Part shown: in pieces, positions 1 through 19,033 of the stretch
How positions within the stretch are numbered: position 1 is the first letter of the stretch
How the letters are laid out: each line of letters starts with the position of its first letter
Source of the DNA: a virus
Taxonomy: Duplodnaviria; Heunggongvirae; Uroviricota; Caudoviricetes
IMG/VR virus record: IMGVR_UViG_2681813004_000005
Coordinates: 1-19,033 of that record
Length of the DNA: 19,033 nt
Reading direction: 5' to 3' (one strand)
Program-made: the position numbers and the translations under genes
The notes under the pieces: generated by a model
Told to the model about the DNA's origin: nothing
What the model saw: only the letters and a program-made list of their open reading frames with translations
Databases searched by the model: none

Positions 1-30
1 TTATTTATTTTTTCAGGTTTTGTAAATTAT

Positions 31-60
31 TTGTTCGTGGTTGTTCCAGGTTGTTCGGTG
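31..60. repeat. Three tandem 10-bp units TTGTTCnnnn (ttgttcgtgg / ttgttccagg / ttgttcggtg); function unknown, possible regulator binding array upstream of the unit-1 capsid operon
   Basis: Read directly: TTGTTC at 31, 41 and 51, exact 10-bp phasing. Confidence 0.8.
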
Positions 61-73
61 ATTCTGGCTGATG

Positions 74-101
74 TTTACATACTGATTTTTATGTATATGT
101 T
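74..101 (+). promoter_or_regulatory. Putative sigma70-like promoter (TTTACA, 16-bp spacer, TATGTT) upstream of the unit-1 capsid gene
   Basis: TTTACA at 74-79 and TATGTT at 96-101 in an AT-rich stretch about 150 bp upstream of the capsid start. Hexamer match only. Confidence 0.25.
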
Positions 102-132
102 GGCGTGTGGCACTCAGACGTGAGCCGCCACA

Positions 133-182
133 ATGCCGCCTGACCCCCTGCGCGATGCCGGGTTGATCTGCGAGATGCCGGG
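133..182. repeat. Three copies of ATGCCG(C/G) at about 21-bp spacing (two copies extend to GATGCCGGG); function unknown
   Basis: Read directly: aATGCCGcc at 133, gATGCCGgg at 155 and 175. Confidence 0.7.
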
Positions 183-250
183 AGTGTCGGGCGGCGCTCC
201 CTCCGTGTTGGTTTCACGTCCTGAATCTTAACCAATACGAGAAAACCTTC

Positions 251-1396
251 ATGAAGAAATTAATCGAACTCCGCCAGCAAAAAACCGCCCTGAAAAACCA
301 GATGCGATCCCTGCTGGAAAAAGCCGACAGTGAAAACCGCAGCCTGAACGATGACGAAGGCAAACAGTTTGATGAACTGCGTGCAAAAGCCGATTCCCTC
401 GACACAGAAATCTCCCGTCTTGAAGCTGTTGCGGATGAAGAACGTAACCAGCCAGGTGTTTCCGTCGAAGAGAAAATCACCAAAGACGAACTACGCTCTT
501 ACATTCTGACCGGGGAAACCCGCAACCTGTCCGGCAGTGTCCCGGCTGATGGTGGTTATACGGTTATCCCGGAACTGAACAGAGAAGTTATGCGTCAGCT
601 TTCTGATGAATCGGTGATGCGTAAAATCTGTACTGTTAAAACCATTCACAGCAATGAATTTAAGCAACTGGTTTCTGCCGGGGGCGCGGTCGTTGAACAC
701 GGTGAAGAAGGTGCAGCACGTAACCAGACGGCAACACCAAAACTGAATGAAGTCAGTATCCGCCTGTATCCGATCTACGCTTACCCGAAAACCACTCAGG
801 AAATTATCGATTTTTCCGAAGTCGATATTATGGGCTGGTTATCTTCTGAAATTGGCGACACTTTCGTTGATACCGAAGAAACGGATCTGGTTTCCGGTGA
901 TGGCGAGAAAAAAGCTAAAGGTTTCCTGGCTTTTCCGCGCACTGCGGATAACGACAAAACCCGTCCTTTCGGTACGCTCCAGACGAAAAAAGTTACTGGC
1001 AGTCTCAGCGCCGACATGCTGATTGACCTGAAATTTACGCTGCGCAATAAGTACCGCAAAAAAGCTGTATGGGTGATGAACTCAAATACAGCCGCCTCCG
1101 CACAAAAACTGAAAAATGCCACTGGTGATTACATCTGGCGCGATCGTTTACAGGCTGGTGATCCTGATTCTCTGCTGGGGCTTCCGGTTGAATATCTGGA
1201 ATTTATGCCGGACGGTGTGATTGCAGTAGGTGACTTTAAGCGCGGTTATTTCATCGTTGACCATGAAACCGGTACGCGTACCCGTCCGGATTTCAGCGAA
1301 CCCGGATTCATTAACATCTATACCCAGAAATATCTGGGCGGTGGTGTGGTGGATTCGAACGCCATCAAGATTCTGGAAATTCAGGCTGGCAAGTAA
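251..1396 (+). CDS. Major capsid protein, HK97 fold, with N-terminal coiled-coil delta (scaffold) domain
   Basis: 381 aa ORF. N-terminal roughly 100 aa is charged and coiled-coil-like. C-terminal half aligns with the second capsid ORF at 10393-11598 (shared KGFLA, FKRGY.IVD, VDS.AIK.L motifs). Immediately followed by a terminator hairpin. Confidence 0.85.
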   Translation: MKKLIELRQQKTALKNQMRSLLEKADSENRSLNDDEGKQFDELRAKADSLDTEISRLEAVADEERNQPGVSVEEKITKDELRSYILTGETRNLSGSVPADGGYTVIPELNREVMRQLSDESVMRKICTVKTIHSNEFKQLVSAGGAVVEHGEEGAARNQTATPKLNEVSIRLYPIYAYPKTTQEIIDFSEVDIMGWLSSEIGDTFVDTEETDLVSGDGEKKAKGFLAFPRTADNDKTRPFGTLQTKKVTGSLSADMLIDLKFTLRNKYRKKAVWVMNSNTAASAQKLKNATGDYIWRDRLQAGDPDSLLGLPVEYLEFMPDGVIAVGDFKRGYFIVDHETGTRTRPDFSEPGFINIYTQKYLGGGVVDSNAIKILEIQAGK

Positions 1397-1401
1397 TGAG
1401 C

Positions 1402-1426
1402 AAAGGGGGCTTCGGCCTCCTTTTTC
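1402..1426 (+). terminator. Rho-independent terminator after the unit-1 capsid gene
   Basis: AAGGGGGC / TTCG tetraloop / GCCTCCTT stem (8 bp with one G-U pair) followed by TTTTT. Confidence 0.6.
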
Positions 1427-1445
1427 AGCTTTATGGAGTACACCG

Positions 1446-2006
1446 ATGAAAAATACCGATTTTGAAATCCGTACATCTGAACTGACCGCCAGCGATAAAA
1501 AACTGGTGGGTTATGCCGTTCGCTGGAACAGCCTTTCAGAAATTATCTGGGACGAATTCCGCGAACAGTTCACGCCGGGGGCTTTTGCTGACTATCTGGC
1601 GGCGGGTAATGATGTGCGCTGCCTGTATGAGCATGACTATACCCGACTGCTGGGGCGCACCAAATCCGGAACACTGGTACTGACTGAGGACAACACCGGG
1701 CTACGTTTTGAACTGACACCGCCTGATACCCAGCTTGGAAAAGATGTGCTTACGCTGGTGGAGCGTGGCGATATTACAGGAATGAGCTTTGGCTTTCGCG
1801 CATTATGCGAAGAATGGAATATCGCGCAAAAACCGTATCTGCGTACTGTTACCGCTGCAGAACTCAGGGAAATCACGATCACGTCGATGCCTGCTTATCC
1901 CGAATCTGGCGTGGAGATTGCCCACCGTTCGTTGTTTGCACAGCACCCTGAATTACGCCCGGCAGGAAATAATCGTCATCGCTGGGCTGAACTGGCGGGG
2001 TTGTGA
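1446..2006 (+). CDS. Prohead maturation protease, HK97 family
   Basis: First ATG of the 1230-2006 frame that has an RBS (GGAG about 10 nt upstream). Aligns with the protease ORF at 9728-10378. Position next to capsid and portal genes. Confidence 0.75.
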   Translation: MKNTDFEIRTSELTASDKKLVGYAVRWNSLSEIIWDEFREQFTPGAFADYLAAGNDVRCLYEHDYTRLLGRTKSGTLVLTEDNTGLRFELTPPDTQLGKDVLTLVERGDITGMSFGFRALCEEWNIAQKPYLRTVTAAELREITITSMPAYPESGVEIAHRSLFAQHPELRPAGNNRHRWAELAGL

Positions 2007-2007
2007 T

Positions 2008-3231
2008 ATGTGGTGGCCTTTTAGTCGTAAAAAAAGCGATCTGCGTAACCTGTCCATTGATGATTTTCTGGCGCTGTCCGGCGTACCGAATACCGGATCC
2101 GGAGAATATGTTTCTGCCGGGACGGCTGAATCATTGCCTGCTGTGATGAACGCGGTTTCTGTCATCGCTGAGGCGGTGGCCACGATGCCGTGTTATCTGT
2201 ATCTGGTACGTAATGACAAGGGCAGGGAGGCGCGGGAATGGCTGGACAGTCATCCGGTAGATATTCTGCTGAATGAGCAGCCTAATTCATGCCAGACACC
2301 TTACCAGTTTAAACGCACAATGATGCGTCACTGCCTGCTGAACGGTAACGCCTATGCGGTTATTGAGTGGGGGCAGGACGGGCAGCCAAAATCACTTCAT
2401 CCTTATGCGCCGGGGTGTGTTGTACCGGAACGCACAGGCGCACACAAATACCGATATACCATCACCGAACCCTATACAGGAACGGTGCGCACGTATTTAC
2501 AGGAAGAAGTTCTGCATCTCCGCTATGCCTCGGATGATGGCTTTCTGGGGCGTTCCCCCGTCACGATTTGCCGTGAGGCGCTGGGGCTTGGCCTTGCTCA
2601 ACAGCGTCACGGAGCCAGCATTATGAAAGATGGCATGATGGCGGCAGGGATTATCACGTCAGGCGAATGGCTGGACGGCGTGAAAGGTAAACAGGCATTA
2701 GACGCCCTGGAACGCTACAAGGGGGCGAAAAATGCCGGAAAAACGCCAATCCTTGAAGGGGGCATGGATTACAAGCAACTGGGGATGAGTAACCAGGATG
2801 CGGAATGGCTGGCCTCCCGTCGCTTCTCCATTGAAGACATCGCCCGGATGTTCAACGTGTCGCCTATTTTTCTGCAGGAATACAGCAACAGCACCTACAG
2901 CAATTTCAGTGAGGCAAGCCGCGCGTTTCTGACCATGACAATGCGTCCTTGGTTGGCGAACTTCGAACAGCAAATCAAGGCCGCTTTGCTGGTGGCTTCT
3001 CCCGTGCCTGGAACCCGTTATCTGGTTGAGTTTGATTCAGCCGATTTATTACGCGCCACCCCTACCGAACGTTACGCCACGTATGAGAAAGGGATTAAGA
3101 ACGGGATCATCAATCCGAACGAAGCCCGTGAGCGTGAGGGAATGCCGCCGCGTGAAGGTGGTGACGAGTTCAGCCAGGCATGGAAGCAGGAAGTGACAAT
3201 CAGCAAGAACAGTAAGGGCGGTGACGAATGA
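2008..3231 (+). CDS. Portal protein, HK97 family
   Basis: ATG at 2008, 2 nt after the protease stop. The track ORF from 1789 is an upstream artefact in the same frame. N-terminus MWWPFSRKKSD parallels MFFSGLFQRKSD of the second portal; shared C-terminal motifs (SIEDIARMFNV vs QLEEICRLFRV; NPNEAREREGMPPREGGDEF vs SPNDCRDLEDMNPRPGGDVY). Confidence 0.85.
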   Translation: MWWPFSRKKSDLRNLSIDDFLALSGVPNTGSGEYVSAGTAESLPAVMNAVSVIAEAVATMPCYLYLVRNDKGREAREWLDSHPVDILLNEQPNSCQTPYQFKRTMMRHCLLNGNAYAVIEWGQDGQPKSLHPYAPGCVVPERTGAHKYRYTITEPYTGTVRTYLQEEVLHLRYASDDGFLGRSPVTICREALGLGLAQQRHGASIMKDGMMAAGIITSGEWLDGVKGKQALDALERYKGAKNAGKTPILEGGMDYKQLGMSNQDAEWLASRRFSIEDIARMFNVSPIFLQEYSNSTYSNFSEASRAFLTMTMRPWLANFEQQIKAALLVASPVPGTRYLVEFDSADLLRATPTERYATYEKGIKNGIINPNEAREREGMPPREGGDEFSQAWKQEVTISKNSKGGDE

Positions 3232-3566
3232 TAGCCGGAAAGATGCGGGACCGGGTGACGATTATGACATTTACCACACAGCGCCTGCCGTCAGGTGCGA
3301 TCCAGCAGATATGGACGGAAGGGGAAACCCTCTGGGCAGAGGTCAAGGGGATCAGCGGACGGGAATTACTGACCGCAGGCGCAGAAACCGCACCTGCAAC
3401 GATTCGGGTATGGGTTCGCTATCGTGGCGACATATCCGCCGCCAGTCGCCTGAAAGTGCTTACCGGCGCTTTTGCCGGGAGCACGCTTAATATCATCGGG
3501 ATCCCCTTACCTGATGCGAAAAGAACCCGGCTGGAAATTCTGGCAAAGGTGGGTACAGAAAAATGA
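3228..3566 (+). CDS. Head-tail adaptor / head closure protein
   Basis: 112 aa. ATG overlaps the portal stop (ATGA). About 66 of 112 residues identical in an ungapped hand alignment to the ORF at 12163-12501, including the block WAEVKGISGRE and LKVLTGAF. Confidence 0.8.
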   Translation: MIAGKMRDRVTIMTFTTQRLPSGAIQQIWTEGETLWAEVKGISGRELLTAGAETAPATIRVWVRYRGDISAASRLKVLTGAFAGSTLNIIGIPLPDAKRTRLEILAKVGTEK

Positions 3567-3859
3567 CAGCAGAAAAAATAACCCTGGAAGAGGCCAAACT
3601 TCACTGCCGCATAGATGGTAACACAGAAGACACACTGATTCAGGCATACATAAGCGCGGCGCTGGAGGTATGCCAGAAGCATATTGGCAGGCGTTTTGAT
3701 GACGGCCTGGAATTTACCCCTGCAATAAAAATTGGTTGCCTGATGTACATCTCGCAACTGTACGAGTACCGGACAACGCTTGGCGATACCGATACAAAAG
3801 AAATTCCCCTGACGATTTCTGCGCTCTGGTCGGTTTATCGTGATGTGGGGGTGTACTGA
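3563..3859 (+). CDS. Head-tail connector, gp6-like
   Basis: 98 aa. ATGA overlap with the upstream gene. N-terminal TLEEAKLHCRID matches TLEELRVQCRID of the ORF at 11849-12154; weaker similarity further on. Confidence 0.7.
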   Translation: MTAEKITLEEAKLHCRIDGNTEDTLIQAYISAALEVCQKHIGRRFDDGLEFTPAIKIGCLMYISQLYEYRTTLGDTDTKEIPLTISALWSVYRDVGVY

Positions 3860-4299
3860 TGCCGTGGCAACCATTAAGGCGATGCACTGAGCCGGGCTGT
3901 AATAAGCGCGTGAAGTCCGGCAAGTGTGAAGAGCACAGGCGGGCTGCATGGCGTGCAGAGGATGCCAGACGGGGACACCGCCGCGCGCGCGGGTATTCCC
4001 GACAGTGGGACAAATACCGCGCCCTGTACCTGAGCAAAAACCCGTTATGCGTGCGTTGTCTGGCTAAGGGGATTTATACGCCAGCTCTTGTGGTGGATCA
4101 CATCATTCCCATCAATGGCGGCGGTGATGTTCTCTTCTGGCCTGAGTGGAACCACCAGGCATTGTGCCAGACGTGCCACAACCGTAAGACGACACGGGAA
4201 GACCCAGCCACGAAAGCGAACCGTAAGGCGGGTATGTATCGCGAGCAGGAAGAACGGGCGGCACACCGTAACGACTGGATGTATGGCGATGATGACTGA
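3859..4299 (+). CDS. HNH endonuclease, phage packaging-associated (HK97 gp74-like)
   Basis: 146 aa with Cys-rich N-terminus and HNH motif (DHIIP ... N ... CHNRKT). Sits immediately upstream of terS, as in HK97-type cos phages. Start overlaps the previous stop (TGATG). Confidence 0.8.
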   Translation: MPWQPLRRCTEPGCNKRVKSGKCEEHRRAAWRAEDARRGHRRARGYSRQWDKYRALYLSKNPLCVRCLAKGIYTPALVVDHIIPINGGGDVLFWPEWNHQALCQTCHNRKTTREDPATKANRKAGMYREQEERAAHRNDWMYGDDD

Positions 4300-4468
4300 A
4301 CAGGAGCAAAACAGGCTGATACGTGGACTGATAAGGCAGCGTGACTTATGGAAGACACAGGAGACAGGGCACAAAGCCAACAGGACAGGGCGCACAGAAC
4401 GCACCACAGCGAAGCGATTAACCGACCGTGACCGCGAGGTCATGGAATGTTTTCGCAATCGCTGGTGA
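4283..4468 (+). CDS. Hypothetical small Arg-rich protein (about 60 aa)
   Basis: 3' portion of the 4088-4468 frame beginning at ATG 4283 (or 4289/4292), overlapping the HNH stop. No recognisable motif. The 5' part of that frame overlaps HNH and is discounted. Confidence 0.3.
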   Translation: MAMMTEQEQNRLIRGLIRQRDLWKTQETGHKANRTGRTERTTAKRLTDRDREVMECFRNRW

Positions 4469-4587
4469 GGCCGTCAGAGGGGGTGGGGGAGGTTTTCAGG
4501 ACAAAACCGTCCCTGCCGGACACCGACCGCCTCCTCAAATTTTTGTGCACGGAAATTTTTTTGAAAATAATTGGGCGAAAAAAGAAC

Positions 4588-4944
4588 ATGGCAAGACCAC
4601 CAAAAGCCCCCGCTTACCTGGATGAAATCGCGGTCAGGCAGTGGAAGGAAAAATCGCGCCAGCTTTCCGGGCGGGAAGACCTTACCCCCGCCGACTGGAG
4701 CAATCTGGAGCTGTATTGCGTTAACTACTCCATATACCGCAAAGCCGTCGAAGACCTTGCCACGCGCGGGTTCAGCATTGTTAACAGTCAGGGCAGCGAG
4801 AGCAGAAACCCCGCCCTGAGCGCAAAGGCTGACGCTGAAAGAATAATGATCAAAATGGCTTCTTTGCTGGGTTTTGACCCGGTAAGCCGCCGCAGAAATC
4901 CACCGGAAACAGAGGAAGAGGACGAGCTTGACCGCCTGGCATGA
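4588..4944 (+). CDS. terS: Terminase small subunit, P27 family
   Basis: Internal ATG at 4588 gives N-terminus MARPPKAPAYLDE, typical of P27-family TerS. Sits between HNH and terL. The track ORF from 4447 is an upstream extension. Confidence 0.75.
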   Translation: MARPPKAPAYLDEIAVRQWKEKSRQLSGREDLTPADWSNLELYCVNYSIYRKAVEDLATRGFSIVNSQGSESRNPALSAKADAERIMIKMASLLGFDPVSRRRNPPETEEEDELDRLA

Positions 4945-6607
4945 GTACGCAGAAGGCGTAAAAAACGGCAAAATTACGGCCTGTAAACGACTGAAACAGG
5001 CCGTTAAACGGTATTTTTCTGACCTTGAAAACCCCCTTTACACGTTCGATCCGGAGGTCGTGGAGCGGTTTATTGCCTTTTCCAGGGTGTGTCCGCACGT
5101 AAAAGGCGCAATGCGCGGTAGCCCCATTGAGCTGGAGCCGTGGCAGCAGTTCGCCTTTGCGTGCATCCTGGGCTTTAAGGTTAAGGCCACCGGACGGCGC
5201 AAATACACCAGCGCATTCATTGAAGTGCCGCGAAAAAATGCCAAATCCACGGTCGCCGCTATCCTGGCTAACTGGTTTCTGGTTATGGAAAACGGGCAGC
5301 AGGATATTTACACCGCCGCCGTGAGTCGTGATCAGGCGCGGATCGTGTTTGATGATGCGCGTCAGATGTGCCTTTTATCCCGACCGTTACGAAAGCGGGT
5401 AAATATTCAGGCACACAAGGTGATACACCCGAAAACCAACAGCCTGTTAAAGCCACTGGCAGCAAAAGCGGCAACCATTGAGGGGACAAACCCGAGTCTT
5501 GCCATTGTGGATGAATATCACCTGCACCCAGACAACGGGGTTTATTCCGCGCTTGAACTGGGAATGGGGGCGCGTCCGGAGGGGTTATTATTTGCCATCA
5601 CCACATCGGGGAGCAACGTTGTTTCAGCCTGTAAACAACACTACGACTATTGCTGCCAGATACTGGATGGTGAAGAGGTGAACGAATCCATGTTCGTGCT
5701 GATTTACGAGCTGGATGATGAAAGCGAGGTTGACGATCCGGCGATGTGGATAAAGGCGAATCCAAATATCGATGTTTCCGTCGATCGTGAAAAACTGGCC
5801 TCAACCATCCAGAAAGCGCGGGGTATTCCGTCGCAGTGGGTGGAGATGATGACAAAGCGCTTTAATATCTGGTGTCAGGGGGCTACGCCGTGGATGGGTA
5901 ACGGTGCATGGGCTGAGTGTGCCGGAACGTTCGCGGAGGCGGATTTATACGGGCAGGAGTGCTACGCGGGGCTGGACTTATCATCAACCAGCGATATTTT
6001 TTCAACAAATGATATTTCAAGCGTGTGTTATGCCTTTCCGGTTGGTAAAACCATCATGCTGGTTTCCCGTCATTATCTGCCGGAGCAGCAGCTACAGAAT
6101 CCCGCCAATAAAAACCGCGCCATCTATCGCCAGTGGGCAAAATCGGGCTGGATACGCACAACGCCAGGCGACTGTATTGATTACGACCGTATCAGGGATG
6201 ACATCATGAAGGACGCGGAAAATTTTAATATCCGGCTGGTGGGCTTCGATACATGGAACGCCACGCACCTGATGACGCAGCTACAGGGCGCAGGATTTGA
6301 GGTGGAGCCGTTCCCGCAAACATACCTTCGTTTCAGTCCGGCGGCGAAATCGTTCGAAGTTTTTGTTAACCGGAAGGTGATTGTGCATCGTGGCGATCCG
6401 GTGCTGGCCTGGTCAATGAGTAATGTTGTGATGCAGAGTGACGCGAACGCCAATATCAAGCCGAACAAGAAAAAATCATCCAACAAGATAGACCCGAGCG
6501 TTGCGGCTCTGATGGCGTTTGGCACATTCCAGGCAGAGCATGAGGAATTTGCATTTGATATGAGCGACAGCCACAAAGAGCGACTTGCGGCGTTTGATGG
6601 GGTATGA
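4928..6607 (+). CDS. terL: Terminase large subunit (ATPase plus nuclease)
   Basis: 559 aa. The only in-frame start after the upstream stop is TTG at 4928, with a GAGGAAGAGG purine tract before it; overlaps the terS end. C-terminal half aligns with the terL remnant at 7572-8315. Confidence 0.85.
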   Translation: MTAWHEYAEGVKNGKITACKRLKQAVKRYFSDLENPLYTFDPEVVERFIAFSRVCPHVKGAMRGSPIELEPWQQFAFACILGFKVKATGRRKYTSAFIEVPRKNAKSTVAAILANWFLVMENGQQDIYTAAVSRDQARIVFDDARQMCLLSRPLRKRVNIQAHKVIHPKTNSLLKPLAAKAATIEGTNPSLAIVDEYHLHPDNGVYSALELGMGARPEGLLFAITTSGSNVVSACKQHYDYCCQILDGEEVNESMFVLIYELDDESEVDDPAMWIKANPNIDVSVDREKLASTIQKARGIPSQWVEMMTKRFNIWCQGATPWMGNGAWAECAGTFAEADLYGQECYAGLDLSSTSDIFSTNDISSVCYAFPVGKTIMLVSRHYLPEQQLQNPANKNRAIYRQWAKSGWIRTTPGDCIDYDRIRDDIMKDAENFNIRLVGFDTWNATHLMTQLQGAGFEVEPFPQTYLRFSPAAKSFEVFVNRKVIVHRGDPVLAWSMSNVVMQSDANANIKPNKKKSSNKIDPSVAALMAFGTFQAEHEEFAFDMSDSHKERLAAFDGV

Positions 6608-6888
6608 CGAGAATGAGCGAAACCGAACTACTAAAAATAATCCGCCGCGTTACCGGAATCAGCCAGGAAGCAGGCAAACAGGAGGCCACGCAGCCGGACA
6701 GCGTGATAGCCGAAAATTACGCGCGTGTGGTGGCTGAGGTGATGCGCCGTGACGGTATCGAGCTTAACGGCGTGGATATACGCACCAGAGTTCTGGAGTT
6801 GTTGTCATATCGTCGCCGCGTGGAGATGTACCAGGAGAAAGAAAAAATTACTTACCACTGGAAGAAGCCGGAGCGGTTACGACGTTAA
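6604..6888 (+). CDS. Hypothetical protein (94 aa), last gene of unit 1
   Basis: ATGA overlap with the terL stop suggests translational coupling. No motif recognised. Confidence 0.45.
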   Translation: MTRMSETELLKIIRRVTGISQEAGKQEATQPDSVIAENYARVVAEVMRRDGIELNGVDIRTRVLELLSYRRRVEMYQEKEKITYHWKKPERLRR

Positions 6889-6890
6889 CT

Positions 6891-6940
6891 TGTGGTGACA
6901 TACCGTGACGGAGAGTGACAACCAGTGACACACAGTGACA
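6891..6940. repeat. Five GTGAC(A/G) hexamers at exact 10-bp phasing; candidate protein-binding array (integrase arm-type, terminase or regulator sites)
   Basis: Read directly: GTGACA 6895, GTGACG 6905, GTGACA 6915, 6925, 6935, each preceded by a variable 4-mer. Starts 3 nt after the stop of the 6604-6888 ORF. Confidence 0.85.
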
Positions 6941-7001
6941 AAAAGACGGTATTTAAATAGAGTGGGTGTTTAATACCCCCCGTTTTTTTTCGTGTGGTGC
7001 A

Positions 7002-7016
7002 TGGTCAAAATGACCA
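7002..7016. promoter_or_regulatory. Perfect palindrome TGGTCA-AAA-TGACCA, operator-like
   Basis: Read directly; 6-bp arms, 3-bp spacer, preceded by a T8 run at 6983-6990. Confidence 0.5.
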
Positions 7017-7142
7017 CGGAGAAGATACGCACCGAAGCAGAACAATTACCGTAGGTTAAAGCGACAGTATTCACACCAGCAACCTGATTATCAATTTTCA
7101 GCCGTTCGGTGGCATCACTGGCCCCATTTTCCTGATGGGGTT

Positions 7143-7193
7143 GCGGGTTATTTTGGGGGTATTTGCGGGTTATTTTGAATGTCTCGCGGGTTA
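7143..7193. repeat. Three direct copies of GCGGGTTA at 21-22 bp spacing
   Basis: Copies at 7143, 7165, 7186; the first two sit in a longer unit TTTGCGGGTTATTTT. Confidence 0.85.
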
Positions 7194-7270
7194 CGCTTTG
7201 GCTAATATTCAAACGCATCATTTTTTAACGCATTGATATTAAAGAATAAAAAATACTTAGCAAGCGAAGA

Positions 7271-7295
7271 TAACCCGCTAACCCGCATAACCCGC
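7271..7295. repeat. Three tandem copies of TAACCCGC (reverse complement of GCGGGTTA) at 8-9 bp spacing
   Basis: Copies at 7271, 7279, 7288. With the 7143-7193 array they form an inverted pair around an AT-rich core of about 75 bp (7194-7270). Confidence 0.85.
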
Positions 7296-7571
7296 ACTGT
7301 TTTGTATATATATACGAAAAATTGCATTCAGGGGGGTGATCGAAATTTCTACTGCCTCTTATCTCTTTGAGTGCTCACCTCGTCAGATTGTTACACACAA
7401 GAAATAAAAAATGCTTCGCGATGGTAGGTCGAATCACTGTATCAAAAAACGGTGTGTATCAGCATTAAAACAATACAGATACGTGTATTGCGCTGTGTAT
7501 TGCTTGATGATTTATAAAGACTGTTTTTTCATGTTAAACGATTGATATACAGGTGATTTTAAAAAACTTGA

Positions 7572-8315
7572 AATATTCTTACCAAACACATGAATGTGTG
7601 GGTCACTGCCGAGTCTGCCTGGATGGACATGATTAAGTGGGAGAAATGCGAATACATTGCCCCACGACATGAGCTGAAAACGTATCCCATGTGGGTCGGC
7701 GTTGACCTTGCTCATAAGATTGATATCTGTGCGGCGGCAAAACTCTGGCGAACGGATAACGGGCATGTTCATGCCGATTTTAAATTCTGGCTCCCGGAAG
7801 GACGGCTGGAACGATGCTCGCGGCAGCAGGCAGAACTTTACCGGAAGTGGGCGGAGATGGATAAGCTGATTCTGACGGATGGTGATGTTATCGATCATGC
7901 TCAGATAAAAAGTGACTTACTGGAATGGATTGGTGGTGAAAACCTCAGGGAACTGGGATTTGACCCGTGGAGCGCGATGCAGTTCAGCCTGGCACTGGCT
8001 GAAGAAGGGATACCGCTGGTGGAGGTTCCGCAGACGGTTCGCAATCTGTCAGAGGCCATGAAGGAAACGGAATCACTGGTCTATGCCGGACGTTTCCATC
8101 ACAGCAATCATCCGGTCATGAACTGGATGATGTCTAACGTTACGGTAAAACCGGACAAAAACGACAATATCTTCCCGAATAAATCCACGCCGGAAGCCAA
8201 AATCGACGGCCCTGTTGCGATGTTTACAGCGATGAGCCGGATGCTGGTCAATGGTGGTGAACCGGAGCCGGATCTGTCTGAACATCTGGTCAGCGTGGGC
8301 ATCCGCTCGCTTTAA
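7572..8315 (+). pseudogene. terL: 5'-truncated terminase large subunit (C-terminal nuclease-domain remnant only)
   Basis: Frame is open only from 7572 (TGA at 7569-7571). The 241 aa from ATG 7590 align with the C-terminal part of the unit-1 TerL (LYRKWAEMDKLILTDGDVIDH vs IYRQWAKSGWIRTTPGDCIDY; HPVMNWMMSNV vs DPVLAWSMSNV). ATPase domain and upstream terS are absent; AT-rich non-coding DNA lies upstream. Confidence 0.8.
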
Positions 8316-8326
8316 CCGAGGTCATT

Positions 8327-8509
8327 ATGTTTCTGATAATTCTCGCGCCACTGGTGGGCGTGCTGGGTGCGCTTTTGCTGGCGTATGGTGCCTGGCTGAT
8401 TTATCCCCCGGCGGGTTTTGTTGTTGCCGGGGTGCTGTGCCTGTTCTGGTCGTGGCTGGTGGCGCGATATCTCGACCGTACACAGCCGTCTGTCGGCGGA
8501 GGTAAATAG
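8327..8509 (+). CDS. Small hydrophobic protein, two predicted transmembrane helices
   Basis: 60 aa, GAGG RBS 6 nt upstream; two hydrophobic segments ([23 protein letters not shown] and [16 protein letters not shown]). Confidence 0.5.
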
Positions 8510-9750
8510 TGTTCTTTTCGGGATTATTTCAACGAAAAAGTGACGCGCCGGTGACCACGCCAGCAGAGCTGGCGGATGCCATCGGGTTGTCTTACGACAC
8601 CTATACCGGAAAGCAGATCAGCAGTCAGCGAGCCATGCGACTGACGGCGGTTTTTTCCTGCGTCAGAGTGCTGGCAGAGTCGGTCGGGATGTTGCCCTGC
8701 AATCTGTATCACCTGAACGGCAGCCTGAAACAGAGGGCCACCGGCGAACGTCTGCATAAGCTGATCTCCACGCATCCCAATGGCTATATGACGCCGCAGG
8801 AGTTCTGGGAGCTGGTGGTCACCTGTCTGTGCCTGAAGGGAAACTTTTACGCCTACAAAGTGAAAGCATTTGGCGAAGTGGCTGAACTGCTGCCCGTCGA
8901 TCCCGGTTGTGTGGTACCGAAGCTTAACAGTCGCTGGGAGCCGGTCTATCAGGTCACATTCCCGGACGGTTCCACGGATGTACTGAGCCAGGAAGATATC
9001 TGGCATGTGCGCACGCTGACGCTGGACGGTCTGGTGGGACTGAATCCCGTCGCCTATGCCCGCGAGGCAATATCGCTGGCAGCAGCGACCGAAGAGCACG
9101 GGGCCAGACTGTTCAGCAATGGTGCGGTGACGTCCGGTGTGTTGCGTACAGAACAGACGCTGTCGGATCAGGCTTATGAGCGCCTGAAGAAAGATTTTGA
9201 GGAGCGTCACACCGGGCTTGGCAATGCTCACCGCCCGATGATCCTTGAGATGGGGCTGGACTGGAAGTCGATGGCGCTGAACGCTGAGGACAGCCAGTTC
9301 CTGGAAACCCGCAAGTTTCAGCTTGAAGAAATCTGTCGTCTGTTCCGGGTGCCGTTGCACATGGTGCAGAACACCGATCGCGCCACCTTCAACAATATCG
9401 AAGAGCTGGGGCTGGGATTTATCAACTATTCACTGGTGCCGTATCTGACCCGCATCGAACAGCGGATCAACACCGGACTGGTACGAAAAAGTAAGCAGGG
9501 CGTTTATTACGCCAAATTTAACGCCGGGGCGTTACTGCGCGGGGATATGAAGTCCCGTTTTGAAGCCTACGCCACCGGGATCAACTGGGGAATTTACTCT
9601 CCCAATGACTGCCGCGACCTGGAAGATATGAATCCGCGTCCCGGTGGGGATGTCTATCTCACACCGATGAACATGACCACGAAACCCTCCGATGGCAGTA
9701 AAGCCGGTAAGCAGAAGGATAACGCCAATGCAGACGAAACAACGTCTTGA
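8509..9750 (+). CDS. Portal protein, HK97 family (prophage)
   Basis: 413 aa. GTG start at 8509 overlapping the upstream stop, GGAGG RBS. Homologous to the unit-1 portal. Confidence 0.85.
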   Translation: MFFSGLFQRKSDAPVTTPAELADAIGLSYDTYTGKQISSQRAMRLTAVFSCVRVLAESVGMLPCNLYHLNGSLKQRATGERLHKLISTHPNGYMTPQEFWELVVTCLCLKGNFYAYKVKAFGEVAELLPVDPGCVVPKLNSRWEPVYQVTFPDGSTDVLSQEDIWHVRTLTLDGLVGLNPVAYAREAISLAAATEEHGARLFSNGAVTSGVLRTEQTLSDQAYERLKKDFEERHTGLGNAHRPMILEMGLDWKSMALNAEDSQFLETRKFQLEEICRLFRVPLHMVQNTDRATFNNIEELGLGFINYSLVPYLTRIEQRINTGLVRKSKQGVYYAKFNAGALLRGDMKSRFEAYATGINWGIYSPNDCRDLEDMNPRPGGDVYLTPMNMTTKPSDGSKAGKQKDNANADETTS

Positions 9751-10378
9751 TGTACCGCTGAGTCTGAAATCTGTCAGTGACTCAGGTGAGTTTGAAGGGT
9801 ATGGCTCCGTCTTTGGTGTAAAGGACAGTCACGATGATGTGGTGATGTCCGGGGCATTTGCTGCTTCCCTGCGGGCGTGGAGTGACAGAAAAGCGTTACC
9901 TGCGCTGCTCTGGCAGCACCGCATGGATGAACCCATCGGTGTTTACACCGAAATGAAGGAAGACGATGTCGGGCTTTACGTCAGGGGACGGTTGCTTATT
10001 GATGATGATCCCCTCGCAAAACGCGCACATGCACACATGAAGGCCGGTTCGTTAACCGGCCTTTCTATTGGGTACGTCCTGAAAGACTGGGAATACGACC
10101 GGAGCAAAGAAGCCTTTCTGCTGAAAGAAATCGACCTCTGGGAAGTCAGCCTGGTGACGTTCCCGTCTAACGACGAGGCGCGGATCAGCGACGTCAAGAA
10201 CGCACTGGCCCGCGGGGAAATCCCCGAACAGAAAAAAATTGAAAGAGTCCTGCGTGATGTCGGACTCTCCCGTACCCAGGCCAAAGCATTCATGGCCGGG
10301 GGCTATGGCGCACTGTCCCTGCGCGACGCTGAGGATGTGGGCTCTGCACTGAATGCACTGAAAAATCTGAACTTCTAA
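9728..10378 (+). CDS. Prohead maturation protease, HK97 family (prophage)
   Basis: ATG at 9728 with AAGGA RBS; overlaps the portal 3' end. The track ORF from 9692 is an upstream extension. Position between portal and capsid. Confidence 0.75.
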   Translation: MQTKQRLDVPLSLKSVSDSGEFEGYGSVFGVKDSHDDVVMSGAFAASLRAWSDRKALPALLWQHRMDEPIGVYTEMKEDDVGLYVRGRLLIDDDPLAKRAHAHMKAGSLTGLSIGYVLKDWEYDRSKEAFLLKEIDLWEVSLVTFPSNDEARISDVKNALARGEIPEQKKIERVLRDVGLSRTQAKAFMAGGYGALSLRDAEDVGSALNALKNLNF

Positions 10379-10392
10379 TCAGGAGAAATACG

Positions 10393-11598
10393 ATGGCGGT
10401 TGATATTAAAGATGTCGAACAGGTCGCGCAGGAGCTGCAGCAGAAGTTTGACGACTTCAAAGCAAAGAACGACAAGCGCGTGGATGCGATTGAGCAGGAA
10501 AAAGGCAAACTTGCCGGGCAGGTGGAAACCCTGAACGGGAAACTCAGCGAGCTGGAAAACCTCAAAAGCGATCTTGAAAAAGAGCTGCTTGAGCTGAAAC
10601 GTCCGGCAGGTGGTGCGCAGAATAAACTGGCCACCGAGCATAAAGAAGCGTTTGTGGGCTTCCTGCGTAAAGGCCGTGAAGATGGTCTGCGCGATCTGGA
10701 GCGTAAGGCATTACAGGTGGGCACCGATGAAGACGGTGGCTATGCCGTGCCGGAAGCGCTGGATCGCAACATTCTTAACCTGCTGAAAGATGAAGTGGTG
10801 ATGCGCCAGGAAGCCACGGTGATCACCGTTGGCGGTTCCGACTACAAAAAACTGGTGAATCTGGGCGGTACGGCTTCCGGATGGGTTGGCGAGACTGACG
10901 CGCGCTCCCAGACTGCCACTTCCAGACTGGGGCTGATTGAACCTTTCATGGGGGAAATCTACGGTAACCCGCAGGCCACCCAGAAAATGCTGGATGATGC
11001 CTTTTTCAACGTGGAGGCCTGGATCAACAGCGAGCTGGCAACCGAATTTGCCGAACAGGAAGAAATTGCCTTTACCACCGGCGATGGTACCAAGAAGCCG
11101 AAAGGGTTCCTGGCGTATGAATCCACTGATGAAACCGACAAGGTCCGGGCGTTCGGCAAACTTCAGCATATTGTATCCGGCGAAGCGACGACGGTGACTG
11201 CAGATGCTATTATCAAACTGATTTACACGCTGCGTAAGGCACACCGCACCGGCGCGAAGTTCATGATGAACAACAACAGCCTGTTTGCCATTCGTCTGCT
11301 GAAAGACACCGAGGGTAACTATCTGTGGCGTCCGGGGCTGGAGCTGGGGCAGCCGTCCTCTCTGGCGGGTTACGGTATCGCTGAAAACGAACAGATGCCG
11401 GATATTGCCGCTGATGCGAAAGCCATTGCATTTGGTAACTTCAAACGGGGTTACACCATCGTTGACCGTATCGGTACCCGCATTCTGCGTGACCCGTACA
11501 CCAATAAACCGTTTGTCGGTTTTTATACCACCAAGCGCACCGGCGGCATGCTGGTCGATTCGCAGGCCATCAAACTGCTGAAGATTGCAGCGGCGTAA
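10393..11598 (+). CDS. Major capsid protein, HK97 fold with delta domain (prophage)
   Basis: 401 aa. AGGAG RBS. Coiled-coil N-terminus, C-terminal motifs shared with the unit-1 capsid protein. Followed by a hairpin. Confidence 0.9.
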   Translation: MAVDIKDVEQVAQELQQKFDDFKAKNDKRVDAIEQEKGKLAGQVETLNGKLSELENLKSDLEKELLELKRPAGGAQNKLATEHKEAFVGFLRKGREDGLRDLERKALQVGTDEDGGYAVPEALDRNILNLLKDEVVMRQEATVITVGGSDYKKLVNLGGTASGWVGETDARSQTATSRLGLIEPFMGEIYGNPQATQKMLDDAFFNVEAWINSELATEFAEQEEIAFTTGDGTKKPKGFLAYESTDETDKVRAFGKLQHIVSGEATTVTADAIIKLIYTLRKAHRTGAKFMMNNNSLFAIRLLKDTEGNYLWRPGLELGQPSSLAGYGIAENEQMPDIAADAKAIAFGNFKRGYTIVDRIGTRILRDPYTNKPFVGFYTTKRTGGMLVDSQAIKLLKIAAA

Positions 11599-11603
11599 TC
11601 ATT

Positions 11604-11632
11604 CAGGGGGCGCAGAAGTGCGCCCCTGTTCT
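11604..11632 (+). terminator. Probable terminator or attenuator after the prophage capsid gene
   Basis: GGGGGCGCA / GAAG / TGCGCCCC stem (about 8 bp) followed by a weak TTCT tract. Confidence 0.4.
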
Positions 11633-11648
11633 GACAGGTGAAAGAATC

Positions 11649-11837
11649 ATGATCCTGAAACAAGATCTGAAATGGTCACCGGACGGTATGCGTGTTGAGA
11701 TTATTCGGGCCGGTGAGTATGAAGATAAAGAATTACCCGAACGGGTACGCGAAATTGCCACTGCAGCTGGGATTGTCTCTGATAAGAGAACACCTGTTGC
11801 GCGGGGGGCTGATAAGTCTAAAAAACAGCATTCATAG
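11649..11837 (+). CDS. Hypothetical small protein (62 aa)
   Basis: ATG preceded by AGGTG; fills the capsid-connector gap. No motif recognised. Confidence 0.4.
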   Translation: MILKQDLKWSPDGMRVEIIRAGEYEDKELPERVREIATAAGIVSDKRTPVARGADKSKKQHS

Positions 11838-11848
11838 AGGTTGCCCAA

Positions 11849-12154
11849 ATGATGCCCACTCTGGAAGAGCTTCGTGTTCAGTGCCGGATTGATGATGACA
11901 ATGAACAGGAGAATTCTCTTCTTATGATGTATCTGGCTGCTGCCAGGGAAGAGGCTGAAAAGTTTTTAAACCGGACGCTTTACGATGAAACTGTTTCTGA
12001 GCAGGATACGACCGGGCTTGTAATAACACCTCTGATAAAGCTGCGTCTTATGCAACTGGTTGGCTACTGGTACGAGAACAGGGAAATGCAGGATGCAGTG
12101 CCTGATTTTTTCTATACCGGACTGCGGATGTATCGGTTTCATCCCGGAACATAG
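11849..12154 (+). CDS. Head-tail connector, gp6-like (prophage)
   Basis: AGAGG RBS 8 nt upstream. N-terminal TLEELRVQCRID motif shared with the unit-1 connector. Confidence 0.7.
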   Translation: MMPTLEELRVQCRIDDDNEQENSLLMMYLAAAREEAEKFLNRTLYDETVSEQDTTGLVITPLIKLRLMQLVGYWYENREMQDAVPDFFYTGLRMYRFHPGT

Positions 12155-12162
12155 GAGGATTC

Positions 12163-12501
12163 ATGCAGGCAGGAAGATTACGTGATCGTGTGGTTATTCT
12201 GAATGCCACCACCGTTCGGTCTCCATCAGGGCACCCTGTGGAAACAATGACGGAGGGGGCAACCATATGGGCAGAAGTTAAGGGGATCAGTGGCAGGGAG
12301 AGAATATCCGGAGGCGCAGAAACTGCTCAGGCTACAGTGAGGGTCTGGATGAGATTCCGGCGAGATGTGACAGCAACTTCATGTCTGAAAGTGCTGACTG
12401 GTGCATTCAAAGGCGCGATTCTGAGTATAGACGGTCCGCCGATACCGGATGCCCGTGCCACCCGGCTTGAGATACTCTGTTCTCAGAAGGGGAATGTGTG
12501 A
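12163..12501 (+). CDS. Head-tail adaptor / head closure protein (prophage)
   Basis: 112 aa, strong RBS (AGGAGG). About 59% identical by hand count to the unit-1 adaptor at 3228-3566. Confidence 0.8.
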   Translation: MQAGRLRDRVVILNATTVRSPSGHPVETMTEGATIWAEVKGISGRERISGGAETAQATVRVWMRFRRDVTATSCLKVLTGAFKGAILSIDGPPIPDARATRLEILCSQKGNV

Positions 12502-12947
12502 TGGATTTCAGTCTTGATTTTTCAGGTCTGGCGGATATTGCACGGGATCTGGAGACGCTCAGCAGGGCAGAAAATAATAAGGTACTGCGCGATGCCACCC
12601 GTGCCGGTGCTGAAGTTATGCGGGATGCTGTTGTTGAACGTGCGCCGGAGCGAACCGGAAAACTGAAAAAAAATGTGGTTGTTCTCACTCAGCGTTCAAA
12701 GCGTCGGGGGGAAATTATCTCGGGTGTCCACATTCGCGGACGGAACCTGCGAACCGGAAACAGTGATAACAGCATGAAAGCCAGTGATCCCCGAAATGCG
12801 TTTTACTGGCGCTTTGTGGAGCTGGGAACGATAAACATGCCCGCGCATCCGTTCATTCGCCCGGCTTTCGATACGACAGAGGAACTGGCAGCACAGATTG
12901 CCATACAGCGAATGAATCAGGCTATTGATGAGGTCTTAAGTAAATGA
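12498..12947 (+). CDS. HK97 gp10-family neck / tail-attachment protein
   Basis: Conserved HPFIRPA motif typical of the gp10 family. GTG at 12498 or ATG at 12501, overlapping the upstream stop. Confidence 0.65.
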   Translation: MMDFSLDFSGLADIARDLETLSRAENNKVLRDATRAGAEVMRDAVVERAPERTGKLKKNVVVLTQRSKRRGEIISGVHIRGRNLRTGNSDNSMKASDPRNAFYWRFVELGTINMPAHPFIRPAFDTTEELAAQIAIQRMNQAIDEVLSK

Positions 12948-13288
12948 GAGAGGCCACACTGTATTCCCTGCTGTCTCAACTGGCCGGAGGACAGGTTTAT
13001 CCTTATGTGGTCCTGCTGACGGAGGGAAAGCCTGCGGTATCTCCGCCGTGGCTGGTGTTTTCTGTGGTGTCTGACACGGCATCTGATGTGCTTGATGGTC
13101 AGGCTGAATCCAGAATTACCGTGCAGATCGATGTCTGGGCGACAGTACCTGATGACGCAGATGATATCCGTGAGCAGGCGCTTGATGCGGTAAGGCAACT
13201 GGCACCCTCCGTTATTTCTAAAACGCAGGGTTATGATCCTGATTCCCGTCTGAGCAGAGCCACGCTTGAATTTCAGGTAATAGCCTGA
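12944..13288 (+). CDS. Tail completion / tail-terminator-like protein (DUF3168-like)
   Basis: 114 aa. ATGA overlap with the upstream gene. Call rests mainly on position between the neck and major tail genes. Confidence 0.5.
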   Translation: MREATLYSLLSQLAGGQVYPYVVLLTEGKPAVSPPWLVFSVVSDTASDVLDGQAESRITVQIDVWATVPDDADDIREQALDAVRQLAPSVISKTQGYDPDSRLSRATLEFQVIA

Positions 13289-13373
13289 GGTCGTTAATGA
13301 TTTTACCCACCCGCCGCTGGCGGGCTTGCCTGAGGTCGTTAATGATTTTCCCCACCCGCCGCTGGCGGGTTTT
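13284..13373. repeat. Tandem duplication of a 45-bp unit, each copy with a GC hairpin (CCCGCC ... GGCGGG)
   Basis: Unit 13284-13328 and unit 13329-13373 are near-identical (one indel). The first overlaps the stop codon of the 12944-13288 gene. Confidence 0.85.
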
Positions 13374-13380
13374 TTTATTT
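13354..13380 (+). terminator. Rho-independent terminator within the second repeat copy
   Basis: ACCCGCC / GCT / GGCGGGT stem followed by TTTTTTATTT. The first copy has the same stem but no T tract. Confidence 0.65.
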
Positions 13381-13393
13381 TCAGGAGACGAGT

Positions 13394-14098
13394 ATGTCCT
13401 CTAATTTTGAACGTTCTCAGCAGACCAAAGTCATGATCTCGTCTGCACCGGTAACGGCAGAAACGCTGAGTTCTGCCAGTTTTCTTGAACTGAGCTGTAC
13501 GATTAAAGAGGTTCAGTTTACCGCCGGGCAGAAACAGGATATTGATGTCACCACGCTGTGTTCTGTTGAGCAGGAAAATATTAACGGTCTTGGCGCCGCG
13601 TCAGAGATTTCCATGTCAGGCAACTTTTATCTGAATGCTGCCCAGAACGCGTTGCGCAGTGCCTATGACAATGACACCACGTATGGCTTTAAAGTTATTT
13701 TTCCGTCAGGCAACGGATTTACCTTTATGGCAGAGGTGCGTCAGCATACCTGGTCTGCAGGAACCAATGGAGTTGTGGCTGCAACGTTTTCCCTGCGCCT
13801 GAAAGGTAAACCTGTACTGACGACAGAGCCACTGAAAGTGAAGGTCGATTTAAACAGCACGCTGCAGGTTTCTGCCGGAGCGAAACTCGAAATGGTGGTT
13901 GAGGCTGCCGGTGGTGTGCCGCCTTATTCTTATGTCTGGAAGAAAGGTGGTTCTCCTGTTTCCGGACAGACGGCGGCAACGTTCAGTAAGGCATCCGCAG
14001 TATCCGGTGATGCCGGTGCGTATACCTGCGAGATTTCTGATTCAGCAAGCCCGGTTAGCAAGGTGACCTCCACTTCCTGCACTGTTACCGTCAGTTAA
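13394..14098 (+). CDS. Major tail (tube) protein with C-terminal Ig-like domain
   Basis: 234 aa. AGGAG RBS. C-terminal roughly 90 aa looks like an Ig-like domain (GVPPYSYVWKKGG ... GAYTCEISD), as in lambda V-type tail tube proteins. Position before the G/GT chaperone. Confidence 0.75.
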   Translation: MSSNFERSQQTKVMISSAPVTAETLSSASFLELSCTIKEVQFTAGQKQDIDVTTLCSVEQENINGLGAASEISMSGNFYLNAAQNALRSAYDNDTTYGFKVIFPSGNGFTFMAEVRQHTWSAGTNGVVAATFSLRLKGKPVLTTEPLKVKVDLNSTLQVSAGAKLEMVVEAAGGVPPYSYVWKKGGSPVSGQTAATFSKASAVSGDAGAYTCEISDSASPVSKVTSTSCTVTVS

Positions 14099-14112
14099 TG
14101 AGGATAGATGTG

Positions 14113-14484
14113 ATGACTAAAAATATCCGTAATCTGGCACTGGCAACGATGTCGGGGTTTCGCCATAAAACCGTTGATGTGCCTGAATGGGAAGGGGCAA
14201 CGGTTGTATTACGGGAACCTTCTGCAGAAGCCTGGTTGCGCTGGCAGGAGATCGTTAAAGCAAAAGATGATGAGACACCGTTATCCGTTGCGGAGCGCGC
14301 CCGCCGAAATCTGGAGGCAGATGTTGAACTGTTCATTGATGTTCTGTGTGATACCGGACTGCAACCTGTATTTTCAGAGGATGATCGTGAACAGGTGATT
14401 GCCGTGTATGGCCCGGTGCATGCGCGGCTTCTTCGGCAGTCTCTGGAACTGATCAGTGATGCCGGCGAGGTTAAAAAAAAGTAG
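14113..14484 (+). CDS. Tail assembly chaperone (lambda G-like)
   Basis: ATG 14113 with GAGGA RBS (alternative ATG 14098 overlaps the upstream stop). Ends just after an A_AAA_AAG slippery heptamer. Position between the major tail and tape measure genes. Confidence 0.7.
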   Translation: MTKNIRNLALATMSGFRHKTVDVPEWEGATVVLREPSAEAWLRWQEIVKAKDDETPLSVAERARRNLEADVELFIDVLCDTGLQPVFSEDDREQVIAVYGPVHARLLRQSLELISDAGEVKKK

Positions 14485-14786
14485 CGCTTCCGGGGATGCG
14501 TTTTCTGATGATGCTGGCGCTCAGGATGGGGCGCACATTGTCAGAGTTACGCCGGGAAATGTCCGCATCAGAAATCATGATGTGGGCAGAATTTGACAGG
14601 TTCAGCCCGCTGGGTGATGAGCGGGCTGATATCCGGGCTGCCCAGATAGTTTCTGCGGTTTACGGTGCGCAGGGTGTCAAAGTACCACTGAATGATGCGC
14701 TTCTTCAGTGGGAACAAGAGCAGACAGAAGGCGCCTCAGATCCATTTGCCGGACTGGAAAACGCGCTTTTAATAGTGTCTCAGTGA
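14113..14786 (+). CDS. Tail assembly chaperone frameshift fusion (lambda GT-like), made by -1 programmed frameshift at 14475-14481
   Basis: The -1 frame is closed by TAA at 14472-14474, open from 14475 and continues to the stop at 14784-14786. A slip on A_AAA_AAG joins the two frames as ...GEVKKK-VALPGMRFLMM... Confidence 0.6.
14475..14481 (+). other. Slippery heptamer A_AAA_AAG for -1 programmed ribosomal frameshift
   Basis: Read directly; lies within an A8 run, immediately before the TAG stop of the G-like ORF. Confidence 0.65.
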
Positions 14787-14794
14787 GTCAACAT

Positions 14795-14816
14795 AACCGC
14801 TTCGGCGGTTTTTTTC
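14795..14816 (+). terminator. Short hairpin plus T tract between the GT chaperone and tape measure genes (possible attenuator)
   Basis: AACCGC / TTCG tetraloop / GCGGTT followed by TTTTT. Confidence 0.4.
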
Positions 14817-14825
14817 GTCCGGAGA

Positions 14826-17800
14826 ATGAGTGTGGCGACATTACGTGAACTGATTATTAAAATCTCGGCAAATTCCCGGTCATTCCAGTCAGAGATCTCC
14901 CGGGTTTCGCGTATGGGGCAGGATTACTACCGTACCATGCAGAACGGAGGCCGGCAGTCCGCTGCTGCATCCCGTGAAATGCGGCGTGCACTGGCAGAAG
15001 TGACGGATCAGATAAATACAGCTAAATCTTCGGCACTGAATATGGCGGGGGCATTTGCCGGGGCTTTTGCTACCGGTCATCTTATTTCTCTCGCCGATGA
15101 GTGGAATTCAGTAAATGCCCGTCTGAAGCAGGCCTCACAGTCCAGTGATGATTTTCAGGCATCACAGCGTGAATTAATGGCGATCAGCCAGAGAACGGGG
15201 ACGGCGTTTTCTGATAACGCCAGCCTTTTTGCCCGTTCTGCAGCTTCCATGCGGGAGTATGGCTACAGTTCTGAGGAGGTACTGAAAGTCACCGAGGCGA
15301 TCTCCACGGGCCTGAAATTATCCGGTGCCAGTACAGCAGAAGCCAGTTCGGTGATCACGCAGTTCAGTCAGGCACTGGCGCAGGGAGTGCTGCGTGGTGA
15401 AGAATTTAACTCTGTGAATGAGAACGGCGATCGTGTTATTCGTGCGCTGGCTGCGGGAATGGGTGTTGCCCGTAAGGATCTGAAGGCCATGGCGGATAAC
15501 GGAAAACTGACTGCCGATAAGGTTGTCCCTGCACTGATTAGTCAGCTTGGGGCGTTGCGTGATGAATATGCAGCAATGCCTGATACGGTTTCATCCTCTG
15601 CAACCAAAGTTGAAAACGCCTTTATGGCCTGGGTTGGTGGTGCGAACGAGGCAAGCGGAGTGACAAAGACGCTCTCTGGTGTGCTGAATGGTATTGCAGG
15701 CAATATTGACACTGTGGCAACCGCTGCCGGTGCTCTGGTTGCCGTCGGGGTAGCCCGATATTTTGGCAATATGGCGTCTTCTGCTGGATCTGCAACTGCC
15801 GGATTAATTACTGCAGCCAGAAACGAAGTGGCTCTTGCTGAAGCGCAACTTCGGGGGACACAGATAGCAACCGCCAGGGCGCGTGCGGCGGTTTATCGTG
15901 CGCAACAGGCGGTTGTTGCTGCTCGCGGTACCGAAAGGCAGGCAGCCGCAGAAGCGAAGCTGACAGCTGCCCAGGCGTCACTTACCCGTAATATTACGGC
16001 CAGAACAGCGGCACAGACAACGCTGAATACTGTCACGTCAGTGGGGAGTCGTCTGTTAAGTGGTGCGCTGGGGTTGGTTGGTGGTGTGCCGGGACTCGTC
16101 ATGCTGGGGGCGACGGCCTGGTACACGATGTATCAGAATCAGGAGCAGGCCAGAGAATCTGCACGCCAGTATGCCGCAACAATCGACGAAATTCGCCAGA
16201 AAACGTCGGCAATGTCGCTTCCTGAAGCGTCAGATAATGAGGAAAAGACGCGGCAGGCACTGAAGGAGCAGAACAGGTTAATTGACGAGCAGAAAAGTAA
16301 GATTAAATCCTTACAGGAAAAAATTGCTGGCTATCAGTATGTGCTGGCAAACCCGGGCTGGACAACCGATAACGGTTTTATGATTAACCACATGACGTCG
16401 GTAAAAACTGTCACAGAAGGGCTTGCAGAAGCAACAAATCAACTGGCAGTTGAACAGTCTCGCCTCACTCAAATGCAGGGCAAAGCGCAATCCATTCAGG
16501 ATGTGCTTGCCGGGCTGGAGGAGCGGCGGGTTGCGTTGATCCGTCAACAGGCAGCGGAACAAAACAAAGCGTATCAGTCCATGTTGATCATGAATGGGCA
16601 GCATACCGAGTTTAATCGCCTTCTCGGGCTTGGTAATGAATTACTTCAGCAGCGACAGGGGCTGGTGAATGTACCGTTACGGCTGCCACAGGCCACCCTG
16701 GATGATAAACAGCAGACCGCACTGAATAACAGCGAGCGCGAACTGGCTCTGTCCCGCCTGAAGGGGGAAGCCCGTGAGCGTGCCCGACTGGGTTATGCTG
16801 CGGATGATCTCGGCTTTGTGGGAGAGGCGTATCAGACAGCCAGACAGAATTATATCAATAACTCACTGGATGCCTGGCGAAATAACCAGGCAAATAAACC
16901 CAAAGCGCATAAAAAGACCGAAGCGGAAAAAACAGAAGATATTTATAAACGGCTGATTAAACAGCAAAAAGAACAAATAGCACTGGCAGGTCAGAATACT
17001 GAACTGGCTAAGATGAAATATCAGGTCAGTCAGGGCGAATTATCAACCCTGTCAGAAGCGCAGAAAAAAACGCTTTTACAGAATGCGGCACTCATCGACC
17101 AGAAAAAGATTCGTGAGCAGCTTGCCGCGTATGAAAGCAGTCTGGCGGACAGTAATGCCAGCGCCCGGGCATCTGACGACGCGCAGTTGCTGGGATATGG
17201 TGAAGGCTCACGGATGCGTGAACGACTCCAGGAAATGTGGAGTATCCGGCAGGCGTTTGAGCAGAAAAATAACGAGCTGCTGAGACAGTATCAGGCCGGA
17301 GAAATTGAAGAAGCCCTGTGGAAACAGGAAAAATCGCTGAATGAAAAATATCTGGAAGAGCGTCTCAGCGATCAGCAGGATTATTATGCAAAGGCTGATG
17401 CTTTACGCAGTGACTGGAATGCCGGACTCCAGGAGGGGCTGACGAACTGGGCAGACAGTGCCACCGATTATGCTTCGCAGGCGGCAGATGCTGTCGTTTC
17501 CACTATGGACGGGCTGGTATCAAATATTTCCGATGCACTGGCCGGAAATGTTGTGGACTGGCGAAACTGGGGGAGTTCAATCCTCCAGGAAGTTTCAAAA
17601 ATTCTGATGAACGCTGCCATCGTTAACGGGCTGAAGTCACTTTCCAAAAGCATGTCCGGTGCCGGAGGATGGCTTGGTACGGTCGGCGACTGGCTTTCCG
17701 GTGCAGTGGCAAACGCAAAAGGTGGTGTTTACACATCGGCAAATCTGAGTGCTTACAGTAACACTATTGTGGATACACCGACGTATTTTGCTTTTGCGAA

Positions 17801-18071
17801 AGGTGCCGGGCTGATGGGCGAGGCCGGGCCTGAAGCTATCATGCCACTGACACGGGCAGCGGACGGCTCTCTTGGGGTCAGAGCCATTGGCAATGTGAAT
17901 GGTGGCGGGGGATTTGTTTATTCTCCCGTGTATCACATCAGTATTCAGAATAAAGGGAGCAATGGCGAGATAGATACGCAGTCAGCCAGGGGGCTGGTGG
18001 ATCTGATCGACAGCAGGGTTGTGTCAATTATGCAGTCATCACGTCGGGACGGAGGATTATGCAGTGCCTGA
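14826..18071 (+). CDS. Tail tape measure protein
   Basis: 1081 aa. Long Ala/Gln-rich helical and coiled-coil regions, Gly-rich C-terminus. Lies between the chaperone and the M-like gene. Confidence 0.85.
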   Translation: MSVATLRELIIKISANSRSFQSEISRVSRMGQDYYRTMQNGGRQSAAASREMRRALAEVTDQINTAKSSALNMAGAFAGAFATGHLISLADEWNSVNARLKQASQSSDDFQASQRELMAISQRTGTAFSDNASLFARSAASMREYGYSSEEVLKVTEAISTGLKLSGASTAEASSVITQFSQALAQGVLRGEEFNSVNENGDRVIRALAAGMGVARKDLKAMADNGKLTADKVVPALISQLGALRDEYAAMPDTVSSSATKVENAFMAWVGGANEASGVTKTLSGVLNGIAGNIDTVATAAGALVAVGVARYFGNMASSAGSATAGLITAARNEVALAEAQLRGTQIATARARAAVYRAQQAVVAARGTERQAAAEAKLTAAQASLTRNITARTAAQTTLNTVTSVGSRLLSGALGLVGGVPGLVMLGATAWYTMYQNQEQARESARQYAATIDEIRQKTSAMSLPEASDNEEKTRQALKEQNRLIDEQKSKIKSLQEKIAGYQYVLANPGWTTDNGFMINHMTSVKTVTEGLAEATNQLAVEQSRLTQMQGKAQSIQDVLAGLEERRVALIRQQAAEQNKAYQSMLIMNGQHTEFNRLLGLGNELLQQRQGLVNVPLRLPQATLDDKQQTALNNSERELALSRLKGEARERARLGYAADDLGFVGEAYQTARQNYINNSLDAWRNNQANKPKAHKKTEAEKTEDIYKRLIKQQKEQIALAGQNTELAKMKYQVSQGELSTLSEAQKKTLLQNAALIDQKKIREQLAAYESSLADSNASARASDDAQLLGYGEGSRMRERLQEMWSIRQAFEQKNNELLRQYQAGEIEEALWKQEKSLNEKYLEERLSDQQDYYAKADALRSDWNAGLQEGLTNWADSATDYASQAADAVVSTMDGLVSNISDALAGNVVDWRNWGSSILQEVSKILMNAAIVNGLKSLSKSMSGAGGWLGTVGDWLSGAVANAKGGVYTSANLSAYSNTIVDTPTYFAFAKGAGLMGEAGPEAIMPLTRAADGSLGVRAIGNVNGGGGFVYSPVYHISIQNKGSNGEIDTQSARGLVDLIDSRVVSIMQSSRRDGGLCSA

Positions 18072-18405
18072 GTCTGAAGTTTTTAACTGGATCCCCCGCG
18101 AGGGGATGGAGACGACACGAAAGCCATCTGTTATTACAGTAAAGTTCGGTGACGGATATGAACAGCGACGGGCTGGTGGTCTGAATGCGGATCTGAAAAC
18201 CTTTAAACCGGTATTTCGTGTCACAGATGAATATTCCCGCGCCGCGCTGGACAGTTTTTTATCCCGTCATGCCGGGATGCGTGCTTTTTTGTGGCGCCCG
18301 CCAAAACACAACAGGACTGTCAGGGTTGTCTGCAGGGAGTGGAGTACTTCGGATAATGCCATGTATACCGATTTTAACTGTACCTTTGAAGAGGTCACTC
18401 ACTGA
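18064..18405 (+). CDS. M: Minor tail protein, lambda M-like
   Basis: Core motif FGDGYEQRRAGGLNADLKT matches lambda gpM (FGDGYSQRAPAGLNANLKT, recalled from memory), as does FLW.PP. GTG at 18064 with GGAGGA RBS gives a lambda-M-sized product; the track start at 18019 would overlap the tape measure gene by 50 nt. Confidence 0.7.
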   Translation: MPESEVFNWIPREGMETTRKPSVITVKFGDGYEQRRAGGLNADLKTFKPVFRVTDEYSRAALDSFLSRHAGMRAFLWRPPKHNRTVRVVCREWSTSDNAMYTDFNCTFEEVTH

Positions 18406-19033
18406 TGCAGGATATACAACAGGAAACACTGAATGAGTGTACAAAAGCGGAGCAATCCGCACTGGTCGTGCTCTGGGAAGTCGATCTGACCGAAGTCGGT
18501 GGCGAGCGTTATTTTTTCTGTAATGAGCAGAACGAAAAAGGTGAGTCAGTCACCTGGCAGGGGCGACAGTATCAGGCGTACCCTATTCAGGGAAGCGGCT
18601 TTGAGATGAACGGCAAAGGAGCCAGTGCAAGACCAACGCTGAAAGTCTCTAACCTGCACGGCATGGTCACCGGGATGGCGGAAGACCTGCAAAGTCTGGT
18701 CGGCGGAACGGTGGTCAGGCGTAAGGTTTACGCCCGTTTTCTGGATGCGGTGAACTTCGTCAACGGAAACAGTGACGCCGATCCGGAGCAGGAGGTGATC
18801 AGCCGCTGGCGCGTCGAGCAGTGCAGCGAACTGAGCGCGGTCAGTGCCTCCTTTGTGTTGTCCACACCGACGGAAACGGATGGTGCCGTTTTTCCGGGGC
18901 GCATCATGCTGGCCAACACCTGCACCTGGACCTATCGCGGTGATGAGTGCGGTTATAATGGTCCGGCTGTCGCGGATGAATATGACCAGCCAACGTCCGA
19001 TATCACGAAGGATAAATGCAGCAAATGCCTGAG
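18405..19033 (+). CDS. L: Minor tail protein L (lambda gpL-like), 3' end beyond the window
   Basis: ATGA overlap with the M stop. Translation (MQDIQQETLNECTKAEQS ... VVRRKVYARFLDAVNFVNGNS ... RIMLANTCTWTYRGDECGY ... KDKCSKCL) is close to lambda gpL as I recall it. Frame is open to the window end, so it is missing from the ORF track. Confidence 0.85.
   Translation, partial: MQDIQQETLNECTKAEQSALVVLWEVDLTEVGGERYFFCNEQNEKGESVTWQGRQYQAYPIQGSGFEMNGKGASARPTLKVSNLHGMVTGMAEDLQSLVGGTVVRRKVYARFLDAVNFVNGNSDADPEQEVISRWRVEQCSELSAVSASFVLSTPTETDGAVFPGRIMLANTCTWTYRGDECGYNGPAVADEYDQPTSDITKDKCSKCL

What the first reader, a model, noticed from the sequence alone, without database searches (positions are those of the whole stretch)
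1..250. Two phased repeat arrays upstream of the unit-1 capsid gene, mirroring the junction architecture
Upstream of the capsid gene there is a 10-bp-phased TTGTTC array (x3, 31-60) followed by an ATGCCG array at about 21-bp spacing (x3, 133-182). The junction before the prophage module has the same arrangement (a 10-bp-phased array, then a 21-bp-spaced array) with different motifs. This may reflect a shared control logic for head-gene expression or packaging initiation, or it may be coincidence. The window starts at position 1, so the region is probably truncated.
Basis: seen in the sequence. Interest (0 to 1): 0.45.

Follow-up and report, generated by a model that had tools for sequence, protein, structure and literature searches.

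The report
Satellite capsid-operon promoter and structured leader
The first 250 bases are the promoter and folded mRNA leader of the capsid operon of a phage satellite (a capsid-forming PICI): the TTGTTC triplet is a widely conserved, undescribed upstream control element, the ATGCCG repeat is just part of an RNA hairpin, and neither is related to the repeats at the downstream junction.

Summary
Both arrays are at the stated coordinates. TTGTTC sits at 31/41/51 with exact 10-bp phasing. ATGCCG sits at 133/155/175. They are different kinds of thing.

"Unit 1" is not a prophage. It is the late half of a capsid-forming PICI, embedded in the terL gene of an HK97-like prophage (a known "helper-embedded PICI" arrangement).

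The TTGTTC triplet lies at about -77 to -52 of a conserved sigma-70-type promoter: TTTACA at 74-79, a 16-nt spacer, TATGTT at 96-101. The block 8-56 is 90-97% conserved in about 500 E. coli genomes, while the sequence after it diverges. In 48 independent promoter variants the hexamer cores are conserved (1.27 bit) and the 4-nt spacers are not (0.44 bit). I read the units as phased protein-binding sites.

Sister islands carry near-identical arrays on both att arms and in the int-alpA spacer. This points to the excisionase/activator AlpA as the binder. Module-shuffling evidence argues against a strictly cognate AlpA, so the binder is unresolved.

The ATGCCG copies lie in the transcribed leader. 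One is in the stem, and two are in a 20-bp tandem duplication, of a hairpin whose stem covaries across lineages.

The junction arrays are PICI ori-type iterons, att-arm motifs and an unexplained GTGAC x5 array. The "mirroring" is coincidental.

The parts
19..34 (+). Conserved block TTTGTAAATTATTTGT, overlapping the first TTGTTC unit. It is the most conserved upstream element. The core TGTAAAT is kept in all promoter families.
   Evidence: Invariant between window-type and EDL933-type islands. In 92 unique promoters anchored independently on the leader, its mean information is 1.56 bit in family A. GTAAATTATTTGTTC fits the pattern G-N3-A-N5-T-N3-C in 67 of 92 variants, against 2.3% background.
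31..56 (+). Three TTGTTC units 10 bp apart (31-36, 41-46, 51-56). Their centres lie at about -74.5, -64.5 and -54.5 of the predicted start. I read them as helically phased protein-binding sites of the upstream activating region.
   Evidence: unique in the window. (block 8-56 is 90-97% conserved in about 500 E. coli genomes). (cores 1.27 bit, spacers 0.44 bit in 48 variants). (near-identical arrays on the att arms and in the int-alpA spacer of sister islands).
74..101 (+). Sigma-70-type promoter: -35 TTTACA (74-79), 16-nt spacer, -10 TATGTT (96-101). The predicted start is at about 107-109; this is inferred, not mapped.
   Evidence: Consensus scan (L001 12074-12101 = window 74-101). Conserved at fixed distance in all variants, with -35 at 1.84 bit and -10 at 1.66 bit.
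106..132 (+). Leader hairpin HP1 (GTGGCACTCAGACGTGAGCCGCCAC) at the predicted 5' end of the mRNA. Its apex is complementary to the conserved TCACGTC at 209-220.
   Evidence: Fold. Nine pairs, three of them with compensatory changes in the EDL933 type. An exact 20-mer from it retrieves 118 IMG/VR loci.
135..195 (+). Leader hairpin HP2. The basal stem is GCCGCCTGAC / GTCGGGCGGC. The apical part holds the tandem 15-mers at 148-162 and 168-182. The three ATGCCG copies (133, 155, 175) lie in or next to it.
   Evidence: Inverted repeat I3 and direct repeat D2. Fold z-score -3.55. A basal stem at this position occurs in 66 of 70 unique leaders, with at least 10 different complementary sequences.
202..242 (+). 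Leader hairpin HP3. It contains the conserved TGGTTTCACGTC (209-220) just upstream of the weak ribosome-binding region of the capsid gene.
   Evidence: Alternative long-range pairing with HP1 is predicted in some variants.
251..1396 (+). Major capsid gene (HK97 type), first gene of the cf-PICI morphogenesis/packaging operon.
   Evidence: ORF. Annotated as phage major capsid protein in 99.7% identical genomes. 75% amino-acid identity to the EcCIEDL933 capsid.

Best explanation
Window 1-250 is the promoter and 5' leader of the capsid/packaging operon of a capsid-forming phage-inducible chromosomal island (cf-PICI).

Shown:
- A sigma-70-type promoter (TTTACA, 16 nt, TATGTT at 74-101) is conserved at fixed geometry in every related island.
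- It is preceded by a conserved block, TTTGTAAATTA plus three 10-bp-phased units. The window carries the most regular version of these units (TTGTTC x3).
- It is followed by a leader of about 140 nt that folds into three hairpins.

Inferred:
- The three TTGTTC units, on one face of the helix at about -77 to -52, are binding sites for a transcription factor. This factor sets the level of capsid-operon transcription from a class-I-type position.
- The most likely binder is the island's AlpA protein, an excisionase-family regulator. Its overexpression is used to promote EcCIEDL933 reproduction for capsid purification.
- The reason for naming AlpA is that sister islands carry near-identical arrays, with cores kept and spacers free. 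They lie beside the presumed integrase arm sites on both att arms and in the int-alpA spacer. This is the pattern expected of a dual recombination-directionality factor and activator such as P2 Cox, 186 Apl or P4 Vis.
- The binder's identity is the weakest step.

The ATGCCG "array" is not a DNA site array. Copy 1 lies in the 5' strand of the basal stem of leader hairpin HP2. Copies 2 and 3 come from a 20-bp tandem duplication in its apical part.

The junction arrays belong to other functions (ori-type iterons, att-arm motifs) and share no logic with this region.
For: Context:
- The same DNA (99-100% identical) in complete genomes lies between the PICI replication zone and the capsid-protease-portal-connector-HNH-terS-terL genes.

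Promoter:
- It is the only promoter-like site in the kilobase scanned around the intergenic region.
- The -35 and -10 are conserved at 1.84 and 1.66 bit across 48 variants retrieved by an independent anchor.

Array:
- It is unique in the window.
- Block 8-56 is 90-97% conserved in about 500 E. coli genomes, including EDL933, while 57-250 diverges.
- In EDL933-type islands the block starts right after the terminator of the upstream gene.
- Conservation has a 10-bp period, with cores at 1.27 bit and spacers at 0.44 bit.

Link to recombination:
- TUM9757 has arrays at L001 4363-4410 and 19239-19274. Both lie inside the island, as shown by comparison with the empty K-12 site.
- EDL933 has them at L006 5241, at 20469 and at 6661-6620 on the minus strand (24 of 26 bases identical to the capsid array).
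- Shigella shows the same four places.

Literature:
- AlpA is required for cf-PICI induction (bioRxiv 10.1101/2022.09.08.507074).
- AlpA activates transcription in EcCICFT073 (PMC6092414).
- alpA overexpression is used to promote EcCIEDL933 reproduction for capsid purification (bioRxiv 10.1101/2025.02.11.637232, methods).
- RDF binding sites are direct repeats one helical turn apart (PMC7498355).

Leader:
- Fold z-score -3.55.
- The HP2 stem is present in 66 of 70 unique leaders, with at least 10 different complementary sequences.
- ATGCCG is absent from EDL933-type leaders.
Against: - There is no transcription start, reporter or binding data. The promoter scan alone is not significant (1 site found, 1.6 expected per kb).
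- AlpA type does not track the array. The identical TTGTTC x3 occurs with three different AlpA types, and type II AlpA occurs with both TTC-type and TAC-type arrays.
- att-arm sequences follow the int-alpA module, not the capsid-array family (L031 vs L137, L210 vs L163).
- In the window's own island type, only a degenerate array is seen on the left arm, and none on the right arm.
- Regions upstream of alpA, the one promoter known to be AlpA-activated in a related PICI, show no similar architecture.
- Family B promoters replace TTC with TAC and carry a terminator-like hairpin over unit 3. The element is therefore plastic.
Confidence: 0.55

Rival explanations
1. The block is a host-factor or factor-independent upstream element. 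A nucleoid protein such as Fis would bind the 15-mer GTAAATTATTTGTTC, and/or the phased T-rich units would bend the DNA. This would boost a promoter that is otherwise constitutive, with no island-specific regulator.
For: - The array family varies independently of the int-alpA module, and the same array serves islands with different AlpA types.
- G-N3-A-N5-T-N3-C is kept in 67 of 92 variants across all families, against 2.3% background.
- The core promoter is fairly good (5/6 and 4/6 matches).
- cf-PICI capsids are reported to form even without an inducing phage (bioRxiv 10.1101/2025.02.11.637232).
Against: - Units 2 and 3 are conserved as hexamer cores at 10-bp spacing, which a 15-bp Fis site or plain curvature does not explain.
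- Near-identical arrays on att arms suggest a dedicated protein.
- The Fis match is a loose pattern, and much of its "conservation" is shared ancestry.
Confidence: 0.25
2. A small regulator encoded just upstream and inherited with the late module binds or acts through the array as the late activator. The candidates are the PerC-family protein or the conserved 74-82-aa "hypX" protein. This would be analogous to Q lying just upstream of late operons.
For: - A PerC-family gene (PF06069) lies within 1.2 kb upstream in TUM9757, KFu019, EDL933, PCN033 and 94-3024.
- Every island with a perfect TTGTTC x3 has PerC, hypX or both.
- A Symbiopectobacterium relative has a Q-like ORF at the same position and no TTGTTC array. 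The Q assignment is by eye.
- PchE, the OI-51 PerC, has no known target (PMC11773190, PMC3378721).
Against: - L113 has the identical promoter and a 99.7% identical capsid but no PerC, even at E=10.
- fis-site islands L013 and L014 lack PerC.
- Several EDL933-type loci lack hypX, and L027 has good arrays with neither protein.
- Neither protein is universal.
- Arrays on att arms are not explained.
Confidence: 0.12
3. The repeats are terminase small-subunit binding sites (cosB-like) and the conserved GC-rich segment after them is the cos cleavage site. The region would then start DNA packaging rather than transcription.
For: - TerS proteins bind phased direct repeats (established knowledge of lambda cosB).
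- The segment GTGGC...GCCAC has partial two-fold symmetry and is very conserved.
- The array is inherited with the late module.
Against: - In HNH-dependent HK97-type systems cos lies between HNH and terS. That 120-nt non-coding spacer (4469-4587) is about 88% conserved between window-type and EDL933-type islands, far more than the capsid leader.
- HP1 and HP2 show compensatory changes, which fit RNA structure rather than a cleavage site.
- The fixed -35/-10 geometry is unexplained by packaging.
Confidence: 0.05
4. The array is the promoter or operator of the divergently transcribed 157-aa accessory gene just upstream of the window, or it is a chance repeat.
For: In the window-type island the start codon of that gene is only about 75 bp from the array.
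Against: - The array is conserved in islands that lack the divergent gene and have a co-oriented gene plus terminator there (EDL933, PCN033, 94-3024).
- There were 0 chance hits in 200 shuffles.
- Conservation is periodic.
Confidence: 0.03

Closest known systems
Dual recombination-directionality factor / transcription regulators: P2 Cox, 186 Apl, P4 Vis (an AlpA-family protein)
   Same: They bind direct repeats one helical turn apart, both at att and at promoters (Apl: PMC7498355). From my own knowledge, P2 Cox boxes upstream of the P4 late promoter PLL activate the satellite, and P4 Vis acts on P4 late promoters. Here, phased units occur at a satellite late promoter, on att arms and in the int-alpA spacer.
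   Different: The motif (TTGTTC) is unrelated to cox boxes. Binding was not tested. The arrays lie on both att arms. AlpA type does not covary with the array.
Capsid-forming PICIs (EcCIEDL933) and helper-embedded PICIs
   Same: Same gene order and a 75% identical capsid. The insertion in a prophage terminase gene, with the doubled TGTATTGC attP motif, matches PMC10111431.
   Different: The cf-PICI and PICI papers I checked by term search (bioRxiv 10.1101/2022.09.08.507074, 10.1101/2025.02.11.637232, PMC6092414, PMC10111431) did not yield a description of the capsid-operon promoter, the TTGTTC block or the leader. A full-text search for the sequences found nothing.
Class I activator sites of winged-helix regulators (OmpR/PhoB-type tandem 10-11-bp half-sites)
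   Same: Three co-oriented hexamers at 10-bp spacing, centred at about -55 to -75, upstream of a -35 element.
   Different: No response regulator is implicated. Resemblances to tor boxes (CTGTTCATAT) or OmpR half-sites are recalled from memory only.
Lambda-type Q / late promoter arrangement
   Same: A regulator gene lies immediately upstream of the late operon, followed by a structured leader. A Symbiopectobacterium relative has a Q-like ORF and a terminator there.
   Different: The window's leader has no U-tract terminator after HP2 and no Q gene. No Rfam family matches.

Membership tests
Capsid-forming PICI (cf-PICI) | Own capsid, protease, portal, connector, HNH, TerS and TerL genes and no tail genes, downstream of int-alpA-primase | tested here: met
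   Window ORFs. TerS is PF05119. Annotations in genomes with 99-100% identical DNA: int, AlpA-family HTH, primase/DUF927, SSB, then capsid to terL. AlpA is PF05930.
Capsid-forming PICI (cf-PICI) | Helper-dependent induction and transfer using only phage tails | not testable with these tools
   Experimental property, shown for EcCIEDL933 in bioRxiv 10.1101/2022.09.08.507074.
Helper-embedded PICI (Tommasini et al. 2023) | [quoted passage not shown] | tested here: met
   KFu019: terL N-terminal part 10258-11286, island, terL C-terminal part 27215-27958. Window 7590-8312 matches PF20441 positions 64-283 of 286.
Helper-embedded PICI (Tommasini et al. 2023) | Doubled motif tgTGTATTGCantgTGTATTGCa on both attP arms | tested here: met
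   Window 7484 and 7496, about 90 bp before the terL fragment. Second copy upstream of int at L005 11417-11440. Motif as given in PMC10111431.
RDF (excisionase-type) binding-site array | Three or more direct repeats spaced one helical turn apart | tested here: met
   31, 41 and 51, exact 10 bp.
RDF (excisionase-type) binding-site array | The same repeats present at the element's attachment-site arms | tested here: inconclusive
   Met in TUM9757-, EDL933- and Shigella-type islands. Only degenerate in the window's own island type. Arms follow the int-alpA module, not the capsid array.
RDF (excisionase-type) binding-site array | Bound by the element's RDF (AlpA) | not testable with these tools
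   Needs EMSA, footprinting or ChIP.
Activator-dependent sigma-70 promoter | -35 and -10 hexamers with 16-18-nt spacing, conserved in relatives | tested here: met
Activator-dependent sigma-70 promoter | Transcription start and dependence on the upstream sites | not testable with these tools
   No TSS or reporter data were found (and the papers read).
cos / terminase recognition site | Located next to terS (between HNH and terS in HK97-type HNH systems) | tested here: not met
   The region is 4.3 kb from terS. The HNH-terS spacer 4469-4587 is the conserved non-coding candidate.
PICI replication-origin iterons (for the junction's 21-bp array) | Sequence homology to the iteron/AT-rich region downstream of the PICI primase | tested here: met
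   Window 7162-7314 is 77% identical over 154 nt to L006 11375-11527, E = 9e-27. GCGGGTTAT / ATAACCCGC iterons are seen in the EDL933 and KFu019 ori regions.
Known RNA families (Rfam 15) for the leader | Match at or near gathering score | tested here: not met
   Only chance-level hits, with E of 0.8 or more.

The most novel reading that the evidence does not exclude
The TTGTTC units are a shared operator of one island protein (AlpA) that couples excision (att arms), int/alpA control and capsid-operon transcription. cf-PICIs would then run a single RDF-activator regulon. Downstream, an undescribed three-hairpin leader with a mutually exclusive long-range pairing (HP1 apex with TCACGTC near the ribosome-binding site) would act as a riboregulator. 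It would set how many capsids are made with and without helper induction.
Probability: 0.3. Interest if true: 0.6.

Novelty: new member of a known kind. Interest (0 to 1): 0.45.

Why it matters
cf-PICIs are of current interest because they build their own capsids and borrow tails from unrelated phages to cross species. How their capsid operon is switched on is not addressed in the cf-PICI papers I checked. They are also reported to make capsids even without an inducing phage.

This work pins down the promoter, a conserved phased operator and a covarying leader RNA. That gives concrete targets for mutagenesis, for finding the regulator and for engineering such islands. It also corrects the framing of the window. 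The window shows a satellite nested in its helper's terminase gene, not two prophage head modules with a common control logic.

Tried and rejected
- PerC as the binder. Rejected as obligatory because L113 and the fis-site islands keep the promoter without PerC.
- Covariation of AlpA recognition helix with array family. None found.
- Covariation of att-arm repeats with the capsid array. None found outside EDL933/TUM9757-type islands.
- Search for the same architecture upstream of alpA. Not found.
- The original E. coli AlpA/IntA locus (CP4-57). It has different repeats (TAGGCCCA) and is uninformative.
- TorI/KplE1 papers, read to find an RDF motif. The motif is not given in the text.
- Rfam scan of 1-400. 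Nothing found.
- MAFFT/RNAalifold on the leaders. It recovers only HP1 because HP2 is too divergent to align, so I replaced it with per-sequence folding.
- Megablast of 1-1400 against GenBank phages. No match.
- The search for related loci on genomes. It returned only 5 loci.
- The first IMG/VR scan was anchored on the 16-mer and so was biased for unit 1. I repeated it with a leader anchor.
- PADLOC and Pfam on the divergent 157-aa gene and on hypX. No hits.
- Full-text search for the three sequences. No paper found.

Full report
**1. What is in the sequence**

TTGTTC occurs at 31-36, 41-46 and 51-56, exactly 10 bp apart. The triple is the only match in the 19-kb window, even with two mismatches allowed. 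None appeared in 200 dinucleotide-preserving shuffles.

ATGCCG occurs at 133, 155 and 175, with spacings of 22 and 20 bp. It is also unique, with no match in the shuffles. Copies 2 and 3 are part of a longer tandem pair, CTGCGnGATGCCGGG, at 148-162 and 168-182 (93% identical).

Both motifs were picked after looking at the sequence. Conservation is therefore the meaningful test, not the shuffle count.

**2. Context: a satellite inside a prophage**

The first 1400 bases are 99-100% identical to chromosomal DNA of many E. coli strains and match nothing in GenBank phages. In those genomes the region lies inside a roughly 15-kb element. Its gene order is:
- integrase
- AlpA-family regulator(s)
- Icd-like gene
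- primase (DUF927 type)
- SSB
- PerC-family regulator
- small hypothetical gene
- the intergenic region under study
- capsid, prohead protease, portal, connector, HNH, TerS, TerL

This is the architecture of capsid-forming PICIs, whose prototype is EcCIEDL933 (bioRxiv 10.1101/2022.09.08.507074). The window's capsid is 75% identical to the EDL933 capsid.

In strain KFu019, which is 100% identical over 1-250, the island splits the terL gene of an HK97-like prophage. Window 7590-8312 is the C-terminal nuclease part of that TerL (PF20441 positions 64-283 of 286). The doubled motif TGTATTGC-N4-TGTATTGC sits at 7484/7496, and a second copy lies upstream of int. Tommasini, Mageeney and Williams described exactly this motif for helper-embedded PICIs (PMC10111431).

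So "unit 1" is a satellite nested in its probable helper. The "junction" is the satellite's right end.

**3. The TTGTTC array is a conserved part of the capsid-operon promoter**

- A distant-mode BLAST of 1-250 hits 523 E. coli genomes. Most, including EDL933, match only positions 8-56, at 90-97% identity.
- An alignment of four island types shows TTTTGTAAATTATTTGTTCGTGGTTGTTCCA(G/C)GTTGTTC invariant. The following 190 bases are only about half identical.
- In EDL933-type islands the block begins directly after the terminator hairpin of the upstream gene. The block is therefore a self-contained unit belonging to the capsid side.
- The only promoter-like site in the kilobase scanned around the intergenic region is TTTACA (74-79), 16 nt, TATGTT (96-101).

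To avoid circularity I retrieved relatives from IMG/VR with an anchor in the leader, GTGGCACTCAGACGTGAGCC. This gave 118 loci and 92 unique upstream 100-mers. All share the same fixed layout:
- a TGTAAAT block
- three 10-bp units
- 13 nt
- a -35 element
- 16 nt
- a -10 element, TATnTT
- the leader

Family A was defined only by its -35, xTTTAC, and has 48 unique variants. Its consensus is tTTGTAAaTta TTTGTtc... ..t.TTC... g.tGTTt... Mean information is 1.27 bit in the hexamer cores and 0.44 bit in the 4-nt spacers. The -35 scores 1.84 bit and the -10 scores 1.66 bit.

Conservation with a 10-bp period is what phased protein-contact sites produce. With a predicted start near 108, the unit centres fall at about -74.5, -64.5 and -54.5. 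This is the zone used by class I activators. The start site is an inference; nothing here maps it.

**4. Who binds the units? Evidence for AlpA**

Sister islands carry the same array elsewhere.

- TUM9757: TTGTTCGTGGTTGTTCGATATTGTTCGTGG lies at L001 19249-19278, and a four-unit version lies at 4363-4410. Each is followed by a doubled GGTGTAGTTAAT.
- Comparison with the empty K-12 site places the true core at ATGATAGTTAT. Both arrays are therefore inside the island, on the two att arms.
- EDL933 and a Shigella island have arrays on both arms. They also have a five-unit array in the int-alpA spacer that matches the capsid array at 24 of 26 bases.
- In these copies the cores are kept and the spacers differ.

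The doubled 12-mers change with integrase clade: GGTGTAGTTAAT, GTGCAGTCAGT, TGTATTGC or TGTATAAACA. They are the better integrase arm-site candidates. That leaves the phased units for an accessory protein.

Recombination-directionality factors bind direct repeats one helical turn apart, and some double as transcription regulators (186 Apl, PMC7498355). From my own knowledge this also applies to P2 Cox and P4 Vis. The relevant facts on AlpA are:
- AlpA (PF05930) belongs to that class.
- It is required for cf-PICI induction (bioRxiv 10.1101/2022.09.08.507074).
- It activates transcription in EcCICFT073 (PMC6092414).
- Its overexpression is used to promote EcCIEDL933 reproduction for capsid purification (bioRxiv 10.1101/2025.02.11.637232).
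- It is the only small DNA-binding protein found in all islands where the locus reaches far enough.

**5. Evidence against a strictly cognate AlpA**

- The identical TTGTTC x3 occurs with three AlpA types that have different recognition helices: CRTTRY, SRSRRW and GRRHRA. Nearly identical type II AlpA proteins occur with TTC-type and with TAC-type (family B) arrays.
- Pairs of loci with the same integrase type and near-identical left arms have different capsid arrays (L031 vs L137; L210 vs L163).
- Regions upstream of alpA show no related architecture.

Three readings fit these facts. The binder may read only the shared features. It may be a host protein; GTAAATTATTTGTTC fits a Fis-like G-N3-A-N5-T-N3-C core in 67 of 92 variants against 2.3% background. 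Or it may be encoded next to the late module.

The PerC-family protein is the obvious neighbour, but it is dispensable for keeping the element. L113 has the same promoter and a 99.7% identical capsid but no PerC. The fis-site islands L013 and L014 also lack it. The 74-82-aa "hypX" protein is not universal either.

I therefore commit to "phased activator sites, AlpA most likely" and rate the AlpA step at about one in three.

**6. The ATGCCG copies belong to a structured leader**

Positions 105-262 fold into three hairpins: HP1 at 106-132, HP2 at 135-195 and HP3 at 202-242. The energy is -60.5 kcal/mol, with a z-score of -3.55 against shuffles.

- HP1 is nearly invariant. It shows three compensatory pairs in the EDL933 type.
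- The HP2 basal stem starts 0-3 nt after HP1 in 66 of 70 unique leaders. It is built from at least ten unrelated complementary sequences, including GCCGCCUGAC/GUCGGGCGGC, GGCCGUCAG/CUGACGGCC, UGUCCACCUGG/CCAGGUGGACA and GAUCCCCCGG/CCGGGGGAUC. That is strong covariation.
- ATGCCG copy 1 lies in the 5' strand of this stem. Copies 2 and 3 are the two halves of a 20-bp tandem duplication in the apical part.
- EDL933-type leaders have no ATGCCG at these places.

The apex of HP1 (CAGACGTGA) is complementary to the conserved TCACGTC at 209-220. In EDL933-type leaders both sides change together (CCAGGACGC / GCGTCCTGG). In some variants the predicted minimum-energy fold is this long-range form. No Rfam family matches. 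The function of the leader is unknown. Options are mRNA stabilisation or translational control.

**7. The junction is not a mirror**

- GTGAC x5 is real, at 6895-6939 with exact 10-bp spacing. It recurs at 98% identity near the end of the Shigella island, but it is absent from KFu019.
- The 21-bp array is GCGGGTTA at 7143, 7165 and 7186, with TAACCCGC at 7271, 7279 and 7288. It is 77% identical over 154 nt to the iteron/AT-rich origin region downstream of the EDL933 primase.
- Next to it lies the HE-PICI att-arm motif.

These elements serve replication and recombination and share no motif with 1-250.

Packaging initiation is also unlikely at 1-250. The 120-nt non-coding spacer between HNH and terS (4469-4587) is about 88% conserved between window-type and EDL933-type islands. 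It sits where HNH-dependent cos phages place cos.

**8. Novelty and verdict**

The PICI papers I checked by term search do not discuss this promoter, the TTGTTC block or the leader. These were bioRxiv 10.1101/2022.09.08.507074, 10.1101/2025.02.11.637232, PMC6092414 and PMC10111431. A full-text search for the sequences found nothing.

The kind of element is familiar: phased upstream sites at a satellite late promoter, followed by a structured leader. This is a new member of a known kind. It has moderate interest for people working on PICI regulation. Its interpretation is right only in that the TTGTTC array probably controls head-gene expression.

Noticed in passing
window 1-7590 (island) and 7590-8315 (terL fragment); L005 10258-27958: The capsid-forming PICI is inserted in, and co-oriented with, the large-terminase gene of an HK97-like prophage and splits it in two. 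The island is therefore both a cf-PICI and a helper-embedded PICI of the terminase site group described in PMC10111431.
   Followed up: yes
window 105-250: The three-hairpin mRNA leader has strong covariation in HP2 (at least 10 different stems in 66 of 70 variants). A conserved alternative pairing links the HP1 apex with TCACGTC near the ribosome-binding site. There is no Rfam match and the function is unknown.
   Followed up: partly
window 6895-6939; L008 16788-16834: GTGAC is repeated five times at exactly 10-bp spacing right after the last late-module ORF. The array is 98% identical in a Shigella EDL933-type island but absent from KFu019. Nothing explains it.
   Followed up: partly
window 7143-7295; L006 11375-11527; L005 18190-18390: A second cluster of GCGGGTTAT / ATAACCCGC iterons with an AT-rich TATATATA stretch lies near the island's right end. 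It is homologous to half of the origin region that lies downstream of the primase in EDL933. The origin-like sequence appears to be split or duplicated in this island type.
   Followed up: partly
window 4469-4587: The non-coding spacer between HNH and terS is about 88% conserved between island types whose capsid leaders have diverged. It has G-rich and C-rich complementary runs. It is a likely cos site.
   Followed up: partly
L001 11483-11956 (just upstream of window position 1); L013 7688-8932; L014 7583-8886: The slot immediately upstream of the capsid promoter holds different, divergently transcribed accessory genes in different islands: a 157-aa protein, a DUF3775 protein and others. This fits the variable region that He et al. 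expect to encode immune systems. The 157-aa protein has no Pfam or PADLOC hit.
   Followed up: partly
L010 9353-9748 (Symbiopectobacterium): A related cf-PICI (capsid 66% identical) has an ORF that looks like a Q antiterminator directly upstream of the capsid gene. A terminator-like hairpin lies in the leader, and there is no TTGTTC array. This suggests a different late-control solution at the same position. The Q assignment is by eye and was not tested.
   Followed up: no
L001 4411-4442 and 19280-19308; L006 5285-5308 and 20508-20531; L014 1238-1262: Doubled 11-12-bp motifs lie on both att arms of non-embedded PICIs: GGTGTAGTTAAT x2 in one clade and GTGCAGTCAGT x2 at the fis site. They parallel the doubled TGTATTGC motif that was reported as unique to helper-embedded PICIs.
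   Followed up: partly

What the first reader, a model, noticed from the sequence alone, without database searches (positions are those of the whole stretch)
251..6888. Complete capsid and packaging module with no tail genes: candidate capsid-forming, tail-stealing satellite
Positions 251-6888 encode everything needed to build and fill a head (capsid with scaffold domain, protease, portal, adaptor, connector, HNH, TerS, TerL). Nothing tail-like follows before a non-coding junction and a separate prophage head-tail module. A lambdoid prophage would carry tail genes directly downstream of its head genes, so this is either a satellite that makes its own capsids and borrows helper tails (as described for capsid-forming PICIs) or an unusual prophage remnant. 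Integrase, regulation and replication genes would lie upstream of position 1 and cannot be seen.
Basis: partly seen in the sequence, partly recalled or inferred. Interest (0 to 1): 0.85.

Follow-up and report, generated by a model that had tools for sequence, protein, structure and literature searches.

The report
Capsid-making satellite embedded in helper terminase gene
The window holds the right half of a phage satellite that builds and fills its own small heads but has no tail genes, and it sits inside the large-terminase gene of a resident prophage; both the satellite type and this insertion site are already published, so it is a clear example rather than a discovery.

Summary
Positions 251-6888 encode capsid, protease, portal, head-closure, adaptor, HNH, TerS and TerL, plus a conserved 94-aa ORF, with no tail or lysis gene. 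The element does not end at 6888. It runs to an attR core, TTACCAA, at 7579-7585. The "separate prophage" downstream is the 3' part (codons 344-585) of a prophage terL that the element interrupts. About 900 complete E. coli genomes carry that terL intact and 34 carry the occupied junction. Complete relatives are about 15.4 kb and start with integrase, two AlpA genes, Bro-N, primase and SSB. The module is collinear with the characterised cf-PICI EcCIEDL933 (54-92% aa identity). The helper part is 98% identical to the isolated phage phi467. The insertion site, core and doubled TGTATTGC arm motif match the published helper-embedded PICI group A_Terminase_1_246 (Tommasini et al. 2023). So this is a cf-PICI that is also helper-embedded: a new member of known kinds. 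Neither paper states the overlap of the two categories. Function (excision restoring terL, small capsids, theft of this helper's tails) is inferred, not shown. Interest is modest.

The parts
1..250 (+). Intergenic leader upstream of the capsid gene, collinear with complete satellites
   Evidence: Window 8-3189 aligns at 99% to L003 9758-12939, which lies downstream of the satellite's replication and accessory genes.
251..1396 (+). Satellite major capsid protein (HK97 fold family, about 100-aa N-terminal extension)
   Evidence: Pfam Phage_capsid 6e-60 on residues 101-376. 75% aa identity to the EcCIEDL933 capsid and 36% to the helper capsid.
1446..2006 (+). Satellite prohead serine protease
   Evidence: Peptidase_S78 3e-45. 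63% aa identity to EcCIEDL933.
2008..3231 (+). Satellite portal protein
   Evidence: Phage_portal 5e-92. 81% to EcCIEDL933 and 32% to the helper portal.
3228..3566 (+). Satellite head-closure protein (Hc1; 'head-tail adaptor/connector' of the cf-PICI papers)
   Evidence: Phage_HCP 1e-18 and phrog_25. 62% aa identity to the helper's Hc1 but only 54% to the EcCIEDL933 ortholog. Lies in the variant segment 3190-3655, which is absent from L003-type relatives.
3563..3859 (+). Satellite gp6-like head-tail adaptor (Ad1)
   Evidence: Phage_connect_1 8e-12 and phrog_40. 68% to EcCIEDL933 and 35% to the helper Ad1.
3859..4299 (+). Satellite HNH endonuclease (packaging cofactor)
   Evidence: Pfam HNH 9e-10 and phrog_144 4e-45. 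84% to EcCIEDL933.
4283..4468 (+). Conserved 61-aa ORF between HNH and TerS. The satellite's cos site may lie in this HNH-terS interval (inferred).
   Evidence: 82% aa identity to the EcCIEDL933 ORF at the same place. DNA of 4251-4600 is 86% identical to EcCIEDL933 and shows no similarity to the helper's HNH-terS gap.
4447..4944 (+). Satellite small terminase (P27 family). The true start may be internal, near 4588.
   Evidence: Terminase_4 4e-23. 88% to EcCIEDL933 TerS and 27% to the helper TerS.
4928..6607 (+). Satellite large terminase (ATPase plus nuclease domains)
   Evidence: TerL_ATPase and TerL_nuclease. 92% to EcCIEDL933 TerL and 32% to the helper TerL. At the position homologous to attB it reads ATGACAAAG, not TTTACCAAA.
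6604..6888 (+). Conserved 94-aa ORF of unknown function, last gene of the module
   Evidence: phrog_1561 1e-45. 74% to the ORF after terL in EcCIEDL933. No defence-system match.
6895..6944 (+). Five GTGAC repeats phased at 10 bp, followed by a terminator-like hairpin at 6964-6993
   Evidence: The segment 6894-7120 is absent from L003, L008 and EcCIEDL933 but 100% identical in a yifB-integrated cf-PICI of strain 700481.
7143..7295 (.). GCGGGTTA x3 (direct, 21-22 bp apart) facing TAACCCGC x3. Conserved right-end non-coding region of unknown role.
   Evidence: The region up to about 7350 is shared with cf-PICIs that use other attachment sites (matches ending at 7346/7352).
7482..7504 (+). Doubled arm-type motif tgTGTATTGCgctgTGTATTGCt of the HE-PICI attP
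   Evidence: It matches the published motif tgTGTATTGCantgTGTATTGCa, placed at a fixed distance upstream of the crossover (PMC10111431). Spacing to the core is the same as in L008.
7579..7585 (+). attR crossover core TTACCAA, the right end of the satellite
   Evidence: Empty-site versus occupied-site alignment. Identical to the 'Att Identity ttaccaa' of group A_Terminase_1_246.
7586..8315 (+). 3' part (codons 344-585) of the interrupted helper terL (nuclease domain)
   Evidence: TerL_nuclease only. The 7590-8315 translation is 100% aa identical to residues 345-585 of phage phi467 TerL. The intact 585-aa gene occurs in about 900 E. coli genomes.
8509..11598 (+). Helper prophage portal (8509-9750), prohead protease (9728-10378) and major capsid (10393-11598)
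   Evidence: PHROGs. 98% nt identity to phage phi467 over 7586-19033.
11849..13288 (+). Helper Ad1 adaptor, Hc1 head closure, neck/tail-completion protein and tail terminator
   Evidence: PHROGs phrog_40, phrog_25, phrog_5 and phrog_347.
13394..19033 (+). Helper tail genes: major tail protein, chaperones, tape measure (14826-18071) and minor tail proteins (cut at the contig end). These are the presumed source of stolen tails.
   Evidence: PHROGs. Annotation of the collinear region in strain 181.1 and in phi467.

Best explanation
The window is the right 7.6 kb of a capsid-forming phage-inducible chromosomal island (cf-PICI) of about 15.4 kb. The island is integrated, co-oriented, inside the large-terminase gene (codons 341-343, F-T-K) of a phi467-like HK97-type temperate prophage. 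It is a helper-embedded PICI of the published site group A:Terminase_1:246.

Proposed mechanism:
1. In the lysogen the satellite splits the helper terL. The helper can make proheads and tails but cannot package DNA.
2. On induction the composite excises and replicates. Helper late transcription reads from the 5' terL fragment into the satellite's int and alpA genes.
3. The arm-binding tyrosine integrase recombines at TTACCAA. This releases the satellite circle and restores terL exactly.
4. The satellite replicates with its own primase. It builds small HK97-like capsids from its own capsid, protease and portal, and packages its genome with its own HNH/TerS/TerL at its own cos.
5. Its Ad1 and Hc1 proteins dock helper-made tails.
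6. In a new cell the integrase targets the same terL motif of a resident prophage.

Shown here: gene content, exact insertion point, att core and arm motif, existence of the empty site, orthology to EcCIEDL933, and identity of the helper type. Inferred: every dynamic step (excision timing, capsid size, tail source).
For: Gene content:
- The eight head and packaging genes have strong family matches, and no tail or lysis gene is present.

Insertion site:
- The intact terL reads ...AATTTTTTTACCAA|ACACATGAAT.... Occupied sites read ...TTTACCAA|GAAAGTAAC (attL, in relatives) and ...ATTCTTACCAA|ACACATGAAT (attR, window 7579-7585).
- About 900 of 5426 complete E. coli genomes have the intact terL, and 34 have the window-type attR junction.
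- The window's terL fragment is 100% aa identical to residues 345-585 of phi467 TerL.

Relatives:
- L001, L002, L003, L008 and L130 carry int (Arm-DNA-bind_3 plus Phage_integrase), two AlpA genes, Bro-N, a D5_N/DUF927 primase and SSB upstream of the same module, all co-oriented with the helper late genes. The L008 copy is 15,450 bp.

Comparison with the prototype and the helper:
- The module is collinear with EcCIEDL933 at 54-92% aa identity.
- It is only 27-41% identical to the helper's counterparts, except Hc1 at 62%.
- The HNH-terS interval is unrelated to the helper's.
- The helper half is 98% identical to the isolated 38.6-kb phage phi467.
- The satellite half has no close phage relative.

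Published matches:
- Group A_Terminase_1_246 has att identity 'ttaccaa', the doubled TGTATTGC motif, E. coli 042 as a listed member, and composite excision followed by satellite excision shown for a sister HE-PICI (PMC10111431).
- cf-PICI proteins make small capsids and need only helper tails (10.1101/2022.09.08.507074).
- Adaptor and connector proteins set tail compatibility (10.1101/2025.02.11.637232).
Against: - The window's own left half (int, alpA, primase, attL) is not on the contig, so completeness of this particular copy is unproven.
- No experiment exists for a terL-embedded cf-PICI. The published induction data are for a capsid-gene-embedded PICI of a different type, and virions could not be recovered even there.
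- The surrounding prophage has not been shown to induce the satellite or to supply compatible tails. In strain EDL933 none of the 17 resident prophages helps EcCIEDL933.
- Many HE-PICI helpers look truncated, according to the authors.
- L003-type relatives lack Hc1, so the Hc1-helper match is not a general property of the group.
Confidence: 0.85

Rival explanations
1. It is a rearranged or duplicated prophage head region. Two HK97-type head modules lie in tandem through recombination or decay, and there is no satellite.
For: Two sets of capsid, protease, portal, Ad1, Hc1 and TerL genes lie within 12 kb on one strand, and one terL copy is truncated.
Against: - The two sets share only 27-41% aa identity (Hc1 62%) and have opposite gene order.
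- The boundary is a precise 7-bp core with an arm-type motif.
- The empty site exists in about 900 genomes.
- Relatives carry int/alpA/primase and total about 15.4 kb.
- The same module occurs at chromosomal sites such as yifB and roxA-phoQ with other integrases.
Confidence: 0.03
2. It is a genuine cf-PICI, but a stranded or inactive copy. Either the satellite or the surrounding prophage is defective, so the arrangement is a fossil that no longer excises or transfers.
For: The HE-PICI authors note that many helpers appear truncated and that they could not recover virions. The window shows only part of each element. The M217 empty-site prophage has a frameshifted protease.
Against: - All nine satellite ORFs in the window are full length compared with EcCIEDL933.
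- The helper late region is 98% identical to an isolated phage over 11.4 kb, with intact ORFs.
- The junction is conserved in 34 complete genomes and in two helper lineages.
Confidence: 0.1
3. It is a cf-PICI that uses the prophage only as a landing pad, and its real helper is a different phage. Insertion in terL would then serve to disable a competitor or resident prophage rather than to exploit it in cis.
For: cf-PICIs can take tails from non-inducing phages and even from other species. EcCIEDL933 is not helped by any resident prophage. Off-target chromosomal insertions by this integrase group exist.
Against: - Co-orientation with the late operon is seen in every example examined.
- Hc1 is closer to this helper's Hc1 (62%) than to its own ortholog in EcCIEDL933 (54%).
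- The helper is an HNH/P27-TerS HK97-type siphophage, the kind of phage cf-PICIs are reported to exploit.
Confidence: 0.12

Closest known systems
EcCIEDL933, the prototype capsid-forming PICI (Alqurainy et al. 2023; bioRxiv 10.1101/2022.09.08.507074)
   Same: - Identical gene order: capsid, protease, portal, Hc1, Ad1, HNH, small ORF, TerS, TerL, then a 93/94-aa ORF.
- aa identity of 75, 63, 81, 54, 68, 84, 82, 88, 92 and 74% respectively.
- About 15.4 kb, with an int/alpA/DUF927-primase/SSB/PerC left half (seen in the window's complete relatives).
- No tail or lysis genes.
   Different: - EcCIEDL933 sits in the chromosome between roxA and phoQ.
- Its integrase is only 42% identical to the terL-targeting integrase of the window's relatives.
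- The cf-PICI preprint read here (10.1101/2022.09.08.507074) lists only chromosomal attB sites.
- The Hc1/Ad1 pair is the most diverged part.
- The right-end non-coding region is unrelated.
Helper-embedded PICIs, site group A:Terminase_1:246, e.g. Eco33.15.A_Terminase_1_246 of E. coli 042 (Tommasini, Mageeney and Williams 2023, PMC10111431)
   Same: - Same target gene and codon position.
- Same att identity 'ttaccaa'.
- Same doubled TGTATTGC arm motif, same co-orientation and same size of about 15 kb.
- Same species.
- The E. coli 042 member has the same gene content, and its module is 95.6% identical over the 80% of the window's module that aligns.
   Different: - This contig is probably not in their catalogue. 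It was not found in the stored part of the table, and it lacks the integrase their search started from.
- The window's copy carries an Hc1 gene and a GTGAC-repeat segment that the E. coli 042/L003 type lacks.
- Its helper is of the phi467 lineage.
- That paper does not describe these elements as capsid-forming.
Classical Gram-negative PICIs (EcCICFT073 type)
   Same: Same int/alpA/primase left half and the same general satellite logic.
   Different: Classical PICIs lack portal, connectors and TerL, and they package into helper-made capsids. This element encodes all of these itself.
Escherichia phage phi467 (LN997803.1), an HK97-type HNH/P27-TerS siphophage
   Same: The helper half of the window (7586-19033) is 98% identical to it. 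The TerL C-terminal 241 residues are identical.
   Different: phi467 has an uninterrupted terL. Its core reads TTC ACA AAA, which is two synonymous differences from TTT ACC AAA.

Membership tests
cf-PICI (capsid-forming PICI) | [quoted passage not shown] | tested here: met
   All eight are found with Pfam/PHROG E-values from 1e-10 to 1e-178. They are collinear with and orthologous to EcCIEDL933.
cf-PICI (capsid-forming PICI) | Absence of lytic genes and of a tail module within the element | tested here: met
   None lies in window 1-7585. None occurs in the full-length relatives L003, L008, L130 and L132.
cf-PICI (capsid-forming PICI) | Integrase plus AlpA regulator plus primase/replication module to the left of the packaging module | tested here: inconclusive
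   This part is not on the contig, because the window is the whole contig. It is present in every relative that extends upstream (L001, L002, L003, L008, L130), which align to the window's module at about 92-99%.
cf-PICI (capsid-forming PICI) | Size of about 10-18 kb | tested here: inconclusive
   The window copy is truncated. The complete copy in strain 181.1 is 15,450 bp from att to att. EcCIEDL933 is 15.4 kb.
cf-PICI (capsid-forming PICI) | Makes its own small capsids, packages only itself, and needs only helper tails | not testable with these tools
   This is an experimental property. It is shown for EcCIEDL933 with helper HK106.
HE-PICI, site group A:Terminase_1:246 | Inserted inside a prophage late gene (terL) and co-oriented with it | tested here: met
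   terL codons 344-585 resume immediately after the core at 7586, on the same strand as all satellite genes. The 5' terL part lies upstream of int in relatives.
HE-PICI, site group A:Terminase_1:246 | att identity block 'ttaccaa' | tested here: met
   TTACCAA lies at 7579-7585. It occurs only once on the + strand of the window. The published value is given.
HE-PICI, site group A:Terminase_1:246 | Doubled motif tgTGTATTGCantgTGTATTGCa at fixed distances either side of the attP centre | tested here: met
   The upstream copy is at 7482-7504, ending 78 nt before the core centre (published value 81 +/- 2; the measuring convention is unknown). The downstream copy is seen in relatives about 134 nt after the core (L003 1535-1557, L008 4935-4957).
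HE-PICI, site group A:Terminase_1:246 | Integrase belongs to the HE-PICI integrase clade | not tested
   The integrase is not in the window. Relatives encode a 407-aa Arm-DNA-bind_3 plus Phage_integrase protein. No phylogeny was run.
HE-PICI, site group A:Terminase_1:246 | No replacement sequence in attP, so the target gene is truly disrupted until excision | tested here: met
   Satellite DNA upstream of the core (7300-7578) is AT-rich non-coding sequence with no terL similarity. In relatives the 5' terL ORF runs 55 unrelated codons into the satellite and then stops.
HE-PICI, site group A:Terminase_1:246 | Precise excision that restores the late gene after composite induction | not testable with these tools
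   Shown by qPCR and deep sequencing only for the capsid-gene HE-PICI 11capE.

The most novel reading that the evidence does not exclude
Embedding in terL may be a strategy specific to capsid-forming satellites.
- They bring their own terminase, so splitting the helper's terL blocks only the helper's DNA packaging and leaves tail (and prohead) synthesis untouched. The helper becomes a tail factory until the satellite excises.
- In relatives the truncated terL ORF ends 5 nt before the int start codon. Helper late translation could therefore directly trigger satellite excision.

If true, these cf-PICIs would be cis-acting parasites of their helper. That differs from the 'commensal' behaviour reported for EcCIEDL933.
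Probability: 0.3. Interest if true: 0.55.

Novelty: new member of a known kind. Interest (0 to 1): 0.3.

Why it matters
The window is a clean natural example in which two recently described ideas coincide: satellites that build their own heads and steal only tails, and satellites that live inside a late gene of their helper prophage. The papers read here that define the two categories do not connect them. Recognising that the terL-embedded group is capsid-forming gives a testable prediction: helper packaging is switched off in cis while tail production continues.

It also matters for annotation. Such composites look like one prophage with duplicated head genes and a 'pseudogenised' terminase. 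Prophage and satellite finders can therefore mis-call them.

Tried and rejected
- Extending the window upstream in its own assembly. This is impossible, because the window is the whole 19,033-bp contig.
- Treating the 21-bp repeat GTGTATTGCrCTGTGTATTGC as the att core. Rejected: alignment to an intact terL puts the crossover at TTACCAA, about 95 bp away (attR side). The repeat is the published arm-type motif.
- Reaching EcCIEDL933 through 'phage' fragments deposited with host ATCC 43895. This was a dead end, because the fragment's best matches are unrelated strains. EDL933 was found through a spread listing instead.
- Rfam scan of the window. No family reached its threshold.
- PADLOC scan of the small ORFs. 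Nothing found.
- Testing for 'escape' at attB. The synonymous core variants (26 of 120 viral contigs) are no more polymorphic than many neighbouring third-codon positions, so there is no support for selection. The lineage-association part of that script was mis-registered and is disregarded.
- Shared cos between satellite and helper. No similarity was found in the HNH-terS intervals.
- The tandem-duplication or prophage-remnant reading. Rejected for the reasons given under rival explanations.

Full report
**1. What is in the window**

The + strand of 251-6888 carries nine tightly packed ORFs. Pfam and PHROGs identify eight of them without ambiguity:
- HK97-type major capsid protein, 251-1396. 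The Phage_capsid match covers residues 101-376, leaving an N-terminal extension of about 100 aa.
- S78 prohead protease, 1446-2006.
- Portal, 2008-3231.
- Head-closure protein Hc1, 3228-3566.
- gp6-like adaptor Ad1, 3563-3859.
- HNH endonuclease, 3859-4299.
- P27-family small terminase, 4447-4944.
- Large terminase with ATPase and nuclease domains, 4928-6607.

The ninth ORF (6604-6888, phrog_1561) has no known function. No tail or lysis gene is present.

**2.

Downstream, 7590-8315 encodes only the nuclease part of a TerL. It is followed by a full HK97-type head, neck and tail series: portal, protease, capsid, Ad1, Hc1, neck protein, tail terminator, major tail protein, chaperones and a 1081-aa tape measure.

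In E. coli KFu019 the homologous satellite-like region lies between two annotated terL pseudogenes, one 'missing C-terminus' and one 'missing N-terminus'. It begins with a tyrosine integrase, two HTH/AlpA genes, Bro-N, a DUF927 primase and SSB.

A look-up of the window's capsid protein showed that the window is the entire contig AOTC01000215.1, so it cannot be extended. The same look-up returned further loci with an identical capsid protein and the same architecture.

**3. Exact insertion site**

I built an empty-site query from the two terL parts. About 900 of 5426 complete E. coli genomes carry this terL uninterrupted (1758 bp, 585 aa).

Alignment of an intact copy (strain M217) with the occupied locus gives:
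- intact: ...GTG AAT TTT TTT ACC AA|A CAC ATG AAT...
- attL: ...TTTTTTTACCAA|GAAAGTAAC...
- attR: ...GAAATATTCTTACCAA|ACACATGAAT...

The crossover core is therefore TTACCAA, within codons F341-T342-K343, between the ATPase and nuclease domains. In the window it lies at 7579-7585. The element's true right end is 7585, not 6888.

A doubled motif, tgTGTATTGCgctgTGTATTGCt, sits at 7482-7504, and a second copy lies about 134 nt inside attL in relatives.

The window-type attR junction occurs in 34 complete E. coli genomes. The complete element in strain 181.1 measures 15,450 bp.

**4. Identity of the two partners**

The helper half (7586-19033) is 98% identical over its full length to the isolated 38.6-kb phage phi467. 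phi467 has an intact terL, and the window's terL fragment is 100% identical in protein to phi467 TerL residues 345-585.

The satellite half has no close relative among 50,697 phage records. The best hit is 76% identity to a 16.5-kb record that is probably itself a satellite.

Identity between satellite and helper proteins is low: capsid 36%, portal 32%, TerL 32%, TerS 27%, HNH 41% and Ad1 35%. Hc1 is the exception at 62%. The gene order of the two modules is reversed. This excludes a duplication.

The satellite's own terL reads ATGACAAAG where the helper has TTTACCAAA, so it is not a target for its own integrase.

**5. Relation to the characterised prototype**

EcCIEDL933 was located in strain EDL933 between roxA and phoQ. 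It has the same gene order, including the small ORF between HNH and TerS and the 93-aa ORF after TerL.

Protein identities to the window are: capsid 75%, protease 63%, portal 81%, Hc1 54%, Ad1 68%, HNH 84%, TerS 88% and TerL 92%.

For EcCIEDL933 it has been shown experimentally that these genes make satellite-sized capsids and package only the island, and that only the helper's tail genes are needed. The size of 15.4 kb and the int/alpA/rep left half also match.

The integrase differs: the terL-targeting type is 42% identical to the EDL933 integrase. Another cf-PICI with yet another integrase sits in chromosomal yifB in strain 700481. It shares the window's right-end segment at 100%. So packaging modules and integration modules are exchanged among these elements.

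**6. Already published**

[quoted passage not shown] Their group A_Terminase_1_246 matches the window on every feature I could test:
- E. coli elements of about 15 kb.
- 'Att Identity ttaccaa'.
- The doubled motif tgTGTATTGCantgTGTATTGCa on both sides of the attP centre.

Their attL and attR alignments, including an off-target member, carry the same flanking satellite sequences as the window and its relatives.

E. coli 042 is a listed member. Its element has the same gene content as the window's relatives.

That paper does not use the term capsid-forming. The cf-PICI preprint read here speaks of six chromosomal attB sites. The SatelliteFinder paper mentions satellites inside prophages only as a caveat. 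So the overlap of the two categories is implicit in the data but not stated in what I could read.

**7. Mechanism**

Shown by sequence:
- terL is truly disrupted, with no replacement sequence in attP.
- All satellite genes point the same way as the helper late operon.
- The integrase of relatives has an arm-binding domain, and matching arm-type sites flank the core.
- The satellite's HNH-terS interval is 86% identical to EcCIEDL933's and unrelated to the helper's, which fits separate packaging specificity.
- In relatives the 5' terL ORF runs 55 codons into the satellite and stops 5 nt before the int ATG. The published catalogue flags such loci as 'term_int fusion'.

Inferred from the sister systems:
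- The composite excises and replicates, then the satellite excises late and restores terL (shown for 11capE).
- The satellite then makes small capsids, packages itself and takes helper tails.
- The 15.4 : 38.6 kb genome ratio (0.40) would fit a T=4 versus T=7 capsid. This is geometric reasoning only, not tested.

The variant segment 3190-3655 (Hc1 plus the 5' end of Ad1) is the one place where the window departs from otherwise 95-99% identical relatives. The adaptor/connector genes are the region reported to be the divergent hotspot that sets tail compatibility. The window's Hc1 is closer to the helper's Hc1 (62%) than to its EcCIEDL933 ortholog (54%). This is suggestive, but it rests on a single comparison.

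**8. Limits**

- The left half of this particular copy is unseen.
- No experiment exists for a terL-embedded cf-PICI.
- It has not been shown that the embedding prophage is the inducer or the tail donor.

**9. Verdict**

The element also turns out to be helper-embedded, at a catalogued site. It is a new member of known kinds, and interest is modest (0.3).

The most novel reading still open is that terL embedding is a cis-acting way for a terminase-bearing satellite to shut off helper packaging while keeping tail supply. I put its probability at about 0.3.

Noticed in passing
window 6895-6944 (with terminator-like hairpin at 6964-6993): Five GTGAC repeats lie exactly 10 bp apart, directly after the stop codon of the 94-aa ORF. 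The surrounding segment 6894-7120 is missing from L003, L008 and EcCIEDL933. It is 100% identical in a cf-PICI integrated in chromosomal yifB of strain 700481. The full segment occurs in 20 complete E. coli genomes and parts of it in about 270. It looks like a phased protein-binding array of unknown role.
   Followed up: partly
window 7143-7295: Three direct GCGGGTTA repeats (21-22 bp apart) face three TAACCCGC repeats (8-9 bp apart). This region, up to about 7350, is shared with cf-PICIs that use other attachment sites, so it travels with the packaging end and not with the integrase. It could be an origin, a regulator-binding site or a packaging site. No Rfam match.
   Followed up: partly
L009 (phage phi467 LN997803.1) terL, locus about 3490-3510; IMG/VR loci L010-L129: phi467 has the identical TerL protein around the site, but its attB core reads TTC ACA AAA instead of TTT ACC AAA. 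That is two synonymous changes inside the 7-bp crossover, which should hinder integration. In a row-capped sample of 120 viral contigs, 90 had the canonical core and 26 had TTC-AC(G/A/C) variants. The core's third-position polymorphism (0.34-0.36) is no higher than at many neighbouring sites, so there is no evidence of selected escape.
   Followed up: partly
window 3190-3655 versus L003 12940-13060: The closest relatives (L002, L003, L004, E. coli 042, KFu019) lack the Hc1 head-closure gene entirely and have only one 99-aa connector. The window, strain 181.1 and EcCIEDL933 have both Hc1 and Ad1. The window-type Hc1/Ad1 segment occurs at 97% identity or more in about two dozen complete E. coli genomes. 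Elements without Hc1 may have to borrow the helper's Hc1.
   Followed up: partly
L003 1398-1580 and L008 4797-4980 (attL side, outside the window): After the crossover, the truncated helper terL ORF continues for 55 codons into the satellite. The added tail is hydrophobic and phenylalanine-rich. The ORF ends with TAA 5 nt before the integrase ATG. This suggests translational coupling of int to helper late expression. RefSeq variously annotates a longer integrase here.
   Followed up: partly
window 8260-12150 versus L001/L003: The same satellite insertion site occurs in two helper lineages. The window and strain 181.1 have phi467-type portal, protease and capsid genes (97-98% identity). KFu019, 042 and L003 have a different head-gene set that does not align by blastn, although the terL and the tail regions are shared at 91-96%.
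   Followed up: partly
LR881103.1 'Escherichia phage vB_KppS-Ant' (hit H131): This 16.5-kb record, deposited as an induced prophage, matches the satellite's capsid-to-HNH region at 76% identity. From its size it is probably a cf-PICI deposited as a phage.
   Followed up: no
window 6970-7221 (- strand): An 83-aa ORF on the opposite strand overlaps the right-end non-coding region. It has no Pfam, PHROG or PADLOC match and no similarity to the 82-aa minus-strand ORF at the same place in EcCIEDL933. The collinear ORF of the same length in strain 700481 is annotated in RefSeq as a hypothetical protein. It may not be a real gene.
   Followed up: partly

What the first reader, a model, noticed from the sequence alone, without database searches (positions are those of the whole stretch)
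251..6607. Non-canonical gene order in unit 1
Unit 1 reads capsid, protease, portal, adaptor, connector, HNH, terS, terL. The prophage module in the same window has the usual order (terL, portal, protease, capsid, connector, adaptor). Unit 1 is not just a circular permutation of that order, because capsid-protease-portal is reversed. In unit 1 the capsid gene comes first and is followed by a terminator, which would favour capsid over-expression.
Basis: seen in the sequence. Interest (0 to 1): 0.5.

Follow-up and report, generated by a model that had tools for sequence, protein, structure and literature searches.

The report
Known satellite (cf-PICI) head-gene order
The odd gene order is real, but it is the published trademark of capsid-forming phage satellites (cf-PICIs), and this copy sits inside the large-terminase gene of its host prophage, an arrangement that is also already described.

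Summary
Observation confirmed. HMMs assign 251-6607 as capsid, S78 protease, portal, head-closure Hc1 ("adaptor"), gp6-like Ad1 ("connector"), HNH, TerS and TerL, all on the + strand. The prophage downstream has the canonical order portal, protease, capsid, Ad1, Hc1, then tail genes.

The order is not new. Alqurainy et al. state that proteobacterial capsid-forming PICIs have a conserved organisation of "capsid-protease-portal-head connectors" followed by "hnh-terS-terL". I found the same order in E. coli elements at three integration sites, and in Morganellaceae, Klebsiella and Pasteurella elements. Each carries int, alpA and a primase and lacks tail and lysis genes.

"Unit 1" is the right half of such a satellite. 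It is inserted site-specifically in the prophage's terL, so the prophage "terL" in the window is only a 3' fragment. The attR sequence and its TTACCAA identity block match the published helper-embedded PICI group A:Terminase_1:246 (Tommasini et al. 2023).

The post-capsid hairpin is real and is conserved in structure across divergent relatives. A comparable hairpin also follows the canonical prophage capsid gene, so it is not tied to "capsid first". Capsid over-expression is plausible but untested.

Verdict: correct observation of an already known system. Low interest.

The parts
31..101 (+). Upstream control region of the satellite late operon. It holds TTGTTC x3 at 10-bp phase (31, 41, 51) and a sigma-70-like site, TTTACA-16-TATGTT (74-101).
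   Evidence: Consensus matches only; function is inferred.
251..1396 (+). Satellite major capsid protein (HK97 fold), first gene of the operon.
   Evidence: PF05065 at 6e-60 and phrog_10 at 7e-85. 74% identical to an EcCIEDL933-type capsid protein. At most 37% identical to true phage capsids.
1402..1425 (+). GC-rich hairpin (UUCG loop) plus U-run between the capsid and protease genes. Candidate attenuator or mRNA-stabilising element.
   Evidence: -17.7 kcal/mol, z = -2.1. A hairpin sits at the same position in 9 relatives with different sequences.
1446..2006 (+). Prohead serine protease (S78).
   Evidence: PF04586 at 3e-45 and phrog_80. Start codon taken from PGAP homologues.
2008..3231 (+). 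Portal protein.
   Evidence: PF04860 at 5e-92 and phrog_12.
3228..3566 (+). Head closure protein Hc1 (Phage_HCP), the 'head-tail adaptor' of the cf-PICI literature. This is a variable cassette.
   Evidence: PF05521 and phrog_25. Absent from the nearest relatives L001, L002 and L017. 62% identical to the resident prophage Hc1.
3563..3859 (+). gp6-like head-tail connector (Ad1).
   Evidence: PF05135 and phrog_40.
3859..4299 (+). HNH endonuclease, the packaging accessory of HNH-cos systems.
   Evidence: PF01844 and phrog_144 at 4e-45.
4481..4503 (+). Candidate cos cleavage region (GGGGTGGGGGAGGTTTTCAGGAC) between HNH and terS.
   Evidence: It aligns with the right physical end of the 16.5-kb virion-derived record LR881103, whose left end lies just upstream of terS. 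Inferred, because it assumes the record ends are the true termini.
4588..4944 (+). Small terminase (P27 / Terminase_4 family). The longer 4447 start is probably not used.
   Evidence: PF05119 at 2e-23 for the 118-aa form. PGAP homologues are 118 aa.
4928..6607 (+). Satellite large terminase, full length (ATPase plus nuclease domains).
   Evidence: PF03354 plus PF20441, and phrog_9 at 4e-178. Only 31% identical to the intact prophage TerL.
6604..6888 (+). Last conserved ORF of the operon (phrog_1561, function unknown).
   Evidence: Present in L001, L002, L013 and L017.
6895..6990 (+). GTGAC x5 at 10-bp phase (6895-6939), followed by a terminator-like hairpin and a T8 run (6964-6990).
7143..7295 (.). 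Iteron-like repeats: GCGGGTTA x3 direct and x3 inverted, flanking an AT-rich stretch. Candidate replication origin.
   Evidence: Inferred.
7483..7585 (+). attR of the satellite: the doubled GTGTATTGC motif (7483, 7495) and the identity block TTACCAA (7579-7585).
   Evidence: Matches the published attR and att identity of HE-PICI group A_Terminase_1_246. Junction mapped against an intact terL.
7586..8315 (+). 3' fragment (nuclease domain) of the helper prophage terL, cut off by the satellite insertion.
   Evidence: PF20441, profile positions 64-283 only. Aligns to L003 3469-3600 of an intact 585-aa terL.
8509..12501 (+). Helper prophage head module in canonical order: portal, protease, capsid (followed by hairpin 11606-11627), Ad1, Hc1.

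Best explanation
Unit 1 is the late (head-morphogenesis and packaging) operon of a capsid-forming phage-inducible chromosomal island (cf-PICI). The order capsid, protease, portal, adaptor (Hc1), connector (Ad1), HNH, TerS, TerL is the conserved, lineage-defining organisation of proteobacterial cf-PICIs. It is inherited, not a local rearrangement.

This copy is about 15.9 kb in close relatives. It is a 'helper-embedded' PICI, integrated by a tyrosine recombinase at a TTACCAA core inside the terL gene of an HK97-like, HNH-cos lambdoid prophage and co-oriented with that prophage's late genes.

Inferred working model, taken from the published systems:
1. Prophage induction activates the satellite, through AlpA and/or read-through from the helper late operon.
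2. Int and AlpA excise the satellite, which restores the helper terL.
3. The satellite replicates.
4. Its operon makes small T=4 capsids from its own capsid, protease and portal proteins.
5. Its own HNH-TerS-TerL cut at a cos site between HNH and terS and package the ~15-kb genome.
6. Hc1 and Ad1 dock these heads onto tails made by the helper.

In packaged DNA the map therefore reads cos-terS-terL ... int ... rep-capsid-protease-portal-Hc1-Ad1-HNH-cos.

The hairpin after the capsid gene most likely acts as a partial terminator or 3' mRNA stabiliser that raises capsid output relative to the downstream genes. Both the satellite and ordinary HK97-like phages have this device.
For: Shown here:
- HMM assignments and gene order.
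- 418 of 5426 complete E. coli genomes hold at least 80% of window 1-7600.
- The same order, with int, AlpA/HTH, a D5/DUF927 primase and SSB upstream and no tail or lysis genes, occurs at three E. coli sites: prophage terL (L001, L017), yifB (L002) and a third site (L013). It also occurs in Morganellaceae (L014-L016), in the Klebsiella-type virion record LR881103 (16.5 kb) and in Pasteurella Pmp8 (15.3 kb).
- The L013 capsid carries D257, K290, D295, E319, R345 and STGVPAD, the residues reported for the EcCIEDL933 capsid protein. The window is colinear with L013 at 78% nucleotide identity.
- The capsid is at most 37% identical to true phages. Satellite proteins are 26-41% identical to the resident prophage proteins, except Hc1.
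- Insertion site: an intact terL in 906 genomes, the attR junction in 34 genomes and the whole composite in 24.
- Junction mapping. Simulated excision in L001 restores a gap-free 585-aa TerL.

From the literature:
- The conserved order is stated in 10.1101/2022.09.08.507074 and is used as a search criterion in 10.1101/2025.02.11.637232.
- T=4 capsids and adaptor/connector control of tail specificity.
- HE-PICI site A:Terminase_1:246, with the same attL and attR text and the 'ttaccaa' identity block.
Against: The window holds only the right ~7.6 kb of the element. Its own int, alpA and primase genes and its attL were not seen, and no complete E. coli genome in the collection is the exact source (best hit 97% identity). 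Induction, excision, capsid size, the cos position and tail hijacking are all inferred from relatives and papers, not tested for this copy. Neither paper explains why the order is reversed, and neither do I. Hairpin function is untested, and its U-run is weak in some relatives. The prophage may be defective, in which case the satellite would be stranded.
Confidence: 0.9

Rival explanations
1. The order is an adaptive expression design. Placing the capsid gene first, followed by an attenuating hairpin, sets a descending dosage gradient from one promoter: about 240 capsid copies, then 12-mer portal and connector rings, then catalytic amounts of terminase.
For: Capsid is the first gene after a promoter-like region. 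The only sizeable intergenic gap in the morphogenetic block holds a hairpin that is structurally conserved across about 58-98% capsid identity with different stem sequences. The downstream genes overlap or abut each other, consistent with translational coupling. The T=4 capsid needs 240 capsid-protein copies.
Against: The canonically ordered prophage in the same window has a stronger post-capsid hairpin, so phages reach capsid excess without reordering. Firmicutes cf-PICIs use other orders. Order conservation within one lineage can be simple inheritance. No transcript or protein data exist here.
Confidence: 0.3
2. The order is a neutral historical by-product of stepwise capture or shuffling of helper late genes by satellites that integrate inside late genes. 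One example would be nested or tandem satellites followed by deletions. The result was then frozen in the proteobacterial cf-PICI ancestor.
For: [quoted passage not shown] They also report that 97% of HE-PICIs target genes A, B, C and E (terL, portal, protease, capsid), which are exactly the genes whose order is scrambled here, and that HE-PICIs occur nested in PICI protease genes. Hc1 behaves as an exchangeable cassette that is closer to phage Hc1s than to other cf-PICI Hc1s.
Against: Apart from Hc1, the head and terminase proteins are 26-41% identical to phage and prophage homologues where a match was detected at all. Any capture is therefore ancient, and no intermediate orders were seen in the loci examined. 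No specific recombination path to this order was demonstrated.
Confidence: 0.3
3. Unit 1 is a degraded or rearranged second prophage, or an assembly chimera, placed next to the intact prophage module.
For: Two head modules lie side by side and a terL gene is truncated, which superficially resembles prophage decay or misassembly.
Against: The same 19-kb composite occurs in 24 complete genomes and the exact junction in 34. The insertion is precise at a short core within an otherwise intact terL. The element recurs as a compact ~15-16 kb unit at unrelated chromosomal sites and in other genera. It has also been recovered as virion DNA.
Confidence: 0.02

Closest known systems
Capsid-forming PICIs of Proteobacteria, prototype EcCIEDL933 (Alqurainy et al. 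2022/2023; He et al. 2025 preprint)
   Same: [quoted passage not shown] No tail or lysis genes. In relatives, int, alpA, primase and SSB lie upstream and the element is about 15-16 kb. The capsid is 74% identical to an EcCIEDL933-type capsid protein. Similarity to phage homologues is low (at most 37%).
   Different: Roughly 78% nucleotide identity to the EcCIEDL933-type element. The adaptor (Hc1) allele differs (56% identity). The integration site is a prophage terL rather than a chromosomal attB. AlpA is annotated only as an HTH regulator in the relatives.
Helper-embedded PICIs, site group A:Terminase_1:246 (Tommasini, Mageeney & Williams 2023, PMC10111431), for example Eco1645.15.A_Terminase_1_246
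   Same: Same attR text and the same 'ttaccaa' identity block. In relatives, the same attL text. A 15-16 kb element co-oriented with the late genes. The insertion splits terL between its ATPase and nuclease domains, and no replacement coding sequence is supplied.
   Different: That paper does not use the cf-PICI concept or discuss the order of the head genes. The integrase of this particular copy lies outside the window.
HK97-like HNH-cos temperate phages (HK97, HK106, phiP27, SfI, and the resident prophage)
   Same: Homologous HK97-fold capsid, S78 protease, portal, gp6-like connector, Hc1, HNH, P27-family TerS and TerL. HNH-cos-terS adjacency. A hairpin after the capsid gene.
   Different: The phage order is terS, terL, portal, protease, capsid, Ad1, Hc1, then tail genes. 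Phages have tail, lysis and immunity modules, genomes of about 40 kb and T=7 heads.
Firmicutes cf-PICIs (two groups) and classical Gram-negative PICIs (EcCICFT073)
   Same: Satellite lifestyle, with int, regulator and primase modules. The Firmicutes groups have the same gene content.
   Different: The Firmicutes groups start with portal-protease-capsid or with HNH-terS-terL. Classical PICIs lack portal, connector and terL genes and remodel helper capsids instead.

Membership tests
cf-PICI (capsid-forming PICI) | [quoted passage not shown] | tested here: met
   The criterion is quoted from 10.1101/2025.02.11.637232 and 10.1101/2022.09.08.507074.
cf-PICI (capsid-forming PICI) | Absence of lysis genes and of a complete tail module inside the element. 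| tested here: met
   Nothing of the kind lies between position 1 and attR (7585). The whole elements in L001, L002, L013-L017 have none. The tail genes in the window belong to the prophage beyond attR.
cf-PICI (capsid-forming PICI) | Integrase, regulation (alpA) and replication (primase) modules upstream; size about 10-18 kb. | tested here: inconclusive
   These lie outside the window. They are present in every close relative (int, HTH/AlpA, DUF927 or D5 primase, SSB). attL to attR is about 15.9 kb in L001.
cf-PICI (capsid-forming PICI) | Head and terminase proteins distinct from those of phages (low identity). | tested here: met
   Best true-phage capsid hit is 37%. Against the resident prophage: capsid 36%, portal 32%, TerL 31%, TerS 26%. 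Hc1 is the exception at 62-68%.
cf-PICI (capsid-forming PICI) | Helper-dependent induction, self-made small capsids, hijacking of helper tails. | not testable with these tools
   Needs induction and transfer experiments and electron microscopy.
HE-PICI, site A:Terminase_1:246 | [quoted passage not shown] | tested here: met
   The terL 3' fragment starts at 7586. An intact terL serves as the empty site. All genes are on the + strand.
HE-PICI, site A:Terminase_1:246 | attR sequence and att identity block of the group. | tested here: met
   Window 7529-7585 reads tttcatgttaaacgattgatatacaggtgattttaaaaaacttgaaatattcttaccaa. This differs at one base from the published attR text of a group-246 element (an off-target member) and ends in the identity block 'ttaccaa'.
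HE-PICI, site A:Terminase_1:246 | Integrase belongs to the 11capE-related clade. | not tested
   The int gene is outside the window. Relatives have int directly after an attL that matches the published attL text, but no phylogeny was made.
HE-PICI, site A:Terminase_1:246 | Doubled DNA motif flanking the attP core. | tested here: inconclusive
   GTGTATTGC x2 lies next to attR (7483, 7495) and next to attL in L001. I could not see the paper's Supplementary Figure 4 to confirm it is the same motif.
Autonomous HK97-like temperate phage | Canonical head order followed by tail, lysis and immunity modules in one element. | tested here: not met
   The order is reversed and there is no tail or lysis module within the att boundaries.

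The most novel reading that the evidence does not exclude
A capsid-forming satellite that brings its own TerL and sits inside its helper's terL could keep the helper unable to package for as long as the satellite stays integrated, while still drawing on helper late transcription and tails. That would in effect turn the prophage into a tail factory. The capsid-first order with a conserved attenuator hairpin would then be an adaptive dosage design for a one-promoter head operon. Neither the cf-PICI papers nor the HE-PICI paper that I read makes the explicit link between the two concepts or explains the order.
Probability: 0.2. Interest if true: 0.4.

Novelty: already known. Interest (0 to 1): 0.15.

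Why it matters
It has little value as a discovery. The order is a published diagnostic of cf-PICIs, and insertion into prophage terL is a published HE-PICI site.

It is useful for annotation. The capsid-first order, together with a terL fragment next to an attR ending in TTACCAA, is a quick signature that tells a tail-stealing satellite apart from a second or decayed prophage. It also explains why the resident prophage appears to lack an intact terminase.

Two modest open points remain. One is why and how the head-gene order was reversed. The other is what it means functionally for a satellite that carries its own TerL to interrupt the helper's TerL.

Tried and rejected
- The single genome-contig scan with the capsid protein gave only 7 loci. 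One was useful (Rosenbergiella, 89%). The rest were a fragment or distant Firmicutes capsids. Synteny was therefore taken from E. coli genomes, phage records and the look-up of encoding contigs instead.
- Rfam found nothing in the window.
- The generic terminator scan missed the post-capsid hairpin, so it was folded directly.
- No supplement is held for Alqurainy et al., so their six attB sites could not be checked.
- Two literature searches for 'satellite in prophage terL' found nothing directly. The relevant paper was reached through reference 47 of the SatelliteFinder paper.
- The exact source genome is not in the E. coli collection.
- My attL pattern did not match in L017, so excision was simulated only in L001.
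- 'Klebsiella phage P12620-1' (106 kb) carries a 69.5%-identical capsid followed by two ORFs spaced like protease and portal. Its annotation is all 'hypothetical', so I did not use it as evidence of a phage with this order.
- Rejected readings: mis-assigned homologies, an assembly chimera and a decayed tandem prophage (see the rival explanations).

Full report
OBSERVATION

The + strand of 251-6607 carries eight tightly packed genes. Pfam and PHROGs identify them unambiguously:
- 251-1396: HK97-type major capsid protein.
- 1446-2006: S78 prohead protease.
- 2008-3231: portal.
- 3228-3566: Phage_HCP, head closure protein Hc1.
- 3563-3859: gp6-like connector, Ad1.
- 3859-4299: HNH endonuclease.
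- terS: P27 / Terminase_4 small terminase. The ORF opens at 4447, but the conserved start is ATG 4588.
- 4928-6607: a full two-domain large terminase.

Downstream lies a prophage head-tail module in textbook order: portal 8509, protease 9692, capsid 10393, Ad1 11849, Hc1 12163, Neck1, tail terminator, major tail protein, chaperones and tape measure.

Relative to HNH-terS-terL, both portal-protease-capsid and Ad1-Hc1 are reversed in order, and all genes stay on one strand.

One detail is wrong. The prophage 'terL' (7590-8315) is only the nuclease-domain 3' fragment.

WHAT IT IS

Window 1-7600 recurs in E. coli: 418 of 5426 complete genomes hold at least 80% of it.

In strains KFu019 and PEC240 the same module is the right half of a compact element. 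That element reads int, HTH regulators, a Bro-N protein, an Icd-like protein, DUF4222, a DUF927 primase, SSB, capsid ... terL, and one small ORF. It lies between the 5' 1.0 kb and the 3' 0.7 kb of a prophage terL.

In strain 10035776-3 a near-identical module belongs to an element with a different integrase, inserted in yifB. An element 78% identical in nucleotide sequence sits at a third E. coli site (L013).

The same order, with int, AlpA and a primase upstream and chromosomal genes on both sides, is seen in Morganellaceae (L014-L016). It is also seen in two small records deposited as phages: vB_KppS-Ant (16.5 kb, from an induced lysate) and Pasteurella Pmp8 (15.3 kb).

The nearest true phages (SfI, ST64B, phiP27 and others) are at most 37% identical in capsid sequence. 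SfI, the one whose map I checked, has the canonical order. Against the resident prophage, the satellite proteins are 36% (capsid), 32% (portal), 35% (Ad1), 31% (TerL), 26% (TerS) and 41% (HNH) identical.

COMPARISON WITH THE LITERATURE

This is a capsid-forming PICI. [quoted passage not shown] (hnh-terS-terL)'. They add that Firmicutes cf-PICIs use other arrangements.

[quoted passage not shown] They also show T=4 capsids of 240 capsid-protein copies and show that the adaptor and connector set tail specificity.

The L013 capsid carries D257, K290, D295, E319, R345 and the STGVPAD motif, the residues He et al. give for the EcCIEDL933 capsid protein. The window's capsid is 74% identical to it.

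SatelliteFinder found 969 cfPICIs, in 13% of Enterobacteriaceae genomes, with a very conserved organisation of core components. The finding's gene order is therefore the known hallmark of a known family.

THE INSERTION

A query joining the two terL halves matches an uninterrupted terL in 906 genomes. Alignment to one of them (L003) places the junction at the 5' edge of the window's terL remnant (window 7572-7585). The halves overlap by an imperfect ~14-bp core.

Window 7529-7585 reproduces, with one mismatch, the attR text published for HE-PICI group A_Terminase_1_246, taken from an off-target member of that group. It ends in the group's 'ttaccaa' identity block. The attL text of that group matches L001.

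Tommasini, Mageeney & Williams described 491 such helper-embedded PICIs at 14 sites in prophage late genes. These elements are co-oriented with the late operon, disrupt the target gene without supplying a replacement, and excise after the composite has excised and replicated.

In the complete E. coli genomes searched here, 34 have this attR junction and 24 have the whole 19-kb composite. Simulated precise excision in L001 restores a gap-free 585-aa TerL.

ANATOMY OF THE OPERON

- A promoter-like site (74-101) follows three phased TTGTTC repeats.
- Capsid is the first gene. It is followed by the only real intergenic gap in the morphogenetic block, which holds a UUCG-looped hairpin at 1402-1423 plus a U-run (-17.7 kcal/mol, z = -2.1).
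- The genes from protease through HNH abut or overlap.
- The termini of the virion-derived record LR881103 align to window ~4481-4503. This puts cos between HNH and terS, as in HNH-cos phages.
- In packaged DNA, terS-terL would therefore lie at the left end and capsid ... HNH at the right end.
- After terL come a conserved small ORF (phrog_1561), five GTGAC repeats at exact 10-bp phase, a terminator-like hairpin with a T8 run, iteron-like repeats around an AT-rich stretch, the doubled GTGTATTGC motif, and attR.

THE TERMINATOR IDEA

A GC-rich hairpin, usually followed by a U-run, sits between the capsid and protease genes in all nine relatives examined. The stem sequences differ, so the structure rather than the sequence is conserved. 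That supports a function.

However, the capsid gene of the canonically ordered prophage in this window is followed by an even stronger hairpin (11606-11627). The hairpin is therefore a general feature of HK97-like head modules and not a consequence of 'capsid first'.

It also cannot be an efficient terminator, because the genes downstream are essential. A dosage-gradient role for 'capsid first plus attenuator' remains a reasonable hypothesis that I could not test.

WHY THE ORDER IS REVERSED

None of the papers I read explains this, and I found no intermediate orders. Two non-exclusive ideas remain: adaptive dosage ordering, and a frozen accident of late-gene capture.

For the second idea, Tommasini et al. 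note captured segments whose order is reversed around integration sites. They also note that HE-PICIs preferentially target terL, portal, protease and capsid genes.

SIDE RESULT ON Hc1

The adaptor gene Hc1 behaves as a cassette. It is absent from the closest relatives. It is only 19-56% identical to the Hc1 of other cf-PICIs. Yet it is 62% identical to the resident prophage's Hc1 and 62-68% identical to phage Hc1s. This agrees with the published role of the adaptor in tail compatibility.

VERDICT

The feature is an already described satellite family in an already described embedded configuration. The small residual novelty is the explicit overlap of the two concepts, a cf-PICI with its own TerL inside the helper's terL, together with the unexplained origin of the order. 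Interest is low.

Noticed in passing
window 6895-6939; L002 18537-18581; L013 16700-16734: Five GTGAC motifs at exact 10-bp spacing lie immediately after the last satellite ORF. The array is conserved at the same position in elements with other integrases and only 78% nucleotide identity. It looks like a phased protein-binding array; its function is unknown.
   Followed up: partly
window 31-56 and 74-101: Three TTGTTC repeats at 10-bp phase lie just upstream of a sigma-70-like promoter in front of the capsid gene. This is a candidate activator site for the satellite late operon.
   Followed up: no
window 7143-7295: GCGGGTTA occurs three times as a direct repeat and three times inverted, flanking an AT-rich stretch. 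This iteron-like architecture suggests a replication origin at the right end of the satellite, away from the primase gene.
   Followed up: no
window 3228-3566 versus 12163-12501: The satellite Hc1 (adaptor) is 62% identical to the resident prophage Hc1 and 62-68% identical to phage Hc1s. It is only 19-56% identical to the Hc1 of other cf-PICIs. The gene is missing from the nearest relatives (L001, L002, L017). All other satellite head proteins that matched are 26-41% identical to the prophage's.
   Followed up: partly
window 4481-4503 and 4447-4588: The motif GGGGTGGGGGAGGTTTTCAGGAC aligns with the physical end of the virion-derived record LR881103, so cos probably lies here. The 165-aa terS ORF is therefore probably really the 118-aa form starting at 4588.
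   Followed up: partly
window 7483-7503; L001 5415-5436: The doubled motif GTGTATTGC-N3-GTGTATTGC lies next to attR, and the same doublet lies next to attL in a relative. These are probably arm-type integrase sites, and may be the 'doubled DNA motif' reported for HE-PICI attP.
   Followed up: partly
E. coli genome hit H93 (NZ_CP142035.1, strain HS4), matching window 7581-7830: Another truncated 'TerL endonuclease subunit' starts at almost the same terL position, but without this satellite's attR arm. It may be a different element, or a deletion, at the same hotspot.
   Followed up: no
L019 (PQ569648.1, 'Klebsiella phage P12620-1', 106.5 kb) 9001-12022: A record deposited as a 106-kb phage carries a capsid 69.5% identical to the satellite's, followed by two ORFs spaced like protease and portal. 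It may be a cf-PICI co-assembled with, or embedded in, a phage record.
   Followed up: no
L013 (GCA_026135245.1): The EcCIEDL933-type cf-PICI lies between pntB and phoQ-phoP-purB. As far as I recall, these genes are far apart in E. coli K-12, which would imply a rearrangement with an endpoint at the element in that strain. I did not check this against a K-12 map.
   Followed up: no

What the first reader, a model, noticed from the sequence alone, without database searches (positions are those of the whole stretch)
3228..3566. Unit-1 head-tail adaptor is far closer to the prophage adaptor than any other paired protein
The adaptor at 3228-3566 and the prophage adaptor at 12163-12501 are both 112 aa and align without gaps at about 66 of 112 identical positions (about 59%). 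By the same by-eye method the capsid, portal, protease and connector pairs are roughly 25-40% identical. The adaptor is the head component that docks the finished tail, so selective conservation of this protein is what one expects if unit-1 capsids must accept tails made by this prophage or its relatives.
Basis: partly seen in the sequence, partly recalled or inferred. Interest (0 to 1): 0.8.

Follow-up and report, generated by a model that had tools for sequence, protein, structure and literature searches.

The report
Satellite head-closure protein matches helper's tail class
A capsid-making phage satellite sitting inside an E. coli prophage carries one head protein, the piece that docks the tail, that is twice as similar to the prophage's version as any other shared protein, which fits the published idea that such satellites build their own heads and borrow tails.

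Summary
The 112-aa proteins at 3228-3566 and 12163-12501 align without gaps at 66/112 positions (59%). The capsid, portal, protease, gp6-connector and TerL pairs are 24-41% identical. Both are PF05521 head-closure (Hc1, HK97 gp7 / SPP1 gp16 type) proteins.

Unit 1 is the packaging module of a capsid-forming PICI inserted into the terL gene of a lambdoid prophage with an HK97-type neck and tail. The similarity is not a recent recombination patch: nucleotide identity is 59% and synonymous sites are saturated. Nor is it specific to this prophage. HK97 gp7 is also 59% identical and Klebsiella prophage Hc1s are 68%.

In 108 non-redundant phage loci, Hc1 identity tracks the gp10, tail-completion and major-tail genes (rho 0.75-0.81). 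It does not track gp6, portal or capsid (rho 0.03-0.16).

Among satellites with 84-88% identical portals, Hc1 ranges from 40 to 99%. Near-identical satellites in the same helper lack the gene entirely.

So Hc1 is a swappable, tail-class-matching cassette. The principle is already published for cf-PICIs (He et al. 2025) and helper-embedded PICIs (Mageeney et al. 2023). This is a clean new example, of moderate interest.

The parts
3228..3566 (+). Satellite (unit 1) head-closure protein Hc1, called 'head-tail adaptor' in the cf-PICI literature; 112 aa, PF05521
   Evidence: Pfam 68.4 bits. 59% identical to the prophage copy. 59% to HK97 gp7 and 33% to HK022 gp9. PDB 2KZ4 matches at E = 2.5e-35. 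ATGA start/stop overlaps with portal and gp6.
3563..3859 (+). Satellite gp6-like head-tail connector (Ad1), PF05135, allele A
   Evidence: Pfam. Only 27-41% identical to the prophage gp6. No true-phage homologue above 36%. 58-60% identical to allele B of the adaptor-less satellites.
3190..3800 (+). Exchangeable Hc1 + Ad1 cassette (approximate limits)
   Evidence: The window is 96-100% nt identical to the adaptor-less L001 everywhere else in 1-6600 but 0-64% here. The same stretch is 98-100% identical to L022 and L247.
251..1396 (+). Satellite major capsid protein (HK97 fold family)
   Evidence: 99% identical to RefSeq 'phage major capsid protein' in L001/L002. 37-39% to the prophage capsid. 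A different capsid allele (62-70% nt) occurs in otherwise identical satellites.
1446..2006 (+). Satellite HK97-family prohead protease
   Evidence: 99-100% identical to annotated proteins in L001/L002.
2008..3231 (+). Satellite portal protein
   Evidence: 99% identical to annotated portal proteins. 33% to the prophage portal.
3859..4299 (+). Satellite HNH endonuclease
   Evidence: Pfam PF01844.
4447..4944 (+). Satellite small terminase (P27 family); the annotated start in relatives is about 4588
   Evidence: Pfam PF05119; RefSeq annotation of relatives.
4928..6607 (+). Satellite large terminase
   Evidence: 97-98% identical to annotated TerL of relatives. Carries an in-frame 6-aa insertion relative to L001.
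7579..7585 (+). attR core (TTACCAA), the right end of the satellite inside prophage terL
   Evidence: The intact TerL of L006 reads ...VNFFTKHMNIW. attL in L002 ends ...TTTACCAAG and attR reads CTTACCAAACACATGAATGTG.
7590..8315 (+). C-terminal fragment (nuclease domain) of the prophage large terminase, split by the satellite
   Evidence: Pfam TerL_nuclease, profile positions 64-283 only. RefSeq marks it 'missing N-terminus' in relatives, and the N-terminal fragment lies upstream of the satellite integrase. The split is at about aa 345 of 589.
8509..11598 (+). Prophage portal (8509-9750), protease (9692-10378) and major capsid (10393-11598)
11849..12154 (+). Prophage gp6-like connector (Ad1)
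   Evidence: Pfam PF05135.
12163..12501 (+). Prophage head-closure protein Hc1 (PF05521)
   Evidence: Pfam 75.5 bits. 60% identical to HK97 gp7. Its stop overlaps the gp10 start.
12498..13288 (+). Prophage neck proteins on the tail side: HK97-gp10-like (Ne1, 12498-12947) and tail-completion gp17-like (Tc1, 12944-13288)
   Evidence: Pfam. 79% and 50-53% identical to the HK97/HK106 counterparts, 28% and 14% to those of HK022.
13394..18071 (+). Prophage tail genes: major tail protein (13394-14098), chaperones (14098-14786), tape measure (14826-18071)
   Evidence: The major tail protein is 71% identical to that of HK97/HK106 and 10% to that of HK022.

Best explanation
The gene at 3228-3566 encodes the head-closure (Hc1, stopper) protein of a capsid-forming phage satellite (cf-PICI). 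The satellite is embedded in the terL gene of a lambdoid prophage. By homology with SPP1 gp16 and HK97 gp7, Hc1 assembles under the portal-bound gp6-type adaptor after DNA packaging. It plugs the channel and presents the surface onto which a pre-assembled tail docks through its tail-completion and neck proteins.

The satellite's Hc1 belongs to the HK97-gp7 sequence class. In phages this class is always genetically linked to HK97-gp10-like, gp11/gp17-like and HK97-type major tail genes. The resident prophage has exactly that neck and tail class. The 59% identity therefore reflects shared membership of one tail-compatibility class, kept by purifying selection on the tail-docking interface. Meanwhile the satellite's capsid, protease, portal, gp6 and terminase have diverged so that they do not mix with helper components.

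Hc1 behaves as a movable cassette. It travels with tail genes in phages and is swapped, gained or lost between otherwise near-identical satellites.

Shown here: the identities, the linkage pattern, the cassette mosaicism, and the embedding. Inferred: that satellite heads dock this prophage's tails through this protein, and that adaptor-less relatives use the helper's Hc1.
For: Outlier identity: (63% versus 26-41% of aligned residues).

Family: PF05521; 2KZ4.

cf-PICI architecture and embedding in terL: int, AlpA-type HTH, Bro, DUF927 primase, SSB, then capsid-protease-portal-Hc1-connector-HNH-TerS-TerL between the two terL fragments; att core.

Class assignment. The unit-1 Hc1 is 59%/56% identical to HK97/HK106 gp7 and 33% to HK022 gp9. 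The prophage gp10, Tc and MTP are 79/50/71% identical to HK97 and 28/14/10% to HK022.

Hc1 travels with the tail. Over 108 non-redundant phage loci, Spearman rho of Hc1 identity is 0.81 with gp10, 0.76 with gp17 and 0.75 with MTP, against 0.16 with gp6, 0.13 with portal and 0.03 with capsid. Phages with portals 26-37% or 81-82% identical to the prophage all have Hc1 at 60-71%. Seven loci with 81-85% portals have 33-38% Hc1 together with 25-28% gp10.

HK97 versus HK022: heads and gp6 are 98-100% identical but Hc1 is 23%, with a 78-aa gp7 remnant left in HK022.

Not an intrinsically slow protein: (Hc1 40-99% among satellites with 84-88% portals).

Only Hc1 has close phage relatives: (44 phage records at 60-68%) against (gp6 at most 36% in true phages).

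Purifying selection: (dN/dS 0.07-0.14).

Cassette exchange.

Experimental precedent: cf-PICI adaptor plus connector determine tail specificity, and near-identical cf-PICIs carry different versions (10.1101/2025.02.11.637232). Helper-embedded PICIs in late genes, including terminase, are described in PMC10111431.
Against: No experiment or structure here shows that this Hc1 contacts this prophage's tail.

The unit-1 Hc1 is no closer to the resident prophage than to HK97. It is closer to Klebsiella prophages (68%), so identity gives no partner-specific signal.

Near-identical satellites in the same helper lack Hc1 altogether, so the gene is not indispensable.

He et al. report one cf-PICI that uses both HK022 and HK106 tails. 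The Hc1s of those two phages are only 28% identical to each other, so sequence class may not map one-to-one onto compatibility.

The NJ tree of Hc1 is unresolved. dS is saturated for all between-group pairs. Retention from an ancestor and capture from a phage therefore cannot be told apart for this particular allele.

The phage loci were collected through Hc1 similarity and are phylogenetically related, so the p-values attached to the correlations should not be taken literally.
Confidence: 0.7

Rival explanations
1. Generic slow evolution. PF05521 proteins are simply more constrained than capsid, portal or protease, so any two HK97-like head modules of this age would show about 60% identity, and tails have nothing to do with it.
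For: dS is saturated in all pairs and only dN is lower for the adaptor (0.35 against 0.55-0.92). This is formally what stronger purifying selection gives. The family shows dN/dS of 0.07-0.14.
Against: Among cf-PICIs with 84-88% identical portals, Hc1 is the least conserved gene at 40-73%. HK97 and HK022 share 98-100% identical portal, capsid and gp6 but only 23% Hc1. Seven phage loci with 81-85% portals have 33-38% Hc1.
Confidence: 0.07
2. Recent recombination patch. The satellite copied the adaptor from this prophage, or the reverse, by homologous or illegitimate recombination made easy by physical embedding.
For: The two genes lie 9 kb apart in the same orientation in one composite element. 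The Hc1-gp6 region is a recombination hot spot among satellites. Mageeney et al. propose capture of late genes from helpers.
Against: Nucleotide identity is only 59%, and the best blastn match is 78 nt at 78%. Third-position identity is 35% and pS is 0.75, meaning saturated. No similarity extends into the flanks, and gene order differs: portal-Hc1-gp6 in the satellite against gp6-Hc1-gp10 in the prophage. Other phages are closer, at 68%.
Confidence: 0.03
3. Redundant passenger. The satellite's Hc1 is dispensable because the helper's Hc1 closes satellite heads. The satellite copy is a neutral or transient acquisition whose similarity only reflects its phage origin.
For: Adaptor-less satellites are 8-fold more common in E. 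coli (143 against 17 genomes). They sit in the same terL site of near-identical helpers and also at chromosomal gcd/hpt and fis sites.
Against: The ORF is intact and translationally coupled on both sides. It is 96-99% conserved across independent contigs, and the family is under strong purifying selection. It always comes with a distinct gp6 allele, A against B at 58% identity, which suggests a co-adapted pair. He et al. show that deleting adaptor plus connector abolishes tail joining in another cf-PICI and that replacing them changes tail choice.
Confidence: 0.2

Closest known systems
cf-PICI head-tail adaptor and connector as determinants of tail specificity (He et al. 2025, bioRxiv 10.1101/2025.02.11.637232; cf-PICIs first described by Alqurainy et al. 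2022/2023, 10.1101/2022.09.08.507074)
   Same: [quoted passage not shown] Same idea that these two small proteins decide which phage tails the satellite head can take. Same observation that near-identical cf-PICIs carry different adaptor/connector genes.
   Different: Those papers stress low identity (<40%) between cf-PICI and phage packaging proteins. In the text I could search, they do not compare the adaptor with helper-phage Hc1. Here the adaptor is the single exception, at 56-68% to HK97-class phage Hc1. This satellite is embedded in the helper's terL, and a common sister form lacks the adaptor. I could not retrieve the EcCIEDL933, EcCIGN02175 or KpCIDSM30104 sequences to place them in the same classes.
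Helper-embedded PICIs (HE-PICIs), Mageeney et al. 2023, PMC10111431
   Same: [quoted passage not shown] The target gene is split until excision. Terminase (gene A) is among the reported target sites. The window shows the terL C-terminal fragment and attR; relatives show int and the N-terminal fragment.
   Different: The prototype 11capE is a classical Gram-negative PICI in the capsid gene E of a lambda-like phage. Here the embedded element has a full cf-PICI packaging module, and the helper has an HK97-type head, neck and tail. I did not test whether its integrase falls in the clade they describe.
HK97 gp7 / SPP1 gp16 head-closure (Hc1, stopper) proteins; Virfam type-1 neck (Ad1-Hc1-Ne1-Tc1); PDB 2KZ4
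   Same: Same Pfam family (PF05521) and same length (112 aa). 59% identical to HK97 gp7. The solved homologue 2KZ4 matches at E = 2.5e-35.
   Different: The gene sits in a satellite without the Ne1 and Tc1 partner genes that always follow it in phages. It lies upstream rather than downstream of the Ad1 gene.
HK97/HK022 mosaic joint at gene 7 (classic lambdoid mosaicism; my recollection of Juhala et al. 2000, re-derived here from the sequences)
   Same: It shows that the boundary between interchangeable head and tail modules runs at Hc1, and that Hc1 goes with the tail. HK022 keeps a 78-aa gp7 remnant and then a different complete Hc1 with different gp10, Tc and MTP.
   Different: That is an exchange between phages. 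Here the same boundary separates what a satellite encodes from what it takes from its helper.

Membership tests
Pfam PF05521 Phage_HCP (head completion / head-closure Hc1) | Score above the curated gathering threshold over the whole domain | tested here: met
   68.4 bits (3228-3566) and 75.5 bits (12163-12501) against a cutoff of 25; profile positions 1-105 of 106.
HK97-gp7 class of Hc1 (operational class defined here) | At least about 55% identity to HK97 gp7 and its relatives, and clearly lower identity to the HK022 gp9 class | tested here: met
   The unit-1 Hc1 is 59% identical to HK97 gp7, 56% to HK106 gp7 and 68% to a Klebsiella prophage Hc1, against 33% to HK022 gp9.
HK97-gp7 class of Hc1 (operational class defined here) | The gene is immediately followed by HK97-gp10-like and tail-completion genes | tested here: not met
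   Met for the prophage copy (12498-13288) and for all phage loci of this class. Not met for the satellite copy, which is followed by gp6, HNH and terminase. This is the expected difference for a tail-less satellite.
Capsid-forming PICI (cf-PICI) | [quoted passage not shown] | tested here: met
   Window 251-6607; the criteria are quoted from He et al..
Capsid-forming PICI (cf-PICI) | Size 10-18 kb with integrase, AlpA-type regulator and replication module | tested here: inconclusive
   The left part lies outside the window. In L247 (APEC17), which has the same Hc1 cassette at 99.6% and the same context, the element is about 15.4 kb. It carries int, two HTH regulators, Bro-N, a DUF927 primase and SSB.
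Capsid-forming PICI (cf-PICI) | No lysis genes and no tail module inside the element | tested here: met
   None lie between the capsid gene and attR in the window, and none in the full elements of L001, L002 and L247.
Capsid-forming PICI (cf-PICI) | Makes its own small capsids and needs only helper tails for transfer | not testable with these tools
   Requires induction, electron microscopy and transfer assays.
Helper-embedded PICI (HE-PICI) | Integrated within, and co-oriented with, a late gene of a prophage, with the two gene fragments and a short att identity block at the ends | tested here: met
   The terL C-fragment is at 7590-8315. The TTACCAA core is at 7579-7585. The N-fragment lies upstream of int in L001, L002 and L247. 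The element occurs in prophages at two different chromosomal loci.
Helper-embedded PICI (HE-PICI) | Integrase belongs to the clade that targets prophage late genes | not tested
   The integrase is outside the window, and I made no comparison with the published clade.
Virfam type-1 neck (resident prophage) | Ad1, Hc1, Ne1 and Tc1 genes in a row between the capsid and major tail genes | tested here: met
   PF05135, PF05521, PF04883 and PF11367 at 11849-13288.

The most novel reading that the evidence does not exclude
Hc1 marks a movable frontier between what a capsid-forming satellite encodes and what it steals. Two forms that are 96-100% identical everywhere else sit in the same terL site of the same helper type. 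One carries its own HK97-class Hc1 with gp6 allele A. The other, which is more common, carries no Hc1 and has gp6 allele B. It would then have to close its heads with the helper's Hc1, so it steals 'tail plus head-closure protein' rather than tails only. If so, Hc1 class, or its absence together with the gp6 allele, would predict the range of tail donors for any cf-PICI from sequence alone. Carrying one's own Hc1 would be the step that frees a satellite from one helper and lets tail-less capsids be completed by foreign tails.
Probability: 0.3. Interest if true: 0.6.

Novelty: new member of a known kind. Interest (0 to 1): 0.4.

Why it matters
cf-PICIs move DNA between species by joining their own capsids to whatever compatible tails are available. 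Knowing which tails a given island can use is the key to predicting its host range.

This locus shows, from sequence alone, that the tail-docking protein is the one satellite head protein that stays within a phage sequence class. That class co-segregates with tail genes across more than 100 phage loci. This gives a simple, testable rule for assigning satellites to tail donors.

The locus also offers a natural pair of near-isogenic satellites, with and without the protein, in the same helper. That pair is a ready-made experimental system. The underlying principle is already published, so the value is as a clear case and a practical predictor, not as a new mechanism.

Tried and rejected
(1) Recombination patch. 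I looked for nucleotide-level identity between the two adaptor genes and their flanks. There is only a 78-nt stretch at 78%, and dS is saturated. Rejected.

(2) Dating the transfer with dS. Every between-group Hc1 pair (satellite A, satellite B, Klebsiella prophage, HK97, resident prophage) has dS of 1.6 or more, or saturated. No timing is possible.

(3) Hc1 phylogeny. NJ with 200 bootstraps does not resolve whether satellite Hc1s are monophyletic (A+B 62%, phage monophyly 10%). A first bootstrap run timed out. No ML software was available.

(4) Linking to the experimentally characterised islands.
- I could not locate EcCIEDL933. There are no accession numbers in the preprints.
- The gcd/hpt site of EDL933 is empty.
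- The 1.6-kb record from an ATCC 43895 lysate is not from EDL933.
- The type-C cassette of L016 has no E. coli match.
- The type-B cassette is in strain GN02050 and others, but identity with EcCIGN02175 is unproven.

(5) Looking for satellites with an HK022-class Hc1. The 80 best IMG/VR matches to HK022 gp9 were all phages at 88% or more, so the search never reached satellite contexts.

(6) Testing whether gp6 allele B of the adaptor-less satellites resembles a phage Ad1 that pairs with HK97-class Hc1. It does not; true-phage hits are at most 34%.

(7) Structure prediction of Hc1 with gp10/gp17 was not attempted, because the tool folds single chains only.
Full report
**What is in the window**

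All relevant genes are on the + strand.

Unit 1 runs as follows:
- major capsid, 251-1396
- prohead protease, 1446-2006
- portal, 2008-3231
- a 112-aa PF05521 protein, 3228-3566
- a PF05135 gp6-like connector, 3563-3859
- HNH endonuclease, 3859-4299
- P27-family small terminase, to 4944
- large terminase, 4928-6607

After a non-coding or accessory stretch comes only the C-terminal nuclease-domain fragment of a second large terminase (7590-8315). A complete HK97-like morphogenesis block follows:
- portal, 8509-9750
- protease, 9692-10378
- capsid, 10393-11598
- gp6-like connector, 11849-12154
- PF05521 protein, 12163-12501
- HK97-gp10-like, 12498-12947
- gp17-like tail completion, 12944-13288
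- major tail, chaperones, tape measure and minor tail proteins

Pfam supports these calls.

**Checking the observation**

The two PF05521 proteins share 66 of 112 positions with no gap. That is 59%, or 62.9% over the 105 residues of the local alignment.

The other pairs, as a percentage of aligned residues, are capsid 39%, portal 33%, protease 27%, gp6 41% and TerL 31%. As a percentage of the shorter protein they are 16-37%. The adaptor pair is 4-5 standard deviations above the rest.

**What unit 1 is**

The window is E. coli DNA; 24 of 5426 complete genomes carry the same arrangement at 93-97% identity.

In annotated relatives unit 1 is the right half of a roughly 15-kb element. That element starts with a tyrosine integrase, then AlpA-type HTH regulators, Bro-N, an Icd-like gene, a DUF927 primase and SSB. 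It has no tail or lysis genes. This is the architecture of a capsid-forming PICI (criteria quoted).

The element lies between the N-terminal and C-terminal fragments of the terL gene of a lambdoid prophage. It does so in prophages at two different chromosomal positions: near ompN/uspF and near zinT/yodB. Comparison with an intact TerL puts the split at about residue 345 of 589. A TTACCAA core lies at window 7579-7585.

Satellites embedded in a late gene of their helper, including terminase, have been described as helper-embedded PICIs (PMC10111431). So the 'prophage' of the finding is very probably the helper of unit 1.

**Is it a recombination patch?**

No. Nucleotide identity of the two adaptor genes is 59%. 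Third-codon-position identity is 35%, the same as for the other pairs (31-41%), and synonymous sites are saturated (pS 0.75). Only dN is lower, at 0.35 against 0.55-0.92.

blastn finds just 78 nt at 78%. Nothing extends into the flanks, which are not even the same genes: the satellite order is portal-Hc1-gp6, the phage order is gp6-Hc1-gp10.

**Is it specific to this prophage?**

No. The satellite protein is 59% identical to HK97 gp7, 56% to HK106 gp7, 62-63% to several E. coli phages and up to 68% to Klebsiella prophages. The resident prophage's Hc1 is itself only 60-71% identical to other phage Hc1s of this type. The satellite protein is simply a regular member of what I call the HK97-gp7 class.

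**Is PF05521 just a slow-evolving family?**

No, and this is the key control. I collected 17 loci from species-representative genomes and more than 200 from IMG/VR. I scored every neighbouring gene against both units.

- Phages: in 108 non-redundant phage loci, identity of Hc1 to the prophage Hc1 correlates with identity of gp10 (rho 0.81), tail completion (0.76) and major tail protein (0.75). It does not correlate with gp6 (0.16), portal (0.13) or capsid (0.03).
- Phages whose portal is 81-82%, 30-37% or 26-28% identical to the prophage portal all have Hc1 at 60-71% and gp10 at about 75%.
- Seven phages with an 81-85% identical portal have an HK022-type Hc1 (33-38%) and gp10 (25-28%).
- The textbook pair shows the same thing. 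HK97 and HK022 have 98-100% identical portal, capsid and gp6. HK022 then carries a 78-aa remnant of gp7 followed by a different complete Hc1 (23% identical) with different gp10, terminator and major tail proteins.

Hc1 is therefore inherited with the tail, and the mosaic joint lies between gp6 and Hc1. The caveat is that the loci were ascertained through Hc1 and are related, so the p-values are only indicative.

**Inside the satellite family**

Satellites whose portals are 84-88% identical to unit 1 carry Hc1s that are 96-99%, about 71%, 48-50%, 43% or 40% identical to it. Hc1 is thus the most variable gene of the packaging module, as He et al. reported for three islands.

Hc1 is also the only satellite packaging protein with close phage relatives. 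There are 44 phage records at 60-68% for Hc1. Both gp6 alleles reach at most 36% in true phages. This is an exception to the '<40%' generalisation in the first cf-PICI paper.

Group averages for Hc1 are: satellite A to satellite B 70%, A to phage 64%, B to phage 69%, and phage to phage 79% with a minimum of 58%. The satellite proteins sit inside the phage diversity of this class. The NJ tree does not resolve the order of branching. dS is saturated for all between-group pairs. Retention and ancient capture therefore cannot be separated for this allele. The family is under strong purifying selection, with dN/dS of 0.07-0.14.

**Cassette behaviour in near-identical satellites**

A 200-nt sliding comparison gives a clear mosaic.
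- The window's satellite is 96-100% identical to L001 (strain rl0044) along 1-6600 except at about 3190-3800. There L001 has no Hc1 gene at all and has a different gp6 allele (58% amino-acid identity).
- The window's satellite is 96-100% identical to L022 and L247 (APEC17), including Hc1 and gp6, except in the body of the capsid gene (62-70%).

So Hc1+gp6 and the capsid allele have each been exchanged recently between satellites that share the same helper type and insertion site.

The adaptor-less junction is found in 143 E. coli genomes, including satellites at the chromosomal gcd/hpt and fis sites. The window's Hc1 cassette is found in only 17 genomes.

**How it most likely works**

By homology with SPP1 gp16 and HK97 gp7 (established knowledge of type-1 siphophage necks), Hc1 binds beneath the gp6-type adaptor on the filled head. 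It closes the channel and forms the docking face for the tail-completion protein at the top of a finished tail.

The satellite encodes the head-side pair (gp6, Hc1) but none of the tail-side proteins (gp10-like, gp17-like, tail tube). The prophage encodes those, and they are of the HK97 class: gp10 79%, terminator 50-53% and major tail 71% identical to HK97/HK106, against 28%, 14% and 10% to HK022.

I infer that satellite heads are completed with tails of this class, including those of the resident helper, and probably not with HK022-type tails. The small translational couplings fit the modular picture. Portal/Hc1 and Hc1/gp6 overlap by ATGA in the satellite. In the prophage, Hc1 overlaps gp10 and gp10 overlaps gp17, while an 8-nt gap separates gp6 from Hc1.

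The identities, linkage and mosaicism are shown. The physical docking is inferred, with published experimental support from other cf-PICIs.

- Sequence gives class-level evidence, not partner-level evidence.
- The gene is not indispensable in this lineage.
- He et al. describe one island that uses both HK106 and HK022 tails, whose Hc1s are only 28% identical. Class and compatibility may therefore not map one-to-one.

I could not obtain the sequences of the three experimentally studied islands to test the rule directly.

**Novelty and verdict**

The elements of the story are published:
- cf-PICIs that steal only tails
- adaptor and connector as specificity determinants that are swapped between islands
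- PICIs embedded in helper late genes

What this locus adds is threefold. It shows quantitatively that the satellite's Hc1 is the one packaging protein that stays within a phage Hc1 class. It shows that this class co-segregates with tail genes. And it provides a natural near-isogenic pair of embedded satellites with and without Hc1.

I rate it a new member of a known kind, of moderate interest. The adaptor-less sister form is the most promising lead.

Noticed in passing
window 6889-8315 (attR core 7579-7585); L001, L002, L247: Unit 1 is a roughly 15-kb integrase-bearing satellite inserted in the prophage's large-terminase gene. It splits TerL at about residue 345, between the ATPase and nuclease domains, and is co-oriented with the late operon. 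The same insertion occurs in prophages at two chromosomal loci. The helper cannot package DNA until the satellite excises. This matches published helper-embedded PICIs, here with a full cf-PICI packaging module.
   Followed up: partly
L001 17190-17310 and L002 15198-15497, against window 3190-3655: Satellites 96-100% identical elsewhere have no Hc1 gene: the portal gene is followed directly by a different gp6 allele (58% aa identity). This adaptor-less junction is in 143 of 5426 complete E. coli genomes, including sites at gcd/hpt and fis, against 17 genomes for the window's cassette. How these heads are closed and joined to tails is unexplained; use of the helper's Hc1 is my guess.
   Followed up: partly
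window 400-1400: The body of the satellite capsid gene is only 62-70% nt identical to that of L022 and L247, although the flanks are 96-100% identical. It is 92-100% identical to L001. The capsid allele has therefore also been swapped recently between near-identical satellites.
   Followed up: partly
window 3228-3859 against 11849-12501: Gene order is inverted. All proteobacterial cf-PICI loci examined have portal-Hc1-gp6, whereas phages have capsid-gp6-Hc1-gp10. This argues against the satellite's gp6 and Hc1 having been inherited together as a phage gp6-Hc1 block.
   Followed up: no
window about 6000-6020, within TerL 4928-6607: The satellite TerL has an in-frame 6-residue insertion that looks like a small tandem duplication: DLSSTSDIFSTNDISSV against DLSSTSDISSV in L001. 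It lies just after the GLDLS motif of the nuclease domain. The effect on activity is unknown.
   Followed up: no
window 6604-7578: The region between the satellite TerL and attR is variable among relatives (28-44% nt identity to L001 and L247, 85% then 44% to L022). It contains a 94-aa ORF (6604-6888) with no Pfam match that is present in L002 but absent in L001. He et al. note that variable regions flanking the packaging operon are expected to hold defence genes.
   Followed up: no
L101 (HK022) 5545-6309: HK022 carries a 78-aa remnant of an HK97-type gp7 (79% identical to the HK97 gp7 N-terminus) followed by gp8 and a complete, unrelated-class Hc1 (gp9). This is a visible scar of head/tail module exchange exactly at the Hc1 gene.
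   Followed up: yes
L021 (IMG/VR contig, 11.3 kb) 4782-11311: Two overlapping matches to the window's packaging module (248-3189 at 74% and 1110-4537 at 83%) suggest two partial satellite packaging modules in tandem. The second carries an Hc1-gp6 cassette 99-100% identical to the window's, beside a portal only 85% identical.
   Followed up: no
H195, H196 (E. coli SCU-308, MB07152) against L005 9992-10620: The type-B satellite Hc1 gene shows nucleotide-level similarity (74-77% over 255 nt) to E. coli prophage Hc1 genes that sit next to HK97-gp10 genes. The same type-B cassette is 99.7-99.8% identical between an Enterobacter hormaechei genome and several E. coli genomes, consistent with identical cf-PICIs crossing genera.
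   Followed up: no

What the first reader, a model, noticed from the sequence alone, without database searches (positions are those of the whole stretch)
4300..4587. HNH-terS intergenic region is the expected cos location for unit 1
In HK97-type cos phages the cohesive-end site lies between the HNH gene and terS. Here that interval holds a 119-bp non-coding stretch (4469-4587) with a G-rich run (GGGGGTGGGGGAGG) and an A/T-rich segment, preceded by a possible 60-aa Arg-rich ORF. If this is cos, the packaged unit-1 genome would start at terS and end at HNH, with integrase and replication genes in the middle.
Basis: inference. Interest (0 to 1): 0.45.

Follow-up and report, generated by a model that had tools for sequence, protein, structure and literature searches.

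The report
Cohesive-end (cos) site of a phage satellite

Summary
HNH is 3859-4299. A conserved 59-aa ORF is 4289-4468. A 119-bp non-coding stretch is 4469-4587, with GGGGGTGGGGGAGG at 4479-4492 and an A/T-rich half. terS is 4588-4944 and terL is 4928-6607.

"Unit 1" is not a phage. It is a capsid-forming phage-inducible chromosomal island (cf-PICI), here embedded in the terL gene of an HK97-like prophage.

The cos interpretation is supported on three grounds.
- Two non-coding blocks (4478-4505, 4522-4569) are as conserved across cf-PICIs as codon positions 1 and 2.
- Four independent public linear assemblies of excised or packaged cf-PICI DNA break in or beside this interval, three with both ends inside or at its edges: vB_KppS-Ant (= KpCIDSM30104), two IMG/VR contigs and the tail of PQ569648.1.
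- One 15,518-bp contig starts at CTCAAATTTTT and ends at ...GGCAC. Its ends are exactly 10 nt apart in 186 of 188 spanning relatives. HK97's 3' overhang is also 10 nt.

The window equivalent is the overhang CGACCGCCTC (4524-4533), with +1 at 4534. The G-run (-55..-42) and T7 run (+23..+29) sit at nearly the same offsets as in HK97. Sequence similarity to HK97 cos is not significant, and TerS belongs to a different family (P27).

This is a new member of a known kind, of modest interest.

The parts
3859..4299 (+). HNH endonuclease, the gp74-like packaging accessory nuclease
   Evidence: Pfam HNH E 8.8e-10 and PHROG 144 E 3.6e-45. 36% identical to HK97 HNH gp74, E 6e-17. Matches PDB 5H0M, deposited as an HNH endonuclease, E 9e-16.
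4289..4468 (+). Small Arg-rich ORF (59 aa), a conserved cf-PICI gene of unknown function and the last gene before cos
   Evidence: PHROG 3173 E 2.4e-29. RefSeq hypothetical protein. 42% identity to the KpCIDSM30104 homologue. Codon position 3 is less conserved than positions 1 and 2.
4469..4587 (.). Non-coding interval that holds the cos site
   Evidence: Sequence; conservation profile; ends of public linear assemblies.
4478..4505 (.). Conserved block A. It contains the G-run GGGGGTGGGGGAGG (4479-4492, -55..-42 from the cut) and the core of an imperfect palindrome, GGTTTT-CAGGAC-AAAACC (4491-4508); the repeat tool's arms are 4486-4496 and 4503-4513. Proposed upstream (end-side) cos element.
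   Evidence: Conservation 0.93. The exact 20-mer occurs in more than 119 IMG/VR contigs. The inverted repeat is I3. HK97 has a G-run at -57..-43.
4506..4521 (.). Variable spacer
   Evidence: Conservation 0.70, like third codon positions.
4524..4533 (.). Predicted cohesive-end sequence CGACCGCCTC (family consensus CRCCYGCCCC). Inferred nicks are at 4533|4534 on the top strand and 4523|4524 on the bottom strand, giving a 10-nt 3' overhang.
   Evidence: Contig 3300022664_000095 ends at the base aligned to 4523 and starts at the base aligned to 4534. The gap is 10 nt in 186 of 188 spanning relatives. The HK97 overhang is 10 nt, 3' (PMC11331095, PMC9410871).
4534..4569 (+). Conserved block B downstream of the cut: CTCAAATTTTT, then GCACGG (4547-4552), the T7 run (4556-4562, +23..+29), then GAAAATAA. 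Candidate TerS-binding site (cosB-like).
   Evidence: Conservation 0.91 for 4522-4569. The minimal HK97 TerS site is +15..+29 and ends in a T-run that starts at +24. There are two A3T5-7 tracts 16 nt apart.
4588..4944 (+). Small terminase TerS, P27 family
   Evidence: Pfam Terminase_4 E 1.6e-23 and PHROG 83. No similarity to HK97 gp1. No solved homologue.
4928..6607 (+). Large terminase TerL, HK97 type
   Evidence: Pfam TerL_ATPase and TerL_nuclease. 27% identical to HK97 gp2, E 4e-47. The only PDB match is HK97 TerL 6Z6D, E 1e-40.

Best explanation
The interval 4469-4587 is the cos site of a capsid-forming PICI (cf-PICI).

Proposed sequence of events:
1. After excision and replication, the satellite's own terminase recognises this site on concatemers. 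The terminase is a P27-family TerS plus an HK97-type TerL, helped by the adjacent HNH nuclease.
2. TerS most likely binds the conserved A/T-tract block just downstream of the cut (about 4547-4570: GCACGG, N3, T7, GAAAATAA).
3. TerL and HNH nick the two strands 10 nt apart in the C-rich decamer CGACCGCCTC (4524-4533). This leaves 10-nt 3' cohesive ends.
4. Packaging runs rightwards through terS, terL, the accessory genes, attP, int, the replication genes and the capsid genes. It ends after HNH and the small ORF at the next cos.
5. There the conserved G-rich block A (4478-4505) lies on the end side and is probably needed for the terminal cut.

Shown here: the anatomy, the selective conservation of the two blocks, and the positions of the ends of public linear assemblies. 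Inferred: the polarity of the overhang, which protein binds which block, and the role of block A.
For: Identity of the element:
- Its genes are capsid, portal, Hc1, Ad1, HNH, terS and terL.
- Near-identical copies in E. coli genomes have int, primase, capsid, protease, portal, connector, HNH, ORF, terS and terL, and no tail genes. This is the cf-PICI layout of bioRxiv 10.1101/2022.09.08.507074.
- cf-PICI KpCIDSM30104 DNA has cohesive ends, shown by Southern blot (bioRxiv 10.1101/2025.02.11.637232).

Conservation:
- Two non-coding blocks are conserved like codon positions 1 and 2, while the spacer drifts like third positions.

Physical ends:
- (a) vB_KppS-Ant (LR881103.1) was assembled from lysate DNA of K. 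pneumoniae DSM 30104 with Nextera XT and SPAdes (PMC8006926). It is linear and permuted with int in the middle. It ends at ...GGTTTTCAGGAC (aligned to 4502) and starts 22 nt before the terS ATG. It lacks exactly 69 bp that are present in four spanning relatives, two of them near-identical.
- (b) IMG/VR contig 3300022664_000095 is 15,518 bp and has the full cf-PICI gene set with int internal. It starts at CTCAAATTTTTACGCACGG and ends at ...CAAGGCAC. The two ends are separated by exactly 10 nt in 186 of 188 spanning relatives.
- (c) The cf-PICI segment at the 3' end of PQ569648.1 runs from the terS start codon to 5 nt before the small-ORF stop.
- (d) IMG/VR contig 3300011242_000019 is permuted and ends 12 nt past the proposed cut.

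HK97 parallel:
- HK97 has HNH, then cos, then terS, with terS starting at +50.
- Its overhang is 10 nt, 3'. Its TerS site is at +15..+29 and ends in a T-run.
- Offsets here: the T7 run starts at +23 against +24 in HK97, the G-run is at -55..-42 against -57..-43, and the terS ATG is at +55 against +50.
- A loss of 10 nt, rather than a duplication, is what end-repair does to 3' overhangs.
Against: - No read-level terminus data were available. Contig ends are indirect, and the library methods for the two IMG/VR contigs are unknown.
- The contig ends are not all at one position. KppS-Ant loses 21 to 38 nt per end, which is plausible for tagmentation. Contig 3300011242 runs 12 nt past the proposed cut and starts inside terS.
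- G- and C-homopolymers could contribute to assembly breaks.
- Sequence similarity to HK97 cos is not significant. An nhmmer profile of the cf-PICI intergenic region does not find HK97 cos. Local alignment scores are reached by 87 of 1000 and 7 of 1000 shuffles.
- TerS is unrelated in sequence to HK97 gp1, so the TerS-site analogy rests on position only.
- None of the linear assemblies belongs to the window's own E. coli sub-lineage. The coordinates were transferred by alignment.
Confidence: 0.85

Rival explanations
1. The interval is cos, but the cut geometry differs from the proposed one. The overhang could be 5', have another length, or the nicks could lie a few bases away. The 10-nt gap would then be a coincidence of end trimming.
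For: Only one contig gives the exact 10-nt gap. Its library chemistry is unknown. The other assemblies have ragged ends. A metagenome locus starts at +3, but it may be a storage-chunk boundary.
Against: The gap equals the HK97 overhang length. The gap is the conserved C-rich decamer, matching the C-rich HK97 overhang CGCCGCCAAA. TerL and HNH are HK97 homologues. A 5' overhang would be filled in and duplicated at both contig ends, not lost.
Confidence: 0.1
2. The conserved blocks are transcription or translation signals for terS-terL (promoter, terminator, leader), and cos lies elsewhere, for example in 6890-7300.
For: The interval precedes an operon and is A/T-rich near terS. A weak terminator-like hairpin sits at the end of the small ORF. 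GTGAC repeats with 10-bp spacing lie at 6890-6940.
Against: No plus-strand sigma-70-like promoter was found and there is no Rfam match. The single-strand fold is not unusual, z -1.3. All linear assemblies break here and none breaks downstream of terL. Window 6616-7140 is absent from an otherwise near-identical cf-PICI copy that keeps the same intergenic region.
Confidence: 0.03
3. The contig ends are assembly artefacts caused by G/C homopolymers, and the element packages by a headful (pac) mechanism.
For: The G-run, the C-run and the T7 run are hard for short-read chemistry. Two of the four assemblies have imprecise ends.
Against: Cohesive ends were seen experimentally for KpCIDSM30104. Two assemblies are unit-length, non-redundant contigs of about 15.5-16.5 kb with no terminal overlap, and a third is only about 240 bp short of unit length. 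Hundreds of integrated copies assemble straight through this region. In the literature read here, HNH next to the terminase genes is described for cos phages (PMC3592412 abstract).
Confidence: 0.02

Closest known systems
HK97 cos site (HNH gp74-assisted, 10-nt 3' overhang; TerS gp1 site at +15..+29)
   Same: - The gene order is HNH, cos, terS, terL.
- TerL and HNH are homologous (27% identity with E 4e-47; 36% identity with E 6e-17).
- The distance between ends is 10 nt.
- The cohesive decamer is C-rich.
- A G-run lies about 55 to 42 nt upstream.
- A T7 tract starts at +23 here and +24 in HK97.
- terS starts about 50-60 nt after the cut.
   Different: - TerS is of the P27 (Terminase_4) family and has no detectable similarity to gp1.
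- DNA sequence similarity of the two cos regions is not significant.
- The element is a 15-16 kb satellite with no tail genes.
- An extra small ORF sits between HNH and cos.
cf-PICIs (EcCIEDL933, KpCIDSM30104; Alqurainy et al. 2022/23, He et al. 2025)
   Same: Same gene set and order. KpCIDSM30104 is the element sequenced as vB_KppS-Ant. Its TerS is 85% identical to the window's, and its intergenic blocks A and B are shared.
   Different: The texts held here say that cf-PICIs use cos, HNH, TerS and TerL, and that they have cohesive ends. They do not give the position or sequence of cos. The nucleotide-level placement here comes from public assemblies. The window's copy is embedded in a prophage terL gene.
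cos region of the resident HK97-like prophage (the HNH-terS interval of the prophage that the satellite interrupts; L355 2662-2808)
   Same: It has the same three-part layout of G-run, C-rich ACCGCCGCC and T7 before a P27-family terS. Its upstream half is significantly similar to HK97 cos: score 20 against a maximum of 13 in 1000 shuffles.
   Different: It is only marginally similar to the cf-PICI interval (10 of 1000 shuffles). Its TerS is 27% identical to the satellite's. This fits separate, mutually exclusive packaging specificities, which is an inference.
Lambda cos (cosQ-cosN-cosB, 12-nt 5' overhang, Nu1/gpA, IHF)
   Same: The logic is the same: a nick site flanked by an upstream element and a downstream TerS-binding element next to the terminase genes. 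This comparison rests on general knowledge of lambda.
   Different: There is no Nu1/gpA-type terminase. An HNH nuclease is present. The inferred overhang is 3' and 10 nt, not 5' and 12 nt.

Membership tests
HK97-type HNH-assisted 3'-cos packaging site | The site lies immediately upstream of terS-terL and downstream of an HNH endonuclease gene | tested here: met
   HNH 3859-4299, interval 4469-4587, terS 4588, terL 4928. HK97 has HNH 39054-39413, cos at 39732/1 and terS at 50.
HK97-type HNH-assisted 3'-cos packaging site | TerL homologous to HK97 gp2 and HNH homologous to gp74 | tested here: met
   TerL has 27% identity, E 4e-47, and PDB 6Z6D is its only hit. HNH has 36% identity, E 6e-17.
HK97-type HNH-assisted 3'-cos packaging site | Fixed genome ends at the site | tested here: met
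   Four independent linear assemblies break in or beside the interval (three with both ends inside or at its edges), and one gives a precise pair of ends. This rests on assemblies, not on reads.
HK97-type HNH-assisted 3'-cos packaging site | 10-nt single-stranded 3' overhang | tested here: inconclusive
   The 10-nt length is supported by the 10-nt gap in 186 of 188 comparisons. The 3' polarity is inferred only from loss of the decamer rather than its duplication.
HK97-type HNH-assisted 3'-cos packaging site | TerS-binding site with an A/T tract about 15-29 nt downstream of the cut | tested here: inconclusive
   A conserved GCACGG-N3-T7 lies at +14..+29, against the HK97 site at +15..+29. Binding itself cannot be tested with these tools.
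HK97-type HNH-assisted 3'-cos packaging site | TerS homologous to HK97 gp1 | tested here: not met
   BLASTP E 4.0. gp1 has no Pfam family, whereas the window's TerS is Terminase_4 (P27).
Capsid-forming PICI (cf-PICI) | The packaging module is capsid, protease, portal, connectors, HNH, terS, terL, with no tail or lysis genes | tested here: met
   Window genes. Near-identical full copies are L003 and L355.
Capsid-forming PICI (cf-PICI) | int, a regulator and primase/replication genes upstream; size 10-18 kb | tested here: met
   These genes lie outside the window. They are present in copies that match the window at about 97-99.5% identity over the shared regions. Linear forms are 15.5-16.5 kb.
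Capsid-forming PICI (cf-PICI) | Helper-dependent induction and use of helper tails | not testable with these tools
   Experimental property, shown for relatives in the cited preprints.
Lambda-type cos | Nu1/gpA terminase and a 12-nt 5' overhang | tested here: not met
   The terminase families are Terminase_4, TerL_ATPase and TerL_nuclease. The decamer is lost from the contig ends, not duplicated.

The most novel reading that the evidence does not exclude
The satellite's cos is a diverged HK97-type site with three parts: a G-run element, a 10-nt C-rich 3' overhang and a TerS A-tract site. Its recognition blocks have drifted away from those of the HK97-like prophage in whose terL gene it sits. 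The two would therefore package in a mutually exclusive way. In this reading the cf-PICI-specific Arg-rich 59-aa protein encoded right at the genome end (4289-4468) is a fourth, so far unrecognised packaging-specificity factor that acts at block A.
Probability: 0.15. Interest if true: 0.55.

Novelty: new member of a known kind. Interest (0 to 1): 0.33.

Why it matters
- Knowing the exact cos sequence of cf-PICIs gives a minimal packaging signal for building cosmid-like vectors that are packaged into satellite capsids.
- It allows specific tests of why satellite and helper packaging are mutually exclusive.
- It gives a simple sequence marker (block A, then CRCCYGCCCC, then CTCAAATTTTT) for recognising packaged cf-PICI genomes in viromes.
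- It does not change the current picture of HNH-assisted cos packaging.

Tried and rejected
- Profile search for homology to HK97 cos. An nhmmer profile of the cf-PICI intergenic region was run against circularised HK97. It did not hit cos; the best E-value was 1.2, elsewhere in the genome. Pairwise alignments were at or near chance. I therefore claim only a positional resemblance.
- RNA element. Rfam gave nothing, and the single-strand fold has z -1.3.
- Promoter or terminator. There is no plus-strand promoter-like site. One weak terminator-like hairpin lies inside the small ORF.
- Alternative cos at 6890-7300. The 5 x GTGAC repeats lie in a segment (6616-7140) missing from a near-identical copy. 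No linear assembly breaks there.
- Metagenome scan for more contigs starting at +1. Of 61 loci, only L363 starts near the cut, at +3. I could not tell a contig end from a storage boundary. A true storage boundary was seen inside this same interval for another contig (L096/L419). L363 is therefore not counted as evidence.
- A second IMG/VR scan with block B gave no new terminal contigs among the rows shown.
- att core of the satellite. Only an 11-nt repeat, CTGTGTATTGC, was found. This was not pursued.
- TerS structure prediction was not run. It would have needed the expensive homologue search and does not bear on where cos is.

Full report
**What is at the coordinates**

- The HNH gene is 3859-4299.
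- A 59-aa Arg-rich ORF at 4289-4468 overlaps the HNH stop.
- A non-coding stretch of exactly 119 bp is 4469-4587.
- terS is 4588-4944 and terL is 4928-6607.
- GGGGGTGGGGGAGG is at 4479-4492 and is unique in the window.
- From about 4537 the interval is A/T-rich and contains a T7 run at 4556-4562.

Pfam and PHROG scans identify the following genes.
- Major capsid protein, 251-1396.
- Portal, within 1789-3231.
- Head closure, 3228-3566.
- Head-tail adaptor, 3563-3859.
- HNH.
- TerS, of the Terminase_4 (P27) family.
- TerL, with TerL_ATPase and TerL_nuclease domains.

The small ORF is a real family. It matches PHROG 3173 at E 2.4e-29, and RefSeq annotates it as a hypothetical protein.

**What "unit 1" is**

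The HNH-terS stretch occurs in 517 of 5426 complete E. coli genomes.

In strain TUM9757 the element runs int, regulators, primase, capsid, protease, portal, connector, HNH, small ORF, terS, terL. It has no tail genes and lies between cspD/yljB and clpS. This is the layout of capsid-forming PICIs (cf-PICIs) described in bioRxiv 10.1101/2022.09.08.507074.

The window's own arrangement is found in 24 or more genomes. In ETEC1749 the cf-PICI sits inside the terL gene of an HK97-like prophage and points the same way. The prophage terL N-terminal part lies upstream of the satellite's int. The C-terminal part (window 7590-8315) lies downstream and is followed by the prophage's portal, protease, capsid and tail genes, which are "unit 2".

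**Conservation**

I compared 60 distinct copies that were retrieved through TerS, so they were not selected on the DNA motif. The score is the mean over alignment columns of the summed squared base frequencies.

| Region | Conservation |
|---|---|
| Block 4478-4505 | 0.93 |
| Block 4522-4569 | 0.91 |
| Codon positions 1 and 2 of HNH and terS | 0.89-0.96 |
| Third codon positions | 0.68-0.75 |
| Spacer 4506-4521 | 0.70 |
| 4570-4587 | 0.67 |

Two discrete non-coding blocks are therefore under purifying selection, while the sequence between and after them drifts. The family consensus reads as follows:
- GGGGTGGGGGAGGTTTTCAGGAC(A/G)AA;
- about 20 variable nt;
- CRCCYGCCCC;
- CTCAAATTTTT, NN, GCACGG, NNN, TTTTTTT, GAAAATAA.

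**Physical ends**

*vB_KppS-Ant.* The 16,548-bp GenBank record LR881103.1 ("vB_KppS-Ant") came from a lysate on K. pneumoniae DSM 30104. It was sequenced with Nextera XT and assembled with SPAdes. It was reported as more than 99% identical to a region of that host's genome (PMC8006926). That strain carries cf-PICI KpCIDSM30104. This element is packaged very efficiently into tail-less capsids and shows cohesive-end concatemers on Southern blots (bioRxiv 10.1101/2025.02.11.637232).
- The record is linear and permuted relative to the integrated form. Its order is terS, terL..., int..., primase, capsid, portal, HNH, small ORF.
- It ends at ...GGTTTTCAGGAC, which aligns to window 4502.
- It begins 22 nt before the terS ATG.
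- In four relatives that span the junction (two of them 99.5% identical on both sides), exactly 69 bp lie between those two ends.
- Loss of a few tens of bases from each physical end is what tagmentation libraries produce. This last point is my own knowledge, not a tool result.

*IMG/VR contig 3300022664_000095.* This contig is 15,518 bp. I recovered both of its true ends.
- It carries terS, terL, int, antirepressor, primase, capsid, portal and HNH, and no host DNA.
- It starts with CTCAAATTTTTACGCACGGTGATTTTTTTGAAAATAA and ends with ...CAGGACAAAACCCAAGCCGCAAGGCAC. The two ends do not overlap.
- In 186 of 188 relatives that span the junction, the two ends are separated by exactly 10 nt, with consensus CRCCYGCCCC.
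- In the alignment the contig's end maps to window 4523 and its start to 4534. The missing decamer is CGACCGCCTC, 4524-4533.

*Two less precise assemblies.*
- The last 15.9 kb of PQ569648.1 is a cos-permuted cf-PICI. It runs from the terS start codon to 5 nt before the small-ORF stop.
- IMG/VR contig 3300011242_000019 (16,257 bp) is also permuted. It ends at ...CTCAAATTTTTA and starts inside terS.

Four independent assemblies thus break in or beside this roughly 120-bp interval of a 15-16 kb element, three of them with both ends inside it or at its edges. None breaks anywhere else.

**Comparison with HK97**

The HK97 record has HNH at 39054-39413, the genome end at 39732|1, and terS from position 50. 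HK97 ends carry 10-nt 3' overhangs. The minimal TerS-binding site is +15..+29 (CTAACCCGATTTTTT), with an essential A/T tract (PMC11331095 and PMC9410871).

With +1 set at 4534 from the contig ends, the window compares with HK97 as follows.

| Feature | Window | HK97 |
|---|---|---|
| T7 run starts at | +23 | +24 |
| G-run | -55..-42 | -57..-43 |
| Decamer before the cut | CGACCGCCTC | CGCCGCCAAA |
| terS ATG | +55 | +50 |

- TerL is 27% identical to HK97 gp2 (E 4e-47), and HNH is 36% identical to gp74 (E 6e-17). The only solved structure related to this TerL is HK97 TerL, 6Z6D.
- The DNA similarity of the two cos regions is not statistically significant.
- TerS is unrelated in sequence to gp1.

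I therefore call this a site that works like HK97 cos and shares its architecture. I do not call it a demonstrable sequence homologue.

The resident prophage's own HNH-terS interval has the same three-part layout. Its upstream half is significantly similar to HK97 cos.

**Mechanism proposed**

1. TerS binds the conserved downstream block (GCACGG-N3-T7-GAAAATAA, about 4547-4570).
2. TerL and HNH nick at 4533|4534 on the top strand and 4523|4524 on the bottom strand. This gives a 10-nt 3' overhang.
3. DNA enters the capsid starting with terS and ending with HNH and the small ORF.
4. The G-rich block A lies at the genome's right end and probably serves the terminal cut.

The 3' polarity is inferred. 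The decamer is missing from the contig rather than present at both ends, and end-repair removes 3' overhangs. The protein-to-DNA assignments are inferred from the HK97 work.

**Rivals considered**

- Different cut geometry. This remains possible (about 0.1), because only one contig gives precise ends.
- Regulatory element, with cos elsewhere. There is no promoter-like site on the plus strand, no Rfam hit and no unusual fold.
- Assembly artefact plus headful packaging. This conflicts with the published cohesive ends and with the unit-length, non-redundant contigs. Hundreds of integrated copies also assemble straight through the region.

**Novelty and verdict**

It is already stated in the literature that cf-PICIs use cos-type packaging with HNH, TerS and TerL. 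In the texts I could read, the position and sequence of the site are not given.

Placing the site at 4524-4534, and defining its two conserved flanking blocks, is an incremental result obtained from public assemblies. The finding is a new member of a known kind and of modest interest.

Noticed in passing
window 7590-8315 and upstream; L355 (NZ_CP122712.1) 2311-20496: The cf-PICI is integrated inside the terL gene of an HK97-like prophage and points the same way. The prophage terL N-terminal part lies upstream of the satellite's int. The C-terminal part is window 7590-8315 and is followed by the prophage's portal, protease, capsid and tail genes. This is the 'helper-embedded PICI' configuration of Mageeney et al. 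2023 (PMC10111431), here with a capsid-forming PICI in an HK97-type terL. At least 24 complete E. coli genomes hold at least 80% of the window.
   Followed up: partly
L355 2662-2808: The resident prophage's own HNH-terS interval has a G-run, ACCGCCGCC and a T7 run. Its upstream half is significantly similar to HK97 cos (score 20 against a maximum of 13 in 1000 shuffles). It is probably that prophage's cos, now separated from its split terL.
   Followed up: partly
window 6890-6940: There are five GTGAC motifs at exact 10-bp spacing just after the PHROG 1561 ORF (6604-6888). The whole segment 6616-7140 is missing from the otherwise near-identical copy in ETEC1749, so it is a variable accessory region. 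The function of the repeats is unknown.
   Followed up: partly
window 7120-7300 and 7200-7600: GCGGGTTAT / ATAACCCGC motifs are repeated in both orientations in an AT-rich stretch (GC down to 0.35) next to the satellite's right junction. They may be integrase or excisionase arm sites. The only direct repeat found between the two junctions is an 11-nt sequence, CTGTGTATTGC, at window 7493.
   Followed up: no
L001 (LR881103.1) whole record; L001 2036-4333: vB_KppS-Ant was described in its paper as a filamentous ssDNA phage, but it is the cf-PICI KpCIDSM30104. It carries a 765-aa ORF after terL that is annotated as a tape measure protein. About 800 nt of that ORF are 78-80% identical to phage tape-measure genes, which is odd for an element defined by lacking tail genes.
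   Followed up: no
PQ569648.1 90645-106503 (L472, L473): The 106.5-kb record 'Klebsiella phage P12620-1' ends with a complete cos-permuted cf-PICI. It is joined to unrelated sequence exactly at the terS start codon. This is probably a chimeric assembly of a phage and a co-packaged satellite.
   Followed up: partly
window 4289-4468: The small Arg-rich ORF (PHROG 3173) sits between HNH and cos in cf-PICIs. It has no counterpart at that position in the resident prophage, and no similar one in HK97. Its C-terminal motif RDRE-x-x-ECFRNR is conserved. Its function is unknown.
   Followed up: partly

What the first reader, a model, noticed from the sequence alone, without database searches (positions are those of the whole stretch)
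6891..6940. Five GTGACR hexamers at exact 10-bp phasing immediately after the last unit-1 gene
A hexamer recurring five times at precisely one helical turn puts all copies on one face of the DNA, which is typical of cooperative protein-binding arrays. The reverse complement TGTCAC(T) recalls the GTCACT core of lambda-type integrase arm sites as I remember them, so this may be the arm of an attachment site at the right end of unit 1. Terminase (pac/cos-type) or regulator binding sites are alternatives.
Basis: partly seen in the sequence, partly recalled or inferred. Interest (0 to 1): 0.65.

Follow-up and report, generated by a model that had tools for sequence, protein, structure and literature searches.

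The report
Phased GTGAC array in phage satellite
Five GTGAC motifs spaced exactly one DNA turn apart sit at the end of a phage satellite's packaging operon; they are not integrase sites but have the same core, spacing and copy number as the replication-origin repeats of the kind of prophage this satellite lives in, so they may capture that phage's replication initiator.

Summary
GTGAC(A/G) occurs at 6895, 6905, 6915, 6925 and 6935, 7 bp after the stop of the last gene. No shuffle gives even three in phase.

Unit 1 is a capsid-forming PICI satellite inserted into the large-terminase gene of a resident HK97-like prophage.

The attachment-arm reading fails.
- The array lies about 640 bp inside the right junction.
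- It occurs with three integrase/AlpA types and at least four replication-protein types, each also seen without it.
- Another repeat, GTGTATTGC, lies near the right junction and, in a relative, next to int at the left junction.
- A terminase site is also unlikely: array-less elements carry about 97% identical TerL.

The array is an optional 47-55 bp cassette between p94 and the operon terminator. Three PICI families share it with unrelated flanks.

In viral contigs, phased GTGAC arrays lie mostly inside genes for one family of phage replisome organizers, as lambda's origin lies in gene O. The same kind of prophage in strain PEC240 carries 4+5 such repeats.

Best explanation (about 0.35, no binding shown): an iteron mimic that titrates or exploits the phage initiator. 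Against it, the base before the core differs.

The parts
6895..6940 (+). Five GTGAC(A/G) units at exact 10-bp phase: GTGACATACC GTGACGGAGA GTGACAACCA GTGACACACA GTGACA
   Evidence: Identical in L002, L133-L137, L169, L187, L189 and L195. Four-copy variants occur in L190, L026, L043, L075, L121, L202 and L504.
6904..6950 (+). The 47-nt segment shared between cassette types with otherwise unrelated flanks: CGTGACGGAGAGTGACAACCAGTGACACAC[A/C]GTGACAAAAAGACGGT
   Evidence: Comparison of the window with L202, L043 and L504. In E. coli genomes, megablast hits H95-H99 cover only query positions 65-111 of the cassette, about window 6904-6950.
6604..6888 (+). p94, the last gene of the satellite packaging operon. 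It belongs to phrog_1561 (unknown function). Its 3' end is the left boundary of the cassette.
   Evidence: The AF2 model has three helices at mean pLDDT 63. p94 is present both with and without the array.
6941..6992 (+). Bidirectional-type intrinsic terminator: an A-tract AAAAAGACGG, the hairpin GGGTGTTTAATACCC at 6964-6978, and a T-run. It forms the right boundary of the cassette. The last repeat pairs with the T-run side in the RNA fold.
   Evidence: The alignment with PEC240 shows homology resuming at the hairpin and T-run.

Best explanation
The array is an iteron-type, same-face protein-binding array. A phage satellite (a capsid-forming PICI) carries it as an optional cassette in the untranslated stretch between its last packaging-operon gene and the operon terminator.

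I propose that its ligand is not a satellite protein. I propose it is the replication initiator ('replisome organizer') of the lambdoid prophages these satellites live with. In this window and its relatives the satellite is physically inserted into such a prophage.

Those initiators carry their origin inside their own gene, as lambda O does. In strain PEC240's prophage the gene holds two arrays of GTCAC/GTGAC, 4 and 5 copies, at 10-11 bp phase. The 5-copy array is followed by an AT-rich repeat.

When the phage early genes are expressed, the initiator would also load on the satellite's array. Because the induced satellite amplifies, the array would multiply and titrate the initiator, interfering with the helper in the manner of a natural origin decoy. 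Alternatively, it could give the satellite a helper-triggered start of replication. I favour titration, because the satellite copy lacks the phage's AT-rich repeat block.

Shown here:
- the array and its non-randomness;
- its cassette nature;
- its independence of Int, AlpA, Rep and the terminase;
- identity of core and phase, and equal copy number, with the organizer's in-gene arrays;
- an organizer with such in-gene arrays in PEC240's prophage, which carries an array-less copy of the satellite; the organizer N-terminal domain on three viral contigs that also carry array-less satellites; and the organizer fragment in about two thirds of sampled genomes that have the array.

Inferred, not shown:
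- that the organizer binds GTGAC at all (by analogy with lambda O);
- that it binds the satellite copy;
- any effect on either element.
For: 1. Non-random and selected as a unit. No shuffle of 200 has three in phase. The core is invariant with free spacers. The only sequence shared between cassette types in three PICI families is the array itself plus a short tail; the flanks are unrelated.

2. No satellite partner.
- The array occurs with int1/alpA1 (L195), int2/alpA2 (L002, L133, L137, L040) and a third int/alpA type (L190).
- It occurs with DUF927 rep1, DUF927 rep2, an AAA_25-type Rep and at least one further Rep type.
- The same types occur without it (L001, L191, L194, L197).
- No satellite ORF associates with the array, except one that overlaps it.
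- No satellite ORF matches an HMM of the organizer's N-terminal domain.

3. The motif belongs to phage origins.
- Of at least 119 viral loci with four GTGAC at 10 bp, 78 lie inside an ORF. Sixty of those ORFs form one homology family of replication initiators.
- Control words give 45 and 56 loci, mostly plain tandem repeats: 1 and 8 have divergent spacers, against 30 unique arrays (34 loci) for GTGAC in a truncated scan.

4. The matching phage exists. In E. coli PEC240, the prophage whose TerL is split by an array-less relative of this cf-PICI encodes a 'phage replisome organizer'. Its gene holds 4x and 5x GTCAC arrays followed by GATAAAGATACA repeats.
- All 80 viral loci with that N-terminal domain have 4+5, 4+4 or 4+3 arrays.
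- Three of those contigs also carry int1-type cf-PICIs.
- Organizer spacing is 10 bp in 187 of 198 intervals.

5. Co-occurrence. The organizer fragment is present in 41 of the 60 best-matching genomes that have the array. The baseline is about 34-38% of 5426 complete E. coli genomes.

6. Same architecture with another specificity in the published helper HK106: TTGTCCAACGG x3+3 at 11 bp plus an AT-rich block inside its replication gene. In viral contigs, 117 of 120 such arrays lie in that gene family.

7. Precedent. Ectopic lambda origin iterons block lambda replication (PMC3349717, PMC4488673).

8. The AF2 model of the organizer has a confident helical N-terminal domain with a beta-wing. The array-encoded residues fall in a loop and in the disordered linker.
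Against: - No binding data exist for the organizer on any GTGAC array.
- The shared core is only 5 bp.
- In 252 organizer units the base before the core is C or T in 88% and A in 3%. The satellite units have G, C, A, A, A. This could be a coding constraint on the phage copies or a real specificity difference.
- The satellite copy lacks the phage's AT-rich repeat block.
- GTGAC arrays also occur next to terminase, primase and integrase genes in unrelated viral contigs. Other proteins may therefore read the same core.
- PEC240's own satellite, which sits in a matching prophage, lacks the array. 19 of the 60 best-matching array-carrying genomes lack the organizer fragment.
- The co-occurrence figure is not corrected for clonality or prophage load.
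- The replication module of the window's own prophage could not be read, because the window is a whole 19-kb contig.
- No other organizer-type iteron array was found in the alternative cassettes.
- Foldseek found no significant structural match for the organizer.
Confidence: 0.35

Rival explanations
1. The array binds a conserved satellite protein or a host protein, such as p94, another small conserved PICI protein, or a response regulator of the OmpR/PhoB type that reads direct repeats. It would act locally at the end of the operon, for example as a protein roadblock that backs up the terminator against AlpA-modified, terminator-resistant RNA polymerase.
For: - The array always sits between the last gene and an intrinsic terminator, in both the window-type and L202-type contexts.
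- PICI operons are driven by AlpA-family regulators. From general knowledge, AlpA in Pseudomonas is a processive antiterminator.
- Read on the other strand, the units are TGTCAC, which resembles the TGTCA core of pho boxes (general knowledge).
- p94 is always immediately upstream.
Against: - Elements with the same p94, TerL and other conserved proteins lack the array.
- p94 shows no detectable DNA-binding family or fold.
- Pho boxes have 11-bp spacing and AT-rich spacers, unlike this array.
- Nothing here tests roadblocking.
Confidence: 0.2
2. The array has no function of its own. A 10-bp unit was amplified by slippage in a recombination-prone, hairpin-rich variable region and then hitch-hiked.
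For: - Copy number varies between 4 and 5 by clean loss of one unit (L190).
- The region is a mosaic of short alternative modules.
- Only 114 of 5426 complete E. coli genomes carry the cassette.
Against: - Five core columns are invariant, while four of the five spacer columns are close to random and the fifth is A/G. Drift after duplication would not produce this pattern.
- The array alone is shared between contexts with unrelated flanks in three PICI families.
- The core and phase coincide with a widespread class of phage origin repeats.
Confidence: 0.15
3. The array is a second cis site for the satellite's own replication protein, like crr of P4 or incA of P1.
For: - Phased direct repeats are typical iterons.
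- One viral contig (L104) has AGTGACACAA x4 directly after a primase-helicase gene.
Against: - The array occurs unchanged with at least four unrelated Rep types, and each type also occurs without it.
- It lies 8-10 kb from rep.
Confidence: 0.07
4. The array is a terminase (TerS) recognition site, or another packaging signal.
For: - It follows TerS-TerL-p94 directly.
- Unrelated phages have GTGAC arrays between TerL and portal (L015 family) or upstream of terS (L006, L028).
Against: - Elements with about 97% identical TerL, and with the same packaging-gene set, lack the array.
- In lambda-type PICIs, the two cosN sites and the space for cosB lie 650-1600 bp to the left of the array.
- Capsid-less PICIs that have no terminase of their own also carry it (L040, L026).
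Confidence: 0.05
5. The array is an integrase arm-type site, or an excisionase (Xis/Cox/Apl/AlpA-type) filament site of the attachment site.
For: - Tandem direct repeats at one helical turn are typical of Xis, Cox and Apl sites.
- In the capsid-less PICI L040, the array lies within about 100 bp of the int2-type att arm.
Against: - The array is about 640 bp from the junction in the window.
- It shows no covariation with three Int types or three AlpA types.
- No GTGAC cluster lies near attL, int or alpA.
- Other repeats fit better: GTGTATTGC for int1, near attR in the window and next to int at attL in PEC240, and CTTGTTCC/GGAACAAC for int2.
Confidence: 0.03
6. The array acts at the RNA level. 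Five GUGAC motifs in the unstructured 3' UTR would bind an RNA-binding protein (some relatives encode a ProQ/FinO protein) or modulate 3'-end stability.
For: - The region is transcribed upstream of the terminator.
- It is predicted to be unstructured (z = -0.66).
- Several elements that carry the array encode ProQ.
Against: - A 10-nt period has no special meaning for RNA.
- ProQ occurs without the array, and the array occurs without ProQ (L040, L187).
- There is no Rfam match.
- The strict phase argues for duplex DNA.
Confidence: 0.05

Closest known systems
Origin iterons embedded in the initiator gene of lambdoid phages: lambda O/ori-lambda, and here the 'phage replisome organizer' family and the HK106 replication gene
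   Same: Four to five direct repeats of a short core at one helical turn. The core is GTGAC, spacing is 10 bp and copy number is 5, as in the organizer gene of the PEC240 prophage.
   Different: The array lies outside any initiator gene, in a satellite that encodes no such initiator. It has no AT-rich repeat block. The base before the core is mostly a purine rather than a pyrimidine. The spacers are unrelated, so it is not a copied piece of a known origin.
Origin decoys: the plasmid-borne ori-lambda inhibition phenotype (PMC3349717), ectopic ori-lambda copies (PMC4488673), and lactococcal 'Per' phage-encoded resistance (from memory)
   Same: Extra copies of a phage's initiator-binding repeats in trans would titrate the initiator and block phage replication. 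This is the mechanism proposed here.
   Different: Those cases are laboratory constructs on multicopy plasmids. Here the repeats would be a natural, optional cassette of a satellite, amplified by the satellite's own replication. No effect has been demonstrated.
P4 satellite sites read by helper proteins (P2 Cox boxes at the P4 PLL promoter) and the P4 crr / P1 incA auxiliary iteron arrays (from memory)
   Same: A satellite or plasmid carries a phased array of direct repeats, away from its origin, that is bound by a trans-acting replication or regulatory protein.
   Different: In P4 and P1 the ligands are known, and the arrays lie at a promoter or belong to the element's own Rep. Here the ligand is inferred and the array sits just before a terminator.
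Lambda-type integrase arm sites and Xis/Cox/Apl excisionase arrays
   Same: Tandem direct repeats on one face of the helix.
   Different: The array is about 640 bp from the core, is absent from the other arm, and is independent of integrase and AlpA type.

Membership tests
Integrase arm-type sites of an attachment site | Lie in the att arms, within roughly 50-200 bp of the crossover core | tested here: not met
   The junction with the split prophage TerL is at about 7572-7580. The array ends at 6940, about 640 bp away.
Integrase arm-type sites of an attachment site | Copies of the same motif on both arms (attL and attR) | tested here: not met
   No GTGAC cluster occurs anywhere else in the complete elements L002, L133 and L137. 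By contrast, GTGTATTGC x2 lies near attR in the window (7483-7503) and next to int at attL in PEC240 (L001 2130-2152).
Integrase arm-type sites of an attachment site | Co-varies with the integrase | tested here: not met
   The array is present with int1 (L195), int2 (L002, L133, L137, L040) and a third type (L190). It is absent with int1 (L001, L194) and with the third type (L191, L197).
Integrase arm-type sites of an attachment site | Bound by the N-terminal arm-binding domain of Int | not testable with these tools
   Needs EMSA or footprinting.
Excisionase (Xis/Cox/Apl/AlpA-type) filament sites | Head-to-tail direct repeats at about 10-11 bp | tested here: met
   Five units at exactly 10 bp.
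Excisionase (Xis/Cox/Apl/AlpA-type) filament sites | Located between the core and the arm sites of one att arm, and co-varying with the directionality factor | tested here: not met
   The array is about 640 bp from the core. It occurs with three AlpA types, and each type also occurs without it.
Origin iterons of the phage replisome-organizer family | Three or more direct repeats of the GTGAC core at 10-11 bp phase | tested here: met
   The window has 5 copies at 10 bp. Organizers carry 4+5 copies in 76 of 80 loci, and 187 of 198 intervals are 10 bp.
Origin iterons of the phage replisome-organizer family | Flanking-base preference of the family: a pyrimidine before the core in 88% of 252 units | tested here: not met
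   The window units have G, C, A, A, A before the core. The preference may instead reflect coding constraints on the phage copies.
Origin iterons of the phage replisome-organizer family | An adjacent AT-rich unwinding region | tested here: inconclusive
   Only about 23 bp of AT-rich sequence (AAAAAGACGGTATTTAAATAGAG) follows the array, and it overlaps the terminator. There is no GATAAAGATACA-type repeat block as in the phage.
Origin iterons of the phage replisome-organizer family | The cognate initiator is encoded in the same cell | tested here: inconclusive
   An organizer gene with in-gene GTCAC arrays is shown for the PEC240 prophage, which carries an array-less copy of the satellite. The same N-terminal domain lies on three viral contigs with array-less satellites. 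The organizer fragment is inferred in 41 of the 60 best-matching array-carrying genomes. The window's own prophage replication module lies off the contig.
Origin iterons of the phage replisome-organizer family | Bound by the initiator | not testable with these tools
   No binding data were found for this family in the library searches. The AF2 N-terminal domain is confident and has a beta-wing, but Foldseek gives no significant match.
Terminase recognition site (cosB / pac) | Adjacent to the cleavage site, and present in all elements that share the terminase | tested here: not met
   Elements with about 97% identical TerL lack the array. In lambda-type PICIs, cosN (GGGCGGCGACCT) lies 650-1600 bp away, with cosB space on the far side.
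Plasmid-type centromere (parC-like array) | An adjacent adaptor gene plus a motor gene (ParR/ParM, ParB/ParA or similar) | tested here: not met
   The neighbours are TerL and p94. No partition ATPase or actin-like gene is present in the element.
Capsid-forming PICI (context of the array) | Integrase, AlpA, a primase/helicase-type replication gene, and its own HK97-type capsid, protease, portal, connector, HNH, TerS and TerL, but no tail genes | tested here: met
   Pfam hits in the window. Complete relatives are L001, L002 and L190-L199. The description matches the bioRxiv paper 10.1101/2022.09.08.507074.

The most novel reading that the evidence does not exclude
A phage satellite carries, as an exchangeable cassette, a mimic of its helper or resident prophage's replication-origin iterons. 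On induction, the amplifying satellite soaks up the phage's replisome organizer, acting as a natural origin decoy, or uses it to start its own replication. That would be a DNA-level interference or hijack mechanism with no satellite protein involved. I found no paper describing such a mechanism in two full-text searches. The neighbouring alternative cassettes might then be further short DNA modules aimed at other phage or host factors.
Probability: 0.3. Interest if true: 0.8.

Novelty: new variant of a known kind. Interest (0 to 1): 0.6.

Why it matters
Capsid-forming PICIs reduce helper-phage yield strongly, more than 100-fold for KpCIDSM30104 (bioRxiv 10.1101/2025.02.11.637232). The passages of that paper that I read do not explain the mechanism.

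A protein-free decoy of the helper's origin would be a new class of satellite weapon. It could be tested directly with a plasmid, a phage and a gel shift. It would also explain why the cassette is optional and travels between PICI families, because its value would depend on which phages are around.

Independently of the satellite, the survey points to a large, uncharacterised family of phage replication initiators. One N-terminal type alone is present in about 38% of complete E. coli genomes. Their origins appear to be simple GTGAC x4-5 arrays written into their own coding sequence, which gives a concrete hypothesis for their origin and their specificity.

If the array proves inert, the result is still useful. 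It removes a plausible but wrong att-site annotation and places the real junction and the likely arm sites.

Tried and rejected
1. Integrase arm or RDF site. Rejected on distance to the junction, absence from attL, and lack of covariation with Int or AlpA.

2. The satellite's own origin or a crr-like site. Rejected because at least four Rep types share the same array.

3. Terminase site or cosB. Rejected.

4. p94 as an Rpp-like or other DNA-binding protein. There is no Pfam, NCBIfam or PDB hit, and PHROG 1561 has no known function. The AF2 model reaches only pLDDT 63, so I ran no fold search on it.

5. A satellite gene that co-occurs with the array. The only association is an ORF overlapping the array itself.

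6. A satellite homologue of the organizer's DNA-binding domain. No hit at E <= 10.

7. Other iteron-type arrays in the alternative cassettes, for example the HK106-type TTGTCCAACGG. None were found, so 'a library of decoys' is not supported.

8. Known RNA family. None. The RNA fold of the array is not better than shuffles.

9. Reading the replication module of the window's own prophage. Not possible: the window is the whole contig AOTC01000215.1, and the matching complete genome CP025676.1 could be reached only 10 kb either side of p94.

10. Divergent p94 loci in other species, to test core against spacer conservation. Only one species-level hit, so there is no depth.

11. Fold match for the organizer. 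Foldseek against the PDB gave nothing significant. The weak top hits include winged-helix regulators, sigma factors and unrelated proteins.

12. Promoter reading. GTGACA-17-TAGAGT is a weak sigma-70-like match that would fire straight into the terminator. I did not pursue it.
Full report
**1. The observation**

Reading 6600-7300 shows TAA at 6886-6888. This is the stop of a 94-aa ORF at 6604-6888, called p94 here. It is followed by ttgtg GTGACatacc GTGACggaga GTGACaacca GTGACacaca GTGACaaaaag.

The hexamers GTGACA, GTGACG, GTGACA, GTGACA and GTGACA start at 6895, 6905, 6915, 6925 and 6935. None of 200 dinucleotide-preserving shuffles of the window contains even three GTGAC in 10-bp phase; the window holds three overlapping triples. 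GTGACR as a word is only mildly enriched in the window as a whole, 29 against 20 expected. The signal is therefore the local phased cluster.

Tandem Repeats Finder reports period 10 and 4.8 copies. Across the five units the five core columns are invariant. Four of the five spacer columns are close to random and the first is A in four units and G in one.

**2. What surrounds it**

The genes at 251-6888 form an HK97-type head and packaging module:
- capsid;
- prohead protease;
- portal;
- head completion protein;
- connector;
- HNH endonuclease;
- P27-family TerS;
- TerL;
- p94.

Complete relatives add an integrase, one or two AlpA-family regulators, Icd-like genes, DUF4222, a primase/helicase-type replication gene and SSB on the left. 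They have no tail genes. This is the gene content of a capsid-forming PICI as described in bioRxiv 10.1101/2022.09.08.507074.

To the right, 7590-8315 is only the nuclease half of another TerL. It is followed by the portal, protease, capsid and tail genes of an HK97-like prophage.

In E. coli PEC240 the same arrangement shows the other half of that TerL to the left of the satellite's integrase. The satellite is therefore inserted into the large-terminase gene of a resident prophage.

The window is a whole contig, AOTC01000215.1 of GCA_001447405.1. The satellite's left part and the prophage's early region are therefore not in it. The same configuration occurs in the complete genome CP025676.1.

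The array is followed by AAAAAGACGG, a hairpin at 6964-6978 and a T-run. Together these form a bidirectional-type intrinsic terminator. The array is thus the untranslated stretch between the last gene and the operon terminator. As RNA it is unstructured (z = -0.66). No Rfam family matches 6400-7700.

**3. It is not an attachment-site arm**

Four lines of evidence argue against the att-arm reading.

- *Position.* Comparing the two TerL halves places the crossover near TTACCAA at about 7572-7580, roughly 640 bp from the array.

- *Better candidates.* GTGTATTGC occurs twice at window 7483-7503. It also occurs twice next to int at the left junction of PEC240 (L001 2130-2152). These repeats lie near both junctions, as arm-type sites should.

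- *Comparison with close relatives.* PEC240 has the same insertion site and is about 95% identical. Yet it lacks the array: the roughly 85 bp between the p94 stop and the terminator are replaced by unrelated sequence. E700025 has a 40%-identical integrase and sits in yifB, yet it has the identical array.

- *Comparison across about 85 satellite loci*.
  - The array occurs with int1/alpA1 (L195), int2/alpA2 (L002, L133, L137, L040) and a third type (L190).
  - Each type also occurs without it (L001, L194, L191, L197).
  - No other GTGAC cluster exists in the complete elements examined.
  - Elements of the int2 type have their own phased repeats, CTTGTTCC/GGAACAAC, at attL and after int.

**4. 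It is not the satellite's own origin or a packaging site**

The array occurs unchanged with several replication proteins: DUF927 of two types, an AAA_25-type Rep and at least one further type.

TerL is about 97% identical in elements with and without the array. I did not tabulate TerS or HNH identity.

Capsid-less PICIs (L040, L026) and lambda-type PICIs with gpE-like capsid, decoration and TerS genes (L202, L504) also carry p94 plus the array. In L202 and L026 the two lambda-like cosN sequences (GGGCGGCGACCT) lie 650-1600 bp to the left of the array, with their cosB sides elsewhere.

No satellite ORF associates with the array except one that overlaps it.

p94 has no Pfam, NCBIfam or PDB relative. 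It belongs to PHROG 1561, of unknown function, and folds only to pLDDT 63. It occurs with and without the array.

**5. It is a cassette**

The stretch after p94 is a mosaic of short alternative modules, many of them small palindromes.

Between the window-type and L202-type contexts, the only shared sequence is CGTGACGGAGAGTGACAACCAGTGACACAC[A/C]GTGACAAAAAGACGGT. The flanks on both sides are unrelated.

L190 has lost exactly one 10-bp unit.

In 5426 complete E. coli genomes the cassette covers at least 80% of a 151-191-nt query in 114 genomes. p94 itself is essentially restricted to Escherichia and Shigella.

An array that travels as a unit and keeps its cores argues for function.

**6. Where else phased GTGAC arrays occur**

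Two control words of similar composition gave 45 and 56 loci in complete scans. Only 1 and 8 of those arrays have divergent spacers, against 30 unique arrays (34 loci) for GTGAC.

Of the GTGAC arrays, 78 lie inside an ORF of usually 190-390 aa on the opposite strand. Sixty of these ORFs form one homology family. The family has these features:
- Enterobacterial members sit after a Cro-like gene and a YdaT-like gene.
- They are followed by a further 245-260-aa ORF of the early region (function not checked).
- They carry a C-terminal DnaT domain or another C-terminus.
- They are annotated 'phage replisome organizer', 'replication protein O' or 'primosomal protein I'.

Lambda keeps its origin iterons inside gene O in the same way (established knowledge).

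The remaining arrays lie in four other settings:
- between TerL and portal (one high-GC family);
- upstream of terS;
- after primase or helicase genes;
- next to integrases.

The core is therefore not exclusive to one protein family.

**7. The matching phage**

I fetched the early region of the PEC240 prophage, the one whose TerL is split by the satellite. It encodes Cro/CI, YdaT and a 356-aa 'phage replisome organizer'.

Its gene contains two GTCAC arrays. One has 4 copies at L201 17514-17549. The other has 5 copies at 17774-17819, at 10-11 bp. In the gene direction, the 5-copy array is followed by GATAAAGATACAGATAAAGATACAGATC.

All 80 viral loci retrieved with this N-terminal domain have 4+5 (76 loci), 4+4 or 4+3 arrays. 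Three of those contigs are the very contigs that carry int1-type capsid-forming PICIs.

Organizer intervals are 10 bp in 187 of 198 cases.

An AF2 model gives a confident helical N-terminal domain with a beta-wing (pLDDT 76-92). The residues encoded by the two arrays fall in a loop and in the disordered linker. This fits a DNA signal written into tolerant protein segments. Foldseek found no significant PDB match; the weak top hits include winged-helix regulators, sigma factors and unrelated proteins.

The published helper HK106 shows the same architecture with another word: TTGTCCAACGG x3+3 at 11 bp plus an AT-rich block inside its replication gene. In viral contigs, 117 of 120 such arrays lie in that gene family.

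**8. Co-occurrence**

The organizer's N-terminal 475 bp is found in 2078 of 5426 complete genomes, or 38%.

I then searched with a chimeric query made of the cassette plus 115 bp of the organizer, and with the cassette alone. Comparing the number of places per genome, 41 of the 60 best-matching array-carrying genomes hold the organizer fragment as well.

The binomial p is 2e-6 against 0.38. Many of these genomes are clonal, and genomes that carry a PICI may simply carry more prophages. I treat this result as suggestive only.

**9. Best explanation and its weak points**

I propose that the array is an iteron mimic read by the replisome organizer of resident or helper prophages. It would act either as a decoy that titrates the initiator once the satellite amplifies, or as a helper-triggered replication start.

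Origin decoys work experimentally for lambda (PMC3349717, PMC4488673). Two full-text searches, one for 'satellite', 'helper phage', 'origin of replication' and 'decoy' together, found no paper on a satellite carrying helper origin repeats.

Weak points:
- No binding data exist.
- The core is only 5 bp.
- The base before the core is C or T in 88% of organizer units but G, C, A, A, A here.
- The AT-rich repeat block is missing.
- PEC240's own satellite lacks the array.
- 19 of the 60 best-matching array-carrying genomes lack the organizer fragment.
- No other iteron type was found in the alternative cassettes.
- The window's own prophage replication module could not be read.

I put this explanation at about 0.35. 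The rivals are:

| Rival | Confidence |
|---|---|
| Local roadblock or other site for a conserved satellite or host protein | 0.2 |
| Functionless slippage product | 0.15 |
| Site for the satellite's own Rep | 0.07 |
| Terminase site | 0.05 |
| RNA element | 0.05 |
| Int arm or excisionase site | 0.03 |

**10. Verdict**

The array is real, non-random and conserved as a module. The attachment-arm interpretation is wrong.

What it works like is an origin-type iteron array. Membership in the organizer-iteron class is supported on core, phase and copy number. It is not met on the flanking base, is inconclusive on the AT-rich region, and is untested for binding.

If the decoy or hijack reading holds, it would be a new, protein-free way for a satellite to act on its helper. 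That reading can be tested directly.

Noticed in passing
window 7572-8315, with L001 973-2001 and 17081-17824: The capsid-forming PICI is integrated inside the large-terminase gene of a resident HK97-like prophage and splits it in two. The same insertion recurs in many E. coli genomes and viral contigs (L182, L183, L192-L196, L199). While the satellite is integrated, the prophage has no intact TerL.
   Followed up: partly
window 7483-7491 and 7495-7503; L001 2130-2152: GTGTATTGC occurs twice at 12-bp spacing near the right junction, and twice just upstream of int at the left junction in PEC240. These are the likely arm-type sites of the int1-type integrase. The crossover core is near TTACCAA at about 7572-7580.
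   Followed up: partly
window 7143-7295: GCGGGTTA occurs three times at 21-22 bp spacing (7143, 7165, 7186). An AT-rich stretch of about 70 bp follows, and then TAACCCGC occurs three times in inverted orientation (7271, 7279, 7288). The layout resembles an origin or operator. It is conserved in the capsid-forming PICIs examined (L001, L002, L182-L184, L192, L199), which include two Int and two Rep types, and is absent from the capsid-less PICI L040. Its ligand is unknown.
   Followed up: partly
window 1754, 2988, 6235, 8015, 8455, 8811, 17993, 18172: There are eight Chi sites (GCTGGTGG), all on the + strand, against 0.84 expected. Three are in the satellite and five in the prophage. Several of the array-less alternative cassettes after p94 carry a Chi or a one-mismatch Chi at the position where this window has the GTGAC array (L001, L191, L194, L148, L166).
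   Followed up: partly
downstream of p94 in L001, L043, L127, L138, L148, L149, L163, L171, L202, L504: The region after p94 is a mosaic of short modules. Many begin with ...GGTAACTGNTTGATATTCCCGA and are followed by a small palindrome, such as GCGCAAATTTGCGC, CTCAATTTTGAGG, CCCCCATTGGGGG or ACTACGAAATTTTCGTAGT. Numbers and order vary. Their function is unknown.
   Followed up: no
window 7001-7015; L202 about 9170: The palindrome TGGTCAAAATGACCA (GGTCA-N3-5-TGACC) lies just after the terminator. It recurs in the L202-type context and resembles a dimer operator.
   Followed up: no
L002 3560-3630, 3850-3890 and 2200-2250: Elements of the int2 type carry their own roughly 10-bp phased repeats. 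GGAACAAC/GACACAAC occurs about six times just after int, GACACAA twice before alpA, and the inverse CTTGTTCC four times on the attL side. These are candidate Int-arm, excisionase or AlpA sites for that module.
   Followed up: no
L201 17386-18456 and loci L304-L383: The E. coli 'phage replisome organizer' family writes its presumed origin into its own coding sequence. GTCAC repeats at 10 bp encode the ...SRNVTRGH.. and ..CH..SR..VT.. peptide patterns. The protein length polymorphism (302-374 aa) probably reflects repeat number. One N-terminal type is present in 38% of complete E. coli genomes.
   Followed up: partly
L435 1263-1340; L015-family loci (L004, L015, L036, L038, L071, L093, L097, L115, L118): Organizer-type iteron arrays also occur inside packaging modules of unrelated phages. 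In a low-GC phage, TTGTCCAACGG x4 plus AT-rich repeats lie between terS and terL. In a high-GC family, GTGAC x4 to at least 7 (variable copy number) lie between TerL and portal. It is unknown whether these are origins, decoys or terminase sites.
   Followed up: no
window 6970-7221, minus strand: An 83-aa ORF is annotated as a hypothetical protein in some RefSeq relatives (WP_028120178.1). It has low-complexity sequence and no family hit, and it overlaps the GCGGGTTA repeats. It is probably not a gene.
   Followed up: partly

What the first reader, a model, noticed from the sequence alone, without database searches (positions are those of the whole stretch)
7143..7295. Inverted pair of triple GCGGGTTA / TAACCCGC repeats around an AT-rich core
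Three direct GCGGGTTA copies at about two-turn spacing face three tightly packed inverted copies across a 75-bp AT-rich core that itself holds two AACGCAT repeats. This layout (protein-binding repeats flanking an easily melted or bent core) fits an origin, an att-site arm or core region, or a terminase recognition site. It lies in the junction between the two units and is unexplained by any gene.
Basis: seen in the sequence. Interest (0 to 1): 0.6.

Follow-up and report, generated by a model that had tools for sequence, protein, structure and literature searches.

The report
Displaced half of a satellite's replication origin
The repeat array is the second half of the replication origin of a phage satellite (a capsid-forming PICI). 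In this lineage it sits about 8 kb from the replication gene, at the island's right end; the origin type is known but this split layout appears undescribed.

Summary
Six exact GCGGGTTA copies (three direct, three inverted) flank a 77-bp, 70% AT core that holds the least stable 30-mer of the window.

The array lies inside a capsid-forming PICI satellite, about 284 bp left of the att core. That satellite is embedded in a prophage terL gene.

Homologous sequence lies immediately 3' of the DUF927 Rep gene in E. coli O157 and in classic PICIs. There it is the second of two iteron modules (M1 and M2) of the satellite origin. The two-module pattern persists in Rep relatives down to 58% identity while the iteron sequence changes with the Rep C-terminal domain.

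In one E. coli sublineage M1 stays beside rep. M2, this array, lies beyond all cargo, next to the attP arm. This resembles P4 ori and crr.

- **Not an att arm:** the real arm repeats are GTGTATTGC.
- **Not a terminase site:** elements with 97-100% identical HNH, TerS and TerL lack the array.

**Caveats:** the window does not contain rep, seven relatives carry the array beside a non-cognate Rep, and firing at M2 is untested.

**Verdict:** a new variant of a known kind, of moderate interest.

The parts
7143..7193 (+). Left iteron set: three direct GCGGGTTA copies (7143-7150, 7165-7172, 7186-7193), two helical turns apart. Proposed binding sites for the C-terminal domain of the satellite's DUF927 Rep.
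   Evidence: Exact matches. Nearly invariant in 31 distinct homologous copies while the spacers vary. The same 8-mer forms the array 3' of rep in relatives.
7194..7270 (.). AT-rich core, the proposed DNA-unwinding element. TTGATATTAAAGAATAAAAAATACTTAGCA(A/C)GCGAAGA is its best-conserved part. The AACGCAT pair is not conserved.
   Evidence: 70% AT. The least stable 30-mer in the window (-29 to -30 kcal/mol, top 0.01%) lies here, and it is less stable than the M1 core of relatives. Alignment.
7271..7295 (-). Right iteron set: three tightly packed inverted copies (TAACCCGC at 7271, 7279 and 7288).
   Evidence: Exact matches. Copy number varies from 2 to 5 among homologues, as is usual for iteron arrays.
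7296..7352 (+). Conserved right-hand block of module M2: CTGTTTTG-(TA)n-CGAAAAATTG, with (TA)5 at 7305-7314. In the canonical location this motif sits 25-35 bp before the next gene's start codon, so it may be a -10/promoter element. This is the end of the sequence shared by islands with different integrases.
   Evidence: GTTTTGTATATATAC is kept after the last inverted iteron in clades whose iterons differ. (TA)n length is polymorphic. Homology among att types ends near 7350.
7119..7143 (+). Stem-loop (GGCCCCAT...ATGGGGTT) abutting the first iteron. It resembles a terminator and may insulate the module from late-operon transcription.
   Evidence: Consensus scan only. Inferred.
7483..7503 (+). 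GTGTATTGC x2: the likely integrase arm-type sites of the satellite's right attP arm. Listed for contrast and not part of the origin module.
   Evidence: A tandem pair here, and the same pair next to int in L003 1100-1122 and L004 14760-14781.
7579..7585 (.). Probable att core (TTACCAA). This is the right end of the satellite, where the reading frame of the interrupted prophage terL resumes.
   Evidence: Shared by the attL and attR junctions of L003. Joining them gives a continuous TerL frame (...NFFTKHMNVWV...). Inferred.

Best explanation
The array is one of the two iteron modules of a PICI-type satellite replication origin. I call the two modules M1 and M2, and this array is M2. The GCGGGTTA octamers would be bound by the C-terminal DNA-binding domain of the island's roughly 707-aa DUF927 Rep, a self-loading helicase-initiator related to SaPI Rep and Cch. 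Rep bound on both sides in opposite orientation would melt the 77-bp AT-rich core between them and load there. In most relatives M1 and M2 lie side by side directly 3' of rep. In the E. coli sublineage to which this window belongs, M1 stays beside rep. M2 lies at the far right end of the island, about 284 bp from the att core, and all cargo lies between the two modules; here that cargo is the capsid and packaging genes. This recalls P4, whose alpha-binding repeats form two separated clusters, ori and crr. Shown here: homology, position, co-variation of iteron with Rep, and conservation of the iterons. Inferred: Rep binding, melting, and whether M2 fires as an origin or acts as an auxiliary site.
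For: (1) The layout matches the published definition of SaPI/PICI origins: at least two iterons on each side of an AT-rich centre, pointing in opposite directions (PMC9371898, PMC6092414, read; sequence).

(2) Window 7162-7324 has 77-87% identical homologues immediately 3' of the DUF927 gene. These occur in an O157:H7 cf-PICI (L012) and in classic PICIs (L013, L016), where they form the second of two modules.

(3) The closest terL-embedded relatives (L003, L004/L002) and L001 carry M1 beside rep. M1 there is 2 direct plus 4 inverted GCGGGTTA. The same relatives carry this array about 7.8-8.1 kb downstream.

(4) Iteron type tracks the Rep class in about 70 cf-PICI loci:
- 706-710 aa Rep goes with GCGGGTTA.
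- 604-605 aa Rep is 50% identical to P4 alpha and goes with TGTTCAC(C), the annotated P4 type-1 repeat.
- 582-584 aa Rep goes with GGTAGA.
- 465-471 aa Rep goes with GTGGGGA or AAGTGAG.

A natural C-terminal swap shows where specificity lies. The L078 Rep is 81-96% identical to the GCGGGTTA-type Reps over the first ~575 residues but about 30% identical over the last 60. Its iterons switch to GGGACAA.

(5) In Rep relatives down to 58% identity, at least 45 loci keep the pattern 2 direct, 5 inverted, 2 direct, 3 inverted. The iteron changes by clade: TAACCCGC, TAACCCA, GAACCAA, GGGATAA.

(6) The six iterons are nearly invariant in 31 distinct copies, while the spacers and core vary.

(7) All 19 evaluable loci with a GCGGGTTA-type Rep and only M1 beside rep carry the distal M2. 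The same split occurs with unrelated cargo in L237/L238 and L014.

(8) The Rep matches PDB 8tch 'Pathogenicity island protein' (E = 6.5e-14) and the Cch helicase 5dgk.
Against: The window starts in the capsid gene, so neither rep nor M1 of this particular element can be seen. Its exact configuration was not found in the collections searched. Seven relatives carry an intact distal GCGGGTTA array although their Rep belongs to another class with other iterons (L020, L028, L042, L046, L056, L057, L066). The array can therefore persist without its cognate Rep, at least for a time. The 19/19 association is among closely related E. coli elements and is confounded by shared ancestry. M1 on its own has the full two-sided layout and might suffice as the origin. 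No binding, melting or replication data exist for this iteron class. The experimentally tested E. coli PICI origin (EcCICFT073) belongs to another Rep and iteron class.
Confidence: 0.75

Rival explanations
1. It is an orphan relic. The module is homologous to an origin half but has no function in this element. It would have been left behind when replication cassettes (rep plus its adjacent iterons) were swapped by recombination.
For: Seven of 26 loci that carry the distal array have a Rep of another class. Two of these orphans have one mutated iteron (L042 TAACTCGC, L066 GCGGGTTT). The window does not show which Rep its element has.
Against: Most orphan copies have all six iterons intact. All 19 evaluable M1-only elements with the cognate Rep keep the array. 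Iterons are conserved over copies that differ by 5-23% elsewhere. Among terL-embedded relatives, 12 of 16 with an identified Rep have the cognate one.
Confidence: 0.15
2. It is a Rep-binding control site and not an initiation site. It would act as an auxiliary cis element like P4 crr, as a copy-control (handcuffing or titration) cluster like P1 incA, or as an operator over the conserved (TA)n promoter-like motif.
For: M1 alone has the complete two-sided layout. P4 needs a second iteron cluster in cis, which lies between the alpha gene and attP (annotation; the requirement in cis is from my own knowledge). GTTTTGTATATATAC follows the inverted iterons in every clade, and in the canonical location it lies just upstream of the next gene.
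Against: The M2 core is longer and much less stable than the M1 core in the split elements: -30.0 against -35.3 kcal/mol for the weakest 30-mer. That suits unwinding better than mere titration. The promoter scan did not call a sigma-70 site there. This reading overlaps the main one, because Rep binding is common to both.
Confidence: 0.2
3. The repeats are arm-type binding sites of the satellite's integrase or excisionase in the attP arm.
For: The array lies 284-436 bp from the att core, inside what would be the arm distal to int.
Against: Nearly the same array occurs in islands with different integrases and targets: terL, yifB, and sites next to yqeG and tRNA-Ile. The sequence specific to each att type begins only after about 7350. 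No GCGGGTTA lies near int in L003 or L004. GTGTATTGC pairs occur in both arms. In O157 and classic PICIs the homologue lies beside rep, far from att.
Confidence: 0.02
4. It is a cos or pac recognition site for the satellite's HNH-TerS-TerL packaging machinery.
For: It lies 536 bp downstream of terL, and repeats flanking a bendable core are typical of terminase-binding regions.
Against: L035 and L038 encode TerS 98%, HNH 99-100% and TerL 97.5% identical to the window's proteins. They extend 1,076 bp past terL but have no array, only 1-2 scattered 7-mers in 12 kb. Seventeen further cf-PICIs lack it as well. Classic PICIs without TerL have it beside rep.
Confidence: 0.02

Closest known systems
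SaPI/PICI replication origins, the iteron origins of self-loading Rep helicases (Ubeda 2007 and 2012 as cited in PMC9371898; Gram-negative PICIs in Fillol-Salom 2018, PMC6092414)
   Same: Short iterons lie in two oppositely oriented sets around an AT-rich centre. The iteron sequence is specific to the Rep C-terminal domain. The cognate Rep is homologous to SaPI Rep and Cch (PDB 8tch and 5dgk). Homologous copies lie immediately 3' of rep.
   Different: This copy is not 3' of rep. It lies about 8 kb away, beyond the packaging genes and next to the attP arm. It is only one of two modules, and some relatives carry it with a non-cognate Rep. The tested E. coli example (EcCICFT073) uses a D5_N/DUF5906 Pri-Rep and GGTAGA iterons.
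Satellite phage P4 ori plus crr
   Same: Two separated clusters of the same initiator-binding octamer occur in one small satellite genome. In P4 one cluster (crr) lies about 200 bp from the attP core on the side away from int (X51522 annotation). M2 has the same placement here, about 284 bp from the core.
   Different: The P4 initiator alpha is a D5-type SF3 primase-helicase with TGTTCACC repeats. The cognate Rep here is DUF927 with GCGGGTTA. In P4 the cluster beside the initiator gene is also the one beside attP, whereas here these are the two different modules. Sister cf-PICIs do carry a Rep like P4 alpha, with TGTTCAC iterons.
Helper-embedded PICIs (HE-PICIs; Mageeney et al. 2023, PMC10111431)
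   Same: The genomic context matches. A PICI with int, alpA and primase is integrated inside a late gene, a terminase gene, of a lambdoid prophage and is co-oriented with it.
   Different: That paper places the origin downstream of the primase gene and does not describe a second iteron module at the right end.
Iteron plasmids with a second iteron cluster (P1 incC/incA, F, RK2). From my own knowledge; not tested here.
   Same: Initiator-binding repeats occur in two clusters, one of which need not be the initiation site.
   Different: There is no evidence here for handcuffing or copy control. The initiator belongs to a different protein family.

Membership tests
SaPI/PICI-type iteron replication origin | Two sets of short iterons in opposite orientation, at least two on each side, flanking an AT-rich region | tested here: met
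   Three direct and three inverted GCGGGTTA flank a 77-bp, 70% AT core that holds the least stable 30-mer of the window. Definition taken from PMC9371898 and PMC6092414.
SaPI/PICI-type iteron replication origin | Located immediately 3' of the rep (pri-rep) gene | tested here: not met
   This copy follows terL and the 94-aa gene. In relatives it lies 7.8-8.1 kb (cf-PICIs) or more than 10 kb (other cargo) from the end of rep. Homologous copies in L012, L013, L016 and at least 45 more distant loci do lie 3' of rep.
SaPI/PICI-type iteron replication origin | Iteron sequence specific to the cognate Rep (C-terminal winged-helix domain) | tested here: met
   Tested by co-variation only. GCGGGTTA occurs beside every Rep with the conserved C-terminal domain (17 distinct proteins). 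A natural C-terminal swap (L078) changes the iterons to GGGACAA. Clades at 58-68% identity have TAACCCA, GAACCAA or GGGATAA in the same pattern.
SaPI/PICI-type iteron replication origin | Rep binds and melts the site, and rep plus ori drive plasmid replication | not testable with these tools
   This needs EMSA or footprinting, KMnO4 probing and plasmid maintenance assays. It was done for EcCICFT073 (another iteron class) and for SaPIs (PMC6092414, PMC9371898).
SaPI/PICI-type iteron replication origin | Cognate rep present in the same element | tested here: inconclusive
   The window begins in the capsid gene. Nineteen relatives with the array have the cognate Rep and seven have another class. 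The source genome was not found.
P4-type bipartite ori/crr | Two separated clusters of the same initiator-binding repeat in one element | tested here: met
   M1 beside rep and M2 at the right end in L001, L003, L004/L002 and 16 IMG/VR loci. P4 annotation for comparison. M1 cannot be seen in the window itself.
P4-type bipartite ori/crr | Alpha-type (D5_N/SF3 primase-helicase) initiator and TGTTCACC repeats | tested here: not met
   The cognate Rep is DUF927 with GCGGGTTA. Only sister elements have the Rep like P4 alpha.
Tyrosine-integrase attP arm-type sites | The repeat occurs in both arms and co-varies with the integrase and att site | tested here: not met
   No GCGGGTTA lies near int. The array is shared by islands at four different sites. 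GTGTATTGC pairs are the repeats present in both arms.
cos/pac terminase recognition site | Present wherever the cognate TerS, TerL and HNH are present | tested here: not met
   L035 and L038 (TerS 98%, HNH 99-100%, TerL 97.5% identical) and 17 other cf-PICIs lack the array. PICIs without TerL have it.

The most novel reading that the evidence does not exclude
In a large E. coli PICI sublineage the origin has been split into two working halves that bracket the whole cargo bay, with M1 beside rep and M2 beside the attP arm. The right end then acts as a composite replication-control region. M2 would serve as the main unwinding site or as a crr-like site required in cis. About 210 bp to its left, the neighbouring GTGAC x5 array has a 10-bp period and looks like the origin iterons of helper-phage 'replisome organizer' initiators. 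That array could let the satellite sense, titrate or use the helper's initiator. This could also explain why M2 persists in islands whose own Rep is of another class.
Probability: 0.15. Interest if true: 0.7.

Novelty: new variant of a known kind. Interest (0 to 1): 0.4.

Why it matters
PICI origins are described as a single site directly 3' of rep. These results add three points:

- The origin of the DUF927-Rep class is an old two-module structure whose iterons co-evolve with the Rep C-terminal domain.
- In a widespread E. coli sublineage the two modules are separated by 8 kb to more than 10 kb of cargo, and the second module marks the island's right terminus.
- The second module can persist with a foreign Rep.

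If M2 is required in cis, island engineering and satellite-detection tools that take "rep plus adjacent ori" as the replicon would miss part of it. The gap between M1 and M2 would then be the natural cargo site. The case also gives a second example, after P4, of a satellite with a bipartite origin, and it is testable.

Tried and rejected
- **Genome-contig scan:** a scan with the capsid protein gave only 7 loci. One was useful (L005, Rosenbergiella), where a 631-aa ORF ending just before the array (not itself characterised) is followed by TATCTACC/GGTAGA repeats.
- **Phage collection:** searching with 6850-7600 gave one irrelevant short hit.
- **Source genome:** no E. coli record covers 6850-7600 in full. 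An exact gapped pattern joining the window-specific left flank to the terL-type arm found nothing in IMG/VR.
- **Literature:** a search for the 8-mer returned only unrelated primer sequences. The cf-PICI preprint does not map ori or cos. A P4 cosmid paper gave no detail on crr, so the P4 GenBank annotation was used instead.
- **Considered and rejected:** att arm sites and a cos/pac site (see rival explanations); the AACGCAT pair as a functional motif, because it is not conserved; and the 83-aa ORF at 6970-7221(-) as a real gene, because it is frameshifted in L056/L057 and has no Pfam or PHROG match.
- **Apparent counter-examples:** L237 and L238 have M1 only, with no M2 within 10 kb. Both are cut about 600 bp short of where M2 lies in their chromosomal counterpart L014.

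Full report
**Observation.** GCGGGTTA occurs exactly at 7143, 7165 and 7186 on the + strand, and at 7271, 7279 and 7288 on the - strand. The window holds eight copies against 0.41 expected, and none of 200 shuffles reaches eight. The direct copies are 22 and 21 bp apart. The inverted copies are 8 and 9 bp apart. The 77-bp core (7194-7270) is 70% AT, in a window that is 47.8% AT. It contains the least stable 30-mer of the whole 19 kb, in the top 0.01%. The two AACGCAT copies are present, but they vary freely among homologues.

**Context.** Window 1 to about 7585 is the right part of a capsid-forming PICI (cf-PICI). It encodes:

- capsid, 251-1396;
- portal, 1789-3231;
- head completion protein and adaptor;
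- HNH, 3859-4299;
- TerS, 4447-4944;
- TerL, 4928-6607;
- a 94-aa protein of PHROG 1561, 6604-6888.

From 7590 onward the window encodes the C-terminal nuclease half of a different TerL. Prophage portal, protease, capsid and tail genes follow it. In close E. coli relatives (L003, L004/L002) the N-terminal half of that prophage terL lies just upstream of the satellite's int gene, so the satellite is inserted in the helper's terminase gene. This is the helper-embedded PICI configuration of Mageeney et al. 2023, who list a Terminase_1 target (PMC10111431). The att core is probably TTACCAA at 7579-7585. Tandem GTGTATTGC pairs occur at 7483-7503 and again next to int in relatives, as expected of arm-type integrase sites. 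The array therefore lies inside the satellite, 284 bp from its right end, and not at the junction.

**What the array is homologous to.** A sensitive search of E. coli genomes with 7121-7352 found matches in 357 genomes. In O157:H7 the match (77%) lies between the stop codon of a 710-aa DUF927 protein and the next gene. That island lies between roxA and phoQ, the same site as EcCICFT073 in CFT073, and I take it to be the EcCIEDL933-type cf-PICI. The same is true in classic PICIs that carry a capsid and decoration gene (87% and 79%).

That intergenic region holds two iteron modules:

- **M1:** two direct GCGGGTTA, about 45 bp of AT-rich DNA, then four to five inverted copies.
- **M2:** two direct copies, about 75 bp of AT-rich DNA, three inverted copies, then GTTTTG(TA)nC.

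The finding corresponds to M2. In L001, L003 and L004/L002, only M1 remains beside rep, and M2 lies 7.8-8.1 kb away after terL. The right end of L001 is 95-98% identical to window 6850-7352.

**Evidence that these are Rep sites.** Published work defines SaPI and PICI origins by four features. They have six to twelve short iterons immediately 3' of rep. At least two iterons lie on each side of an AT-rich centre and point in opposite directions. The iterons are recognised by the Rep C-terminal winged-helix domain. Rep self-loads there (PMC9371898; PMC6092414).

The DUF927 protein matches PDB 8tch 'Pathogenicity island protein' (E = 6.5e-14) and the Cch helicase 5dgk. It also gives a weak hit to the Cch HTH domain at its C-terminus.

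Among 80 IMG/VR cf-PICIs with TerL 91-97% identical to the window's, every Rep class is followed by its own iteron cluster:

| Rep length | Pfam family | Iteron |
|---|---|---|
| 706-710 aa | DUF927 | GCGGGTTA |
| 604-605 aa | D5_N/DUF5906 | TGTTCAC |
| 582-584 aa | D5_N/DUF5906 (shown for the 584-aa EcCICFT073 protein) | GGTAGA/CTCTACC |
| 465-471 aa | AAA_25 | GTGGGGA/AAGTGAG |
| 454 aa | not determined | TGCCGCA |

The 605-aa class serves as a positive control. It is 50% identical to P4 alpha residues 320-771, and its iteron equals the annotated P4 type-1 repeat TGTTCACC.

A natural domain swap gives the sharpest test. The L078 Rep is 81-96% identical to the GCGGGTTA-type Reps over the first ~575 residues. 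It is only about 30% identical over the last 60, and its iterons are GGGACAA.

Searching with the Rep itself reached relatives at 58-68% identity. At least 45 loci keep the same pattern 3' of rep: 2 direct, 5 inverted, 2 direct, 3 inverted, within about 260-340 bp. The iteron is TAACCCA, GAACCAA or GGGATAA depending on clade. The two-module origin is therefore old, and its repeats co-evolve with Rep.

Within the GCGGGTTA group, an alignment of 31 distinct M2 copies shows the six iterons nearly invariant, while the spacers, a G-run, (TA)n and much of the core vary.

**The split arrangement.** Adjacent M1 and M2 is the ancestral state. The split state was seen only in the E. coli GCGGGTTA group. 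All 19 evaluable loci with the cognate Rep and only M1 beside rep carry the distal M2. The split is not tied to packaging genes. In L237/L238, whose right end matches L014 at 99.3% over the last 1,665 nt of the 925-aa ORF, ORFs of 843, 686 and 925 aa lie downstream of M1, and in L014 M2 follows that cargo and lies next to the att side. All cargo thus lies between M1 and M2, and M2 ends the sequence shared by islands with different integrases. Homology stops near 7350, and the sequence specific to each att type follows.

P4 offers a precedent. Its alpha-binding repeats form crr (4291-4590), about 200 bp from the attP core on the side away from int, and ori about 4.7 kb away. In the split elements the M2 core is clearly less stable than the M1 core, at -30.0 against -35.3 kcal/mol for the weakest 30-mer. 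M2 is therefore the better candidate for unwinding.

**Complications.** Seven loci carry an intact distal GCGGGTTA module although their Rep is of another class, with its own complete iteron field (L020, L028, L042, L046, L056, L057, L066). Nineteen loci with other Reps lack the module. The simplest reading is recent replacement of the rep-plus-proximal-iteron cassette, which left M2 behind. Two of the orphans have one mutated iteron. This means the module can exist without its Rep.

The window begins in the capsid gene, so I cannot tell which case applies here. The window's exact combination was not found in the E. coli or IMG/VR collections. That combination is the left flank of the L001 type joined to the terL-type arm. 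The loci are closely related isolates, so the counts are not independent events.

**Rejected readings.**

- **Att-arm sites.** The array is shared by islands in terL, in yifB, and next to yqeG and tRNA-Ile. It is absent near int. In other PICIs it lies beside rep. The repeats common to both arms are GTGTATTGC.
- **Terminase site.** L035 and L038 encode TerS 98%, HNH 99-100% and TerL 97.5% identical to the window's proteins and extend 1,076 bp past terL, yet have no array. PICIs without TerL have it.
- **The annotated 83-aa ORF over the first three iterons.** It is frameshifted in L056/L057, and elsewhere only its iteron part is shared.

**Verdict.** The array is a Rep-iteron module of the known PICI origin type: the second half of a conserved bipartite origin, displaced to the island's right end. 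Its identity as an origin-type Rep-binding module is well supported (about 0.75). Whether it fires, assists M1 in cis, or is an orphan in this element remains open. The kind is known (Fillol-Salom 2018). I did not find the split, att-proximal arrangement or the orphan copies described in the papers I could read. I rate it a new variant of a known kind, with interest about 0.4.

Noticed in passing
window 6895-6939 (+): GTGAC occurs five times at an exact 10-bp period (6895, 6905, 6915, 6925, 6935), just 3' of the 94-aa gene and about 210 bp left of the array. The same ~50-bp cassette (98-100% identical) occurs in some cf-PICI lineages within otherwise different flanks and is absent from others. 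The helper prophage of strain PEC240 has two clusters of CGTGAC at a 10-bp period inside its 'phage replisome organizer' gene (L004 about 2510-2550 and 2770-2820). Of 80 sampled IMG/VR contigs with four GTGAC copies at this spacing, 37 have the pattern within or near a homologue of that gene, and 4 are cf-PICIs. The satellite may carry helper-type origin iterons.
   Followed up: partly
window about 7353-7600; L003 930-1160 and 16230-16500: The satellite is integrated inside the terL gene of an HK97-like prophage, a helper-embedded PICI. The probable core is TTACCAA (7579-7585). The GTGTATTGC tandem pair (7483-7503) recurs next to int. The prophage TerL nuclease half resumes at 7590.
   Followed up: partly
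L018-L097 (IMG/VR cf-PICIs), rep region: Nearly identical cf-PICIs (TerL 91-97%) carry at least six different Rep classes from three helicase families: DUF927, D5_N/DUF5906 like P4 alpha, and AAA_25. Each class has its own iterons. All share an N-terminal domain of about 140 aa. Replication cassettes appear to be swapped freely.
   Followed up: partly
L042 2329-4375, with L035, L038, L056 and others: The 604-605-aa Rep class is 50% identical to P4 alpha (residues 320-771). It is followed by nine TGTTCAC repeats, the P4 type-1 origin repeat.
   Followed up: partly
window 7300-7315, and after the last inverted iteron in L267, L261, L296 and L013: The motif GTTTTGTATATATAC is conserved across Rep clades whose iterons differ. 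In the canonical location it lies 25-35 bp upstream of the next gene's start codon, so it may be a -10 element under Rep control. (TA)n length and the G-run between iterons 1 and 2 are polymorphic.
   Followed up: partly
window 6970-7221 (-): An 83-aa ORF is annotated in RefSeq relatives as a hypothetical protein (WP_028120178.1 in L001). It overlaps the three direct iterons, has no Pfam or PHROG match, and is frameshifted in L056/L057. It is probably not a gene.
   Followed up: yes
window 6604-6888 (+): The 94-aa protein (PHROG 1561) is the last gene of many cf-PICIs. A gene of similar size (282 nt, annotated hypothetical) is also the last gene of the classic PICI EcCICFT073 (L100 11374-11655); its similarity to the window's gene was not tested. 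The gene is missing in a large terL-embedded group, where M2 starts 84 bp after terL. Its function is unknown.
   Followed up: no
L238 9935-17596; L014 1-2003: A PICI with the same Rep and M1 carries ORFs of 843, 686, 925 and about 104-113 aa downstream of M1, in place of capsid and packaging genes. In the matching chromosomal locus L014, M2 lies about 1 kb beyond this cargo. The cargo may be a defence system.
   Followed up: no
window 10965-10972 (-) and 11365-11372 (+): Two further exact GCGGGTTA copies lie 400 bp apart in inverted orientation inside the prophage major capsid gene. They are also present in L002 but not in L003. They are probably chance matches in coding sequence.
   Followed up: no
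window 6964-6990 (+): A terminator-like hairpin (GGGTGTTTAATACCC followed by a T-run) lies after the GTGAC array. It probably marks the end of the satellite's late operon.
   Followed up: no
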